A stretch of DNA of 64,000 nucleotides from assembly GCA_000004985.1 (NCBI GenBank), contig GG738845.1; one strand, written 5' to 3'. The notes below the pieces were generated by a model that did not search any database, had not been told where the DNA came from, and worked only from the letters and a program-made list of their open reading frames with translations. This document shows positions 1 through 64,000 of this stretch, one piece after another. The translations under genes and the position numbers were made by a program. How positions within the stretch are numbered: the first letter of the stretch is position 1; every line of letters begins with the position of its first letter. This DNA is from Naegleria gruberi. Its lineage: Eukaryota.

Positions 1-807
1 TAGAAAATGCCCATTTCTGTCTTTTCTAAAAAGTCCAGATTTGATATACTTTCTCTTTTTCTTAATACCTTTCTTGTTACTTATTTTGCTATAGTTGTTA
101 TTGGAGTTTTTAGGTATTATAGAACTTTCAATGGCTGATGATTTATCGAGTTGATTAATTCTTTTATCATCATCTTCCTCTTCACTCTCAGACATGTCAG
201 AGTCCACAGTACGAATCATGTCTTCCTTTTGATCAGAAACACCTAATGACATAGTTGGTTCATTAGCCAGTGAAATATCAGTGCAAGTTAACCCGTGTTC
301 ATTTTGAATCAAACTTTCTTTGATCCTATCGAGTACAGGTTGCAAATACTTTCCATATAAAACAGTTGGCATGACAAGTATCTTGGTTTGCTTAGTTTCA
401 TCTGCATTGAGCACGTTGATGTTACTGAATAAATTGTTTTCATCAATAATGCAATCCTCAATACTGTGGTAAATGATGGAAGAAGATTGGGTTGTGTTGA
501 TATCCGTATGAATATGTTGTTGTGGCACTAGTTGAAGATGAGTTGGATAAGTATTATTTAAATTATAGTTTGAATGGTCCAACATTGAATTGAAAACAGG
601 ATTGCTTGATTGAGTGAGGTATTGAGTTAAAACTTGATTAATATTCAAATAACCTGTTTGGGATTGGTTCGTGATTGGACAACCACTACCCAATAGCTTC
701 AAATGTTCATCAATAGCAGCAGAGATATTTGTCACAAGATTGTTTCTCAAAGGAAAAGATCCTCTTTGTTGCATGAATCCTATATTGTTTGAAGACAAGA
801 ATTCCAT
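1..807 (-). CDS. hypothetical N/S/Q-rich protein, 5' portion only; the gene continues past the window start
   Basis: Reverse-strand frame is open from an in-frame TAA at about 913 down to position 1. First ATG is at 807 (complement), giving MEFLSSNNIGFMQQRGSFPLRNNLVTNISAAIDEHLKLLGSGCPITNQ...SESEEEDDDKRINQLDK...KKKRKYIKSGLFRKDRNGHF. About 270 codons without a stop in AT-rich DNA is strong coding evidence. I recognise no family. The ORF track omits it because it has no stop inside the window. An upstream exon cannot be excluded. Confidence 0.4.
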   Translation of the reverse strand, partial: MEFLSSNNIGFMQQRGSFPLRNNLVTNISAAIDEHLKLLGSGCPITNQSQTGYLNINQVLTQYLTQSSNPVFNSMLDHSNYNLNNTYPTHLQLVPQQHIHTDINTTQSSSIIYHSIEDCIIDENNLFSNINVLNADETKQTKILVMPTVLYGKYLQPVLDRIKESLIQNEHGLTCTDISLANEPTMSLGVSDQKEDMIRTVDSDMSESEEEDDDKRINQLDKSSAIESSIIPKNSNNNYSKISNKKGIKKKRKYIKSGLFRKDRNGHFL

Positions 808-1168
808 TGTATCAAGAGTTCTTTGCAAGTTGGTGGTATGGGTGATGTAAATATTATTATTGGCGACTAACAAGATGGTTAGTTTAGAAAATATGGTTGG
901 TTCAGCTGTTTTTTAAACTTGGTGCCTGCGACAAGCTTCGGATCCTTGATTTACTAGAGGATTACTGGAAATAATATTCAATTAATAATTTAATATTATT
1001 ATTACATGATGATTATTCAACAAAAGTGTGAATTTTAATTTTTGTTAGTGGTTTGTTATGTTTAGGAAAACTAACCTTATGGTGGTTGGTTTGTTTTTTT
1101 GCGTTCGTATTTTTGAAAGTGTCGACAATCGGAGTTTGGCTTAAACGGGTTTATTAGTTTGAAGTAAT

Positions 1169-4100
1169 TTATTGCTGGTTGTTAGGAATTACTGAGCCAA
1201 TATCGTCATCATCATTGAATTCATCATCTTCTTCCATAGTCTTTCTTCTACAAACCATACCTTCCTCACTTTGCTTGAAGCCTTTTTTGTATTCCTTTAA
1301 AGTTTCAGACACTGGTTTGGAGCTCTTAAACTTCTTGTGACCATCAACATTAATATCTTTAGACATGAGTGGTTTCATTGCTGTTTGAAGACTGTTAAAT
1401 AATTGAGGATAAATTAATTCTTGATTAGCTAAGAGTGTCTTGACACGAGCTCTTTCTTTTGGTATTTCAAAACAGGCTGGGCAATTTTCATTAATGACAG
1501 GCAAACCACTTTCCCATGCGAACTTTTTGGTTTCTGTCTCTCTCACATAGATAAGTGGACGAATAACACGTAAATCTCCAACATCAATAGTATAGTGAGC
1601 CTTCATAGTTCTCATAAATCCGTTGTGGAAAATAGACATGATAAAACTTTCAGCTAAATCATCAAGATGTTGACCAAGTACAAGTACATTATAACCTTCT
1701 CTTCTGGCAGTATTGTACAAAATACCTCTTTTCATTCTGGCGCACCAAGCACAAATTGAAGAAGCATCACATTCTTTTGCGCCTTCAATAACAGATTGGG
1801 ATTCATAGAAATATGGAACTCCTAATTGTTTACAATAGTTAATTAATGGGGAAGGGTCATAGCTTGCAGTTTGAGGATCAACTGTACAAGCACCAAATTC
1901 AAAATTGATACCCAAGTTGCTATATTGCAATGCATGTAAAACATGGAGTAATGTTAGAGAATCTTTACCACCAGACAAACCAAGTAATAATCTATCACCT
2001 TCTTTAATCATATCAAACTCACGAATGGCTTTCTTGACAGGTGCCATAATTGACTTGGCATCAACTCTTGGCCACATCTTGTAGTGATTTTTCAAAATTT
2101 CTCTTCGTTTCTTTTCATCATCAACATCTCCCGTAATCTTATCGAAAACCTTTCCATCCAATTTTGGTCTCTTTGGAATATATTTCTTGGAAGCCTCTTG
2201 TTGTTTCCAGTCACCTTCAATTAAATCCTCTTCAATGCATGGCATGTCTAGGATAGAAGATTCAACCAAAGGAGTTACAGAAATAGGTTCAACAATAGGT
2301 GGTTGTGAATCATTTTCAACATTTTCAACAGGTATGATTTCAGAATTAAGTGTTGATTGTATCAAAGAGCTTGTCAATTTGGTATTATTACTTTCATTTG
2401 AGACAAGATTAGAAACATTAAAACCAGTCCATGGATTAAGAATTGATTGTTTGTAAATTTTTGTAATATCACCACCTTGTAATTCTTCAACAATTTGCTT
2501 TGGAAAAACAAACCATCTCCATTTTTCAGCATGATCAATTTGTTCATCCTTTGTTGGGAGATTTTCCTTATTAATAATACTATTTTCTTTCAGCAGGTTT
2601 GTGTTTGGTTTGTTGAGAAGAAGTAAATCTTGATCTACAATTCTATACTTTGGATTTGAGAATTCCTTTACAGCTTGTTCAGCAGACTCTTCAGCTTGTT
2701 TCAGATATGTATCATATTCTTTCTTTGGTGAACTAATCTTATATCCAATTTCTTGTCTATATTCAAGTTTACCATTTTTGTAAGAAATATTTTGTAACCA
2801 TCTTCTTGTTGGAAATTTTCTGTTATTATTATGAATCCATTCGCCTGATTCTGGATAAAAGTAATAATATGGCAAAAACTTGTAGCCATTTTCAGCAACA
2901 AATTTTACGGATTTAACAATATATTGGAATGTATCTTCATCCATAAAATAATTAAAGTTCAAACGAACAAAACCAGGTCTCAAAAACTCATAATCATCAT
3001 CTGATAAAAGTACATTTTCCAAACTCTTAGCATCGTTATATTTGAGACCAAAGAGGAAATGAGAAAATGGACCAGCACATGCACAACCAGATCTAGTTTG
3101 GATGCCAAACAAATCATTCAATAAAATTGAAACAAATGTAGATGGAAGGAAGGAGTTATGGTGTCTTACTAGGAAGCTGAATATTGGTAAACGAGGAGTG
3201 TTCTCATTGTGGCCAAGAATTACCAAATTTCTTGTTGACTTGAAGGATTCAAAAGCACGTTCAGTGAAATTAGTCTCAATTTGTGAAATCAATTGAGTGC
3301 CAACAGCCTGACGAAGTTGGAAAATAAGACCACATCTGACTGATCCTAAAATTTCAGGAGTACCACCTTCTTCTCTTTCATAAGACTTTTTAACATAATG
3401 ATGGTCTCTGTCAGTAACAAAGAATACAGTTCCACCGCCTGGGTTTTCAGGAATCTTATTTTTAAAGAGATGTTTTTTAGCAACAAGTACTCCTGGTGTA
3501 CCTGGACCTCCAATGAATTTGTGAGGACTAAACACAAGAGCATCCTTATAACAGAGAGCTCTTTCCTCGAGAGGAATCTCCTCTGCAACCTTACCAAAAG
3601 TGTGATCTAAATTCTCTGTAGAAACACCTCTTGGATTCATATCTATTTTAACATAAGGAGCTGCACAAGCATAATCCCAAACTACATATCCACCATATTT
3701 GTGAATTAAAATTGAGATCTTGTTAACATTTGGTTCAAGAACACCAGTCACATTTGATGCTGCAGAGAAAACACCAATAAGCATTCTCTTTCCGTTATTA
3801 TAATATTTTAACTTGTTTTCCAAATCCTCAAGATCAGCAACTTCATTTCTAGTTGGGCTAGAATCATTTGATGGTAAATAGAGTTTGATTGGAACAATGT
3901 GACAGCAGGATTCTCTCCAAGGAAGAATATTTGAATGGTGTTCAGCTGGACCAACAAAAACTACAGGTTGTACCTCATCAATTTCTTCACTTGATTCAAT
4001 ACTATAATAATTGTCATAAAATCCATTATTTGATTGCAAATTTTGTAAATTAGATGATAATTTCTTTTTGCTTTGTTGTTGAGAAGAAATGGTAAATTCT

Positions 4101-4746
4101 CTTTCCCATTTTCTTCTTTCCATTTTCATACTAGTTTCACCACCTCTTTCTAAACCCAAAAGATGTACTAATTTGTTAACAGCACTTGTTGAACCACTTC
4201 CACTAAATATTAAAACATCCTTTTTACCACAATTCAATGCATTTCTAATAATATAACGTGATTCATGTCTAAAAAGAGTACTTTGAAGACCAGTAATTGA
4301 ACTTGTTGTGTGTGTATTGGCATACATGGTCATTACTTGTTTCTTCATAAAATCTTCTAAAAAGTTGAGAGATCTACCTGAGGCAGTGTAATCACAATAG
4401 GTTATTTTTCTATAACCAAAAGGTGATTTAAAAACTTCATCATCTCCAATAATTGAATCATGAATAGTTTGTATGAGAGCAGACTTTTCCTTTACTAGAG
4501 ATTCATTATCTAAAATTTAATCAGATAAATTATAATGACTAGATTCAATAGATAATACATACCTGTTAAACTAGCTTCCTCTTCAGTATCGTTTGTTGCA
4601 CTTCTACCACCTGCTTGTTCGTGGTAAGAAACACGGAAGAAGGCTCTTGAACGTTTGGCAATAACAGATTCCTCTTCTTCTAAACCAACATGTTCACTAA
4701 CTGTCGGGATGTTATGGTTGCTATCACCACTATTATCTGTAATCAT
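1169..4746 (-). CDS. two-domain fusion protein: N-terminal class-V aminotransferase / NifS-like (MOCOS-type) cysteine-desulfurase domain plus C-terminal TtcA-type PP-loop tRNA 2-thiocytidine synthetase domain. Two exons: complement(join(1169..4509,4563..4746)), about 1174 aa
   Basis: Exon 1 (4746..4563) encodes MITDNSGDS...GGRSATNDTEEEASLT. A 53-bp GTATGT..TTTAG intron (4510..4562) joins it in frame to the 1059-codon ORF, giving ...ITYCDYTASGRSL... (the YLDxAA(T/S) class-V start). The PLP-lysine motif is VFSPHKFIGGPGTPGVL. The active-site cysteine sits in IQTRSGCACAGPF (compare MOCOS RTGCFCN). After a low-complexity linker the C-terminus matches E. coli TtcA along its length: GDRLLLGLSGGKDSLTLL (PP-loop), INFEFGACTVD, CAWCARMKRGILY (TtcA CSLCSRLRRGILY), GQHLDDLAESFIMSIFHNG (GHHRDDILQTLFLNMFYGG), IRPLIYVRETE (IRPLAYCREKD), NCPAC. 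Confidence 0.8.
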
Positions 4747-4895
4747 TTAAAATAGTAACGGGCGACTATGGCTATTTTTTTCAATTCAAAAATTTTTAGT
4801 TCAAATTTAAAAATCGACAACCTTCGCTTAGAATAAATTAGTTTAAAAACAAAAGGTGGATATTCAACATTGAATTTATTTACAATAATTAACAA

Positions 4896-6315
4896 CTATT
4901 CCTTTAATTTAAGATATAGAGAATGCAATAATCTGGACTTTCTTAAAAGTGGTTCAGTCTCCAAATATAAAATTACATCTTGAGGTGTTATTACAATTGA
5001 TGATGGTCGTTTTCCAAGTTGTGACGAGTCATCATCAAACTCTTGCCCGTTGTTTTGTTTTGTAGAGTTGGTTACATTGCTTGCAGAAGGAGTTTTTTTA
5101 AGGGTCGAAGATGTCTTATTTGATTGACTCAAATTTGCGATTGAGGATTTCTTTCCAAGTGCAACGTCAATAGCAACATTCATATCAGACATTTTTTGTT
5201 CTTCATCCTCTTTTGAACTTTGATTTCTCTTTCTCTTTCCTTCTGATGATCCAGATTGTTTTTTTCGTTGGGCTTCTTTGGAGCGTTCCTCTTCCTCTCT
5301 TCTTTGTTCATCCTCTTGTAAAATTTTTTGTTTGATTTTCAATTCTCTATTTACCAAAGAATAATTACTATTTGAAGTAATCTCAATAAAGGAGGTATTA
5401 TCACTGGCATTAATTGGGGTATCCATTCTTGTTTTTGAGTTTAATACTAATTCCTCAACTATTGATCTCATTCTATCCTGAACTGCCAATGAAATAAATT
5501 CAACTAGAGCATCACTCACGGTAGGCTTCAATTGTTGAGTTTTAAGAATACGATTAATCTTATTTCGTAAATTGGTAGAATTGAGAAAAGAAACCTCTGG
5601 TTGAAATCTACTAGAATAATATGAGTGCACTTCATCATCATTGGCAAAAGGATGAACAGGAGTTTCTGGTTGTTGTTGATCCTCTACTTTTTTCTTTTTT
5701 GATGGAGGTTGTGTTGGAATAACTTGTGATGGTGTTGATTGTGGTTGTAATGGAGGAGGGATTGATGATTGTGGAGGTTGTGTGACTCCCATACTACCAC
5801 CGTCAGCTTTAGAATTTTTAATTGATTGAAGTTTCTGTATGCAAAGTATTGAATGAATTGGTATTAAATTCTTTAATTAAACTTACCTTAAGTAACTCTC
5901 TTGCTTGTGGATTATTTGCAACAAAATTCTTTCTATCTTCTGCGGTCATTGTTTTCATGCTTTTAAACATTATTTGTTCCTCTTCAGTAAAAGGGGTTGG
6001 TGTTTGTGACGGTATTTGTATAGGTTGAGAAGTTTGTGAAGGATTTGGTAGTACTCTAGTTTGTTGTTGTTGTATTAATGTAGATGATGTTGGTATTTGT
6101 ATAGGTTGAGAAGGTTGTAACGGAGTAATAGAAGTAAATCTGTCTTTGATATCCTTTATTCTCTCCGTTAGAGCTCTTACATCTATGAGTCCTGTAATAA
6201 ATTCATCCTTTGCTTTTTGAAGTAAAAGTCTTCCTTCCGGGAGAAGAAGCAGGTTCAATTGCTGTACTTTTTGCTCCAACTTGAGAATGACTGTTTGATT
6301 AAGTTGTGTTGACAT
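4896..6315 (-). CDS. TAF4: TAF4-like TFIID subunit (histone-fold/CCTD region). Two exons: complement(join(4896..5834,5887..6315)), about 455 aa
   Basis: ORFs 5818..6315 and 4896..5792 are joined by a 52-bp intron (5835..5886, GTAAGT..ACAG) in phase 0, giving ...ARELLK|KLQSIKNSKADGGSMGVTQPP.... The C-terminal region SFLNSTNLRNKINRILKTQQLKPTVSDALVEFISLAVQDRMRSIVEEL resembles the TAF4 histone-fold segment (human FLLQAPLQRRILEIGKKHGITELHPDVVSYVSHATQQRLQNLVEKI). The extreme C-terminus PSSIVITPQDVILYLETEPLLRKSRLLHSLYLKLKE matches human TAF4 RQRITRVNLRDLIFCLENERETSHSLLLYKAFLK. This rests on recall of the human sequence; I did not run a search. Confidence 0.6.
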
Positions 6316-6874
6316 TTTTTTTATTAATAAAAATTAATCAAGTGTACACTTTGAGAAATAATGTTGTTTTTAACTATTAATCAAGTAAATGAATTGTTGC
6401 AAACAAGAAATTTTGTGCCAAACCTTCATCAAACTTAGATTTTGATTTTTAGAAAATTTATTCCAGTGTCTAAAGACCTCTAGAATGGCTTTTTGAATGT
6501 TGAAGGAAGTTTGAGAGGATGATGAATCTGTCCACAAGGGCTATATTATCCCTTAAAAACATAATCTCAAACGTTAGCTCAATATTCAAAATATTGCTGA
6601 TATTTGTAAACTCATTCTTTGCACAAATTGTTTTTAAGAATGTAGATCAATTATCACAAATTTTTACACTATTGCATTTTACTCCAATCTTGATAACAGT
6701 TTCCACTTCTCTCGGTATGCGAATTTAGACAAAAAAGGCTTAATATCGACTTCGGGTTGAAACCGAACGGCCTCCATCAAACAAAAAAAATATTCACACT
6801 CGTAAACAAGGTCATCTTTGATATTGTTTGTTCAACATAAAATCATTATCATAGTTAATCGGATATATAATATA

Positions 6875-7873
6875 ATGGCCCAACTTGCTGTTATTACCCA
6901 TAATGCCATAAAGGATATGGGAGTTTTTTTTGATTGTTATATACCAGTGCAAAAGAATATTTCAACAGTGTATCCTGCTGATAAATTGTCTGATTTGAAT
7001 GGTTTTGATGCTGGACTTGTTAATTTTTGGTCATTCATGTTACAAAATTATTCTTTAAATATGGTAACAATTATACTCCCTTTCACAGTTTTACTTTTAA
7101 ACTATGTTTTTGTTTGTGGATTCATGTGGTTCATTGAACAATGTGACTTTTCATTCTTGAGGAAATACAAGATTCAACCTGTAAGTATTATTTATCGGAG
7201 TTGGAACTGACAATTATTTTAGAAAAAGTATAATAGTGGATCTAAAATTTTTTGGGCCACTCTTTATTTACTTTACACTTACTTTGTTATTATCCTACCA
7301 ATGTATACTGCTGCATTCTATATTTTGAGTCAAGTGGATTACTTTAGTTTGGAAGTTTTTGATGTTCCAAACTGGAAAACTTTGGTATGGCAAATTGCTG
7401 TGTGTTTATTCTTTGAAGATTTTGGTCACTATTGGTTGCATCGTTGGATGCATACTCCTTGGGCTTATAAGGTTATTCACAGAAGACATCACGAATTTGA
7501 TGCTCCAAGCTCACTTTCCACCAGTTATGCCCATCCAGTTGAAATTGTAATTCAAGGTATTGCTACATTCTTGGGACCAATCATTCTCAGACCACACATT
7601 TTAACTCTTTTCATTTGGGTCAACGTTAGACAGCTTGCTGCTTGTGAAACTCACTCTGGTTATGATTTCCCATTCTCTCCAAATAATATCCTCCCATTCT
7701 TTGGAGGTGCTGATTTGCATGATTTCCATCACAGAACTTATAATGGCGCTTACAGTTCGAACTTTGTTTGGTGGGATGTTTTGTGTGGAACTGATAATGG
7801 TTATTTTGAATGGAAGAAGAAACAACAATCAAAAAGAGAAAAAGACACTTCTGACGAGAAGAAGGACAACTAA
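6875..7873 (+). CDS. MSMO1: methylsterol monooxygenase (C-4 methylsterol oxidase, ERG25/MSMO1; fatty-acid hydroxylase superfamily). Two exons: join(6875..7180,7223..7873), about 318 aa
   Basis: The true ATG is at 6875 (ATAATGGCC); the earlier M in the ORF track is spurious. A 42-bp GTAAGT..TTTAG intron (7181..7222) in phase 0 gives ...FLRKYKIQP|KKYNSGSKIFW..., compared with human MSMO1 PYMKKYKIQKDKPETW. The three histidine boxes are HRWMH, HRRHH and HDFHHRTYNGAYSSNFVWWD (human [21 protein letters not shown]). Also VHSGYD(F/I)P and the C-terminal GTDNGY are conserved. Confidence 0.85.
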
Positions 7874-7943
7874 GCTCAAAAATGTAATCTAAAATTGTTT
7901 GGTGTATACCAATAAGTCAATAAATTCAATAATTGAAAATAAT

Positions 7944-10900
7944 TTATTTTCTTCTTGTAAAACATCTCAATTTGGAAACAATTTTTTCCAAATTTTCAAA
8001 GAAAGTGCGCAAATTTTTTGCTCTAAGGTCATATTCTGTAATTCCTTCCAATAACAATTGGAAACCTTTTGCAATATCTTGAGAGTGATTTGGTTCATTC
8101 ATTAAAACTCCTTCAACAGCAATTCTGAAACTATTTTGATCCCACAAAATGAGGCCGTAGAGAGTATCACTAATGTTGTGCAAAAGTTCAATATCGAAAA
8201 CTTCATACAGCAACATGTTCACACTTTCCCTTATTAACATTCCTACAAACGATTGATCTTGTTGGTTAAAAGATAAAGGATATTTAGCCCTATGCGAACT
8301 TAATGAATGAATGGCATCAAAACTGTCTTGTGCAATATCAAGCTCGAAACTAGAATTATGTGTCACAAATTGGAAAATTTAAATTACTTACTGCCTAATA
8401 CCAAAAACGAGAGAGTTAATGAAATGATTGAATAATTGATTTGGTAATAAAGCAACCTTCTCAGGATACATTTCCATCATGAAACCAATAAGTTTAAAAT
8501 ATTGTTTGCGAAGAGGGGTGAAATCCAACAGCTCAATAGTTATAAGAGGCAACATTAAATGAATTCCTTGGAAAACATAATTCACAATGGTATTTTGGGT
8601 ATTTTCATCATTTTTGACATGAACCTCAGCAGAAAATACTCCTACACTATCAAAATCAGAAAAGTCTAAAAAGTCTTTCGATATCATAAATGTTAAGGTT
8701 TTCAAAAGAATTAATAAGTCCTTATACTGTTCTTCTTCAGAAAGGTCATCAAGGGCGTTTCTTCTCTTTGAATTTGCATTAACGGATTTTTTAGCATTCT
8801 GTTGTACAAAGGATTGAATCATTATGAGACAAGTGTGGAAAAGAGATTTGCATTGATTTTTTGTTATATGTGGAATGAATGACTTGACACAATTTTTGAA
8901 AACTCTTAGAATTAGAGTGACAAATTGCTCGTGAAGGTGGTATTGATTTAAAAGTTTGATAAGATTAATAAGGATTTTTTCTGATTCAAAAAATGAAAGC
9001 ATAATTTCAGCAACATCTGAATTTGTTGAACCTTTGGCTATTCCTAAAAATTTCTCAAAACAATAATCCAATTGTTCCATGATTTGAGGTTGTTGATATA
9101 CTTCTGTAAAATCACTTCTGGAAAGTATTGAATTGAACTGATCTCTGAGAGGTGTTAAAATTACTTTTAGAACTTGATGTAACTCTTCAAAATCTTTCTT
9201 GTCTTGTATCTTTTTGATAAAAGATGCACAACAGGATGTAATACATTGAGTTAGTTTGCCTTTGATTGAGTTTGAAGCTTTCTGTAGGGTATGATAGGTA
9301 TTATAATCATTCTTTACCATTTCTACGAAAGTATTAGTTCTGATAAGACATTTTTGGATAGATTTTTTTCTTGACATTGTCATGAATAATCTAATTGATT
9401 CTAGACATGTTTCGTGCTCACTTGACCAGTGTACAAGGTTATGAGAAATTTTTTGTAGCAGATAATCCACAATTTTCACACCGTTTTCTGATTGCTCCCC
9501 GTACATATGTATAATTGATTTGCTAATACTCTCAGTATGGTGAGATATTTCAGGCATCAAATATGATTGTGCCCATCTCCAAAAGAACCACATTAAAATT
9601 TTTGCAATTCTAGGACTAAGCATTTGTGGACTCTTGGAAAGGCAAAGAAGTTCAAATTGAGAAAACTTAATTATAGAGTTAATAAAGTTAAAGAAAACAT
9701 TATCTGAAGATCCATCTGTTAAATCTACGATCTCTAATGGGAGTGTAGGTGCTTCACCTTCTACATGATCAGCAACTGTATAACCTCCAATTTCTATAAT
9801 CCATTCAAAATCTTCCCACAAACCATCCAATTGTCTGTTTTGTGAATTTTGGCCAAATAGGTTTTGTAAGAGGGAAAATCTGGTAGAAAATTTGTGGTAT
9901 AAAAGTTGTAGAGATGGTTCTGCTAGTTGTCTACCTAGAACACCAATAGCATTCAATTGTTCATCAACAACTGACTCTTCATTTTCATATTCATCATCTT
10001 CAATATCGGATGGTGGTCTCTGCTCTGGAACTTTGAGATCAACATAACTCTTGTAAATTTCAAAGCAACATTGTCTAACTAAATCTGATCCCTTCATATC
10101 TAAGTATAAACCTGATGGTGAATGACGAGCTGATGTTAGGGATTCACAAATCAAGCTCCAACATTCAAGAAGAGTGGTCAAACTATCCAAAATAAATTGA
10201 TCATTAAATTTGGATGATATTTCAATTGTTCTTATGGTAGCTTTTGTAAGATGTTGAATTATTTCCATAAATTGTGCTTGGTTTAAATGATAGTAAATTT
10301 CTATGAATGTTGAAAATTTAAAATTAGTAAATAATCGATAAATACACTGAGAACAATCATAAATTTCCTGTCCACAAATTAATGAAAATTCCAATGATGT
10401 AACATTAGAAAGAGCACTAAATATGATTAAATATATCAATATTAAGTTTTACAAACCTATTCATTAATGAAAAAATACTTGACAAAAGTCCAATAAAAAA
10501 ATTCAATTTAGAATTTCTATCTGTAAAACAGTCGATTGAAATATTGCACCACTGAGTTAAACAAAGTCGTACTTGATGTGTAATTCTAATAAAAAGTTCA
10601 GCGTCCAAAGCATTTTGATTAGAAGATGTAATAACAAGGCCTTGGCGAAATTTTTGATGGAATTGAATTAAAAGTGTTAAGATATCAGTATTAGAAAATC
10701 TTTCCTTCCATTCCTTGGATGATGGAGAGATTTTGCCTTGTTCTAGGAACGCAGAACCAGAACCACCTCCACTGCTAGCATACTTATTTTTGTAAATTTT
10801 AGTAGAAATAATAGTCTTCAATGAACTCATTTCATTAAATGGAGAAAAATCCCAACAAAGAACCTCACGTATCAGTTGAAGAGCATTGACTGACATTTTT

Positions 10901-11781
10901 AACAGTTCTGAAATTTCATTTGTAACAACTCCACAAAATATTGATTCATCCTGGATGGAGAGAGTTCTTTTTAAAATGTCGCAACCCAATACAAAACAAT
11001 TGGATAAAAAATCTTGTTGGAACATTACTCGAGATTTTTCATGAAATTCCCAATTCATTCCAATTTCAGATGATGATCCTCCAAGAGAAAATTCAGTAAT
11101 TAAATTCAGTAATAATTGAAGAGCTAAATTTTGGGACATTTGTTGTACCTGTGGTGAATCTTGGCTAAGAAGTTGTTGAATATGAGTAAATGTCATTTCT
11201 CTAAATTGTTTTCCTCCATTATTTTCATCAATCCAAGATCTTTTTTGAATAATTGAGTAACCTTGTAATAATTGATTAATTATTTGTTGTAAAATAGAAG
11301 GAGGTTGAATTGAACCAGCACCAGAACTGATAGAAGATGGAACATTTCCTCCCAAAACAACAGAGGCAATAAATTCAAATAAATATTGACTCAAGTTTAG
11401 TTTCATACTAACATCCAAAACATTCCATTCTTGAACAATAGATTTCTTGATGATATTTGAAGCAAAAAACTTTGTTACTACACTATATTGTGGTCCCTCT
11501 ATGAAATTATTAATAACAAATATATTTAAAATTATAATGATGATTACGGAATAAAAACGTACCAAGAATATGTCTACAAAAATCGTATGGTTGTGGTTGG
11601 TTTTGACAATGTTGAATAAAAGCTTCATACTCCTTTCGTTTCCTATTATCAGCAACCTGAAATAAAAATTGATGAATAACTATTTTCTTCTCTCAACACT
11701 TACGATATTCAAGTTTGAACAAGCTTCCTCTAGCTTTTGACCCAAATCATCGAAGGGTTGAAGAGGTTTTTGTGGTTCCAT
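7944..11781 (-). CDS. XPO4: exportin-4 / exportin-7 family nuclear export receptor (importin-beta superfamily, HEAT-repeat). Five exons: complement(join(7944..8349,8392..10416,10457..11498,11563..11656,11704..11781)), about 1214 aa
   Basis: Three large reverse-strand ORFs are linked by short introns with frames preserved: intron 1 is 11657..11703 (47 bp), intron 2 is 11499..11562 (64 bp), intron 3 is 10417..10456 (40 bp, GTTTGT donor) and intron 4 is 8350..8391 (42 bp). The N-terminus MEPQKPLQPFDDLGQKLEEACSNLNI|VADNRKRKEYEAFIQHCQNQPQPYDFCRHILE|GPQYSVVTKFFASNIIKKSIVQEW resembles the exportin-4 N-terminus (..[47 protein letters not shown]). The product is all-alpha and about 1200 aa. Family assignment is moderate. 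Exact junctions 3 and 4 are the only frame-compatible GT-AG choices I could find. Confidence 0.55.
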
Positions 11782-11955
11782 TTTTTAAAAGTTGCATTCC
11801 AAATAGCAACATTATATAACTCACCTCATAATGTTTAAACAAGATCAATTTGTAAGAATTCATTACGGGAGAGTTCTTGGTTAACAGAATTGTTGCTAAA
11901 CAAAACCAACAAACAATATAAAATAATATTTTAAATTCACCTTCAATAAAAAAAA

Positions 11956-14900
11956 ATGGGCAAAGACGATGATGAGGTTACCAAGTTTCATGGTTATGAC
12001 TATAGATCCAACTCCAATGTTGTACTAACAACAAAGAGAAAGAAAAGATCACAAAATCAAGAACCATCAGGTGAACCAGAAACGTTGTCCGGTAAGGATT
12101 TACACAGAATGGGTGATCGTGTTATACACTCAAAACCTCCTGCCTCTGCTAAAAAGAAGAAAAAACAGGAGCAAAAATTATCATTTAAAAAAAAACAATC
12201 TATTCTGGACATTAATACTTCTCAAGAGCATTATAATCCAAAAACAGACGAAACTAGGACAGTTTATGAATCAATCTTGGACAAGGTACAACATTATTTA
12301 GGTGATGTTGACCATGATACATTAAGAGGAGCTGTAGATGAAATATTAACAATAATGCATGATGAAAATCAATCTGATCACCAAAAGCAAGAGGAAGTTT
12401 CACAAATATTATCATCAATACCAAGTGATGAGTTTGCAAAACTTTATCAATTATGCAAGCGTACCACTGATTTCGTAGTTAGTGATGTTGTAGGAGATAA
12501 TTATCAAGGAATTGATGAAGGAATAGCTTTAGTTTCATCTGATGAAGAAGAGGATGATGAAACAGAGGGATTGAACAATCAAACTGTTGGATATGTTGTT
12601 TCGTCTGACTCTGAGTCTGATATTTCTGACTCTGAACAACCTACAATAGTGGAATCTTCAAAAATGGAAGATGAAGAAGAAGAAGATTTGGATATTACCA
12701 CTATTGATTCTCTTTGGCTCCAAAAAGAGTTATCTAAGTATTATTCTGATTCTATTGAATGCAAAAAATTATCTAATGGGATTTTAGATATATTATCAAG
12801 CTCTGAAGATGAGCACGACATTGAAAATCAATTGGTTCAGATTTTAGACTATGATAAAATTGATATGGTACAAAAATTGATGAGAAATAGATTAAAAATT
12901 ATTTATTGCACAAGATTACACCAAGCAGCAACGAAAGAAGAAAAGGAAAAGATTGAACAAGAAATGATGACTAATGATAGTTTGGTAAAAATTTTAGAAA
13001 AGTTGAAAGGTACCAAAATTTCATCAGGAAATACTGGTACTTCTAGGGTAGAGAGAGAAAATTATCAATGGAAGGGAGAGAGAGTTATAAATTTGGAAAA
13101 TTTAACTTTTGAAGAGGGTAGTCATTTAATGAGTAATAGAGATTTTACTTTACCAAGTACTGCTTCTACAGCCCAATTCAAAGGTTATGAACAAATTACC
13201 ATTCCATACTCTTCTCAAGATAAACCGCGAGTAGATAATTTAATTGAAATCAAGTCATTACCAGAATGGTCTCACAAAGCATTCCCAAATATGGTTAAGC
13301 TCAATGCTGTACAGAGCATTATTTTCAAATCGGCATTTTATTCCCCTGAAAATTTGTTAATTTGTGCTCCAACTGGTGCTGGTAAGACTAATGTTGCTGT
13401 TTTGACAATGCTTCATGAAATTGGCTTACATATGGATGAAAGTTTTGACAACTTGATAGATTTGGATTTCAAGATGATATATATTGCTCCTATGAAAGCC
13501 TTAGTACAAGAAGTGGTCGGTAACTTAAGCGAGAGATTAAAACCATATAATATTGTTGTACAGGAATTAACAGGTGACAGAAATATGACAAAACAGCAAA
13601 TTGATGAGACTCAAATTATAGTCACAACGCCAGAAAAATGGGATATTGTTACTAGAAAATCTGGAGACAGGACATATGTTGAAAAAGTCAAGTTAATTAT
13701 TATTGATGAAATTCATCTTCTTCATGATGAAAGAGGTCCTGTACTAGAGTCTATTGTTGCTCGTACAATTAGACAACAAGAATCAACAAGACAAAACATT
13801 AGACTAGTAGGATTGAGTGCTACCCTTCCTAATTATAAGGATGTGGCAACATTTTTACGTGTGAAACCAGATAATTTATTTTATTTTGATAGTAGTTTTA
13901 GACCATGTCCTTTGGATCAATATTATATTGGTGTAAATGAAAAGAAGCCATTTAAAAGACACAAGTTAATGAACGAGATTGTGTATAATAAGGTTGTTGA
14001 AATAGCAGGGAAACACCAAATTATTGTGTTTGTACATTCCAGAAAGGATACATACAAAACAGCAAAGGCATTGCGTGATATGGCAATAGAAAATGATACA
14101 ATTGGTAAATTTGTGAAACAAGGTTCAGCTACTTCAGAAATACTTAAAGAGGCATCTCAGAAAGATGCTAATGGAGCAGAGTTAAAGGAATTGCTTTCTT
14201 TTGGGGTTGGCATCCATCACGCAGGTATGACAAGAAATGATCGTACTCTTGTTGAAGATTTATTTGATGATGAACGTTTACAAGTTCTGGTCAGTACGGC
14301 CACTTTAGCTTGGGGTGTTAATCTTCCAGCCAGACGAGTTATTATTAAAGGAACTCAAGTATACAGTCCTGAAAAAGGTGATTGGACAGAACTGAGTGCT
14401 CTGGATGTCATGCAAATGATAGGTCGTGCGGGAAGATTTCCAAGAGATAGTAGGGGTGAAGGTTTAATTGTAACAACCCAATCTCATTTACAGTATTATC
14501 TTGCTTTGCTTAATCAACAATTACCTATTGAAAGTCAGTTTATCAAATCGCTACCAGATAATCTTAACGCTGAGGTTGTTCTTGGAACAGTTCAAAACAT
14601 TGATGAGGCTATCAACTGGCTTGGTTATACCTATCTTTATGTTAGAATGTTGAGAAATCCGCTTCTTTATGGTATTACTAAAGAAGATGTGGAACATGAT
14701 AAGAATCTCTATCATTGGAGAAGAGATTTAGTATATTCTGCTGCATTAATTTTAGAAAAGAACGGACTTATCAAGTTCGATAAAAGATCAGGAGATTTCC
14801 AACCAACAGATTTGGGAAGAGTTGCAAGTCATTACTATGTTACTCACAAGTCAATTGCAACTTTTAATAATAATTTGAAACCAAACTTAAGCGATATTGA

Positions 14901-17900
14901 ATTATTCAGACTATTTTCCCTTTCTGATGAATTTTCTCAAATGACAGTCCGTCAAGAAGAAAAATTAGAATTATCAAAACTTATTCACAGTGTACCTATT
15001 CCTATTAAGGAATCTGCTGATGATCCATCCGCAAAGGTGAATGTGTTACTACAAGCCTACATTTCTAGGTTACGTTTGAATGGGTTTGCATTAATTGCTG
15101 ATATGACCTATATTACTCAGAGTGCTGCTCGTATTGCTAGAGCTTTATTTGAAATTATTATGCATAGAGGATGGGCTCAATTGGCATCAAAGGTTCTTAA
15201 TCTAGCTAAAATGATAGAACACAAGATGTGGTACACACAAACACCACTTAGACAATTCCCAAAGATTGAACAAACCATTCTTAAACAACTAGAGGGAAAG
15301 AACACTCTTTGGGAACGTCTTTATGACTATACTCCTGCAGAACTTGGCAGACTAGTTCACCATAATCAACGTGGAAAAGATTTATACAAGTATATCCATC
15401 AATTCCCTCGTCTTGATCTTACAGCAAGTGTCCAACCAATTACTCCAAGTACTTTAAGAATAGAGTTGACCATTTCTCCTGATTTCCAATATAACAAGAG
15501 TATTCATGGTGCAGCACAAACTTTTTGGATATTTGTAGAGGATGTAGATGGAGAAGTCATTTTACACCATGAATCATTTGTTTTAAAGCAAAAATATGCT
15601 GAAGAGAATCATTTTGTCAGTTTCACCGTTCCAATTTATGAACCGCTTCCTCCTCACTATTTTATCAAAGTAATTTCAGATAGATGGCTGCACTCTGAGC
15701 AAACACTTCCAATATCTTTTAGACATTTAATCTTACCACAAAAAGCTCCTCAAACAACAGAGTTATTAGATTTACCTCCTCTTGAAATATCTGCTCTCAA
15801 GAATGGTAAATATGAACAACTTTTATCAAATATGGGAGTATACAAATTTAATCCTATTCAAACACAAGTTTTTAGATCGGTTTATCACAGCGAGGATAGT
15901 GTTTTAATTGCTGCACCTGGTGGAAGCGGAAAGTCCTTGTGTGGAGTTCTTGCAATAATGAAAATGTTTAATGACCATGAAAATTCAAAGTGTGTGTACA
16001 TTGCTGCTATCCCATCTGTTGCCAATAAGAGAGAAAAGAAATGGATTTCTCTTTTTGAACAAATTGGCAAAAGAGTTGTAAATTTAACAGGAAATTTAGC
16101 CAAAGATATGATTTTATTCGAGCAAGGTGATATTATTATTTCCACTCCCGAACAATTTGATATGTTTTCAAGAAAGTGGAAGGCAAGAAAATCCTTATCC
16201 AATGTAAAATTGGTTGTGGCTGATGAGCTTCATATGATTGGTGGAGAAGTTGGTCCTATTATTGAAGTTGTTATTTCTAGGATTAGGTATATGTCTTCTC
16301 AATTAGAAACCAATATTAGAATTGTAGGACTAAGTGCTTCAATTTTAAATGCAAAGGATGTTGCAGACTGGATTGGTACCAAGAAGGAATGTTGCTTTAA
16401 TTTCCATCCAAGATATAGATCCATACCATTGGAAATCAATATTCAAGGATTTACTCAAAGCTCTTACAATGCCAGACAGGTAGCTATGAGTAAACCTGCG
16501 TATAAGGTAATTAAGCAAAAATCAGGAGGAGAACAAACAATTATATTTACATCTTCTCCAAAACAGGCATCTTTTATCTCATCTGATCTAATTGATCACT
16601 TGAGTAATGACATTAATTCCAAAATATTTGTTGGTGATAGTTCAGCAATTAATCATGCTATTGGTTCAGTTGACAGCTCTGCATTGAAAGAAGTACTAAC
16701 GTTTGGTATTGCTTTCTATCATGAAACTTTAACCAAAAATGACAAGCAAATTGTTGAGGAATTGTATTCTACAGGTGTTATCAAGGTGTTGGTAGTAACA
16801 CATCAAATGTGTTGGGGAATGGAGCAAAAATCAAAACTTGTAATCATTATGGGAACCGAATACTATAATGGCAAAGAACATAGATATACCGATTACTCTA
16901 TTATAGATATGGTACAAATGATGAGTAGGTCTGGTAGAATTGCAGTTGATAAGGACTCGACTTGTTACATTTTCTGTGCAGCCTCAAGAAAAGACTATCT
17001 GTTAAAATTCCTATATGAACCATTCCCAGTAGAATCCCATTTGGATCACTTCCTCTATGATCCTCTAAATGCTGAAATTTCTTCTAAAATTATTGAAAAT
17101 AAGCAAGGTGCTGTTGACTATTTGACTTGGACCTTTCTCTATAGAAGAATTCGTAAAAATCCTAATTATTACAATTTAAGTGGAACAACCAAGATACATT
17201 TATCAGACTATTTGTCCGAGTTGGTGGAATCTTCATTGGAAGAGTTGCAAAAATGTAACTGTATACTTGTTGAAGATGATGAGATAACAGCTATGAACTT
17301 GGGTACAATTGCTGCTCACTATTACGTAAAACATTCCACAATAGAAATTTACAGCACCACAATCAATAGTAAGACCAAGTTGAGAGGTTTATTAGAAGTT
17401 CTGGGTTATTCCACTGAATTTGAGCAATTACCAATTAGACAAAAGGAGAATCACATACTCAGAAAGCTTTTCACACACGCTCCGCTAAAGGTTGAAAAGC
17501 CAAACTATACCCAAGTGTCTACAAAGGTAAATTTGATACTTCAATCCCATTTTTCAAGAACAAGGCTCACACCAGCTATGGAAATGGATAAGAAACAAAT
17601 TCTTCTTCAGTCTGTAAAACTTTTAAGAGCTATGGTTGACGTTATCGGTAATGAAGGTTTTTTAACACCAGCCCTTGCAGCCATGGAAATGTCTCAAATG
17701 ATCACACAAGCATTATGGGATAAGGATCCATTTTTAATGCAATTACCTCATTTTACTAAAGAAATTTGTTCTAGATGTGAACAAGGTGGAATAATTACTA
17801 TTTTTGACTTGATTAACATGGAAGATGATGAAAGAAATCAATTACTTGGATTTGGTGAACAGCAAATGATAGATGTCGCTAAAGCACTCAATAGGTATCC

Positions 17901-18282
17901 GAATATTGAGCTTGCTCATGAAATTGTTACAGCAAATGAGGACATTACAACTAACTCTACAATTACCTTGGCTATTAGATTTGATGCTGATGATGTTGGA
18001 GATGAGCCAATTTATGCACCATATTTCCCAGAAGATAAGCTTGAAGAATGGTGGATTGTTATTGGTGATCATTTTAACAATGAAATCAAGTCGATCAAGC
18101 GATTGCCAATTAAACAATCGAGTGAGACTATGGTTAAATTTTTAGCACCATCTAAACCTGGAAAATATGAATTCAAACTTTATTTCATGTGTGATTCGTA
18201 TACTGGTTGTGATCAGGAATACCCAATTTCATTTACTGTCTTGGAAGGTGAGGATGATGATGAAATGGCAGATGAAAATTAA
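11956..18282 (+). CDS. SNRNP200: U5 snRNP 200-kDa helicase BRR2/SNRNP200 (tandem Ski2-like helicase plus Sec63 cassettes), single exon, 2108 aa
   Basis: One uninterrupted 6.3-kb ORF that lines up with human SNRNP200 at high identity along its whole length. Examples: CAPTGAGKTNVA, IIDEIHLLHDERGPVLE, LVGLSATLPNYKDVATFLRV, VSTATLAWGVNLPA, MQMIGRAGR, the second cassette DELHMIGGEVGPIIE, and the C-terminal FMCDSYTGCDQEY. The N-terminal YDYRSNSNVVL..MGDR matches human YEYKANSNLVL..MGDK. The DEIH (not DEVH) box and Sec63 units favour BRR2 over ASCC3. Confidence 0.95.
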   Translation: MGKDDDEVTKFHGYDYRSNSNVVLTTKRKKRSQNQEPSGEPETLSGKDLHRMGDRVIHSKPPASAKKKKKQEQKLSFKKKQSILDINTSQEHYNPKTDETRTVYESILDKVQHYLGDVDHDTLRGAVDEILTIMHDENQSDHQKQEEVSQILSSIPSDEFAKLYQLCKRTTDFVVSDVVGDNYQGIDEGIALVSSDEEEDDETEGLNNQTVGYVVSSDSESDISDSEQPTIVESSKMEDEEEEDLDITTIDSLWLQKELSKYYSDSIECKKLSNGILDILSSSEDEHDIENQLVQILDYDKIDMVQKLMRNRLKIIYCTRLHQAATKEEKEKIEQEMMTNDSLVKILEKLKGTKISSGNTGTSRVERENYQWKGERVINLENLTFEEGSHLMSNRDFTLPSTASTAQFKGYEQITIPYSSQDKPRVDNLIEIKSLPEWSHKAFPNMVKLNAVQSIIFKSAFYSPENLLICAPTGAGKTNVAVLTMLHEIGLHMDESFDNLIDLDFKMIYIAPMKALVQEVVGNLSERLKPYNIVVQELTGDRNMTKQQIDETQIIVTTPEKWDIVTRKSGDRTYVEKVKLIIIDEIHLLHDERGPVLESIVARTIRQQESTRQNIRLVGLSATLPNYKDVATFLRVKPDNLFYFDSSFRPCPLDQYYIGVNEKKPFKRHKLMNEIVYNKVVEIAGKHQIIVFVHSRKDTYKTAKALRDMAIENDTIGKFVKQGSATSEILKEASQKDANGAELKELLSFGVGIHHAGMTRNDRTLVEDLFDDERLQVLVSTATLAWGVNLPARRVIIKGTQVYSPEKGDWTELSALDVMQMIGRAGRFPRDSRGEGLIVTTQSHLQYYLALLNQQLPIESQFIKSLPDNLNAEVVLGTVQNIDEAINWLGYTYLYVRMLRNPLLYGITKEDVEHDKNLYHWRRDLVYSAALILEKNGLIKFDKRSGDFQPTDLGRVASHYYVTHKSIATFNNNLKPNLSDIELFRLFSLSDEFSQMTVRQEEKLELSKLIHSVPIPIKESADDPSAKVNVLLQAYISRLRLNGFALIADMTYITQSAARIARALFEIIMHRGWAQLASKVLNLAKMIEHKMWYTQTPLRQFPKIEQTILKQLEGKNTLWERLYDYTPAELGRLVHHNQRGKDLYKYIHQFPRLDLTASVQPITPSTLRIELTISPDFQYNKSIHGAAQTFWIFVEDVDGEVILHHESFVLKQKYAEENHFVSFTVPIYEPLPPHYFIKVISDRWLHSEQTLPISFRHLILPQKAPQTTELLDLPPLEISALKNGKYEQLLSNMGVYKFNPIQTQVFRSVYHSEDSVLIAAPGGSGKSLCGVLAIMKMFNDHENSKCVYIAAIPSVANKREKKWISLFEQIGKRVVNLTGNLAKDMILFEQGDIIISTPEQFDMFSRKWKARKSLSNVKLVVADELHMIGGEVGPIIEVVISRIRYMSSQLETNIRIVGLSASILNAKDVADWIGTKKECCFNFHPRYRSIPLEINIQGFTQSSYNARQVAMSKPAYKVIKQKSGGEQTIIFTSSPKQASFISSDLIDHLSNDINSKIFVGDSSAINHAIGSVDSSALKEVLTFGIAFYHETLTKNDKQIVEELYSTGVIKVLVVTHQMCWGMEQKSKLVIIMGTEYYNGKEHRYTDYSIIDMVQMMSRSGRIAVDKDSTCYIFCAASRKDYLLKFLYEPFPVESHLDHFLYDPLNAEISSKIIENKQGAVDYLTWTFLYRRIRKNPNYYNLSGTTKIHLSDYLSELVESSLEELQKCNCILVEDDEITAMNLGTIAAHYYVKHSTIEIYSTTINSKTKLRGLLEVLGYSTEFEQLPIRQKENHILRKLFTHAPLKVEKPNYTQVSTKVNLILQSHFSRTRLTPAMEMDKKQILLQSVKLLRAMVDVIGNEGFLTPALAAMEMSQMITQALWDKDPFLMQLPHFTKEICSRCEQGGIITIFDLINMEDDERNQLLGFGEQQMIDVAKALNRYPNIELAHEIVTANEDITTNSTITLAIRFDADDVGDEPIYAPYFPEDKLEEWWIVIGDHFNNEIKSIKRLPIKQSSETMVKFLAPSKPGKYEFKLYFMCDSYTGCDQEYPISFTVLEGEDDDEMADEN

Positions 18283-18318
18283 TTAAAGGATCATTTAAAT
18301 TCATCGATTGATGTTTAT

Positions 18319-21300
18319 TTACATGTCGGGCGATTGTGCTGTTGAGGAAGAAGGTGACGAGGCTTGTTTGGAGATTGTAGTGGCAGTATTGTCGATTTGT
18401 TGGAGAGAAGTAAACTGGGAGTTTAAACTGGAACTTTGATGAAGATAAGGCATTGGAGGAGAATTAGAAGTAATATAAGTAGGATTAAGGTCAGCAGTGT
18501 TTTCATGGTTATCCATTCTTGTACTTTGCTCACCAGAAAACACTCGTTTTTGGAGAGTTATATGATCAAGAAACTTTTGCTGCTCTTTTAGTTTCCAATC
18601 AGACCTGAGAGAGTCAGTTGGATCCCACAATGAGGACACCCAACCTACTGAATATGGATTTGTAGTTGAAGGTCTATTTTCTTCTTCTCTTGTTTTTTCT
18701 GCCTTTGGCGTGTAGAACCTTTGTTCTGTGGTTGAGCTAGGAACGCTCTTCGTGTCTATGTCATCATAGATTGAGAAATCTTCTTGCATTTCAATATTCT
18801 CTTTTCTCAGGTTTGTTCTTGAGGTTGACCTTCTTGGGGGTGTTATTTGATCAACATCTTGCTCTTTCTCTCCGACTGAGGTCAAATCCATAAACTTTAA
18901 TTGTTCATTAAGAGTCATCTCTGCTTTTCTTATTCGTTCTGAAATAGCAGATATCTCTGCCTTCTCTGATCCTATTTGTTTTCTTGATTTTGTTATTTCT
19001 AATCGTTCCAATTCTAACATCTTCCTTTGATCTTGAAGTTGTTTTTCAAGAGATTTAAGATTCTTTTTTTCTGCAAGATAATTTCTATTGAGGGCTTCTG
19101 CTTCATCTCTCATTTTCTCTGTTTCTGCTTTTTCTTTCATCACTTCTTGGTACTTGAGAGTGACTTGCTCACTATCGGATTGTACTTGGATCAACCTTTG
19201 GGCTAAATGTTCATGCTGTTGATAGAAGGTTTCTTTTTCCTTAATAAGCACAGATTTCAATTCTTCAACATCTCTCCTTTCTCTATCAATGAGATCTCTC
19301 ATTTCTTTAATAAGTCTTCTTTCTTCCTCCAAGCTCTTCTTTTCAGAATTCACTTGGGATTCTCTTTCGAATAGTTCTTTCATTCTTGATGTGTGTTCAA
19401 TTCTGGCAGATTCACGTTCGGCTAATGCTTCTTTTTGTAGTCTTGACAACTTTGAACGTTCTTCTTGAGTATCCACAATAAACTGTTGCCTCTCTACAAT
19501 GAATCTAGCTTTATCTTCATCTAGTCTTTCTCTCATTTCATAAATTTCTCGCATCTTGGTTTCAAATTCTTTTTCATAGTTTTTCTTTTTTTCTTCTAAC
19601 TCTCGTTCCTTCTTTAGGGTTTGTAGTCTTTCATCTTCATAGTTCTTTTGAATCGATTTCATATTCGTTTCCATCTCTACGTATAGAACTTGAATTCTAG
19701 ATCTCTCGGTGGCCAATTCTTCCTTTTGTTTTTGATGGGATTTTTCAGTCTCGGAAATAAGTCTCTCTCTAACTACAAGGTGATCTTCTTTTTGTTTGAA
19801 GACTTTCATTTGATCCTCGTAGAGTCTATGGTGAAGAGTTTCTACTGAGTGAGCATTCACTTCTATTTTCTTAATGAGATCATTTAAAGATGATTCTACT
19901 TGAATGTTTTTCATCTTTTTATCGTATTCCTCCTTCAATATTCTTTTATGCTCCTCAACTTCCTCTTTTTGTCTTTGCTGGATGGCCATCTTTTCCATTT
20001 CATGAAGTTTATGAATCTGATCAATTTCCATTTGATTTCTTCTTTTCAAGTTTTCCATCTCGGTGGATATTGTTAAATCAGCTCTCTCTTTTTCTCTGAG
20101 TAATCTGGATGTAAATCCCTCTGAATCCTCTTGGATTTTCAGTTCTTTTTGTCTTACTTCTTCTTTTAACTGTTCAATTTTGAGATGAGATTTCTGAATT
20201 GTTGTTTCAAACTCTATTCTAACATTATTAACTGTTGCCTGTTTCTCTTGCTCGAAATTTAACTTCATCCTATGTATCATTTCTTCATGCTCTTGTTTTA
20301 ATTCATTGACAATATTTTTTTCTTTCAACTCGTATTCAAGTTGTTTTTTTGCATGTTCTTTGAGTTGAATTTCTTGTTGTTGGATGGTTTTTTGAAGGTC
20401 ATCTATTTGGGAAATCAACTTTGACCGTTCTTCTAGGAACTCTTGTTTTAATTCCATTTTTAGTAATCCAGAAATGTTTTCCAAATCTTCTTTTACCAAG
20501 CTCCGTTGTACAACATGTGGTGGATTGTCTATCCTTTTTGGAGAAGGAATTGGAAGTGATTTTTGGCGTGGAGAGGATGAAAGATCAGATAGTTTGATTG
20601 GTGATGAAGTCTTGTTGGAGGATGTATTTGAAGGTTGTTGTTGAATCTTGGTACTTTGTCTACTTTTAGGCACTTCCTCAGGATCAAGATAACTCAGCGA
20701 TTTTCTCCCATGTTCCTCCATTGGATCTGCAAAGTCAAAATCATCATCAAAAACTTCTTCCTCCTCAACAGTTTCTTCCATATGACCATCCTCAAAGTCA
20801 GTAAAGTTCTCTAGGTCTGTATCTTCAGCCCTAGGTTGCTCAATAGATCCTCTAAACGAATCATCAAAATCACTTTCAATAAAGTCCTCATCTTCTATTA
20901 TTTCCTCTTCAAAATCATTATTTTGTTTCTTTTGTCTGTTGTCACGTTCTCTTTTTTCTTTTTCTTCTCTTTCTCTCCTTTCCCTTATTTCTCTTTCTTT
21001 TCTCTCTTTTTCTTCACGTTCTCGTCTCTCTTTTTCGAGTCTTTCCTTTTCTTCTCGTTGCTTTTTTTCTTTAACTTCATTTTCTTCTCGTTGCTTTCTC
21101 TCCCTCTCTTCCCTTTCAATTTTTTCTTTTCTATCTCTTTCAATTTTTTCTTTTTCCTTCCTCTCTCTTTCCTTTTGCTCAAATTCTTCCCTTTCTCGTC
21201 TCTCCTGTTCCCTTTGTTTCCTTTCTCTTTCTTCTCTTTCCATTTTTTCTTTTCTATCTTGTTCTAATCTTTCTCTTTCTTGACGTTCCCTATCTTCTCT

Positions 21301-22197
21301 ATCTCTCCTCTCCTGATCTTCCCTCTGTTTTCTCTCTCTTTCTTCTCTTTCAATCTTTTCTTGCTCCCTTTCTTTTCTTTCCTTTTCCTCTTTTTCTTTG
21401 ATTTTCAAAATCTCTTTTTCTTGTTCTTCCATTAACTGATCATCATCAAAGTCGAAATCGTCCTCAATAGAAGATGGAGATTTTGATTTCTTTTTAGTTT
21501 TTTTCTCATTCTTAAAATCAGGAACAGTAAATCCAGAGGGCCTTTTGCTTGAGTTGGGTCGTTTTGATCTTGCAAAATCAAATGAGTAAGCATCTTGTTT
21601 ATCATTTTTTGGTGAAGGGGCTTTCTTCTTGTCCTTCTTTTTTGTTTCTTTTTTGGTTACCGGGTTGAAATCATCCAGGCCAAGCATTTCTCCAACTTCG
21701 TCATCATCAATATCTGAAAACTATCAAAATTATGATTAATACTCTTACAACAAAAAATAACATACACCAGATGTAGAAACATTCTCATCAGTATTTTCTG
21801 TATTGGTATTGGAATTTTTCTTTCCAAATAGATCCACATTAATCTTTGTTAATGATCCAGATGAGCTGGATGATGCATTACTTTTGGAAGATTTGTTTGA
21901 ATTTTTCCTAGAAACTTGATCTGAACTATTTTTCTTTCCTAATAAACCTCCAACAGATGTTAGATCATTTGTACTTTCCGATTCATCTTCACTGGCTGAG
22001 TCCCTTGTTGCTGAAAAGACTTCTCCAAAATCATTACTTCCAAGTATCATGTTAGATTTTCTTGTGTTGGTTGTATTTTTCTTGAATTTTGATCCAAGAT
22101 TAAAACCAAAATTAAAGTCATTGCTATCGTTAGACCCAGAGGAACTAATGGATGAACGTGATGATTTTCCTCTTGGCAGAGATGTCAATCCACTCAT
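18319..22197 (-). CDS. large coiled-coil protein with N-terminal S/N-rich region and an (E/R/K)-rich repeat block; function unknown. Two exons: complement(join(18319..21720,21766..22197)), about 1277 aa
   Basis: A 1122-codon ORF plus an upstream exon are joined by a 45-bp GTATGT..GATAG intron (21721..21765) in phase 0, giving ...NVSTSG|FSDIDDDEVGEMLGLDDF.... The real ATG is at 22197 (KKMSGLTS); the track's earlier M at 22230 is a TTG. The central region has repeats of EKIEREERERKQRE. A long heptad-like region (LKEHAKKQLEYELKEK...) predicts coiled coil. I recognise no family. Confidence 0.55.
20940..21420. repeat. about 480-bp strand-asymmetric polypyrimidine (plus) / polypurine (minus) low-complexity tract with imperfect internal tandem repeats; it encodes the E/R/K repeat block of the coiled-coil protein
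   Basis: The plus strand is almost only C and T (for example cttctcgttgcttt twice, ttcaattttttctttt twice). The minus-strand codons are GAA, AGA, AAG and GAG, giving EKIEREERERKQRE units. Confidence 0.7.
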
Positions 22198-22207
22198 TTT
22201 TTTATTG

Positions 22208-22240
22208 TTTTGGCGGGAAAAGTTGTACAAAATTTGGCGC
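22208..22240 (-). promoter_or_regulatory. composite promoter motif: palindromic E2F-like site TTTTGGCGGGAAAA, then TTGTACAA, then a second E2F-like site TTTGGCGC; 11-43 bp upstream of the coiled-coil gene ATG in a 217-bp divergent intergenic region shared with syntaxin
   Basis: Read directly from the sequence at 22208-22240. TTTSSCGC matches the E2F consensus, and TTGGCGGGAAAA is the same sequence I recall for the human MYC P2 E2F site. A CCAAT box lies at 22245-22249. On the gene strand the order is GCGCCAAA-TT-TTGTACAA. A near-identical arrangement occurs at 25596-25618. Confidence 0.45.
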
Positions 22241-22414
22241 TAAACCAATATTGTTAATCATGTTAATGATTGATTTGTTCTGATCTGAATTATTGACAGA
22301 AATAAGGGCCATAATTAATAACATATTCAAACTTAATTAAGGGTGACAATTCCAATTCATTTAGACTCCTTTTCCAACGGCCTTATTCTTACAACCTCAC
22401 TACCGCCAAAAAAA

Positions 22415-23470
22415 ATGAACAACAGGTTAAAGGATTTGAAGGTGTGTTTTAAAATATTAGGATTCATTAAATGGGAAATGTAAATTACATTAAATTTTCA
22501 CTTTTTAATACAGAAAAAAGCTCAAGGAAGAGCCGATGATCTTGATGAAATTGCCTTACAGGATAAATACGAACACGGAGACTTGGAAAGAGCTGAAGGT
22601 GGTTACTCCAACGGAAGGTTGATTCCAAAGGAATCAGAATTTGTTTCTGAATTTTTCAGTCAAGTCAGTGAGATTAAAACTAGAATTAATAAGATTGATG
22701 AAAATGCAACCTTAATGGAAAAACAATATAACAGCATCATAGCAGAAGTAAAGAAAGAAGCAAACACAAAAGCTTTTAAACAAAAAGTCACAGCCCTATC
22801 CGATGATATTGATGACGACATGAGATTTGTGAAGAGGAGTCTTGAAGAAATGGCTCAAACCAACAGAATTTTAGAAGAACATTCCGCAGAGAGGAGAATG
22901 AGAGAAAATCAACATGCATCACTCACACAGCTTTTCTTCACTGTTATGCAACGATTTAACGGAATTCAAGCAGCTTGTAAACAAAGATACAGAGATGATT
23001 TAATGCGAAATCTCAGAAATATTTATAGTGAAGATGAAAAGTCAGATGAAGAACTCAATGAAATGATAGAATCCGGTCAAATTCAAGAGGGAAATTTATA
23101 TGGAAAGTTTTTGTTAAAAAACTCAACACAAAACACTATCAAATCTACTTACAGTGAGATCAAGGAAACCCATGAAGATTTGAAACGACTGGAATTATCC
23201 ATGAGCGAACTTCAAGATATGTTCAGAGATTTGCACTCTCTTTTAATGATGCAACAAGATTTGATCGATAACATAGAAGACAATGTATTAAGAAGTGTTG
23301 ACTATACTGAAAAGGGTGTTAACAATATCAAGACTGCAAAGAAAGTGGCTGACAAGACCAGACATGCCAAGTGCTGTTTGTTTGTCATTGTAATTGTTGT
23401 CGCAATTGTTGTTATTTTGATTGTGGCTGGTGTTATTGGTATTTCTGTTCCTCTTTCTATATTGAAGTAG
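22415..23470 (+). CDS. syntaxin-1-like Qa-SNARE (Habc, SNARE motif, C-terminal TM anchor). Two exons: join(22415..22441,22514..23470), 327 aa
   Basis: A 9-codon first exon MNNRLKDLK is followed by a 72-bp GTGTGT..TACAG intron (22442..22513), then KKAQGRADDLDEIALQ... in frame with the ORF. The track's leading M at 22583 is a TTG. The SNARE motif LHSLLMMQQDLIDNIEDNV matches STX1A LVESQGEMIDRIEYNV. The C-terminal CCLFVIVIVVAIVVILIVAGVIGI is a tail anchor. Confidence 0.85.
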
Positions 23471-23484
23471 AACTTTTACTTGTA

Positions 23485-23490
23485 AATAAA
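23485..23490 (+). terminator. AATAAA polyadenylation signal 15 bp downstream of the syntaxin stop codon
   Basis: The hexamer AATAAA sits at 23485-23490, and a second AATAAA-like motif lies a few bp further on. This is consistent with very short 3' UTRs elsewhere in the window. Confidence 0.35.
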
Positions 23491-23749
23491 TGTAAAGAAT
23501 AAATTCATTCATTTCAAATTTTTTATGACAATCAGTATGATTGTTACTGGAAATTATCTGATTTACTGCACAAATTGAGATAGAAATATGGAGCAAATGC
23601 CAACCATGCTCGGGGATAAAGATTTAGATGACCTTGATGTACACAGTTTTATCATATCGCCACTTCTGGTTCGCATTCTTCTTCAATCACTTTCGCTACC
23701 CAACAACAAAATTGATTGAACAAATCTGTTGTGTTTTATTGAAGAAAAA

Positions 23750-25561
23750 ATGCGTAGATACATCACCAGTAATACCACACAAGTATTTACCAACTCTCTC
23801 CTCTCAAAAACGTGCGCTCAAAGACACTATTCCCAATCATCGAATTCGGAGAAGGCACCACTACCACCTAATTTTGAGTCAGCAATCATTAATGACAATA
23901 CTAAAGTCAATATTGAATCTCAGATAAATTCCGAAATATTAACTGAGAGGAAGTATCATGTTATTCCATCCATCTTTGAACAATATGGAACACCTCGTCC
24001 TCCAACTTTTTCACTCATTCATCAATATAACTCGGATTCTAAACATTTGGACTTTTCTACAACATCAGAAGTAACAGCAAGTTTGCCAAACATTGAAAAA
24101 ACCTACCCGGATTCTCATCTCATAGAATATTACTCGAAACATAATGCACAACTGAAATCTGTTCAATTGAAAGATAATGTTGTTGACAGTCAACCATATT
24201 ACAGATTATCTGCATTTAATTATGGATCTGTAAGATACAGTTTATTAAGATCAGGATTTAAACGTGTTGGAAAGGATGTTCCAGTTGTTGAAAGAGGATA
24301 TTTAAAACTTTCAGAACAAGATCAAGAAAAGAGATTTGAAAGTTTTGTTAACGAACCATTTTCAATTTACTGGGGTAGACACTTACCAGCTCATTTCTAT
24401 CAGCATTTAAATCATTTCCAAAGAGTGAACCACTTTCCTGGATCAACTAATTTGGGTAGAAAGGATCTATTGTTTATCAATTTATTCAGACAAAAACAAT
24501 TGTCAGGTGATTCAGAATATGGTTTCTTTCCTGACAGCTTTTTACTTCCTTATGATTATAAGGTTTTTCAACAAAGATGTAAAGAGCAGGATTTATTTAT
24601 CCTTAAACCTTTTGCAAGCAGTTGTGGTCGTGGTATAAGTGTGTATAATACCAAGAAACATGCACCACTCCCAGAAGATAAACGTATACTCGTACAGGAA
24701 TACATCGCTAACCCTCTACTGATAGCAGGAAAGAAATTTGATATGAGATTATATGTTTTAGTTTCATCATATGATCCGCTTCGTGTATATCTTCATTGTG
24801 ATGGTTTGGCACGTTTTGCCACTGAGGAATATGACATGTCAAGACTAGATTCTGTTTTTTCCCATCTCACTAACTATTCCATCAATAAGAAATCAGATAA
24901 TTTCGTAAGAAATGATGAAGAATGTGAGGATGAGGAAGATGGTTGGAATGAACATGCTCACAAGTGGAGTATTCCATCTTTAAAAACCTATTTGGCTCGT
25001 AATGGATATCCAGTTGATAAAATTTGGGGTGATATTGAAGGTCTCATTGTAAAGACATTAATTTCTGTTGAGAATAGAATTCGTGGCACATGTGAAAAGG
25101 TTCAAATGCCATCAAAGAACAATTGTTTCGAGATTTATGGATTTGATGTTATGTTAGATGGAGATCTTAAACCATGGCTTATTGAAGTTAACATTATGCC
25201 ATCACTTGCTGTTTCTTCAGTATTGGATAAGAGAGTCAAAGTAGATGTTTTAAGCGAGTCGTTCCATATTTTAGGAATGATTCCTCATTCTCGAGCCAAT
25301 TATGAGCAAGAAAAGAAGACTAAACTGAACTATTACGGAGAGTCTGTAAGTGCCAAAGAAAAGTACATTCTTCATGATAGCGAAGATGAACTGTCCAGAT
25401 TGCACAACTTTAAGAGAATCTATCCGCCTGTTGATGGTAACCCAGCCAGATATGAACATTTATTCCAAGAACATGTCGAATCTAACAAGGTACTCATAGA
25501 TTTTGAAAAGGAAAAAAGAACAACAACAAATATTGAATCCCTTCACAAACTGATTGCATAA
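23750..25561 (+). CDS. tubulin-tyrosine-ligase-like (TTLL) family protein, polyglutamylase-type TTL/ATP-grasp domain, 603 aa
   Basis: The real ATG is at 23750; the track's M at 23729 is a TTG. TTL-domain motifs match TTLL1 and TTLL9: [16 protein letters not shown] (QIVNHFPNHYELTRKDL), [56 protein letters not shown] ([41 protein letters not shown]), and [27 protein letters not shown] ([27 protein letters not shown]). Confidence 0.8.
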   Translation: [603 protein letters not shown]

Positions 25562-25595
25562 ATGAATTTTTATTTGTTTAATTATTCTTCTTGTA

Positions 25596-25618
25596 TTTTG
25601 GCGCCAAAACTTGTACAA
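25596..25618 (+). promoter_or_regulatory. composite promoter motif: perfect palindromic E2F-like site TTTTGGCGCCAAAA then CTTGTACAA; 50-73 bp upstream of the CFAP57 ATG, in the 107-bp spacer after the TTLL stop
   Basis: TTTTGGCGCCAAAA is at 25596-25609, like the overlapping inverted E2F sites in DHFR-type promoters. TTGTACAA is at 25611-25618. A downstream CCGCCAAT (CCAAT box / further GGCGG) follows at about 25633-25641. It shares 17 of 19 nt (GCGCCAAAnnTTGTACAA) with the 22208-22240 element in the same gene-relative orientation. Confidence 0.45.
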
Positions 25619-25668
25619 TTTATTTAGCCTTCTTCCGCCAATTTTTGCAACAACAGAAAAAAAACATC

Positions 25669-28546
25669 ATGATCTCTAATGAGGACACCATTCCCAAAAC
25701 ACCCACCTCGTCTTCGGAGGACACACCAAGGAAAGAGGTTAAAGAAGCAAATAGTTTAATAGATCCTTCATCACAAAAAAAGGAAGAAGAGGAATATACT
25801 GTAGAGGACGATAATTTTGAAGGAAGTAGATTAAAATTTTAGTAAGTTTTAGTTAAATTGATAAAGATAACAACAATACTAGTCACACACTAGGTTTAAG
25901 GAGCATACCACAACCTATTCAACATTTGGAAAATGAGGAAGAAATGGTTTACCTAGTTGGAAAACATGTTTCCATCTATAATTACGAAAAAAGAACTCAT
26001 TCTTTCATTTTAAAAAGTAACAACATTCTGGAAATACATTGCTTTGCTATTTCCCCAAATAGAGCTCTTATAGCATTGAGTGAATCATTTATCGATCAGA
26101 AAAAGAAACTTAGCAACACCCCAAACACAAAAGACGCAGTAGAACATCAAATTTCTGTTTATAATTTCAAGAATGCAAAAAGAGCAAGAGTACTTAGTGT
26201 TGTAGGACCATCTGGTAAATCGACTCCAGTTATTTCAATGGCTTTTTCAGGAGATGCTCAGTATTTGGCAGCAGTAACAGATGAACCTGAACAAGCAATT
26301 TATTTATGGCATCTAGCAAAAGCAAATGTAAGTCTAAATTGAATGATTGTGACAATGAACTTGAATTCAGAGAATATCATGTAAAAAAATACCATTCAAA
26401 GTAACTCAAATCTCTATTAATCCTTATTCCCCTTGGCAACTTGCTACTTCTGGGCCAGATGATATGAAAATTTGGAGATACACAGAAGGAGAGTTGAAAC
26501 ATATTGACCCAATAGGGAGTGACAAGTATACTTACAAATGTCATTCTTGGTATGATGACGAAAAGTTGCTTGTAGGAACTGAGGAAGGTCAGGTACTTGT
26601 TATCGAAGGGAAAAATGTCGTAAAAGTGATTTCCAATGTTCACCCTAATGCATCAGGTATCCTTTGTATTGAGGCAATAGATAGAGGTTTTGTTTGTGCT
26701 GGTGAAAATGGTTATTTCTCTGTTTTTGAAAGGACGTACGATTCAGAACATTTTAATCATTACAAAAAATTTAGAACTATTGAAAAAAGGAAAATTGTTG
26801 CATTGTGTGTTTCCAGAAAGGAGAATAATGTAATTTGTAGTTATGATGACAACAAACTTGCCTTCTTTTCTTTAGCGAATGTAGATATTCTCAAAGAAAA
26901 TGATAACAACTTTACACTCCTGCCTGTGGGATTCCATGGCCAACTAGTTCTAGGAATGTCAAATTGTATTCAAAAACCGTTACTTGTTACTTGTGGATCT
27001 GATAGGACATTACGGTTATGGAATTATGTAAAAAGACAAATCGAGCTGGAAAAAACATTTGATGAGGATGTTTATTGTGTAACTTTGGATCCAACTGGAA
27101 CAAGAATATTACTAGGATTTAGGTACAAGTTGAGTTGTTATGCAATATTATCAAATGATTTATATTTATTACATGATTGGCATATTAAGGGATGTAAGCT
27201 AGCCAACTATTCGAATGGAGGACATTATTTTGCATGTGTATCGGCAACATCAATATTGGTTATATCCTCTCTAACATTTCAAGTTGTAAATACATTGAGA
27301 GGGCATAGTGGAATCATTAAATCAGTGGTTTGGGGTAAAAATGATACTCAACTTGCATCAGCAAGTTTTGATGGAACTATCTGTGAGTGGGATATTGTAT
27401 CTGACAAACTAAGAATACATGAAAATGTTGTTAAAACTTGTGCATTCAGATGCGTTGCCTATGATCACAAAAATCACATGTGCTCTGGAGTTGGAAGTGA
27501 TGGTAATTTGTGGACGTTTGGAGGTGGAACACTATTCAGTCAAATTCCAACAAAGGAAGATCTAACCTGCCTTGTTTATTGTTCCCAGGCTGAACTAGGG
27601 ATTGTTGGTACAGCAAGTGGAAAACTTCTCTTGTATGCTTGGCCTCCAGATGACCATGCGTTTGTAGAGTATGAGGTTCACAATGGTGCAATTTCATCTA
27701 TAATATTAAGTCAGGATGAAAAGTTTCTGTTCACTTTAGGAGCAGATGACACTCTTTTCATGCTAGAAATTGAGACAAGAAAAGAAGGAAAAACTCTTCA
27801 ATTGAAATCTGTAGATTTTGATAAGTTTTATGATCTCTATTACACACTGAGAGGAATAGAAGAAGAAACAGAACAGCAAATAATGGAACTTTCAGATAAA
27901 GCAAAACTAGCAAGTGATGAAAATGAACGAAAATACCAACACATTGTGGATAGATATGACCAAGAACTTGAGTCTCAAAAAATGAAATTTACAAACGATA
28001 TTAAGGAATTAAAACGAAGGAATGAACTACTAAAATCTCAGTTAACAGATCAAGAAGCTAATTCCAAAGAAAACGTTAACAGAATTGAGTATTCACATCA
28101 GGAAGAAATAGACCATGAGCGAACCATCTCTGAAAACCTCTTGAAAGAAACAAAAGAAAAATATGATAGGGAAATAGAAAGTTTGAAGGAGAAACTAGCA
28201 TACTTTGTTGATTTGGTGAAGGTTATGACCGAGAAACACGAAGAAGAAATTGAGAAATTGAAGCAAGAGTATGAGGAAGAAAAACTTCAGCTGGTTGAAA
28301 CCTATGATAACCTTAGCCAAGACTTTAAACAATTATCAAGTGTTTATCAGGCGACAGTACAACAATCAGAGGAAGATTTTGACACTCAACTTAAAAGAGT
28401 TAAGACATCCTTGATTCATACAATCGAAAAACACAAACAATCCGTTATTGAAGCCAAAGGAGAGGCTGTTAAAAAAGGAACCAAAGTTGAAGAGCTGAAG
28501 AAGGAAATAACCTTGCTCAAGTCAAAAGTTTCAAAGCAAGAAGAAA
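25669..28546 (+). CDS. CFAP57: cilia- and flagella-associated protein 57 (CFAP57/WDR65): WD40 beta-propeller plus C-terminal coiled coil; 3' end lost in assembly gap. Exons: join(25669..25841,25883..26327,26401..>28546)
   Basis: Exon 1 (ATG at 25669, MISNEDTIPK...GSRLKF) ends in phase 2 at a GTAAGT donor. A 41-bp intron (25842..25882) gives ...KF|Y|HTLGLRSIPQPIQ..MVYLVGKHVSIYNYEK, matching human CFAP57 ..ALHVFGLRSHV..IIIFPSGNHCVKYNVDQK. A 73-bp intron (26328..26400, phase 0) joins to VTQISINPYSPWQ.... Conserved blocks include ISPNRALIALSE (ISPNRRYLAISE), ISMAFSGDAQYLAAVTDEPEQAIYLW ([26 protein letters not shown]), and CIQKPLLVTCGSDRTLRLWNY ([21 protein letters not shown]). A heptad-rich coiled-coil tail follows. 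The ORF runs straight into the 50-N gap at 28547, so about 300 aa are missing. Confidence 0.75.
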
Positions 28547-28596
28547 NNNNNNNNNNNNNNNNNNNNNNNNNNNNNNNNNNNNNNNNNNNNNNNNNN
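28547..28596. other. assembly gap (50 N placeholder) inside the CFAP57 coding region
   Basis: A run of exactly 50 N. The flanking reading frame is open into the gap, and the sequence after the gap is non-coding. Confidence 0.99.
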
Positions 28597-28625
28597 TTAT
28601 ATATGATTTGTGTGTTTATTTAATT
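28597..28625. repeat. copy 1 of a 24-29-bp direct repeat (TATATGATTTGTGTGTTTATTTAA), immediately after the 50-N gap
   Basis: Matches 29477-29507 (TATATGATTTGTGTTTATTTAAAATTTA) apart from a GT indel. The two copies are about 880 bp apart. Confidence 0.6.
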
Positions 28626-28818
28626 TTTTAAATTTAAAGCACTGCTAATGCCAAGGCGATTAGTGATTGATTTTGAAAGCAATTAATAGATCATCTGAAT
28701 TTTCTATTGACAGAAACGTATTTTAGTAGTTCAGTTCTACCTAGTTGTAATAAACACCGGAAATTTATTTATGTTTTTAACATTAAAAGCTGAAAGTAGT
28801 AAAATGATGATATTTGAA

Positions 28819-28847
28819 ATATATATATATACACATATATATATATT
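28819..28847. repeat. (AT)n / (AC) dinucleotide microsatellite
   Basis: The sequence is atatatatatatacacatatatatatatat in non-coding DNA between the two gaps. Confidence 0.8.
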
Positions 28848-29476
28848 TTAATTGATGTTTGACAAACATATCCACCACATGTATGAAAATTCGTATTTTT
28901 CATTGAAATACTAATAAATTTCTATTTTAATTACTGCCAATTCAAACAGGCAACAAACGACACACATTATCACATTATCAGACATTGTAATAGCAAATGC
29001 TAAACCTTTTGTTGTTTATAATATGTGAAATCTGTAGACAGAAAAAAATGAAACACAGTTTTTAAGAAGAAATCATCGAAAAACTCAAGTAAAATGAAGA
29101 ATAGAAAATCACTTTTAAGGGGTAAAAAATTTAATCTGAATAGATAAATGAATTTGCGAGGAATTATGATGAAAAGGATGTAGTGAGAATGGGATTTGAT
29201 AAAGAGATAAGTAAAAAACATGATGAGGAGTATGATGAAGAATAAAAGAGAAATGATTTTTCTAACATAGATAAATATAATTTTTGTTCACATATATTCA
29301 CCCAATAATTTATCAAAACAATAAAATACCCCAAATCAATTCTCATATCACAACAAAATAAATTGTAAAAATATACAAAAATTATATTCAAACTCGAATT
29401 TAGATCTACAGTATTTCAGAAACGACACTTTATGTTGTTGATAAACCTATAAATTTGGATTTTTAGTTTTTTACAA

Positions 29477-29507
29477 TTTTATATGATTTGTGTTTATTTA
29501 AAATTTA
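29477..29507. repeat. copy 2 of the direct repeat TATATGATTTGTGT(GT)TTATTTAA
   Basis: See copy 1 at 28597-28625. Confidence 0.6.
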
Positions 29508-29880
29508 CGGTTAGAGAGGAATTTTGGATATTATAGTACACTCGTTGTTGAGGTGTTCTTTTTGTCATCATCAGTAAGTGTAATCAGTATGGAGATTCTA
29601 GTTGGATATTATTGACAGCAATTACAAAAAGTACTTGTTATTATTATAAGACAACAATGGATTAGTGGGATAGTTAAGTGGTGTCTCAATCTTTGAACTT
29701 TTAATCTATTTGTCTTAATTTATTATTTTATTATTTTGTGGATTTAAAAACAGAGATTTATCCAAAAAGCCAAGCCAAAAATTCAACCAGATTGTCCTTT
29801 TTAAAAAGCCATATCCAAAAAAAGCGGTTTGGGATAGATATTGGATATTAATATACTCTCCTTCTAATAGTTGCAACTAC

Positions 29881-32800
29881 NNNNNNNNNNNNNNNNNNNN
29901 NNNNNNNNNNNNNNNNNNNNNNNNNNNNNNNNNNNNNNNNNNNNNNNNNNNNNNNNNNNNNNNNNNNNNNNNNNNNNNNNNNNNNNNNNNNNNNNNNNNN
30001 NNNNNNNNNNNNNNNNNNNNNNNNNNNNNNNNNNNNNNNNNNNNNNNNNNNNNNNNNNNNNNNNNNNNNNNNNNNNNNNNNNNNNNNNNNNNNNNNNNNN
30101 NNNNNNNNNNNNNNNNNNNNNNNNNNNNNNNNNNNNNNNNNNNNNNNNNNNNNNNNNNNNNNNNNNNNNNNNNNNNNNNNNNNNNNNNNNNNNNNNNNNN
30201 NNNNNNNNNNNNNNNNNNNNNNNNNNNNNNNNNNNNNNNNNNNNNNNNNNNNNNNNNNNNNNNNNNNNNNNNNNNNNNNNNNNNNNNNNNNNNNNNNNNN
30301 NNNNNNNNNNNNNNNNNNNNNNNNNNNNNNNNNNNNNNNNNNNNNNNNNNNNNNNNNNNNNNNNNNNNNNNNNNNNNNNNNNNNNNNNNNNNNNNNNNNN
30401 NNNNNNNNNNNNNNNNNNNNNNNNNNNNNNNNNNNNNNNNNNNNNNNNNNNNNNNNNNNNNNNNNNNNNNNNNNNNNNNNNNNNNNNNNNNNNNNNNNNN
30501 NNNNNNNNNNNNNNNNNNNNNNNNNNNNNNNNNNNNNNNNNNNNNNNNNNNNNNNNNNNNNNNNNNNNNNNNNNNNNNNNNNNNNNNNNNNNNNNNNNNN
30601 NNNNNNNNNNNNNNNNNNNNNNNNNNNNNNNNNNNNNNNNNNNNNNNNNNNNNNNNNNNNNNNNNNNNNNNNNNNNNNNNNNNNNNNNNNNNNNNNNNNN
30701 NNNNNNNNNNNNNNNNNNNNNNNNNNNNNNNNNNNNNNNNNNNNNNNNNNNNNNNNNNNNNNNNNNNNNNNNNNNNNNNNNNNNNNNNNNNNNNNNNNNN
30801 NNNNNNNNNNNNNNNNNNNNNNNNNNNNNNNNNNNNNNNNNNNNNNNNNNNNNNNNNNNNNNNNNNNNNNNNNNNNNNNNNNNNNNNNNNNNNNNNNNNN
30901 NNNNNNNNNNNNNNNNNNNNNNNNNNNNNNNNNNNNNNNNNNNNNNNNNNNNNNNNNNNNNNNNNNNNNNNNNNNNNNNNNNNNNNNNNNNNNNNNNNNN
31001 NNNNNNNNNNNNNNNNNNNNNNNNNNNNNNNNNNNNNNNNNNNNNNNNNNNNNNNNNNNNNNNNNNNNNNNNNNNNNNNNNNNNNNNNNNNNNNNNNNNN
31101 NNNNNNNNNNNNNNNNNNNNNNNNNNNNNNNNNNNNNNNNNNNNNNNNNNNNNNNNNNNNNNNNNNNNNNNNNNNNNNNNNNNNNNNNNNNNNNNNNNNN
31201 NNNNNNNNNNNNNNNNNNNNNNNNNNNNNNNNNNNNNNNNNNNNNNNNNNNNNNNNNNNNNNNNNNNNNNNNNNNNNNNNNNNNNNNNNNNNNNNNNNNN
31301 NNNNNNNNNNNNNNNNNNNNNNNNNNNNNNNNNNNNNNNNNNNNNNNNNNNNNNNNNNNNNNNNNNNNNNNNNNNNNNNNNNNNNNNNNNNNNNNNNNNN
31401 NNNNNNNNNNNNNNNNNNNNNNNNNNNNNNNNNNNNNNNNNNNNNNNNNNNNNNNNNNNNNNNNNNNNNNNNNNNNNNNNNNNNNNNNNNNNNNNNNNNN
31501 NNNNNNNNNNNNNNNNNNNNNNNNNNNNNNNNNNNNNNNNNNNNNNNNNNNNNNNNNNNNNNNNNNNNNNNNNNNNNNNNNNNNNNNNNNNNNNNNNNNN
31601 NNNNNNNNNNNNNNNNNNNNNNNNNNNNNNNNNNNNNNNNNNNNNNNNNNNNNNNNNNNNNNNNNNNNNNNNNNNNNNNNNNNNNNNNNNNNNNNNNNNN
31701 NNNNNNNNNNNNNNNNNNNNNNNNNNNNNNNNNNNNNNNNNNNNNNNNNNNNNNNNNNNNNNNNNNNNNNNNNNNNNNNNNNNNNNNNNNNNNNNNNNNN
31801 NNNNNNNNNNNNNNNNNNNNNNNNNNNNNNNNNNNNNNNNNNNNNNNNNNNNNNNNNNNNNNNNNNNNNNNNNNNNNNNNNNNNNNNNNNNNNNNNNNNN
31901 NNNNNNNNNNNNNNNNNNNNNNNNNNNNNNNNNNNNNNNNNNNNNNNNNNNNNNNNNNNNNNNNNNNNNNNNNNNNNNNNNNNNNNNNNNNNNNNNNNNN
32001 NNNNNNNNNNNNNNNNNNNNNNNNNNNNNNNNNNNNNNNNNNNNNNNNNNNNNNNNNNNNNNNNNNNNNNNNNNNNNNNNNNNNNNNNNNNNNNNNNNNN
32101 NNNNNNNNNNNNNNNNNNNNNNNNNNNNNNNNNNNNNNNNNNNNNNNNNNNNNNNNNNNNNNNNNNNNNNNNNNNNNNNNNNNNNNNNNNNNNNNNNNNN
32201 NNNNNNNNNNNNNNNNNNNNNNNNNNNNNNNNNNNNNNNNNNNNNNNNNNNNNNNNNNNNNNNNNNNNNNNNNNNNNNNNNNNNNNNNNNNNNNNNNNNN
32301 NNNNNNNNNNNNNNNNNNNNNNNNNNNNNNNNNNNNNNNNNNNNNNNNNNNNNNNNNNNNNNNNNNNNNNNNNNNNNNNNNNNNNNNNNNNNNNNNNNNN
32401 NNNNNNNNNNNNNNNNNNNNNNNNNNNNNNNNNNNNNNNNNNNNNNNNNNNNNNNNNNNNNNNNNNNNNNNNNNNNNNNNNNNNNNNNNNNNNNNNNNNN
32501 NNNNNNNNNNNNNNNNNNNNNNNNNNNNNNNNNNNNNNNNNNNNNNNNNNNNNNNNNNNNNNNNNNNNNNNNNNNNNNNNNNNNNNNNNNNNNNNNNNNN
32601 NNNNNNNNNNNNNNNNNNNNNNNNNNNNNNNNNNNNNNNNNNNNNNNNNNNNNNNNNNNNNNNNNNNNNNNNNNNNNNNNNNNNNNNNNNNNNNNNNNNN
32701 NNNNNNNNNNNNNNNNNNNNNNNNNNNNNNNNNNNNNNNNNNNNNNNNNNNNNNNNNNNNNNNNNNNNNNNNNNNNNNNNNNNNNNNNNNNNNNNNNNNN

Positions 32801-35800
32801 NNNNNNNNNNNNNNNNNNNNNNNNNNNNNNNNNNNNNNNNNNNNNNNNNNNNNNNNNNNNNNNNNNNNNNNNNNNNNNNNNNNNNNNNNNNNNNNNNNNN
32901 NNNNNNNNNNNNNNNNNNNNNNNNNNNNNNNNNNNNNNNNNNNNNNNNNNNNNNNNNNNNNNNNNNNNNNNNNNNNNNNNNNNNNNNNNNNNNNNNNNNN
33001 NNNNNNNNNNNNNNNNNNNNNNNNNNNNNNNNNNNNNNNNNNNNNNNNNNNNNNNNNNNNNNNNNNNNNNNNNNNNNNNNNNNNNNNNNNNNNNNNNNNN
33101 NNNNNNNNNNNNNNNNNNNNNNNNNNNNNNNNNNNNNNNNNNNNNNNNNNNNNNNNNNNNNNNNNNNNNNNNNNNNNNNNNNNNNNNNNNNNNNNNNNNN
33201 NNNNNNNNNNNNNNNNNNNNNNNNNNNNNNNNNNNNNNNNNNNNNNNNNNNNNNNNNNNNNNNNNNNNNNNNNNNNNNNNNNNNNNNNNNNNNNNNNNNN
33301 NNNNNNNNNNNNNNNNNNNNNNNNNNNNNNNNNNNNNNNNNNNNNNNNNNNNNNNNNNNNNNNNNNNNNNNNNNNNNNNNNNNNNNNNNNNNNNNNNNNN
33401 NNNNNNNNNNNNNNNNNNNNNNNNNNNNNNNNNNNNNNNNNNNNNNNNNNNNNNNNNNNNNNNNNNNNNNNNNNNNNNNNNNNNNNNNNNNNNNNNNNNN
33501 NNNNNNNNNNNNNNNNNNNNNNNNNNNNNNNNNNNNNNNNNNNNNNNNNNNNNNNNNNNNNNNNNNNNNNNNNNNNNNNNNNNNNNNNNNNNNNNNNNNN
33601 NNNNNNNNNNNNNNNNNNNNNNNNNNNNNNNNNNNNNNNNNNNNNNNNNNNNNNNNNNNNNNNNNNNNNNNNNNNNNNNNNNNNNNNNNNNNNNNNNNNN
33701 NNNNNNNNNNNNNNNNNNNNNNNNNNNNNNNNNNNNNNNNNNNNNNNNNNNNNNNNNNNNNNNNNNNNNNNNNNNNNNNNNNNNNNNNNNNNNNNNNNNN
33801 NNNNNNNNNNNNNNNNNNNNNNNNNNNNNNNNNNNNNNNNNNNNNNNNNNNNNNNNNNNNNNNNNNNNNNNNNNNNNNNNNNNNNNNNNNNNNNNNNNNN
33901 NNNNNNNNNNNNNNNNNNNNNNNNNNNNNNNNNNNNNNNNNNNNNNNNNNNNNNNNNNNNNNNNNNNNNNNNNNNNNNNNNNNNNNNNNNNNNNNNNNNN
34001 NNNNNNNNNNNNNNNNNNNNNNNNNNNNNNNNNNNNNNNNNNNNNNNNNNNNNNNNNNNNNNNNNNNNNNNNNNNNNNNNNNNNNNNNNNNNNNNNNNNN
34101 NNNNNNNNNNNNNNNNNNNNNNNNNNNNNNNNNNNNNNNNNNNNNNNNNNNNNNNNNNNNNNNNNNNNNNNNNNNNNNNNNNNNNNNNNNNNNNNNNNNN
34201 NNNNNNNNNNNNNNNNNNNNNNNNNNNNNNNNNNNNNNNNNNNNNNNNNNNNNNNNNNNNNNNNNNNNNNNNNNNNNNNNNNNNNNNNNNNNNNNNNNNN
34301 NNNNNNNNNNNNNNNNNNNNNNNNNNNNNNNNNNNNNNNNNNNNNNNNNNNNNNNNNNNNNNNNNNNNNNNNNNNNNNNNNNNNNNNNNNNNNNNNNNNN
34401 NNNNNNNNNNNNNNNNNNNNNNNNNNNNNNNNNNNNNNNNNNNNNNNNNNNNNNNNNNNNNNNNNNNNNNNNNNNNNNNNNNNNNNNNNNNNNNNNNNNN
34501 NNNNNNNNNNNNNNNNNNNNNNNNNNNNNNNNNNNNNNNNNNNNNNNNNNNNNNNNNNNNNNNNNNNNNNNNNNNNNNNNNNNNNNNNNNNNNNNNNNNN
34601 NNNNNNNNNNNNNNNNNNNNNNNNNNNNNNNNNNNNNNNNNNNNNNNNNNNNNNNNNNNNNNNNNNNNNNNNNNNNNNNNNNNNNNNNNNNNNNNNNNNN
34701 NNNNNNNNNNNNNNNNNNNNNNNNNNNNNNNNNNNNNNNNNNNNNNNNNNNNNNNNNNNNNNNNNNNNNNNNNNNNNNNNNNNNNNNNNNNNNNNNNNNN
34801 NNNNNNNNNNNNNNNNNNNNNNNNNNNNNNNNNNNNNNNNNNNNNNNNNNNNNNNNNNNNNNNNNNNNNNNNNNNNNNNNNNNNNNNNNNNNNNNNNNNN
34901 NNNNNNNNNNNNNNNNNNNNNNNNNNNNNNNNNNNNNNNNNNNNNNNNNNNNNNNNNNNNNNNNNNNNNNNNNNNNNNNNNNNNNNNNNNNNNNNNNNNN
35001 NNNNNNNNNNNNNNNNNNNNNNNNNNNNNNNNNNNNNNNNNNNNNNNNNNNNNNNNNNNNNNNNNNNNNNNNNNNNNNNNNNNNNNNNNNNNNNNNNNNN
35101 NNNNNNNNNNNNNNNNNNNNNNNNNNNNNNNNNNNNNNNNNNNNNNNNNNNNNNNNNNNNNNNNNNNNNNNNNNNNNNNNNNNNNNNNNNNNNNNNNNNN
35201 NNNNNNNNNNNNNNNNNNNNNNNNNNNNNNNNNNNNNNNNNNNNNNNNNNNNNNNNNNNNNNNNNNNNNNNNNNNNNNNNNNNNNNNNNNNNNNNNNNNN
35301 NNNNNNNNNNNNNNNNNNNNNNNNNNNNNNNNNNNNNNNNNNNNNNNNNNNNNNNNNNNNNNNNNNNNNNNNNNNNNNNNNNNNNNNNNNNNNNNNNNNN
35401 NNNNNNNNNNNNNNNNNNNNNNNNNNNNNNNNNNNNNNNNNNNNNNNNNNNNNNNNNNNNNNNNNNNNNNNNNNNNNNNNNNNNNNNNNNNNNNNNNNNN
35501 NNNNNNNNNNNNNNNNNNNNNNNNNNNNNNNNNNNNNNNNNNNNNNNNNNNNNNNNNNNNNNNNNNNNNNNNNNNNNNNNNNNNNNNNNNNNNNNNNNNN
35601 NNNNNNNNNNNNNNNNNNNNNNNNNNNNNNNNNNNNNNNNNNNNNNNNNNNNNNNNNNNNNNNNNNNNNNNNNNNNNNNNNNNNNNNNNNNNNNNNNNNN
35701 NNNNNNNNNNNNNNNNNNNNNNNNNNNNNNNNNNNNNNNNNNNNNNNNNNNNNNNNNNNNNNNNNNNNNNNNNNNNNNNNNNNNNNNNNNNNNNNNNNNN

Positions 35801-38800
35801 NNNNNNNNNNNNNNNNNNNNNNNNNNNNNNNNNNNNNNNNNNNNNNNNNNNNNNNNNNNNNNNNNNNNNNNNNNNNNNNNNNNNNNNNNNNNNNNNNNNN
35901 NNNNNNNNNNNNNNNNNNNNNNNNNNNNNNNNNNNNNNNNNNNNNNNNNNNNNNNNNNNNNNNNNNNNNNNNNNNNNNNNNNNNNNNNNNNNNNNNNNNN
36001 NNNNNNNNNNNNNNNNNNNNNNNNNNNNNNNNNNNNNNNNNNNNNNNNNNNNNNNNNNNNNNNNNNNNNNNNNNNNNNNNNNNNNNNNNNNNNNNNNNNN
36101 NNNNNNNNNNNNNNNNNNNNNNNNNNNNNNNNNNNNNNNNNNNNNNNNNNNNNNNNNNNNNNNNNNNNNNNNNNNNNNNNNNNNNNNNNNNNNNNNNNNN
36201 NNNNNNNNNNNNNNNNNNNNNNNNNNNNNNNNNNNNNNNNNNNNNNNNNNNNNNNNNNNNNNNNNNNNNNNNNNNNNNNNNNNNNNNNNNNNNNNNNNNN
36301 NNNNNNNNNNNNNNNNNNNNNNNNNNNNNNNNNNNNNNNNNNNNNNNNNNNNNNNNNNNNNNNNNNNNNNNNNNNNNNNNNNNNNNNNNNNNNNNNNNNN
36401 NNNNNNNNNNNNNNNNNNNNNNNNNNNNNNNNNNNNNNNNNNNNNNNNNNNNNNNNNNNNNNNNNNNNNNNNNNNNNNNNNNNNNNNNNNNNNNNNNNNN
36501 NNNNNNNNNNNNNNNNNNNNNNNNNNNNNNNNNNNNNNNNNNNNNNNNNNNNNNNNNNNNNNNNNNNNNNNNNNNNNNNNNNNNNNNNNNNNNNNNNNNN
36601 NNNNNNNNNNNNNNNNNNNNNNNNNNNNNNNNNNNNNNNNNNNNNNNNNNNNNNNNNNNNNNNNNNNNNNNNNNNNNNNNNNNNNNNNNNNNNNNNNNNN
36701 NNNNNNNNNNNNNNNNNNNNNNNNNNNNNNNNNNNNNNNNNNNNNNNNNNNNNNNNNNNNNNNNNNNNNNNNNNNNNNNNNNNNNNNNNNNNNNNNNNNN
36801 NNNNNNNNNNNNNNNNNNNNNNNNNNNNNNNNNNNNNNNNNNNNNNNNNNNNNNNNNNNNNNNNNNNNNNNNNNNNNNNNNNNNNNNNNNNNNNNNNNNN
36901 NNNNNNNNNNNNNNNNNNNNNNNNNNNNNNNNNNNNNNNNNNNNNNNNNNNNNNNNNNNNNNNNNNNNNNNNNNNNNNNNNNNNNNNNNNNNNNNNNNNN
37001 NNNNNNNNNNNNNNNNNNNNNNNNNNNNNNNNNNNNNNNNNNNNNNNNNNNNNNNNNNNNNNNNNNNNNNNNNNNNNNNNNNNNNNNNNNNNNNNNNNNN
37101 NNNNNNNNNNNNNNNNNNNNNNNNNNNNNNNNNNNNNNNNNNNNNNNNNNNNNNNNNNNNNNNNNNNNNNNNNNNNNNNNNNNNNNNNNNNNNNNNNNNN
37201 NNNNNNNNNNNNNNNNNNNNNNNNNNNNNNNNNNNNNNNNNNNNNNNNNNNNNNNNNNNNNNNNNNNNNNNNNNNNNNNNNNNNNNNNNNNNNNNNNNNN
37301 NNNNNNNNNNNNNNNNNNNNNNNNNNNNNNNNNNNNNNNNNNNNNNNNNNNNNNNNNNNNNNNNNNNNNNNNNNNNNNNNNNNNNNNNNNNNNNNNNNNN
37401 NNNNNNNNNNNNNNNNNNNNNNNNNNNNNNNNNNNNNNNNNNNNNNNNNNNNNNNNNNNNNNNNNNNNNNNNNNNNNNNNNNNNNNNNNNNNNNNNNNNN
37501 NNNNNNNNNNNNNNNNNNNNNNNNNNNNNNNNNNNNNNNNNNNNNNNNNNNNNNNNNNNNNNNNNNNNNNNNNNNNNNNNNNNNNNNNNNNNNNNNNNNN
37601 NNNNNNNNNNNNNNNNNNNNNNNNNNNNNNNNNNNNNNNNNNNNNNNNNNNNNNNNNNNNNNNNNNNNNNNNNNNNNNNNNNNNNNNNNNNNNNNNNNNN
37701 NNNNNNNNNNNNNNNNNNNNNNNNNNNNNNNNNNNNNNNNNNNNNNNNNNNNNNNNNNNNNNNNNNNNNNNNNNNNNNNNNNNNNNNNNNNNNNNNNNNN
37801 NNNNNNNNNNNNNNNNNNNNNNNNNNNNNNNNNNNNNNNNNNNNNNNNNNNNNNNNNNNNNNNNNNNNNNNNNNNNNNNNNNNNNNNNNNNNNNNNNNNN
37901 NNNNNNNNNNNNNNNNNNNNNNNNNNNNNNNNNNNNNNNNNNNNNNNNNNNNNNNNNNNNNNNNNNNNNNNNNNNNNNNNNNNNNNNNNNNNNNNNNNNN
38001 NNNNNNNNNNNNNNNNNNNNNNNNNNNNNNNNNNNNNNNNNNNNNNNNNNNNNNNNNNNNNNNNNNNNNNNNNNNNNNNNNNNNNNNNNNNNNNNNNNNN
38101 NNNNNNNNNNNNNNNNNNNNNNNNNNNNNNNNNNNNNNNNNNNNNNNNNNNNNNNNNNNNNNNNNNNNNNNNNNNNNNNNNNNNNNNNNNNNNNNNNNNN
38201 NNNNNNNNNNNNNNNNNNNNNNNNNNNNNNNNNNNNNNNNNNNNNNNNNNNNNNNNNNNNNNNNNNNNNNNNNNNNNNNNNNNNNNNNNNNNNNNNNNNN
38301 NNNNNNNNNNNNNNNNNNNNNNNNNNNNNNNNNNNNNNNNNNNNNNNNNNNNNNNNNNNNNNNNNNNNNNNNNNNNNNNNNNNNNNNNNNNNNNNNNNNN
38401 NNNNNNNNNNNNNNNNNNNNNNNNNNNNNNNNNNNNNNNNNNNNNNNNNNNNNNNNNNNNNNNNNNNNNNNNNNNNNNNNNNNNNNNNNNNNNNNNNNNN
38501 NNNNNNNNNNNNNNNNNNNNNNNNNNNNNNNNNNNNNNNNNNNNNNNNNNNNNNNNNNNNNNNNNNNNNNNNNNNNNNNNNNNNNNNNNNNNNNNNNNNN
38601 NNNNNNNNNNNNNNNNNNNNNNNNNNNNNNNNNNNNNNNNNNNNNNNNNNNNNNNNNNNNNNNNNNNNNNNNNNNNNNNNNNNNNNNNNNNNNNNNNNNN
38701 NNNNNNNNNNNNNNNNNNNNNNNNNNNNNNNNNNNNNNNNNNNNNNNNNNNNNNNNNNNNNNNNNNNNNNNNNNNNNNNNNNNNNNNNNNNNNNNNNNNN

Positions 38801-41800
38801 NNNNNNNNNNNNNNNNNNNNNNNNNNNNNNNNNNNNNNNNNNNNNNNNNNNNNNNNNNNNNNNNNNNNNNNNNNNNNNNNNNNNNNNNNNNNNNNNNNNN
38901 NNNNNNNNNNNNNNNNNNNNNNNNNNNNNNNNNNNNNNNNNNNNNNNNNNNNNNNNNNNNNNNNNNNNNNNNNNNNNNNNNNNNNNNNNNNNNNNNNNNN
39001 NNNNNNNNNNNNNNNNNNNNNNNNNNNNNNNNNNNNNNNNNNNNNNNNNNNNNNNNNNNNNNNNNNNNNNNNNNNNNNNNNNNNNNNNNNNNNNNNNNNN
39101 NNNNNNNNNNNNNNNNNNNNNNNNNNNNNNNNNNNNNNNNNNNNNNNNNNNNNNNNNNNNNNNNNNNNNNNNNNNNNNNNNNNNNNNNNNNNNNNNNNNN
39201 NNNNNNNNNNNNNNNNNNNNNNNNNNNNNNNNNNNNNNNNNNNNNNNNNNNNNNNNNNNNNNNNNNNNNNNNNNNNNNNNNNNNNNNNNNNNNNNNNNNN
39301 NNNNNNNNNNNNNNNNNNNNNNNNNNNNNNNNNNNNNNNNNNNNNNNNNNNNNNNNNNNNNNNNNNNNNNNNNNNNNNNNNNNNNNNNNNNNNNNNNNNN
39401 NNNNNNNNNNNNNNNNNNNNNNNNNNNNNNNNNNNNNNNNNNNNNNNNNNNNNNNNNNNNNNNNNNNNNNNNNNNNNNNNNNNNNNNNNNNNNNNNNNNN
39501 NNNNNNNNNNNNNNNNNNNNNNNNNNNNNNNNNNNNNNNNNNNNNNNNNNNNNNNNNNNNNNNNNNNNNNNNNNNNNNNNNNNNNNNNNNNNNNNNNNNN
39601 NNNNNNNNNNNNNNNNNNNNNNNNNNNNNNNNNNNNNNNNNNNNNNNNNNNNNNNNNNNNNNNNNNNNNNNNNNNNNNNNNNNNNNNNNNNNNNNNNNNN
39701 NNNNNNNNNNNNNNNNNNNNNNNNNNNNNNNNNNNNNNNNNNNNNNNNNNNNNNNNNNNNNNNNNNNNNNNNNNNNNNNNNNNNNNNNNNNNNNNNNNNN
39801 NNNNNNNNNNNNNNNNNNNNNNNNNNNNNNNNNNNNNNNNNNNNNNNNNNNNNNNNNNNNNNNNNNNNNNNNNNNNNNNNNNNNNNNNNNNNNNNNNNNN
39901 NNNNNNNNNNNNNNNNNNNNNNNNNNNNNNNNNNNNNNNNNNNNNNNNNNNNNNNNNNNNNNNNNNNNNNNNNNNNNNNNNNNNNNNNNNNNNNNNNNNN
40001 NNNNNNNNNNNNNNNNNNNNNNNNNNNNNNNNNNNNNNNNNNNNNNNNNNNNNNNNNNNNNNNNNNNNNNNNNNNNNNNNNNNNNNNNNNNNNNNNNNNN
40101 NNNNNNNNNNNNNNNNNNNNNNNNNNNNNNNNNNNNNNNNNNNNNNNNNNNNNNNNNNNNNNNNNNNNNNNNNNNNNNNNNNNNNNNNNNNNNNNNNNNN
40201 NNNNNNNNNNNNNNNNNNNNNNNNNNNNNNNNNNNNNNNNNNNNNNNNNNNNNNNNNNNNNNNNNNNNNNNNNNNNNNNNNNNNNNNNNNNNNNNNNNNN
40301 NNNNNNNNNNNNNNNNNNNNNNNNNNNNNNNNNNNNNNNNNNNNNNNNNNNNNNNNNNNNNNNNNNNNNNNNNNNNNNNNNNNNNNNNNNNNNNNNNNNN
40401 NNNNNNNNNNNNNNNNNNNNNNNNNNNNNNNNNNNNNNNNNNNNNNNNNNNNNNNNNNNNNNNNNNNNNNNNNNNNNNNNNNNNNNNNNNNNNNNNNNNN
40501 NNNNNNNNNNNNNNNNNNNNNNNNNNNNNNNNNNNNNNNNNNNNNNNNNNNNNNNNNNNNNNNNNNNNNNNNNNNNNNNNNNNNNNNNNNNNNNNNNNNN
40601 NNNNNNNNNNNNNNNNNNNNNNNNNNNNNNNNNNNNNNNNNNNNNNNNNNNNNNNNNNNNNNNNNNNNNNNNNNNNNNNNNNNNNNNNNNNNNNNNNNNN
40701 NNNNNNNNNNNNNNNNNNNNNNNNNNNNNNNNNNNNNNNNNNNNNNNNNNNNNNNNNNNNNNNNNNNNNNNNNNNNNNNNNNNNNNNNNNNNNNNNNNNN
40801 NNNNNNNNNNNNNNNNNNNNNNNNNNNNNNNNNNNNNNNNNNNNNNNNNNNNNNNNNNNNNNNNNNNNNNNNNNNNNNNNNNNNNNNNNNNNNNNNNNNN
40901 NNNNNNNNNNNNNNNNNNNNNNNNNNNNNNNNNNNNNNNNNNNNNNNNNNNNNNNNNNNNNNNNNNNNNNNNNNNNNNNNNNNNNNNNNNNNNNNNNNNN
41001 NNNNNNNNNNNNNNNNNNNNNNNNNNNNNNNNNNNNNNNNNNNNNNNNNNNNNNNNNNNNNNNNNNNNNNNNNNNNNNNNNNNNNNNNNNNNNNNNNNNN
41101 NNNNNNNNNNNNNNNNNNNNNNNNNNNNNNNNNNNNNNNNNNNNNNNNNNNNNNNNNNNNNNNNNNNNNNNNNNNNNNNNNNNNNNNNNNNNNNNNNNNN
41201 NNNNNNNNNNNNNNNNNNNNNNNNNNNNNNNNNNNNNNNNNNNNNNNNNNNNNNNNNNNNNNNNNNNNNNNNNNNNNNNNNNNNNNNNNNNNNNNNNNNN
41301 NNNNNNNNNNNNNNNNNNNNNNNNNNNNNNNNNNNNNNNNNNNNNNNNNNNNNNNNNNNNNNNNNNNNNNNNNNNNNNNNNNNNNNNNNNNNNNNNNNNN
41401 NNNNNNNNNNNNNNNNNNNNNNNNNNNNNNNNNNNNNNNNNNNNNNNNNNNNNNNNNNNNNNNNNNNNNNNNNNNNNNNNNNNNNNNNNNNNNNNNNNNN
41501 NNNNNNNNNNNNNNNNNNNNNNNNNNNNNNNNNNNNNNNNNNNNNNNNNNNNNNNNNNNNNNNNNNNNNNNNNNNNNNNNNNNNNNNNNNNNNNNNNNNN
41601 NNNNNNNNNNNNNNNNNNNNNNNNNNNNNNNNNNNNNNNNNNNNNNNNNNNNNNNNNNNNNNNNNNNNNNNNNNNNNNNNNNNNNNNNNNNNNNNNNNNN
41701 NNNNNNNNNNNNNNNNNNNNNNNNNNNNNNNNNNNNNNNNNNNNNNNNNNNNNNNNNNNNNNNNNNNNNNNNNNNNNNNNNNNNNNNNNNNNNNNNNNNN

Positions 41801-44800
41801 NNNNNNNNNNNNNNNNNNNNNNNNNNNNNNNNNNNNNNNNNNNNNNNNNNNNNNNNNNNNNNNNNNNNNNNNNNNNNNNNNNNNNNNNNNNNNNNNNNNN
41901 NNNNNNNNNNNNNNNNNNNNNNNNNNNNNNNNNNNNNNNNNNNNNNNNNNNNNNNNNNNNNNNNNNNNNNNNNNNNNNNNNNNNNNNNNNNNNNNNNNNN
42001 NNNNNNNNNNNNNNNNNNNNNNNNNNNNNNNNNNNNNNNNNNNNNNNNNNNNNNNNNNNNNNNNNNNNNNNNNNNNNNNNNNNNNNNNNNNNNNNNNNNN
42101 NNNNNNNNNNNNNNNNNNNNNNNNNNNNNNNNNNNNNNNNNNNNNNNNNNNNNNNNNNNNNNNNNNNNNNNNNNNNNNNNNNNNNNNNNNNNNNNNNNNN
42201 NNNNNNNNNNNNNNNNNNNNNNNNNNNNNNNNNNNNNNNNNNNNNNNNNNNNNNNNNNNNNNNNNNNNNNNNNNNNNNNNNNNNNNNNNNNNNNNNNNNN
42301 NNNNNNNNNNNNNNNNNNNNNNNNNNNNNNNNNNNNNNNNNNNNNNNNNNNNNNNNNNNNNNNNNNNNNNNNNNNNNNNNNNNNNNNNNNNNNNNNNNNN
42401 NNNNNNNNNNNNNNNNNNNNNNNNNNNNNNNNNNNNNNNNNNNNNNNNNNNNNNNNNNNNNNNNNNNNNNNNNNNNNNNNNNNNNNNNNNNNNNNNNNNN
42501 NNNNNNNNNNNNNNNNNNNNNNNNNNNNNNNNNNNNNNNNNNNNNNNNNNNNNNNNNNNNNNNNNNNNNNNNNNNNNNNNNNNNNNNNNNNNNNNNNNNN
42601 NNNNNNNNNNNNNNNNNNNNNNNNNNNNNNNNNNNNNNNNNNNNNNNNNNNNNNNNNNNNNNNNNNNNNNNNNNNNNNNNNNNNNNNNNNNNNNNNNNNN
42701 NNNNNNNNNNNNNNNNNNNNNNNNNNNNNNNNNNNNNNNNNNNNNNNNNNNNNNNNNNNNNNNNNNNNNNNNNNNNNNNNNNNNNNNNNNNNNNNNNNNN
42801 NNNNNNNNNNNNNNNNNNNNNNNNNNNNNNNNNNNNNNNNNNNNNNNNNNNNNNNNNNNNNNNNNNNNNNNNNNNNNNNNNNNNNNNNNNNNNNNNNNNN
42901 NNNNNNNNNNNNNNNNNNNNNNNNNNNNNNNNNNNNNNNNNNNNNNNNNNNNNNNNNNNNNNNNNNNNNNNNNNNNNNNNNNNNNNNNNNNNNNNNNNNN
43001 NNNNNNNNNNNNNNNNNNNNNNNNNNNNNNNNNNNNNNNNNNNNNNNNNNNNNNNNNNNNNNNNNNNNNNNNNNNNNNNNNNNNNNNNNNNNNNNNNNNN
43101 NNNNNNNNNNNNNNNNNNNNNNNNNNNNNNNNNNNNNNNNNNNNNNNNNNNNNNNNNNNNNNNNNNNNNNNNNNNNNNNNNNNNNNNNNNNNNNNNNNNN
43201 NNNNNNNNNNNNNNNNNNNNNNNNNNNNNNNNNNNNNNNNNNNNNNNNNNNNNNNNNNNNNNNNNNNNNNNNNNNNNNNNNNNNNNNNNNNNNNNNNNNN
43301 NNNNNNNNNNNNNNNNNNNNNNNNNNNNNNNNNNNNNNNNNNNNNNNNNNNNNNNNNNNNNNNNNNNNNNNNNNNNNNNNNNNNNNNNNNNNNNNNNNNN
43401 NNNNNNNNNNNNNNNNNNNNNNNNNNNNNNNNNNNNNNNNNNNNNNNNNNNNNNNNNNNNNNNNNNNNNNNNNNNNNNNNNNNNNNNNNNNNNNNNNNNN
43501 NNNNNNNNNNNNNNNNNNNNNNNNNNNNNNNNNNNNNNNNNNNNNNNNNNNNNNNNNNNNNNNNNNNNNNNNNNNNNNNNNNNNNNNNNNNNNNNNNNNN
43601 NNNNNNNNNNNNNNNNNNNNNNNNNNNNNNNNNNNNNNNNNNNNNNNNNNNNNNNNNNNNNNNNNNNNNNNNNNNNNNNNNNNNNNNNNNNNNNNNNNNN
43701 NNNNNNNNNNNNNNNNNNNNNNNNNNNNNNNNNNNNNNNNNNNNNNNNNNNNNNNNNNNNNNNNNNNNNNNNNNNNNNNNNNNNNNNNNNNNNNNNNNNN
43801 NNNNNNNNNNNNNNNNNNNNNNNNNNNNNNNNNNNNNNNNNNNNNNNNNNNNNNNNNNNNNNNNNNNNNNNNNNNNNNNNNNNNNNNNNNNNNNNNNNNN
43901 NNNNNNNNNNNNNNNNNNNNNNNNNNNNNNNNNNNNNNNNNNNNNNNNNNNNNNNNNNNNNNNNNNNNNNNNNNNNNNNNNNNNNNNNNNNNNNNNNNNN
44001 NNNNNNNNNNNNNNNNNNNNNNNNNNNNNNNNNNNNNNNNNNNNNNNNNNNNNNNNNNNNNNNNNNNNNNNNNNNNNNNNNNNNNNNNNNNNNNNNNNNN
44101 NNNNNNNNNNNNNNNNNNNNNNNNNNNNNNNNNNNNNNNNNNNNNNNNNNNNNNNNNNNNNNNNNNNNNNNNNNNNNNNNNNNNNNNNNNNNNNNNNNNN
44201 NNNNNNNNNNNNNNNNNNNNNNNNNNNNNNNNNNNNNNNNNNNNNNNNNNNNNNNNNNNNNNNNNNNNNNNNNNNNNNNNNNNNNNNNNNNNNNNNNNNN
44301 NNNNNNNNNNNNNNNNNNNNNNNNNNNNNNNNNNNNNNNNNNNNNNNNNNNNNNNNNNNNNNNNNNNNNNNNNNNNNNNNNNNNNNNNNNNNNNNNNNNN
44401 NNNNNNNNNNNNNNNNNNNNNNNNNNNNNNNNNNNNNNNNNNNNNNNNNNNNNNNNNNNNNNNNNNNNNNNNNNNNNNNNNNNNNNNNNNNNNNNNNNNN
44501 NNNNNNNNNNNNNNNNNNNNNNNNNNNNNNNNNNNNNNNNNNNNNNNNNNNNNNNNNNNNNNNNNNNNNNNNNNNNNNNNNNNNNNNNNNNNNNNNNNNN
44601 NNNNNNNNNNNNNNNNNNNNNNNNNNNNNNNNNNNNNNNNNNNNNNNNNNNNNNNNNNNNNNNNNNNNNNNNNNNNNNNNNNNNNNNNNNNNNNNNNNNN
44701 NNNNNNNNNNNNNNNNNNNNNNNNNNNNNNNNNNNNNNNNNNNNNNNNNNNNNNNNNNNNNNNNNNNNNNNNNNNNNNNNNNNNNNNNNNNNNNNNNNNN

Positions 44801-47800
44801 NNNNNNNNNNNNNNNNNNNNNNNNNNNNNNNNNNNNNNNNNNNNNNNNNNNNNNNNNNNNNNNNNNNNNNNNNNNNNNNNNNNNNNNNNNNNNNNNNNNN
44901 NNNNNNNNNNNNNNNNNNNNNNNNNNNNNNNNNNNNNNNNNNNNNNNNNNNNNNNNNNNNNNNNNNNNNNNNNNNNNNNNNNNNNNNNNNNNNNNNNNNN
45001 NNNNNNNNNNNNNNNNNNNNNNNNNNNNNNNNNNNNNNNNNNNNNNNNNNNNNNNNNNNNNNNNNNNNNNNNNNNNNNNNNNNNNNNNNNNNNNNNNNNN
45101 NNNNNNNNNNNNNNNNNNNNNNNNNNNNNNNNNNNNNNNNNNNNNNNNNNNNNNNNNNNNNNNNNNNNNNNNNNNNNNNNNNNNNNNNNNNNNNNNNNNN
45201 NNNNNNNNNNNNNNNNNNNNNNNNNNNNNNNNNNNNNNNNNNNNNNNNNNNNNNNNNNNNNNNNNNNNNNNNNNNNNNNNNNNNNNNNNNNNNNNNNNNN
45301 NNNNNNNNNNNNNNNNNNNNNNNNNNNNNNNNNNNNNNNNNNNNNNNNNNNNNNNNNNNNNNNNNNNNNNNNNNNNNNNNNNNNNNNNNNNNNNNNNNNN
45401 NNNNNNNNNNNNNNNNNNNNNNNNNNNNNNNNNNNNNNNNNNNNNNNNNNNNNNNNNNNNNNNNNNNNNNNNNNNNNNNNNNNNNNNNNNNNNNNNNNNN
45501 NNNNNNNNNNNNNNNNNNNNNNNNNNNNNNNNNNNNNNNNNNNNNNNNNNNNNNNNNNNNNNNNNNNNNNNNNNNNNNNNNNNNNNNNNNNNNNNNNNNN
45601 NNNNNNNNNNNNNNNNNNNNNNNNNNNNNNNNNNNNNNNNNNNNNNNNNNNNNNNNNNNNNNNNNNNNNNNNNNNNNNNNNNNNNNNNNNNNNNNNNNNN
45701 NNNNNNNNNNNNNNNNNNNNNNNNNNNNNNNNNNNNNNNNNNNNNNNNNNNNNNNNNNNNNNNNNNNNNNNNNNNNNNNNNNNNNNNNNNNNNNNNNNNN
45801 NNNNNNNNNNNNNNNNNNNNNNNNNNNNNNNNNNNNNNNNNNNNNNNNNNNNNNNNNNNNNNNNNNNNNNNNNNNNNNNNNNNNNNNNNNNNNNNNNNNN
45901 NNNNNNNNNNNNNNNNNNNNNNNNNNNNNNNNNNNNNNNNNNNNNNNNNNNNNNNNNNNNNNNNNNNNNNNNNNNNNNNNNNNNNNNNNNNNNNNNNNNN
46001 NNNNNNNNNNNNNNNNNNNNNNNNNNNNNNNNNNNNNNNNNNNNNNNNNNNNNNNNNNNNNNNNNNNNNNNNNNNNNNNNNNNNNNNNNNNNNNNNNNNN
46101 NNNNNNNNNNNNNNNNNNNNNNNNNNNNNNNNNNNNNNNNNNNNNNNNNNNNNNNNNNNNNNNNNNNNNNNNNNNNNNNNNNNNNNNNNNNNNNNNNNNN
46201 NNNNNNNNNNNNNNNNNNNNNNNNNNNNNNNNNNNNNNNNNNNNNNNNNNNNNNNNNNNNNNNNNNNNNNNNNNNNNNNNNNNNNNNNNNNNNNNNNNNN
46301 NNNNNNNNNNNNNNNNNNNNNNNNNNNNNNNNNNNNNNNNNNNNNNNNNNNNNNNNNNNNNNNNNNNNNNNNNNNNNNNNNNNNNNNNNNNNNNNNNNNN
46401 NNNNNNNNNNNNNNNNNNNNNNNNNNNNNNNNNNNNNNNNNNNNNNNNNNNNNNNNNNNNNNNNNNNNNNNNNNNNNNNNNNNNNNNNNNNNNNNNNNNN
46501 NNNNNNNNNNNNNNNNNNNNNNNNNNNNNNNNNNNNNNNNNNNNNNNNNNNNNNNNNNNNNNNNNNNNNNNNNNNNNNNNNNNNNNNNNNNNNNNNNNNN
46601 NNNNNNNNNNNNNNNNNNNNNNNNNNNNNNNNNNNNNNNNNNNNNNNNNNNNNNNNNNNNNNNNNNNNNNNNNNNNNNNNNNNNNNNNNNNNNNNNNNNN
46701 NNNNNNNNNNNNNNNNNNNNNNNNNNNNNNNNNNNNNNNNNNNNNNNNNNNNNNNNNNNNNNNNNNNNNNNNNNNNNNNNNNNNNNNNNNNNNNNNNNNN
46801 NNNNNNNNNNNNNNNNNNNNNNNNNNNNNNNNNNNNNNNNNNNNNNNNNNNNNNNNNNNNNNNNNNNNNNNNNNNNNNNNNNNNNNNNNNNNNNNNNNNN
46901 NNNNNNNNNNNNNNNNNNNNNNNNNNNNNNNNNNNNNNNNNNNNNNNNNNNNNNNNNNNNNNNNNNNNNNNNNNNNNNNNNNNNNNNNNNNNNNNNNNNN
47001 NNNNNNNNNNNNNNNNNNNNNNNNNNNNNNNNNNNNNNNNNNNNNNNNNNNNNNNNNNNNNNNNNNNNNNNNNNNNNNNNNNNNNNNNNNNNNNNNNNNN
47101 NNNNNNNNNNNNNNNNNNNNNNNNNNNNNNNNNNNNNNNNNNNNNNNNNNNNNNNNNNNNNNNNNNNNNNNNNNNNNNNNNNNNNNNNNNNNNNNNNNNN
47201 NNNNNNNNNNNNNNNNNNNNNNNNNNNNNNNNNNNNNNNNNNNNNNNNNNNNNNNNNNNNNNNNNNNNNNNNNNNNNNNNNNNNNNNNNNNNNNNNNNNN
47301 NNNNNNNNNNNNNNNNNNNNNNNNNNNNNNNNNNNNNNNNNNNNNNNNNNNNNNNNNNNNNNNNNNNNNNNNNNNNNNNNNNNNNNNNNNNNNNNNNNNN
47401 NNNNNNNNNNNNNNNNNNNNNNNNNNNNNNNNNNNNNNNNNNNNNNNNNNNNNNNNNNNNNNNNNNNNNNNNNNNNNNNNNNNNNNNNNNNNNNNNNNNN
47501 NNNNNNNNNNNNNNNNNNNNNNNNNNNNNNNNNNNNNNNNNNNNNNNNNNNNNNNNNNNNNNNNNNNNNNNNNNNNNNNNNNNNNNNNNNNNNNNNNNNN
47601 NNNNNNNNNNNNNNNNNNNNNNNNNNNNNNNNNNNNNNNNNNNNNNNNNNNNNNNNNNNNNNNNNNNNNNNNNNNNNNNNNNNNNNNNNNNNNNNNNNNN
47701 NNNNNNNNNNNNNNNNNNNNNNNNNNNNNNNNNNNNNNNNNNNNNNNNNNNNNNNNNNNNNNNNNNNNNNNNNNNNNNNNNNNNNNNNNNNNNNNNNNNN

Positions 47801-50800
47801 NNNNNNNNNNNNNNNNNNNNNNNNNNNNNNNNNNNNNNNNNNNNNNNNNNNNNNNNNNNNNNNNNNNNNNNNNNNNNNNNNNNNNNNNNNNNNNNNNNNN
47901 NNNNNNNNNNNNNNNNNNNNNNNNNNNNNNNNNNNNNNNNNNNNNNNNNNNNNNNNNNNNNNNNNNNNNNNNNNNNNNNNNNNNNNNNNNNNNNNNNNNN
48001 NNNNNNNNNNNNNNNNNNNNNNNNNNNNNNNNNNNNNNNNNNNNNNNNNNNNNNNNNNNNNNNNNNNNNNNNNNNNNNNNNNNNNNNNNNNNNNNNNNNN
48101 NNNNNNNNNNNNNNNNNNNNNNNNNNNNNNNNNNNNNNNNNNNNNNNNNNNNNNNNNNNNNNNNNNNNNNNNNNNNNNNNNNNNNNNNNNNNNNNNNNNN
48201 NNNNNNNNNNNNNNNNNNNNNNNNNNNNNNNNNNNNNNNNNNNNNNNNNNNNNNNNNNNNNNNNNNNNNNNNNNNNNNNNNNNNNNNNNNNNNNNNNNNN
48301 NNNNNNNNNNNNNNNNNNNNNNNNNNNNNNNNNNNNNNNNNNNNNNNNNNNNNNNNNNNNNNNNNNNNNNNNNNNNNNNNNNNNNNNNNNNNNNNNNNNN
48401 NNNNNNNNNNNNNNNNNNNNNNNNNNNNNNNNNNNNNNNNNNNNNNNNNNNNNNNNNNNNNNNNNNNNNNNNNNNNNNNNNNNNNNNNNNNNNNNNNNNN
48501 NNNNNNNNNNNNNNNNNNNNNNNNNNNNNNNNNNNNNNNNNNNNNNNNNNNNNNNNNNNNNNNNNNNNNNNNNNNNNNNNNNNNNNNNNNNNNNNNNNNN
48601 NNNNNNNNNNNNNNNNNNNNNNNNNNNNNNNNNNNNNNNNNNNNNNNNNNNNNNNNNNNNNNNNNNNNNNNNNNNNNNNNNNNNNNNNNNNNNNNNNNNN
48701 NNNNNNNNNNNNNNNNNNNNNNNNNNNNNNNNNNNNNNNNNNNNNNNNNNNNNNNNNNNNNNNNNNNNNNNNNNNNNNNNNNNNNNNNNNNNNNNNNNNN
48801 NNNNNNNNNNNNNNNNNNNNNNNNNNNNNNNNNNNNNNNNNNNNNNNNNNNNNNNNNNNNNNNNNNNNNNNNNNNNNNNNNNNNNNNNNNNNNNNNNNNN
48901 NNNNNNNNNNNNNNNNNNNNNNNNNNNNNNNNNNNNNNNNNNNNNNNNNNNNNNNNNNNNNNNNNNNNNNNNNNNNNNNNNNNNNNNNNNNNNNNNNNNN
49001 NNNNNNNNNNNNNNNNNNNNNNNNNNNNNNNNNNNNNNNNNNNNNNNNNNNNNNNNNNNNNNNNNNNNNNNNNNNNNNNNNNNNNNNNNNNNNNNNNNNN
49101 NNNNNNNNNNNNNNNNNNNNNNNNNNNNNNNNNNNNNNNNNNNNNNNNNNNNNNNNNNNNNNNNNNNNNNNNNNNNNNNNNNNNNNNNNNNNNNNNNNNN
49201 NNNNNNNNNNNNNNNNNNNNNNNNNNNNNNNNNNNNNNNNNNNNNNNNNNNNNNNNNNNNNNNNNNNNNNNNNNNNNNNNNNNNNNNNNNNNNNNNNNNN
49301 NNNNNNNNNNNNNNNNNNNNNNNNNNNNNNNNNNNNNNNNNNNNNNNNNNNNNNNNNNNNNNNNNNNNNNNNNNNNNNNNNNNNNNNNNNNNNNNNNNNN
49401 NNNNNNNNNNNNNNNNNNNNNNNNNNNNNNNNNNNNNNNNNNNNNNNNNNNNNNNNNNNNNNNNNNNNNNNNNNNNNNNNNNNNNNNNNNNNNNNNNNNN
49501 NNNNNNNNNNNNNNNNNNNNNNNNNNNNNNNNNNNNNNNNNNNNNNNNNNNNNNNNNNNNNNNNNNNNNNNNNNNNNNNNNNNNNNNNNNNNNNNNNNNN
49601 NNNNNNNNNNNNNNNNNNNNNNNNNNNNNNNNNNNNNNNNNNNNNNNNNNNNNNNNNNNNNNNNNNNNNNNNNNNNNNNNNNNNNNNNNNNNNNNNNNNN
49701 NNNNNNNNNNNNNNNNNNNNNNNNNNNNNNNNNNNNNNNNNNNNNNNNNNNNNNNNNNNNNNNNNNNNNNNNNNNNNNNNNNNNNNNNNNNNNNNNNNNN
49801 NNNNNNNNNNNNNNNNNNNNNNNNNNNNNNNNNNNNNNNNNNNNNNNNNNNNNNNNNNNNNNNNNNNNNNNNNNNNNNNNNNNNNNNNNNNNNNNNNNNN
49901 NNNNNNNNNNNNNNNNNNNNNNNNNNNNNNNNNNNNNNNNNNNNNNNNNNNNNNNNNNNNNNNNNNNNNNNNNNNNNNNNNNNNNNNNNNNNNNNNNNNN
50001 NNNNNNNNNNNNNNNNNNNNNNNNNNNNNNNNNNNNNNNNNNNNNNNNNNNNNNNNNNNNNNNNNNNNNNNNNNNNNNNNNNNNNNNNNNNNNNNNNNNN
50101 NNNNNNNNNNNNNNNNNNNNNNNNNNNNNNNNNNNNNNNNNNNNNNNNNNNNNNNNNNNNNNNNNNNNNNNNNNNNNNNNNNNNNNNNNNNNNNNNNNNN
50201 NNNNNNNNNNNNNNNNNNNNNNNNNNNNNNNNNNNNNNNNNNNNNNNNNNNNNNNNNNNNNNNNNNNNNNNNNNNNNNNNNNNNNNNNNNNNNNNNNNNN
50301 NNNNNNNNNNNNNNNNNNNNNNNNNNNNNNNNNNNNNNNNNNNNNNNNNNNNNNNNNNNNNNNNNNNNNNNNNNNNNNNNNNNNNNNNNNNNNNNNNNNN
50401 NNNNNNNNNNNNNNNNNNNNNNNNNNNNNNNNNNNNNNNNNNNNNNNNNNNNNNNNNNNNNNNNNNNNNNNNNNNNNNNNNNNNNNNNNNNNNNNNNNNN
50501 NNNNNNNNNNNNNNNNNNNNNNNNNNNNNNNNNNNNNNNNNNNNNNNNNNNNNNNNNNNNNNNNNNNNNNNNNNNNNNNNNNNNNNNNNNNNNNNNNNNN
50601 NNNNNNNNNNNNNNNNNNNNNNNNNNNNNNNNNNNNNNNNNNNNNNNNNNNNNNNNNNNNNNNNNNNNNNNNNNNNNNNNNNNNNNNNNNNNNNNNNNNN
50701 NNNNNNNNNNNNNNNNNNNNNNNNNNNNNNNNNNNNNNNNNNNNNNNNNNNNNNNNNNNNNNNNNNNNNNNNNNNNNNNNNNNNNNNNNNNNNNNNNNNN

Positions 50801-53800
50801 NNNNNNNNNNNNNNNNNNNNNNNNNNNNNNNNNNNNNNNNNNNNNNNNNNNNNNNNNNNNNNNNNNNNNNNNNNNNNNNNNNNNNNNNNNNNNNNNNNNN
50901 NNNNNNNNNNNNNNNNNNNNNNNNNNNNNNNNNNNNNNNNNNNNNNNNNNNNNNNNNNNNNNNNNNNNNNNNNNNNNNNNNNNNNNNNNNNNNNNNNNNN
51001 NNNNNNNNNNNNNNNNNNNNNNNNNNNNNNNNNNNNNNNNNNNNNNNNNNNNNNNNNNNNNNNNNNNNNNNNNNNNNNNNNNNNNNNNNNNNNNNNNNNN
51101 NNNNNNNNNNNNNNNNNNNNNNNNNNNNNNNNNNNNNNNNNNNNNNNNNNNNNNNNNNNNNNNNNNNNNNNNNNNNNNNNNNNNNNNNNNNNNNNNNNNN
51201 NNNNNNNNNNNNNNNNNNNNNNNNNNNNNNNNNNNNNNNNNNNNNNNNNNNNNNNNNNNNNNNNNNNNNNNNNNNNNNNNNNNNNNNNNNNNNNNNNNNN
51301 NNNNNNNNNNNNNNNNNNNNNNNNNNNNNNNNNNNNNNNNNNNNNNNNNNNNNNNNNNNNNNNNNNNNNNNNNNNNNNNNNNNNNNNNNNNNNNNNNNNN
51401 NNNNNNNNNNNNNNNNNNNNNNNNNNNNNNNNNNNNNNNNNNNNNNNNNNNNNNNNNNNNNNNNNNNNNNNNNNNNNNNNNNNNNNNNNNNNNNNNNNNN
51501 NNNNNNNNNNNNNNNNNNNNNNNNNNNNNNNNNNNNNNNNNNNNNNNNNNNNNNNNNNNNNNNNNNNNNNNNNNNNNNNNNNNNNNNNNNNNNNNNNNNN
51601 NNNNNNNNNNNNNNNNNNNNNNNNNNNNNNNNNNNNNNNNNNNNNNNNNNNNNNNNNNNNNNNNNNNNNNNNNNNNNNNNNNNNNNNNNNNNNNNNNNNN
51701 NNNNNNNNNNNNNNNNNNNNNNNNNNNNNNNNNNNNNNNNNNNNNNNNNNNNNNNNNNNNNNNNNNNNNNNNNNNNNNNNNNNNNNNNNNNNNNNNNNNN
51801 NNNNNNNNNNNNNNNNNNNNNNNNNNNNNNNNNNNNNNNNNNNNNNNNNNNNNNNNNNNNNNNNNNNNNNNNNNNNNNNNNNNNNNNNNNNNNNNNNNNN
51901 NNNNNNNNNNNNNNNNNNNNNNNNNNNNNNNNNNNNNNNNNNNNNNNNNNNNNNNNNNNNNNNNNNNNNNNNNNNNNNNNNNNNNNNNNNNNNNNNNNNN
52001 NNNNNNNNNNNNNNNNNNNNNNNNNNNNNNNNNNNNNNNNNNNNNNNNNNNNNNNNNNNNNNNNNNNNNNNNNNNNNNNNNNNNNNNNNNNNNNNNNNNN
52101 NNNNNNNNNNNNNNNNNNNNNNNNNNNNNNNNNNNNNNNNNNNNNNNNNNNNNNNNNNNNNNNNNNNNNNNNNNNNNNNNNNNNNNNNNNNNNNNNNNNN
52201 NNNNNNNNNNNNNNNNNNNNNNNNNNNNNNNNNNNNNNNNNNNNNNNNNNNNNNNNNNNNNNNNNNNNNNNNNNNNNNNNNNNNNNNNNNNNNNNNNNNN
52301 NNNNNNNNNNNNNNNNNNNNNNNNNNNNNNNNNNNNNNNNNNNNNNNNNNNNNNNNNNNNNNNNNNNNNNNNNNNNNNNNNNNNNNNNNNNNNNNNNNNN
52401 NNNNNNNNNNNNNNNNNNNNNNNNNNNNNNNNNNNNNNNNNNNNNNNNNNNNNNNNNNNNNNNNNNNNNNNNNNNNNNNNNNNNNNNNNNNNNNNNNNNN
52501 NNNNNNNNNNNNNNNNNNNNNNNNNNNNNNNNNNNNNNNNNNNNNNNNNNNNNNNNNNNNNNNNNNNNNNNNNNNNNNNNNNNNNNNNNNNNNNNNNNNN
52601 NNNNNNNNNNNNNNNNNNNNNNNNNNNNNNNNNNNNNNNNNNNNNNNNNNNNNNNNNNNNNNNNNNNNNNNNNNNNNNNNNNNNNNNNNNNNNNNNNNNN
52701 NNNNNNNNNNNNNNNNNNNNNNNNNNNNNNNNNNNNNNNNNNNNNNNNNNNNNNNNNNNNNNNNNNNNNNNNNNNNNNNNNNNNNNNNNNNNNNNNNNNN
52801 NNNNNNNNNNNNNNNNNNNNNNNNNNNNNNNNNNNNNNNNNNNNNNNNNNNNNNNNNNNNNNNNNNNNNNNNNNNNNNNNNNNNNNNNNNNNNNNNNNNN
52901 NNNNNNNNNNNNNNNNNNNNNNNNNNNNNNNNNNNNNNNNNNNNNNNNNNNNNNNNNNNNNNNNNNNNNNNNNNNNNNNNNNNNNNNNNNNNNNNNNNNN
53001 NNNNNNNNNNNNNNNNNNNNNNNNNNNNNNNNNNNNNNNNNNNNNNNNNNNNNNNNNNNNNNNNNNNNNNNNNNNNNNNNNNNNNNNNNNNNNNNNNNNN
53101 NNNNNNNNNNNNNNNNNNNNNNNNNNNNNNNNNNNNNNNNNNNNNNNNNNNNNNNNNNNNNNNNNNNNNNNNNNNNNNNNNNNNNNNNNNNNNNNNNNNN
53201 NNNNNNNNNNNNNNNNNNNNNNNNNNNNNNNNNNNNNNNNNNNNNNNNNNNNNNNNNNNNNNNNNNNNNNNNNNNNNNNNNNNNNNNNNNNNNNNNNNNN
53301 NNNNNNNNNNNNNNNNNNNNNNNNNNNNNNNNNNNNNNNNNNNNNNNNNNNNNNNNNNNNNNNNNNNNNNNNNNNNNNNNNNNNNNNNNNNNNNNNNNNN
53401 NNNNNNNNNNNNNNNNNNNNNNNNNNNNNNNNNNNNNNNNNNNNNNNNNNNNNNNNNNNNNNNNNNNNNNNNNNNNNNNNNNNNNNNNNNNNNNNNNNNN
53501 NNNNNNNNNNNNNNNNNNNNNNNNNNNNNNNNNNNNNNNNNNNNNNNNNNNNNNNNNNNNNNNNNNNNNNNNNNNNNNNNNNNNNNNNNNNNNNNNNNNN
53601 NNNNNNNNNNNNNNNNNNNNNNNNNNNNNNNNNNNNNNNNNNNNNNNNNNNNNNNNNNNNNNNNNNNNNNNNNNNNNNNNNNNNNNNNNNNNNNNNNNNN
53701 NNNNNNNNNNNNNNNNNNNNNNNNNNNNNNNNNNNNNNNNNNNNNNNNNNNNNNNNNNNNNNNNNNNNNNNNNNNNNNNNNNNNNNNNNNNNNNNNNNNN

Positions 53801-56800
53801 NNNNNNNNNNNNNNNNNNNNNNNNNNNNNNNNNNNNNNNNNNNNNNNNNNNNNNNNNNNNNNNNNNNNNNNNNNNNNNNNNNNNNNNNNNNNNNNNNNNN
53901 NNNNNNNNNNNNNNNNNNNNNNNNNNNNNNNNNNNNNNNNNNNNNNNNNNNNNNNNNNNNNNNNNNNNNNNNNNNNNNNNNNNNNNNNNNNNNNNNNNNN
54001 NNNNNNNNNNNNNNNNNNNNNNNNNNNNNNNNNNNNNNNNNNNNNNNNNNNNNNNNNNNNNNNNNNNNNNNNNNNNNNNNNNNNNNNNNNNNNNNNNNNN
54101 NNNNNNNNNNNNNNNNNNNNNNNNNNNNNNNNNNNNNNNNNNNNNNNNNNNNNNNNNNNNNNNNNNNNNNNNNNNNNNNNNNNNNNNNNNNNNNNNNNNN
54201 NNNNNNNNNNNNNNNNNNNNNNNNNNNNNNNNNNNNNNNNNNNNNNNNNNNNNNNNNNNNNNNNNNNNNNNNNNNNNNNNNNNNNNNNNNNNNNNNNNNN
54301 NNNNNNNNNNNNNNNNNNNNNNNNNNNNNNNNNNNNNNNNNNNNNNNNNNNNNNNNNNNNNNNNNNNNNNNNNNNNNNNNNNNNNNNNNNNNNNNNNNNN
54401 NNNNNNNNNNNNNNNNNNNNNNNNNNNNNNNNNNNNNNNNNNNNNNNNNNNNNNNNNNNNNNNNNNNNNNNNNNNNNNNNNNNNNNNNNNNNNNNNNNNN
54501 NNNNNNNNNNNNNNNNNNNNNNNNNNNNNNNNNNNNNNNNNNNNNNNNNNNNNNNNNNNNNNNNNNNNNNNNNNNNNNNNNNNNNNNNNNNNNNNNNNNN
54601 NNNNNNNNNNNNNNNNNNNNNNNNNNNNNNNNNNNNNNNNNNNNNNNNNNNNNNNNNNNNNNNNNNNNNNNNNNNNNNNNNNNNNNNNNNNNNNNNNNNN
54701 NNNNNNNNNNNNNNNNNNNNNNNNNNNNNNNNNNNNNNNNNNNNNNNNNNNNNNNNNNNNNNNNNNNNNNNNNNNNNNNNNNNNNNNNNNNNNNNNNNNN
54801 NNNNNNNNNNNNNNNNNNNNNNNNNNNNNNNNNNNNNNNNNNNNNNNNNNNNNNNNNNNNNNNNNNNNNNNNNNNNNNNNNNNNNNNNNNNNNNNNNNNN
54901 NNNNNNNNNNNNNNNNNNNNNNNNNNNNNNNNNNNNNNNNNNNNNNNNNNNNNNNNNNNNNNNNNNNNNNNNNNNNNNNNNNNNNNNNNNNNNNNNNNNN
55001 NNNNNNNNNNNNNNNNNNNNNNNNNNNNNNNNNNNNNNNNNNNNNNNNNNNNNNNNNNNNNNNNNNNNNNNNNNNNNNNNNNNNNNNNNNNNNNNNNNNN
55101 NNNNNNNNNNNNNNNNNNNNNNNNNNNNNNNNNNNNNNNNNNNNNNNNNNNNNNNNNNNNNNNNNNNNNNNNNNNNNNNNNNNNNNNNNNNNNNNNNNNN
55201 NNNNNNNNNNNNNNNNNNNNNNNNNNNNNNNNNNNNNNNNNNNNNNNNNNNNNNNNNNNNNNNNNNNNNNNNNNNNNNNNNNNNNNNNNNNNNNNNNNNN
55301 NNNNNNNNNNNNNNNNNNNNNNNNNNNNNNNNNNNNNNNNNNNNNNNNNNNNNNNNNNNNNNNNNNNNNNNNNNNNNNNNNNNNNNNNNNNNNNNNNNNN
55401 NNNNNNNNNNNNNNNNNNNNNNNNNNNNNNNNNNNNNNNNNNNNNNNNNNNNNNNNNNNNNNNNNNNNNNNNNNNNNNNNNNNNNNNNNNNNNNNNNNNN
55501 NNNNNNNNNNNNNNNNNNNNNNNNNNNNNNNNNNNNNNNNNNNNNNNNNNNNNNNNNNNNNNNNNNNNNNNNNNNNNNNNNNNNNNNNNNNNNNNNNNNN
55601 NNNNNNNNNNNNNNNNNNNNNNNNNNNNNNNNNNNNNNNNNNNNNNNNNNNNNNNNNNNNNNNNNNNNNNNNNNNNNNNNNNNNNNNNNNNNNNNNNNNN
55701 NNNNNNNNNNNNNNNNNNNNNNNNNNNNNNNNNNNNNNNNNNNNNNNNNNNNNNNNNNNNNNNNNNNNNNNNNNNNNNNNNNNNNNNNNNNNNNNNNNNN
55801 NNNNNNNNNNNNNNNNNNNNNNNNNNNNNNNNNNNNNNNNNNNNNNNNNNNNNNNNNNNNNNNNNNNNNNNNNNNNNNNNNNNNNNNNNNNNNNNNNNNN
55901 NNNNNNNNNNNNNNNNNNNNNNNNNNNNNNNNNNNNNNNNNNNNNNNNNNNNNNNNNNNNNNNNNNNNNNNNNNNNNNNNNNNNNNNNNNNNNNNNNNNN
56001 NNNNNNNNNNNNNNNNNNNNNNNNNNNNNNNNNNNNNNNNNNNNNNNNNNNNNNNNNNNNNNNNNNNNNNNNNNNNNNNNNNNNNNNNNNNNNNNNNNNN
56101 NNNNNNNNNNNNNNNNNNNNNNNNNNNNNNNNNNNNNNNNNNNNNNNNNNNNNNNNNNNNNNNNNNNNNNNNNNNNNNNNNNNNNNNNNNNNNNNNNNNN
56201 NNNNNNNNNNNNNNNNNNNNNNNNNNNNNNNNNNNNNNNNNNNNNNNNNNNNNNNNNNNNNNNNNNNNNNNNNNNNNNNNNNNNNNNNNNNNNNNNNNNN
56301 NNNNNNNNNNNNNNNNNNNNNNNNNNNNNNNNNNNNNNNNNNNNNNNNNNNNNNNNNNNNNNNNNNNNNNNNNNNNNNNNNNNNNNNNNNNNNNNNNNNN
56401 NNNNNNNNNNNNNNNNNNNNNNNNNNNNNNNNNNNNNNNNNNNNNNNNNNNNNNNNNNNNNNNNNNNNNNNNNNNNNNNNNNNNNNNNNNNNNNNNNNNN
56501 NNNNNNNNNNNNNNNNNNNNNNNNNNNNNNNNNNNNNNNNNNNNNNNNNNNNNNNNNNNNNNNNNNNNNNNNNNNNNNNNNNNNNNNNNNNNNNNNNNNN
56601 NNNNNNNNNNNNNNNNNNNNNNNNNNNNNNNNNNNNNNNNNNNNNNNNNNNNNNNNNNNNNNNNNNNNNNNNNNNNNNNNNNNNNNNNNNNNNNNNNNNN
56701 NNNNNNNNNNNNNNNNNNNNNNNNNNNNNNNNNNNNNNNNNNNNNNNNNNNNNNNNNNNNNNNNNNNNNNNNNNNNNNNNNNNNNNNNNNNNNNNNNNNN

Positions 56801-59800
56801 NNNNNNNNNNNNNNNNNNNNNNNNNNNNNNNNNNNNNNNNNNNNNNNNNNNNNNNNNNNNNNNNNNNNNNNNNNNNNNNNNNNNNNNNNNNNNNNNNNNN
56901 NNNNNNNNNNNNNNNNNNNNNNNNNNNNNNNNNNNNNNNNNNNNNNNNNNNNNNNNNNNNNNNNNNNNNNNNNNNNNNNNNNNNNNNNNNNNNNNNNNNN
57001 NNNNNNNNNNNNNNNNNNNNNNNNNNNNNNNNNNNNNNNNNNNNNNNNNNNNNNNNNNNNNNNNNNNNNNNNNNNNNNNNNNNNNNNNNNNNNNNNNNNN
57101 NNNNNNNNNNNNNNNNNNNNNNNNNNNNNNNNNNNNNNNNNNNNNNNNNNNNNNNNNNNNNNNNNNNNNNNNNNNNNNNNNNNNNNNNNNNNNNNNNNNN
57201 NNNNNNNNNNNNNNNNNNNNNNNNNNNNNNNNNNNNNNNNNNNNNNNNNNNNNNNNNNNNNNNNNNNNNNNNNNNNNNNNNNNNNNNNNNNNNNNNNNNN
57301 NNNNNNNNNNNNNNNNNNNNNNNNNNNNNNNNNNNNNNNNNNNNNNNNNNNNNNNNNNNNNNNNNNNNNNNNNNNNNNNNNNNNNNNNNNNNNNNNNNNN
57401 NNNNNNNNNNNNNNNNNNNNNNNNNNNNNNNNNNNNNNNNNNNNNNNNNNNNNNNNNNNNNNNNNNNNNNNNNNNNNNNNNNNNNNNNNNNNNNNNNNNN
57501 NNNNNNNNNNNNNNNNNNNNNNNNNNNNNNNNNNNNNNNNNNNNNNNNNNNNNNNNNNNNNNNNNNNNNNNNNNNNNNNNNNNNNNNNNNNNNNNNNNNN
57601 NNNNNNNNNNNNNNNNNNNNNNNNNNNNNNNNNNNNNNNNNNNNNNNNNNNNNNNNNNNNNNNNNNNNNNNNNNNNNNNNNNNNNNNNNNNNNNNNNNNN
57701 NNNNNNNNNNNNNNNNNNNNNNNNNNNNNNNNNNNNNNNNNNNNNNNNNNNNNNNNNNNNNNNNNNNNNNNNNNNNNNNNNNNNNNNNNNNNNNNNNNNN
57801 NNNNNNNNNNNNNNNNNNNNNNNNNNNNNNNNNNNNNNNNNNNNNNNNNNNNNNNNNNNNNNNNNNNNNNNNNNNNNNNNNNNNNNNNNNNNNNNNNNNN
57901 NNNNNNNNNNNNNNNNNNNNNNNNNNNNNNNNNNNNNNNNNNNNNNNNNNNNNNNNNNNNNNNNNNNNNNNNNNNNNNNNNNNNNNNNNNNNNNNNNNNN
58001 NNNNNNNNNNNNNNNNNNNNNNNNNNNNNNNNNNNNNNNNNNNNNNNNNNNNNNNNNNNNNNNNNNNNNNNNNNNNNNNNNNNNNNNNNNNNNNNNNNNN
58101 NNNNNNNNNNNNNNNNNNNNNNNNNNNNNNNNNNNNNNNNNNNNNNNNNNNNNNNNNNNNNNNNNNNNNNNNNNNNNNNNNNNNNNNNNNNNNNNNNNNN
58201 NNNNNNNNNNNNNNNNNNNNNNNNNNNNNNNNNNNNNNNNNNNNNNNNNNNNNNNNNNNNNNNNNNNNNNNNNNNNNNNNNNNNNNNNNNNNNNNNNNNN
58301 NNNNNNNNNNNNNNNNNNNNNNNNNNNNNNNNNNNNNNNNNNNNNNNNNNNNNNNNNNNNNNNNNNNNNNNNNNNNNNNNNNNNNNNNNNNNNNNNNNNN
58401 NNNNNNNNNNNNNNNNNNNNNNNNNNNNNNNNNNNNNNNNNNNNNNNNNNNNNNNNNNNNNNNNNNNNNNNNNNNNNNNNNNNNNNNNNNNNNNNNNNNN
58501 NNNNNNNNNNNNNNNNNNNNNNNNNNNNNNNNNNNNNNNNNNNNNNNNNNNNNNNNNNNNNNNNNNNNNNNNNNNNNNNNNNNNNNNNNNNNNNNNNNNN
58601 NNNNNNNNNNNNNNNNNNNNNNNNNNNNNNNNNNNNNNNNNNNNNNNNNNNNNNNNNNNNNNNNNNNNNNNNNNNNNNNNNNNNNNNNNNNNNNNNNNNN
58701 NNNNNNNNNNNNNNNNNNNNNNNNNNNNNNNNNNNNNNNNNNNNNNNNNNNNNNNNNNNNNNNNNNNNNNNNNNNNNNNNNNNNNNNNNNNNNNNNNNNN
58801 NNNNNNNNNNNNNNNNNNNNNNNNNNNNNNNNNNNNNNNNNNNNNNNNNNNNNNNNNNNNNNNNNNNNNNNNNNNNNNNNNNNNNNNNNNNNNNNNNNNN
58901 NNNNNNNNNNNNNNNNNNNNNNNNNNNNNNNNNNNNNNNNNNNNNNNNNNNNNNNNNNNNNNNNNNNNNNNNNNNNNNNNNNNNNNNNNNNNNNNNNNNN
59001 NNNNNNNNNNNNNNNNNNNNNNNNNNNNNNNNNNNNNNNNNNNNNNNNNNNNNNNNNNNNNNNNNNNNNNNNNNNNNNNNNNNNNNNNNNNNNNNNNNNN
59101 NNNNNNNNNNNNNNNNNNNNNNNNNNNNNNNNNNNNNNNNNNNNNNNNNNNNNNNNNNNNNNNNNNNNNNNNNNNNNNNNNNNNNNNNNNNNNNNNNNNN
59201 NNNNNNNNNNNNNNNNNNNNNNNNNNNNNNNNNNNNNNNNNNNNNNNNNNNNNNNNNNNNNNNNNNNNNNNNNNNNNNNNNNNNNNNNNNNNNNNNNNNN
59301 NNNNNNNNNNNNNNNNNNNNNNNNNNNNNNNNNNNNNNNNNNNNNNNNNNNNNNNNNNNNNNNNNNNNNNNNNNNNNNNNNNNNNNNNNNNNNNNNNNNN
59401 NNNNNNNNNNNNNNNNNNNNNNNNNNNNNNNNNNNNNNNNNNNNNNNNNNNNNNNNNNNNNNNNNNNNNNNNNNNNNNNNNNNNNNNNNNNNNNNNNNNN
59501 NNNNNNNNNNNNNNNNNNNNNNNNNNNNNNNNNNNNNNNNNNNNNNNNNNNNNNNNNNNNNNNNNNNNNNNNNNNNNNNNNNNNNNNNNNNNNNNNNNNN
59601 NNNNNNNNNNNNNNNNNNNNNNNNNNNNNNNNNNNNNNNNNNNNNNNNNNNNNNNNNNNNNNNNNNNNNNNNNNNNNNNNNNNNNNNNNNNNNNNNNNNN
59701 NNNNNNNNNNNNNNNNNNNNNNNNNNNNNNNNNNNNNNNNNNNNNNNNNNNNNNNNNNNNNNNNNNNNNNNNNNNNNNNNNNNNNNNNNNNNNNNNNNNN

Positions 59801-62800
59801 NNNNNNNNNNNNNNNNNNNNNNNNNNNNNNNNNNNNNNNNNNNNNNNNNNNNNNNNNNNNNNNNNNNNNNNNNNNNNNNNNNNNNNNNNNNNNNNNNNNN
59901 NNNNNNNNNNNNNNNNNNNNNNNNNNNNNNNNNNNNNNNNNNNNNNNNNNNNNNNNNNNNNNNNNNNNNNNNNNNNNNNNNNNNNNNNNNNNNNNNNNNN
60001 NNNNNNNNNNNNNNNNNNNNNNNNNNNNNNNNNNNNNNNNNNNNNNNNNNNNNNNNNNNNNNNNNNNNNNNNNNNNNNNNNNNNNNNNNNNNNNNNNNNN
60101 NNNNNNNNNNNNNNNNNNNNNNNNNNNNNNNNNNNNNNNNNNNNNNNNNNNNNNNNNNNNNNNNNNNNNNNNNNNNNNNNNNNNNNNNNNNNNNNNNNNN
60201 NNNNNNNNNNNNNNNNNNNNNNNNNNNNNNNNNNNNNNNNNNNNNNNNNNNNNNNNNNNNNNNNNNNNNNNNNNNNNNNNNNNNNNNNNNNNNNNNNNNN
60301 NNNNNNNNNNNNNNNNNNNNNNNNNNNNNNNNNNNNNNNNNNNNNNNNNNNNNNNNNNNNNNNNNNNNNNNNNNNNNNNNNNNNNNNNNNNNNNNNNNNN
60401 NNNNNNNNNNNNNNNNNNNNNNNNNNNNNNNNNNNNNNNNNNNNNNNNNNNNNNNNNNNNNNNNNNNNNNNNNNNNNNNNNNNNNNNNNNNNNNNNNNNN
60501 NNNNNNNNNNNNNNNNNNNNNNNNNNNNNNNNNNNNNNNNNNNNNNNNNNNNNNNNNNNNNNNNNNNNNNNNNNNNNNNNNNNNNNNNNNNNNNNNNNNN
60601 NNNNNNNNNNNNNNNNNNNNNNNNNNNNNNNNNNNNNNNNNNNNNNNNNNNNNNNNNNNNNNNNNNNNNNNNNNNNNNNNNNNNNNNNNNNNNNNNNNNN
60701 NNNNNNNNNNNNNNNNNNNNNNNNNNNNNNNNNNNNNNNNNNNNNNNNNNNNNNNNNNNNNNNNNNNNNNNNNNNNNNNNNNNNNNNNNNNNNNNNNNNN
60801 NNNNNNNNNNNNNNNNNNNNNNNNNNNNNNNNNNNNNNNNNNNNNNNNNNNNNNNNNNNNNNNNNNNNNNNNNNNNNNNNNNNNNNNNNNNNNNNNNNNN
60901 NNNNNNNNNNNNNNNNNNNNNNNNNNNNNNNNNNNNNNNNNNNNNNNNNNNNNNNNNNNNNNNNNNNNNNNNNNNNNNNNNNNNNNNNNNNNNNNNNNNN
61001 NNNNNNNNNNNNNNNNNNNNNNNNNNNNNNNNNNNNNNNNNNNNNNNNNNNNNNNNNNNNNNNNNNNNNNNNNNNNNNNNNNNNNNNNNNNNNNNNNNNN
61101 NNNNNNNNNNNNNNNNNNNNNNNNNNNNNNNNNNNNNNNNNNNNNNNNNNNNNNNNNNNNNNNNNNNNNNNNNNNNNNNNNNNNNNNNNNNNNNNNNNNN
61201 NNNNNNNNNNNNNNNNNNNNNNNNNNNNNNNNNNNNNNNNNNNNNNNNNNNNNNNNNNNNNNNNNNNNNNNNNNNNNNNNNNNNNNNNNNNNNNNNNNNN
61301 NNNNNNNNNNNNNNNNNNNNNNNNNNNNNNNNNNNNNNNNNNNNNNNNNNNNNNNNNNNNNNNNNNNNNNNNNNNNNNNNNNNNNNNNNNNNNNNNNNNN
61401 NNNNNNNNNNNNNNNNNNNNNNNNNNNNNNNNNNNNNNNNNNNNNNNNNNNNNNNNNNNNNNNNNNNNNNNNNNNNNNNNNNNNNNNNNNNNNNNNNNNN
61501 NNNNNNNNNNNNNNNNNNNNNNNNNNNNNNNNNNNNNNNNNNNNNNNNNNNNNNNNNNNNNNNNNNNNNNNNNNNNNNNNNNNNNNNNNNNNNNNNNNNN
61601 NNNNNNNNNNNNNNNNNNNNNNNNNNNNNNNNNNNNNNNNNNNNNNNNNNNNNNNNNNNNNNNNNNNNNNNNNNNNNNNNNNNNNNNNNNNNNNNNNNNN
61701 NNNNNNNNNNNNNNNNNNNNNNNNNNNNNNNNNNNNNNNNNNNNNNNNNNNNNNNNNNNNNNNNNNNNNNNNNNNNNNNNNNNNNNNNNNNNNNNNNNNN
61801 NNNNNNNNNNNNNNNNNNNNNNNNNNNNNNNNNNNNNNNNNNNNNNNNNNNNNNNNNNNNNNNNNNNNNNNNNNNNNNNNNNNNNNNNNNNNNNNNNNNN
61901 NNNNNNNNNNNNNNNNNNNNNNNNNNNNNNNNNNNNNNNNNNNNNNNNNNNNNNNNNNNNNNNNNNNNNNNNNNNNNNNNNNNNNNNNNNNNNNNNNNNN
62001 NNNNNNNNNNNNNNNNNNNNNNNNNNNNNNNNNNNNNNNNNNNNNNNNNNNNNNNNNNNNNNNNNNNNNNNNNNNNNNNNNNNNNNNNNNNNNNNNNNNN
62101 NNNNNNNNNNNNNNNNNNNNNNNNNNNNNNNNNNNNNNNNNNNNNNNNNNNNNNNNNNNNNNNNNNNNNNNNNNNNNNNNNNNNNNNNNNNNNNNNNNNN
62201 NNNNNNNNNNNNNNNNNNNNNNNNNNNNNNNNNNNNNNNNNNNNNNNNNNNNNNNNNNNNNNNNNNNNNNNNNNNNNNNNNNNNNNNNNNNNNNNNNNNN
62301 NNNNNNNNNNNNNNNNNNNNNNNNNNNNNNNNNNNNNNNNNNNNNNNNNNNNNNNNNNNNNNNNNNNNNNNNNNNNNNNNNNNNNNNNNNNNNNNNNNNN
62401 NNNNNNNNNNNNNNNNNNNNNNNNNNNNNNNNNNNNNNNNNNNNNNNNNNNNNNNNNNNNNNNNNNNNNNNNNNNNNNNNNNNNNNNNNNNNNNNNNNNN
62501 NNNNNNNNNNNNNNNNNNNNNNNNNNNNNNNNNNNNNNNNNNNNNNNNNNNNNNNNNNNNNNNNNNNNNNNNNNNNNNNNNNNNNNNNNNNNNNNNNNNN
62601 NNNNNNNNNNNNNNNNNNNNNNNNNNNNNNNNNNNNNNNNNNNNNNNNNNNNNNNNNNNNNNNNNNNNNNNNNNNNNNNNNNNNNNNNNNNNNNNNNNNN
62701 NNNNNNNNNNNNNNNNNNNNNNNNNNNNNNNNNNNNNNNNNNNNNNNNNNNNNNNNNNNNNNNNNNNNNNNNNNNNNNNNNNNNNNNNNNNNNNNNNNNN

Positions 62801-64000
62801 NNNNNNNNNNNNNNNNNNNNNNNNNNNNNNNNNNNNNNNNNNNNNNNNNNNNNNNNNNNNNNNNNNNNNNNNNNNNNNNNNNNNNNNNNNNNNNNNNNNN
62901 NNNNNNNNNNNNNNNNNNNNNNNNNNNNNNNNNNNNNNNNNNNNNNNNNNNNNNNNNNNNNNNNNNNNNNNNNNNNNNNNNNNNNNNNNNNNNNNNNNNN
63001 NNNNNNNNNNNNNNNNNNNNNNNNNNNNNNNNNNNNNNNNNNNNNNNNNNNNNNNNNNNNNNNNNNNNNNNNNNNNNNNNNNNNNNNNNNNNNNNNNNNN
63101 NNNNNNNNNNNNNNNNNNNNNNNNNNNNNNNNNNNNNNNNNNNNNNNNNNNNNNNNNNNNNNNNNNNNNNNNNNNNNNNNNNNNNNNNNNNNNNNNNNNN
63201 NNNNNNNNNNNNNNNNNNNNNNNNNNNNNNNNNNNNNNNNNNNNNNNNNNNNNNNNNNNNNNNNNNNNNNNNNNNNNNNNNNNNNNNNNNNNNNNNNNNN
63301 NNNNNNNNNNNNNNNNNNNNNNNNNNNNNNNNNNNNNNNNNNNNNNNNNNNNNNNNNNNNNNNNNNNNNNNNNNNNNNNNNNNNNNNNNNNNNNNNNNNN
63401 NNNNNNNNNNNNNNNNNNNNNNNNNNNNNNNNNNNNNNNNNNNNNNNNNNNNNNNNNNNNNNNNNNNNNNNNNNNNNNNNNNNNNNNNNNNNNNNNNNNN
63501 NNNNNNNNNNNNNNNNNNNNNNNNNNNNNNNNNNNNNNNNNNNNNNNNNNNNNNNNNNNNNNNNNNNNNNNNNNNNNNNNNNNNNNNNNNNNNNNNNNNN
63601 NNNNNNNNNNNNNNNNNNNNNNNNNNNNNNNNNNNNNNNNNNNNNNNNNNNNNNNNNNNNNNNNNNNNNNNNNNNNNNNNNNNNNNNNNNNNNNNNNNNN
63701 NNNNNNNNNNNNNNNNNNNNNNNNNNNNNNNNNNNNNNNNNNNNNNNNNNNNNNNNNNNNNNNNNNNNNNNNNNNNNNNNNNNNNNNNNNNNNNNNNNNN
63801 NNNNNNNNNNNNNNNNNNNNNNNNNNNNNNNNNNNNNNNNNNNNNNNNNNNNNNNNNNNNNNNNNNNNNNNNNNNNNNNNNNNNNNNNNNNNNNNNNNNN
63901 NNNNNNNNNNNNNNNNNNNNNNNNNNNNNNNNNNNNNNNNNNNNNNNNNNNNNNNNNNNNNNNNNNNNNNNNNNNNNNNNNNNNNNNNNNNNNNNNNNNN
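29881..64000. other. assembly gap / unsequenced region (34,120 consecutive N to the end of the window)
   Basis: Uninterrupted N from 29881 to 64000. There is nothing here to annotate. Confidence 0.99.

Follow-up and report, generated by a model that had tools for sequence, protein, structure and literature searches.

A gene of Naegleria gruberi joining a predicted SufS/CsdA-like cysteine desulfurase to a TtcA-like domain: a protist member of a eukaryotic fusion family

In the literature up to 2020, 2-thiocytidine (s2C) was assigned to Archaea and Bacteria only (PMC7694415). For TtcA of E. coli a mechanism with sulfide bound to a [4Fe-4S] cluster has been proposed: C122 and C125 are essential cluster ligands, and of the second CxxC pair the first cysteine is dispensable and the last one (Cys222) essential (PMC4081106). 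A fused gene was described in Aplysia and other molluscs, together with s2C32 in eukaryotic tRNA. In Aplysia, tRNA-Lys(UUU) carries s2C32, the fused protein is the sole TtcA homologue, and a single transcript is supported by RNA-seq; the link between fusion and modification is correlative (bioRxiv 10.64898/2026.09.27.754811). The same preprint named the N-terminal domain 'IscS' and, on aligning it with IscS, could not match the catalytic cysteine of the latter.

Judged from its sequence, the gene of Naegleria gruberi analysed here is a protist instance of this already known eukaryotic fusion. A preliminary description had regarded the architecture as undescribed. This does not hold: apart from the preprint, among the 120 best database homologues at least 119 have the pair PF00266 and PF01171, and some fused homologues are already labelled 'tRNA 2-thiocytidine biosynthesis protein TtcA' or 'ttcA'. 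Its statement that s2C is not established in eukaryotes agreed with the literature up to 2020 and is now overtaken by the report on Aplysia. New are the assignment of Cys539, the linker of ~115 aa, the apparently eukaryote-specific and monophyletic family, and the unlinked bacterial relatives of the two halves.

One gene with two predicted catalytic modules

The window, i.e., the whole stretch of 64,000 nucleotides that was analysed, is nuclear DNA of N. gruberi, with actual sequence in positions 1-29,880 and N in the remainder. At this locus, one nuclear gene lies in a eukaryotic chromosome; its features are as follows (window coordinates; residue numbers of the 1174-aa product):

1169..4348, minus strand: uninterrupted 1059-codon ORF
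4563..4746, minus strand: exon 1, start codon at 4746; 61 codons and the first base of split codon 62
4510..4562, minus strand: spliceosomal intron, 53 nt, GTATGT...TTTTAG, GT..AG, phase 1
1169..4509, minus strand: exon 2, remaining coding sequence of the 1174-aa product; stop codon 1169-1171
2441..4468, minus strand: N-module, aa ~76-752, supported by Pfam, PDB sequence matches, Foldseek and bacterial homologues
4399-4370, minus strand: YCDYTASGRS, aa 99-108
3529-3491, minus strand: SPHKFIGGPGTPG, aa 389-401
3518..3520, minus strand: codon of Lys392, predicted PLP Schiff-base lysine (SPHK)
3097-3068, minus strand: TRSGCACAGP, aa 533-542
3077..3085, minus strand: codons of Cys537-Ala538-Cys539 in RSGCACAGP
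2498..2521, minus strand: RWFVFPKQ (family consensus RWF[LV]xPSEA), aa 726-733, marking the end of the N-module
2087..2437, minus strand: variable linker, aa ~753-869, predicted disordered
1358..2086, minus strand: TtcA-like PP-loop ATP-pyrophosphatase domain of the 'NCPAC' subfamily, aa ~870-1112
1958..1975, minus strand: PP-loop SGGKDS, aa 907-912, predicted to serve ATP binding and adenylation
1753-1715, minus strand: CAWCARMKRGILY, aa 981-993
1742..1753, minus strand: Cys981-x-x-Cys984 (CAWC), two predicted [4Fe-4S] ligands, 99 % conserved
aa 1007-1025: GQHLDDLAESFIMSIFHNG
aa 1044-1054: IRPLIYVRETE
1486-1472, minus strand: NCPAC, aa 1070-1074
1472..1483, minus strand: Cys1071-x-x-Cys1074 (CPAC), both cysteines invariant, Cys1074 the predicted third cluster ligand
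1172..1357, minus strand: C-terminal tail, aa ~1113-1174, acidic, little conserved, predicted disordered

The spliced model of 3525 nt is in frame and yields 1174 aa; the public N. gruberi gene model differs with 886 aa. The intron is required, because the conserved residues 63-115, which contain FGYRKITYCDYTASGRS, lie upstream of the first ATG of the ORF and would otherwise be without an in-frame start codon. A TAA stop is located 4 codons upstream of the intron acceptor. Exon 1 and the junction residues TDNE are retained in the N. lovaniensis protein P0001, including SVIAKRSRAFFRVSYHEQAGG of exon 1. The product of exon 1 is an acidic, weakly conserved N-terminus in which a targeting peptide is not apparent.

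At the actual base composition, stop codons occur with a frequency of 0.074 per codon and the chance of an open frame of 1059 codons is P~3e-36. The inter-module stretch of aa 676-870 would be open by chance with P~3e-7 and the linker with P~1e-4; the linker frame is open because it is coding. The claim of one gene for both domains was confirmed, the frame being uninterrupted between the modules. The neighbouring genes at the locus are eukaryotic (TAF4, Brr2, a syntaxin and a TTLL) and codon usage is uniform, with RSCU correlations of r 0.80-0.93 for all three gene segments against neighbouring ORFs. Together with the spliceosomal intron, these observations bear out the earlier view of a gene resident in the eukaryote rather than a contaminant.

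Pfam placed Aminotran_5 (1e-27) N-terminal of ATP_bind_3 (3e-17) as predicted, and all motifs quoted earlier were located at the expected positions. Since Pfam gave only these two domains, a MOSC domain is absent. Acceptor domains of the SufE/SufU/CsdE type and TusA-type carriers were not found in the polypeptide by Pfam, NCBIfam and a survey of conserved cysteines, nor were SufU/IscU/SufBCD-like scaffold domains by Pfam and NCBIfam. Only six cysteines are conserved family-wide, none of them outside the two catalytic modules. Between the modules, a low-complexity linker of ~280 aa had been proposed. A linker is indeed present, with low occupancy and low identity in the alignment of fused homologues and a pLDDT of 33-40, but its length was overestimated: conservation runs on to ~aa 675, an ordered conserved island with RWFVFPKQ lies at aa ~722-752, and the truly variable part comprises ~115 aa (aa ~755-870).

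Relationships of the two modules

Sequence and structure prediction identify the N-module as a putative complete SufS/CsdA-like (group II) PLP cysteine desulfurase. With a profile of the N-module, scores were 110 bits for E. coli SufS, 73 for CsdA, 30-48 for MOCOS and 18 for IscS. The PDB sequence matches were solved SufS/CsdB structures, and the top 50 structural matches in Foldseek were all SufS, with target-normalised TM values of 0.81-0.86. The pLDDT was mostly >85; two insertions of the Naegleria lineage (aa ~176-245 and ~351-375) had low confidence. Identity to SufS/CsdA group II enzymes amounts to ~18-25 % only, and the NCBIfam scores stayed below the cut-offs for TIGR01979 (100 bits versus 475), the SufS equivalog (58 versus 661) and CsdA (32 versus 607); a weak SclA match was also obtained. 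The glutamine of SufS contacting PLP-O3' (DGAQ) is replaced (DYAC/A), hence the module is not a canonical SufS. These comparisons characterise the N-module as a separate bacterial-type family within the group II fold. A ~190-aa family-specific C-terminal extension carries the RWF motif, in which conservation of R726, W727, F728 and P731 is 97 % or higher; RWFVFPKQ was modelled with a pLDDT of ~90, and L001-L004, homologues from bacteria, also have the RWF motif close to their C-termini.

Lys392 aligns with the PLP lysine of SufS and is invariant in 120/120 fused homologues. The sequence RSGCACAGP aligns gaplessly with RAGHHCAQP and RTGHHCAMP as an R-x-G-x-x-C-A-x-P loop of the short group II type. 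In this alignment the second cysteine of the CxC pair, Cys539, coincides with the catalytic cysteine of SufS (RAGHHCAQP) and is the predicted persulfide-forming residue, while Cys537 stands where E. coli SufS has His362. Both cysteines are invariant in the fused homologues (n=120), as are the HH motif, D340, R534, R572 and R577 in the family.

The module had previously been termed MOCOS-type. The shared R-x-G-C-x-C motif stands, with RTGCFCN in all seven authentic MOCOS sequences and RSGCACA in Naegleria, but the closer affinity is to SufS (110 bits versus 30-48). MOCOS matches carry PF03476 and PF03473. Membership in MOCOS/ABA3 was rejected, as MOSC_N and MOSC are missing and the N-domain is nearer to SufS and CsdA. 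Likewise, an identity as group I enzyme (IscS/NifS/NFS1 type) was dismissed on the profile scores of 18 bits for IscS versus 110 for SufS.

The C-domain is TtcA-like by sequence, short of a certified TtcA equivalog. NCBIfam scores were 190 bits for TtcA, 64 for TilS_N, 50 for TtuA and 33 for NcsA, and TtcA was the top PP-loop model by about threefold for each family member tested. The 190 bits are below the equivalog cut-off of 272 bits (NF007972). Other fused members reached 197-226 bits, bacterial proteins of the NCPAC type 208-213 and the E. coli control 514; the entire 'NCPAC' subfamily, bacterial members included, is below this cut-off. Directly compared, the C-domain and E. coli TtcA share 33 % identity over 261 aa (E=8e-42), and the alignment matches the PP-loop as well as both CxxC pairs. 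SGGKDS is invariant in 120/120 homologues and matches SGGKDS of E. coli TtcA. Cys981 and Cys984 align with C122 and C125 of E. coli TtcA and with the cluster cysteines of TtuA, Cys1071 and Cys1074 with C210 and C213 in the translation of E. coli TtcA used here (219 and 222 in PMC4081106). The three cysteines expected to hold a [4Fe-4S] cluster, C981, C984 and C1074, thus align with those essential in E. coli, in agreement with the preliminary description, and Cys1071 corresponds to the dispensable one. The pLDDT was mostly 85-95. The earlier preference for TtcA over Ncs6/Ctu1 was supported as well. An Ncs6/Ctu1/NcsA identity was discarded with 33 bits for NcsA versus a cut-off of 500; the PDB match to NcsA (E=1.5e-8) was weaker than that to TtuA and far weaker than the direct comparison with E. 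coli TtcA.

Distribution and origin of the fusion

Fused homologues were found in Heterolobosea, oomycetes, a ciliate and many invertebrates. Besides N. lovaniensis, Willaertia, Acrasis and Percolomonas, more than 100 further eukaryotes have the same fused ORF, transcriptome assemblies included; EukProt TRINITY entries, derived from transcriptomes of other protists, contain complete ORFs with both domains. Homology of the Naegleria protein to animal members extends over the full length (E~1e-226 to 1e-248), and the PLP lysine, CxC, SGGKDS, CxxC and CPAC are 99-100 % conserved in 120 sequences. Some lineages carry extra thioredoxin-like or rhodanese domains, additions that fit persulfide chemistry. 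The N-modules of the fused proteins form one clade (support 83/100), the two halves have evolved in concert (Mantel r=0.91), and all fusions observed were on eukaryotic DNA. From these sequence data the fused family appears to be eukaryote-specific and monophyletic.

The N-module is equivalent to a whole bacterial stand-alone protein: L001-L004 span the full module with 46-47 % identity on conserved columns, the extension and the RWF/RWY motif included. Another stand-alone homologue of this half is an alphaproteobacterial type. The TtcA domain is 50-52 % identical to the bacterial stand-alone protein P0249, which has likewise the motifs CAFC...NCPACF. Within 10 kb of the bacterial N-module homologues, TtcA was matched in none of 80 loci, and the neighbours of P0249 are housekeeping genes. 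The closest bacterial relatives of the N-module adjoin an Lrp/AsnC regulator and are unlinked to ttcA, which suggests amino-acid catabolism as its ancestral role. Two genes of bacterial type, unlinked in bacteria, seem to have been fused once, in a eukaryote.

Proposed sulfur transfer and comparison with known systems

The protein probably (about 70 %) combines two enzyme activities and thiolates RNA with sulfur that it provides itself, with s2C32 in tRNA as the probable product; this reading draws on sequence and on analogy to characterised enzymes. The notion of a self-sufficient sulfur relay in the preliminary description is reasonable, given a putative persulfide-forming PLP domain joined to a TtcA-like domain. 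By homology, L-cysteine would bind to PLP on Lys392, Cys539 would take over the sulfur as persulfide, and alanine would leave. The persulfide sulfur may then pass to the free iron of the [4Fe-4S] cluster held by Cys981, Cys984 and Cys1074, either directly or via the adjacent invariant Cys537; a built-in carrier domain of the SufE/TusA type is absent, because the family has no other conserved cysteine. Following the biochemistry of E. coli TtcA, the SGGKDS PP-loop with ATP would adenylate the C2 oxygen of the target cytidine, and the cluster-bound sulfide would displace AMP to form 2-thiocytidine. The likeliest target would be C32 in one or more cytosolic tRNAs. The flexible linker of ~115 aa may tether the modules and bypass the general mitochondrial NFS1-based relay.

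Several observations speak against parts of this scheme. Group II desulfurases usually need a SufE/SufU/CsdE acceptor, which the polypeptide does not contain; the DGAQ glutamine of SufS is replaced; and the nearest bacterial N-module relatives are unlinked to ttcA. The missed TtcA equivalog cut-off (190 versus 272 bits) stands against s2C32 itself, as substrate or position could differ.

It is unlikely, yet the most probable among the alternatives, that the same architecture serves another target and the NCPAC domain thiolates a nucleoside other than C32, be it at another tRNA position, a uridine or in another RNA. The subfamily is only ~33 % identical to E. coli TtcA and under the equivalog cut-off, the related PP-loop enzymes TtuA and NcsA perform the same chemistry on U54 and U34, and even Aplysia modifies, in tRNA-Lys UUU, another substrate than E. 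coli; however, TtcA was the leading model in each member tested, and Aplysia has s2C32 with no other TtcA homologue found. There is a slim chance that the desulfurase module mainly builds or repairs the oxygen-labile [4Fe-4S] cluster of the TtcA domain, or supplies sulfide indirectly, and does not itself pass on the sulfur atom that enters the RNA. Fe-S assembly is the task of SufS-type enzymes, the cluster of TtcA is sensitive to oxygen and decays to [2Fe-2S] (PMC4081106), and a carrier cysteine between the modules is not conserved. Against this role, the polypeptide has no SufU/IscU/SufBCD-like scaffold domain, and stoichiometric sulfur delivery in each turnover better explains the strict 1:1 fusion across eukaryotes. 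Cluster repair and sulfur delivery are not mutually exclusive. Very improbable is a different PLP lyase, e.g., a selenocysteine lyase or another C-S/C-Se lyase, so that the enzyme would install something else than sulfur from cysteine: SufS/CsdB are also selenocysteine lyases, the SclA match and the replaced DGAQ glutamine would agree with it, as would the amino-acid-catabolism-like context of the bacterial relatives, but the catalytic cysteine, PLP lysine, HH motif and carboxylate-binding arginine are invariant in a SufS-like fold, and the Aplysia product is a thio-nucleoside, not a seleno-nucleoside. An artefact, i.e., two adjacent genes, an assembly chimera or bacterial contamination, is effectively refuted despite the differing public model, by the open inter-module stretch, the eukaryotic flanking genes, intron and codon usage, and the recurrence of the fused ORF in other Heterolobosea and beyond.

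The proposed self-supplying RNA thiolase shares features with several known systems. With E. coli TtcA served by IscS/IscU, the Naegleria domain has the PP-loop, three [4Fe-4S] cysteines and co-linear blocks in common, and in both cases the sulfur would ultimately originate from cysteine. E. coli TtcA is a stand-alone protein whose sulfur comes from a group I desulfurase with a gene elsewhere in the genome, whereas the Naegleria domain is fused to a predicted group II enzyme and belongs to the separate 'NCPAC' subfamily. The bacterial relatives of its two halves are encoded in separate, non-neighbouring genes. SufS and CsdA, which act with SufE, SufU or CsdE, share fold, PLP lysine, HH motif and the short catalytic loop with the N-module; unlike them, the latter has GCxC instead of GHHC, the ~190-aa extension and no SufE/SufU partner domain. 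The molybdenum cofactor sulfurases MOCOS/ABA3 follow the same design logic, a NifS-like persulfide-forming domain fused to a sulfur acceptor, and have the motif R-T/S-G-C-x-C in common with Naegleria, but their acceptor is a MOSC/Moco-binding domain in place of a PP-loop/Fe-S RNA thiolase. The Ncs6/Ctu1-Ctu2-Urm1 system of the eukaryotic cytosol (s2U34) and the archaeal NcsA/TtuA likewise use a PP-loop for [4Fe-4S]-dependent pyrimidine 2-thiolation; their sulfur donor is a ubiquitin-like thiocarboxylate, that of Naegleria would be the fused desulfurase.

Closest is 'IscS-TtcA' of Aplysia californica (LOC101861551), in which, as in the Naegleria protein, a CsdA/SufS-like domain precedes a TtcA-like one. 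The two proteins have in common the PLP lysine, the CxC pair, SGGKDS, CxxC...CPAC and a weakly conserved linker, and the Naegleria protein is ~40 % identical to molluscan members (e.g., Lottia P0066, E~1e-231). In Naegleria, a protist of the Discoba, the linker is shorter and the N-module has lineage-specific insertions. In contrast to the 'IscS' label of the preprint, the N-module here is classified from its sequence as SufS-type, with Cys539 as the probable homologue of the catalytic cysteine of SufS.

Gene model and genomic setting

The coding parts of the fusion gene, which lies on the minus strand at 1169-4746, were obtained from an ORF scan and a spliced model.

Features of the fusion gene (window coordinates)
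1169..4348, minus strand: uninterrupted ORF of 1059 codons, from the ORF scan
4562..4510, minus strand: intron of 53 nt with GTATGT donor and TTTTAG acceptor, whose removal joins the exons in phase
4746 (ATG) up to the GTATGT donor, minus strand: exon 1 of 61 codons, from the spliced model
2498-2521, minus strand: RWF[LV]xPSEA motif (aa 726-733), strongly conserved and confidently ordered between variable flanks

Upstream of the ORF the frame remains open to 4509, at the TTTTAG acceptor, and a TAA stop follows four codons beyond; this open stretch encodes conserved residues including FGYRKITYCDYTASGRS, without an in-frame start codon. The spliced CDS has 3525 nt and encodes 1174 aa. All eight motifs quoted in the preliminary description were located in their places. 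Given the base composition of the window's real sequence, the chance of an open frame of 1059 codons is about 3e-36 and that of the inter-module stretch remaining open about 3e-7. Real sequence is present at positions 1-29,880 only; the 3' end (29881-64000, 34,120 bases) is N, as is a further assembly gap of 50 bases at 28547-28596, together 53% of the window. Composition statistics were computed on N-free sequence, as whole-window values mislead with Ns included.

Naegleria proteins were the top database matches. The public N. gruberi 'predicted protein' (P0002, 886 aa) is identical to the 1174-aa model wherever aligned, begins at an internal Met without the N-terminus and treats three in-frame segments as introns. 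Since N. lovaniensis and another Naegleria-like sequence keep these segments, the public entry is truncated, with too much spliced out. The Naegleria alignment thus speaks for the longer model proposed at the outset, which should supersede the public one in the genome annotation.

The neighbouring genes are core eukaryotic ones, coding for TAF4, an exportin-7-like protein, Brr2/SNRNP200, a syntaxin, a tubulin-tyrosine-ligase-like and an EML-like WD40 protein. Codon usage (RSCU) correlated with that of the other ORFs of the window with r=0.93 for the N-module, 0.80 for the linker and 0.87 for the TtcA part; GC3 of these three segments was 0.20-0.26 compared to 0.26 in the other ORFs. Eukaryotic neighbours and matching codon usage bear out the claim of a host-resident gene and leave practically no room for contamination or a chimeric assembly. 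The TAF4-family ORF is located upstream at 4896-5792 (minus strand); a Q/P-rich ORF of 165 aa at 5818-6315, 25 nt away on the same strand, may be its upstream exon. Two long minus-strand ORFs were without Pfam match, 18322-21720 (1133 aa) and 10420-11679 (420 aa); the latter adjoins the exportin-7-like ORF at 8391-10448, possibly as part of one gene with it. tRNA genes, as candidate C32 substrates, were not found within the window.

Identity and boundaries of the two halves

Pfam assigned Aminotran_5 to the N-module (aa ~76-752) and ATP_bind_3 to the C-terminal domain (aa ~870-1112), as had been anticipated for this product. For the N-module, the NCBIfam models of SufS and CsdA scored best, all well under the cut-offs, and SufS/CsdB enzymes were the nearest solved structures by sequence. 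The alignment to these placed Lys392 on the PLP lysine and AEHHSNILPW on the EHHANIVPW of SufS. The segment RSGCACAGP aligned gap-free to RAGHHCAQP of SufS, therefore Cys539 of the CxC pair Cys537/Cys539 corresponds to the catalytic cysteine of SufS; by this alignment it is the likely persulfide cysteine, on a short loop of group-II type. An AlphaFold2 model, for which 50 family members were used, showed high confidence for the N-module; its pTM of 0.69 is a hint of a defined inter-domain arrangement, not evidence for it. The 50 best Foldseek matches in the PDB were all SufS-type desulfurases, each covered nearly whole, with TM-scores normalised to the target of 0.81-0.86.

The preliminary description had called this half MOCOS-type. 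A profile of the N-module of the fused family was scored against seven source-named MOCOS proteins, retrieved with a fragment that served as bait only, and against three E. coli desulfurases: SufS reached 110 bits, CsdA 73 bits, the MOCOS sequences 30-48 bits and IscS 18 bits. The active-site resemblance stands, since a motif like that of the protein, RTGCFCN, is present in all seven MOCOS sequences, but the whole module is nearer to SufS. On these profile scores the N-module is SufS/CsdA-like overall, not IscS-like, in disagreement with the preprint on the fused Aplysia protein (bioRxiv 10.64898/2026.09.27.754811), which names the N-terminal domain IscS.

The extent of the N-half was mapped on an alignment of 120 fused homologues. 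Conservation extends to aa ~675, returns as an island at aa ~722-752 and gives way to variable sequence from aa ~755 to ~870; in the AlphaFold2 model the island has a pLDDT of ~90, residues ~759-845 one of 33-40. The closest bacterial homologues (L001-L004), from metagenome-assembled genomes of Sandaracinaceae, Planctomycetota, Crocinitomicaceae and Bacteroidia, comprise the entire extended module and end soon after an RWF/RWY motif, thus the N-half corresponds to a complete bacterial protein. Conservation, pLDDT and bacterial homologues together reduce the linker, initially put at ~280 aa, to a variable stretch of only ~115 aa. The RWF[LV]xPSEA motif, also found near the C-terminus of the long bacterial proteins, is a candidate for docking, dimerisation or capping of the active site.

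In the C-terminal domain, NCBIfam yielded 190 bits for TtcA versus 64 for TilS_N, 50 for TtuA and 33 for NcsA, which upholds the proposed placement with TtcA rather than with the Ncs6/Ctu1 type. The alignment to E. coli TtcA covered 261 residues with 33% identity (E=8e-42), with SGGKDS and both CxxC motifs in register. In the E. coli enzyme three cysteines, the two of the first CxxC and the final one of the second CxxC, are essential as ligands of a [4Fe-4S] cluster; the free iron of this cluster was proposed to hold the sulfur for attack on the adenylated cytidine (PMC4081106). Cys46, 200, 219 and 222 in the numbering of Bouvier et al. (PMC4081106) correspond to residues 45, 191, 210 and 213 of RefSeq E. 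coli TtcA (L081:6014-6949, minus strand), mapped by order and motif, while Cys122/Cys125 agree in both. By alignment, Cys981, Cys984 and Cys1074 are the predicted cluster ligands in Naegleria; in TtuA PH0300, the nearest solved structure, the cluster ligands occupy the same alignment positions. The equivalog cut-off of the NCBIfam TtcA model is 272 bits, a value reached by E. coli TtcA (514) and not by the Naegleria domain, other fused members (197-226) or the closest bacterial stand-alone relatives (208-213). They therefore represent a TtcA-like sister subfamily, with the signature CA[FW]C...NCPACF, and not a certified equivalog.

Distribution and origin of the fusion

The fusion of both domains in one gene, the central observation of the preliminary description, was confirmed by the ORF, by Pfam and by the homologues, 119 of the 120 best of which contain both Pfam domains. 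Among these 120 are Heterolobosea (Naegleria, Willaertia, Acrasis, Percolomonas), oomycetes, the ciliate Blepharisma and many animals: sponges, cnidarians, hemichordates, amphioxus, echinoderms, molluscs, annelids, a nemertean, a brachiopod, tardigrades and several arthropods. A Cafeteria protein is another family member. Complete ORFs with both domains occur in transcriptome assemblies, and several homologues are auto-annotated already as TtcA or cysteine desulfurase. The sole top match with PF00266 alone, P0021 of Phytophthora cactorum, has 1995 aa, nearly double what is usual, and probably reflects a merging of gene models, not a different architecture.

The architecture is thus not undescribed, as had been presumed. 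In Aplysia, for which s2C32 is reported on tRNA-Lys(UUU), a fused protein of 1177 aa (LOC101861551) is the only TtcA homologue; it is conserved in 28 molluscs and RNA-seq supports a single transcript. Which cysteine is catalytic, how deep the distribution goes and whether the fusion arose once or in parallel were left open there (bioRxiv 10.64898/2026.09.27.754811). No other paper on the fusion or on Naegleria was found in the searchable library, where a search for Naegleria and TtcA returned primer-string matches only. Before this September 2026 preprint 2-thiocytidine was held absent from eukaryotes, a 2020 review assigning it to Archaea and Bacteria only (PMC7694415), and the earlier view of s2C as foreign to eukaryotes has been overtaken. 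The Naegleria protein is a new protist case of the recently described fusion.

Scanning one genome of each prokaryotic species with a profile yielded 520 or more relatives of the N-module. The 75 with a delimited ORF were all stand-alone genes, mostly of 470-555 aa. The long type (L001-L004) is 46-47% identical to the fused N-module, the common alphaproteobacterial type ~39% on conserved columns. This latter type (L005-L080), an uncharacterised class-V PLP enzyme family of ~470-500 aa with a GC[AS]CAGPY motif, is frequent among Rhodobacteraceae, Rhizobiales and Acetobacteraceae. At 61 of 75 of its loci an Lrp/AsnC regulator is transcribed divergently, and at 16 of 75 an FAD/NAD(P) oxidoreductase-like gene lies nearby (14 downstream on the same strand), a context that suggests amino-acid catabolism. 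TtcA-like or linker-like sequence was absent from all 80 prokaryotic N-module loci, scanned over +/-10 kb, and two long metagenomic contigs with fused genes proved eukaryotic; within this sample, a bacterial ancestor with the two genes fused or in one operon is rejected. In a neighbour-joining tree of 58 taxa with bootstrap, the fused eukaryotic N-modules formed one clade (83/100) grouping with the long bacterial type (100/100).

An exhaustive search of 1.84 billion representatives with the TtcA domain gave 392 matches at E<=1e-30. The top 150, each with 50% identity or more, consisted almost entirely of fused members or fragments and included only one clearly bacterial stand-alone protein, hence not a broad sample.

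Bacterial TtcA-like gene
L082:10001-10801, bacterial contig of 86.7 kb: P0249, 266-aa stand-alone TtcA-like protein of the NCPAC type

Its neighbours are housekeeping genes (gmk-rpoZ-spoT-recG, nusG, lipid-A acyltransferase); the lipid-A acyltransferase gene follows immediately and its start overlaps the end of P0249. The protein shares 50-52% identity and the NCPACF motif with the eukaryotic domains and, like these, falls under the NCBIfam TtcA cut-off, thus a distinct unnamed bacterial TtcA-like subfamily is indicated. In a tree rooted with E. coli TtcA, it split off immediately before the eukaryotic domains (59/100, a moderate value). The pairwise distances of the two halves were tightly correlated (Mantel r=0.91, 0/999 permutations), which fits one co-evolving unit, with shared species history also contributing. 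As a whole, these results speak for one fusion event in eukaryotes between two genes of bacterial type, provisionally so, as the trees are simple distance trees of limited samples.

Proposed sulfur path and relation to known systems

In the 120 fused proteins the PLP lysine, both CxC cysteines, SGGKDS and the four cysteines of the TtcA domain are 99-100% conserved, and no cysteine beyond these six is conserved throughout the family. This count and the Pfam and NCBIfam results, which show no further domain, led to the rejection of an additional sulfur-carrying cysteine or domain within the linker or the C-terminal extension; neither database revealed a SufE, SufU, TusA or rhodanese-type carrier built into the Naegleria polypeptide. 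Three other fused proteins, P0061, P0078 and P0083 (the last at locus L087:562-4023), possess an added thioredoxin/AhpC-like domain and P0097 an added rhodanese domain, which may supply reductant or an extra persulfide relay step. In the simplest reading, the persulfide sulfur of Cys539 would be handed straight to the cluster in the TtcA domain tethered to it, perhaps via Cys537. The best-supported explanation of the function is a relay that supplies its own sulfur for 2-thiolation of tRNA cytidine; we assign it a probability of roughly 0.7.

A wider scenario is tentative and, taken as a whole, has somewhat less than an even chance. An unlinked 'long' GCxC desulfurase of the Myxococcota, Planctomycetota and Bacteroidota type and an 'NCPAC' TtcA would have been joined once, very early in eukaryotes; the fusion would have been retained widely, in Discoba, stramenopiles, ciliates and many animals, and lost in the usual model organisms. 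The self-contained relay would bypass NFS1/Urm1, and s2C32 would be an ancient, widespread and overlooked modification of cytosolic tRNA. If so, Naegleria would be a free-living protist suited to testing it.

With the Naegleria gene the candidate enzyme appears not as a molluscan or animal oddity but as a deeply distributed eukaryotic protein. Added here are the SufS-type identity, the candidate catalytic cysteine, which the preprint could not name, the domain boundaries and the bacterial relatives of both halves; K392, C539 and C981 are testable residues, and the bacterial relatives offer a framework for dating the fusion. If active, the protein would add to cytosolic tRNA thiolation a third route with its own sulfur supply and would be, after MOCOS, another natural desulfurase hard-wired to its acceptor. 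From E. coli TtcA, with 514 bits on the NCBIfam model, the Naegleria domain is set apart by its 190 bits, under the cut-off of 272. With MOCOS the Naegleria fusion has in common the layout of a desulfurase-type domain joined to an acceptor, the motif being RTGCFCN in the former and RSGCACA in the latter.

Follow-up and report, generated by a model that had tools for sequence, protein, structure and literature searches.

Two GC-rich elements located 3.4 kb apart in the Naegleria gruberi genome, each adjoining a copy of the palindrome TTGTACAA, raise the question of what kind of regulatory site they represent and whether the element and the palindrome belong to a single cis-regulatory module. 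A previous sequence-only reading described them as a composite of an E2F-like site and TTGTACAA at two unrelated promoters, linked it to a cell-cycle, centriole or cilium module, and assigned a role to the nearby CCAAT boxes. We compared the two sites with each other, with the remaining sequence of the window, and with promoters from related genomes.

Genomic context and identity of the carrier genes

The window, i.e., the whole stretch of DNA analyzed here, comprises 64,000 nucleotides of contig GG738845.1 (assembly GCA_000004985.1). Sequence letters occupy positions 1-29880 (29.9 kb) and the rest is N; this N padding accounts for more than half of the window, and a 50-N assembly gap is located at 28547-28596 within CFAP57. 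The G+C content is 33%, and CpG dinucleotides are strongly depleted, with an observed/expected ratio of 0.40. The scaffold is characterized by high gene density and rare introns, and no structured RNA or tRNA was found in the window. The following genes were identified:

1169-4746, minus strand: apparent NifS-like / PP-loop fusion gene
4896-6315, minus strand: TAF4
to 7873, plus strand: fatty-acid hydroxylase
7944-11780, minus strand: Exportin-7-like gene
11956-18282, plus strand: Brr2
18319-22197, minus strand: FBF1-like gene (earlier termed "coiled-coil gene"), two exons and one intron
22415-23470, plus strand: syntaxin gene, one intron, ATG at 22415
about 23750-25561, plus strand: TTLL
25669-29880, plus strand: CFAP57, ATG at 25669, reaching the end of the real sequence

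The genes next to the sites under study start with ATGs at 22197 on the minus strand and at 22415 and 25669 on the plus strand. The FBF1-like and syntaxin genes are divergent and share a 217-bp intergenic region. Elsewhere in the window, convergent genes end close to each other: the stops of Brr2 and the FBF1-like gene are separated by 36 bp (18283-18318), and the hydroxylase and exportin genes, which are also convergent, by 70 bp (7874-7943). The gene at 1169-4746 combines class-V aminotransferase (NifS-like) and PP-loop ATPase domains in one long gene on the minus strand, an arrangement resembling two fused sulfur-transfer functions.

The gene at 18319-22197 is probably a homologue of FBF1 (Fas-binding factor 1), a protein of the centriole distal appendages and transition fibres. 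Its product has no direct match in Pfam or among solved structures, and when 1.84 billion representative proteins were searched with HMMER, few real relatives emerged, including P0009 (1e-65) and P0010 (3e-42). All ten hits that were chosen because their alignment extends past the charged repeat match the Pfam family PF21007 (FBF1), nine of them above the score cut-off, and the BLASTP alignment of the FBF1-like protein with P0012 (5e-20) is collinear over ~700 aa. The N-terminal motif and the charged repeat are common to the FBF1 homologues from Acrasis kona and from metagenomes. This Glu/Arg/Lys-rich, ERKERE-type repeat lies 5' of the coiled coil of the FBF1-like protein (20900-21420, minus strand), and the same layout is kept in the homologues (1-500 in locus L006 and about 6700-7150 in locus L008 of A. 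kona). The public A. kona FBF1 gene model (550 aa, start at 8001; L008 6014-9653) appears to be truncated; the gene shows one open frame from 6324 and a likely first exon at 6014.

The CFAP57 product matches CFAP57 chains in solved structures at ~1e-76. The syntaxin product contains the Pfam Syntaxin and SNARE domains; its open reading frame at 22583-23470 is 100% identical to an N. gruberi protein, 83% to its counterpart in N. lovaniensis, and 59% to that in W. magna. Given the probable FBF1 identity of one carrier and the CFAP57 identity of the other, both genes that follow the composite would be basal-body/cilium genes. The two promoters can thus no longer be called unrelated, as they serve cilium-related genes located 3.4 kb apart. 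The cilium-related trio of FBF1-like, TTLL, and CFAP57 genes falls within 11.5 kb (18319-29880) with syntaxin as the sole interruption, and in A. kona the FBF1 gene is arranged tail-to-tail with CFAP58 (L008 6014-12408); cilium genes may therefore be locally clustered.

E2F-like sites in the two N. gruberi promoters

Site 1 (22208-22240) reads GCGCCAAATTTTGTACAACTTTTCCCGCCAAAA as its reverse complement, and site 2 (25596-25618) reads TTTTGGCGCCAAAACTTGTACAA. Both sequences are present where the sequence-only reading had placed them, its quotation of site 2 running 3 nt past 25618. The sites and the surrounding intergenic regions contain the following elements:

22208-22221, minus strand: proximal E2F-like site of the FBF1-like gene, TTTTCCCGCCAAAA on the sense strand, 11-24 nt upstream of the ATG at 22197
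22223-22230, palindromic: TTGTACAA of site 1, 5 nt from a GC core on both sides
22233-22240, minus strand: distal E2F-like site of the FBF1-like gene, GCGCCAAA on the sense strand and TTTGGCGC on the plus strand, 36-43 nt upstream of the ATG
22245-22249, plus strand: CCAAT pentamer near site 1, probably incidental
22403-22414, plus strand: E2F-like CCGCCAAAAAAA, abutting the syntaxin ATG (22415) on its upstream side
25596-25609, palindromic: perfect 14-nt palindrome TTTTGGCGCCAAAA, 60-73 nt upstream of the CFAP57 ATG
25611-25618, palindromic: TTGTACAA of site 2, 5 nt from the GC core
25635-25641, plus strand: proximal E2F-like CCGCCAA of CFAP57, 28-34 nt upstream of the ATG

The palindrome TTTTGGCGCCAAAA is composed of two overlapping TTTGGCGC sites, and the proximal CCGCCAA of CFAP57 overlaps a CCAAT pentamer at 25638-25642. 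The E2F consensus is GCGSSAAA with the core requirement SGCGS, as given in PMC4862756. Four exact copies of its complementary form TTTSSCGC, each containing the SGCGS core, occur in the window against 0.22 expected, a number equalled in none of 100 shuffles, and all four are located at sites 1 and 2. The palindrome TTGTACAA is likewise overrepresented, with five copies against 0.91 expected and none of 100 shuffles reaching five. The copies at 22223 and 25611 are indeed the only intergenic ones, as previously noted, and the other three (1713, 8802, and 20506) are inside coding sequence. The distance between the 6-nt GC core and TTGTACAA is exactly 5 nt in all three cases.

Both promoters share the sequence TTTTGGCG[GG/CC]AAAA[G/C]TTGTACAA, in which 20 of 23 nt are identical, and the 19-mer pattern GGCGSSAAAASTTGTACAA occurs exactly twice with no occurrence expected by chance. 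The conserved core had been reported as 17 of 19 nt; the core GCGCCAAAnnTTGTACAA in fact matches at 16 of 18. An alignment in the same orientation does exist, as had been claimed, but the opposite orientation is equally good or better, with TTTTGGCGGGAAAAGTTGTACAA (22208-22230) matching TTTTGGCGCCAAAACTTGTACAA (25596-25618) at 20 of 23 nt. This second alignment arises because TTGTACAA is palindromic and is flanked at site 1 by E2F-like sites on both sides.

The strength of this similarity was evaluated by comparing the six intergenic regions with one another, every pair in either orientation, and scoring the result against dinucleotide shuffles. The composition-weighted ungapped score of 28.6 bits was equalled in 2 of 300 shuffles, whereas a plain +1/-2 score was equalled in 59 of 300 and is not significant, since runs of A and T readily match each other. 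The similarity between sites 1 and 2 is thus unlikely to have arisen by chance, at the ~1% level. This is less overwhelming than raw 8-mer odds would imply.

The E2F-like motif as a proximal promoter element across Heterolobosea

For comparison we used loci from a Naegleria-like relative (L001), N. lovaniensis (L003), W. magna (L004), and A. kona (L008). In L001 the CFAP57 protein is 77% identical to that of N. gruberi and the gene order TTLL-CFAP57 is retained. The whole sample covers ~50 promoters in ~110 kb, with the start codons in the loci of the relatives taken from automatic gene calls. In the window and in L001, L003, and L004, 10 of the 11 SCGCCAA sites are located at most ~75 nt upstream of an ATG with CGCCAA on the sense strand; this is the placement of a proximal promoter element, with distances measured to the ATG and not to the transcription start. 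Among all 6-mers in the 100 nt upstream of the 35 ATGs in these four loci, CGCCAA ranks first behind words made of A and T only, with 11 occurrences against 0.42 expected and copies in eight promoters; its rank is unchanged after removal of the window (6 against 0.26 in L001, L003, and L004). In a test on five loci from other species, which is independent of the sequences that defined the motif, five of eight SCGCCAA sites fell into the upstream zone that makes up 2.6% of the search space (p ~6e-7), all of them in the sense orientation. Overall, every non-palindromic site within ~100 nt upstream of an ATG has the sense orientation, and about one promoter in five carries the CGCCAA motif. Since CpG is depleted in this DNA (0.40), the retention of CpG-containing motifs in promoters suggests constraint.

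The motif is shared by genes of diverse functions. Syntaxin promoters from four species (the window, W. magna, N. lovaniensis, and a metagenomic (JGI) relative) contain a GC core followed by an A-run at most 40 nt from the ATG, and two of them have the strict motif. No strict site was detected among the eight promoters of the N. lovaniensis locus L003, in which the syntaxin promoter has only GGCGCAAAA. In W. magna, a kinase gene whose best solved-structure matches are BUB1 (5e-23) is preceded by a double site, TTTGGCGCCAAA followed by CCGCCAAAA, ~40-65 nt upstream. This BUB1-like gene is the one clear case of a cell-cycle gene with such sites in a sample without replication genes. The other carriers are the cilium genes, syntaxin, W. 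magna Fra10Ac1, and Saf4/Yju2, the latter with the variant ACGCCAAT. Both the motif and the composite are absent from the TTLL gene, which lies between the two carriers. The proposed link to a cilium or centriole module is strengthened by the FBF1-like and CFAP57 identities, but a cilium-specific module is not supported, given the sites at syntaxin, Fra10Ac1, and BUB1-like genes and the TTLL gene without one.

Two further features of these promoters were observed. The start-to-start distances between distal and proximal CGCCAA cores are 24, 34, and 14 nt (22210-22239; 25602-25641; L004 6276-6295), which are equal modulo 10, or approximately one helical turn; with three cases, this could be chance. 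A-runs are strongly enriched directly 5' of the ATGs, with 58 occurrences of AAAAAA against 6.5 expected and copies in 19 of 35 promoters. A search of the literature found no paper on Naegleria promoter motifs or E2F sites.

Conservation in orthologous promoters

Proximal sites are retained in both orthologous promoters that could be compared. The proximal CCGCCAA of CFAP57 (25635-25641) reads CCCGCCAAAA in L001 and is part of an alignable block. The FBF1 orthologue of A. kona has CTTGAACTTTTGCCGCCATAATAAAAAAAA ~40-50 nt upstream of its ATG, which aligns with AACTTTTCCCGCCAAAACAATAAAAAAA of N. gruberi; the proximal site is kept there as TTTTGCCGCCATAA, with AACTTTTSCCGCCAWAA as the common part. 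This A. kona site is a one-base variant, CCGCCAT, with C before CG instead of the preferred G. Given that the N. gruberi and A. kona FBF1 proteins are only ~30% identical, it is notable that this promoter block has been retained. Conservation does not extend to the distal sites: the L001 position aligned with the CFAP57 palindrome is degenerate (AGCGCTCAAT), and the distal site at 22233-22240 falls into a gap of the A. kona alignment. The N. gruberi sequence GCGCCAAATTTTGTAC has no counterpart in the A. kona FBF1 promoter, and TTGTACAA is kept neither there nor at the aligned position of the L001 CFAP57 promoter. Comparison of orthologous promoters, which had been put forward as a check on the composite, therefore favors its E2F-like part and not the palindrome.

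The CFAP58 promoter of A. kona (L008 12409-12470, minus strand) contains TTTTTGCGCTAACCA followed by TTTTTGTAAC and resembles TTTGGCGCTAAACCA of N. gruberi (22233-22247), so that a further cilium gene has an E2F-like site with one mismatch. Promoters of two further homologues were uninformative, as L006 begins inside the FBF1 homologue and L009 is transcript-like with a 122-nt leader. The syntaxin loci of N. lovaniensis and W. magna show no synteny with the FBF1-like gene and were used as additional promoter samples. Metagenome scans with the N. gruberi CFAP57 N-terminus and with a three-species alignment recovered no relatives.

Taken together, the consensus match, the bias in position and orientation in several heterolobosean species, and the conservation at orthologs support the earlier proposal that the GC-rich elements are E2F-type sites.

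The TTGTACAA palindrome and the CCAAT pentamers

The palindrome had been proposed as a conserved partner site for another factor. Besides its absence from both orthologous promoters, it is missing beside every other E2F-like site seen in the relatives, which speaks against this role. From these comparisons TTGTACAA appears to be a feature of the two N. gruberi promoters only, and the composite is unproven. The palindrome may be a species-specific site for a dimeric cofactor or a neutral coincidence; SBP-domain (GTAC core), HMG/Sox, and LIN54-type factors are guesses as to its reader. A literature search for TTGTACAA retrieved no regulatory motif among the matches listed; the string occurs in Gateway cloning primers. 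The word TTGTA near E2F-like sites recurs in the metagenomic (JGI) syntaxin promoter, W. magna Fra10Ac1, and A. kona CFAP58, but we gave it no weight, as the word is too common in AT-rich DNA.

CCAAT pentamers are located within 30 bp of both sites (22245-22249 and 25638-25642), as had been observed. With 93 copies of CCAAT/ATTGG in 29.9 kb, the chance of such a neighbor within 30 bp of a 23-mer is 0.23-0.24 per site. Moreover, the CCAAT at site 2 is the end of CCGCCAAT, overlapping CCGCCAA, and the L001 relative reads CCGCCAAAA at this position. The assignment of these pentamers to NF-Y is thus unsupported, because CCAAT proximity is common and the site-2 copy, which belongs to CCGCCAAT, has not been retained in L001.

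Interpretation of the GC-rich elements

The consensus fit of the elements, the extension of several of them to 12-14 nt forms, and the occurrence of E2F, DP, and pRb families in Excavata lead us to take them as putative E2F/DP-type sites acting as proximal promoter elements, a reading to which we give about an even chance. Such forms are typical of E2F selection experiments. A survey whose genome set included N. gruberi reports E2F, DP, and pRb families across eukaryotic supergroups, Excavata among them (PMC4862756). Under this reading, the sites would lie 6-75 nt 5' of the start codon, with CGCCAA on the sense strand unless palindromic, often as a pair of a distal and a proximal site, and would serve CFAP57, the FBF1-like gene and, probably, its divergent neighbor syntaxin. 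Their predicted binding factor is an E2F/DP heterodimer with Rb-type control, which could connect the carriers with the cell cycle or with the amoeba-to-flagellate programme, during which basal bodies arise de novo.

Carriers that have no obvious role in the cell cycle or cilium, such as syntaxin and Fra10Ac1, count against the E2F reading, as do the TTLL gene without the motif, the lack of a strict site in the N. lovaniensis locus L003, the one-base variation of the A. kona FBF1 site, and the small sample. The sites are strictly in sense orientation, which one would expect of core-promoter elements rather than of typical E2F sites. Because of this orientation and the mixed set of carriers, we keep a rival explanation in which a different factor, for instance one that positions the transcription start, reads SCGCCAA(A/T) as a core or proximal promoter element of Heterolobosea, and the likeness of this element to E2F sites is coincidental. 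Its appeal lies in the proximity of all non-palindromic upstream sites to the ATG and their uniform orientation, in the functional mixture of syntaxin, Fra10Ac1, Saf4/Yju2, and the BUB1-like kinase, and in the presence of the motif in about one fifth of promoters; we nevertheless consider it doubtful, because several sites match a full 12-14 nt E2F-type palindrome or TTTTCCCGCCAAAA, well past the 6-nt core, the paired sites at the BUB1-like gene fit E2F biology, and no alternative factor is known. A larger unit is also conceivable, in which an E2F-type factor and a dimeric factor bound to TTGTACAA at a fixed 5-nt spacing would co-regulate basal-body/cilium genes during flagellate differentiation. 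The invariant spacing of all three GC cores, the two unexpected occurrences of the 19-mer, the weighted score reached in only 2 of 300 shuffles, and a match of 8 of 9 flanking nucleotides, to which we assign a rough probability of ~0.01-0.02 given the E2F-like sites, all argue for such a unit, as do the cilium-related functions of both carriers and the fact that the drivers of Naegleria cilia genes are unknown (PMC12183034). Its weight is reduced by the restriction to two instances 3.4 kb apart, by the non-significant unweighted similarity, by the three copies of TTGTACAA in coding sequence, by the TTLL gene without the composite, and above all by the missing palindrome in both orthologous promoters and beside the other E2F-like sites of the relatives, so that we regard this unit as rather unlikely.

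Two further explanations are far less probable. The 23-nt similarity could stem from shared ancestry, either as a piece of a dispersed repeat or of a MITE end or through duplication or gene conversion between the neighboring promoters, and both the closeness of the copies on one scaffold and the short, sharply bounded similarity agree with such an origin. We judge it very improbable, since neither flanking homology nor a repeat family was found at the sites, no further copies were detected in the window or the fetched loci, L006 and L008 likewise being free of TTGTACAA, and the E2F-like parts are independently conserved at orthologous genes elsewhere. The classic cell-cycle promoter architecture of E2F plus NF-Y, which the sequence-only reading had invoked, draws on the CCAAT copies within 30 bp of each site and has an equally slim chance in view of the frequency of such neighbors and the dependence of the site-2 copy on CCGCCAAT, which is CCGCCAAAA in the relative. 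The NF-Y consensus is RRCCAATSR, and the flanks of the CCAAT copies do not fit it. The reading as E2F/DP-type proximal promoter sites remains the most likely.

Comparison with known regulatory systems

The general resemblance is to the E2F/DP sites of animals and plants, examples of which are the overlapping inverted site TTTCGCGCCAAA at the DHFR start site and the paired sites in the E2F1 and adenovirus E2 promoters. The heterolobosean sites conform to the TTTSSCGC / GCGSSAAA consensus as well, with palindromic and TTTCCCGCCAAA-type forms among them, and they are clustered just 5' of the gene and paired, with one pair at a BUB1-like gene. They differ from the animal and plant sites in their heterolobosean host, for which no E2F site is described in the papers searched, in the uniform sense orientation of the non-palindromic sites, and in carriers that include cilium and syntaxin genes. 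If the elements are of the E2F type, recognizable E2F cis-elements would extend to a very deep eukaryotic branch. E2F/Rb control is viewed as dating to the last eukaryotic common ancestor, and the present motif fits this view (PMC4862756). If the elements represent a general promoter element instead, they would, with respect to the papers searched, provide Heterolobosea with its first defined promoter motif.

The CDE/CHR elements bound by the DREAM complex (E2F4/DP and LIN54) provide a second point of comparison. A CHR has the consensus TTYRAA and is located 4 nt downstream of a GC-rich CDE. The N. gruberi sites similarly combine a GC-rich E2F-like core with an A/T-rich element at a fixed short spacing; however, this spacing is 5 nt and not 4, and TTGTACAA is a palindrome that is not conserved in relatives and contains no TTYRAA. 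Regulation by RFX factors via the X-box and by FOXJ1 likewise involves a short motif near the start of cilium genes, but the motif sequence differs, and RFX and FOXJ1 are reported to be absent from Naegleria (PMC12183034). According to the same 2025 review, the factors that drive Naegleria cilia genes are unknown because RFX, FOXJ1, and XAP5 are all absent (PMC12183034).

A further point of comparison is the E2F4/5-MCIDAS/GEMC1 programme of vertebrate multiciliated cells, in which E2F-type sites are also tied to genes for centriole and cilium assembly. The geminin-family cofactors of this programme are vertebrate proteins, and any such link in Naegleria would be based on two carrier genes. Naegleria activates hundreds of genes for basal bodies and flagella within 1 hour. 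The cell builds its basal bodies outside normal duplication (PMC12183034). That E2F-type sites, perhaps together with TTGTACAA, are the missing switch for these genes is a long shot on the sequence comparisons made here, and the conserved E2F-type motif, with its narrow placement upstream of FBF1 and CFAP57, turns it into a concrete and cheaply testable hypothesis. If it were true, the E2F control of centriole and cilium assembly seen in vertebrate multiciliated cells would either be ancient or have arisen twice, and the conserved FBF1 and CFAP57 sites across Heterolobosea would be its first traces.
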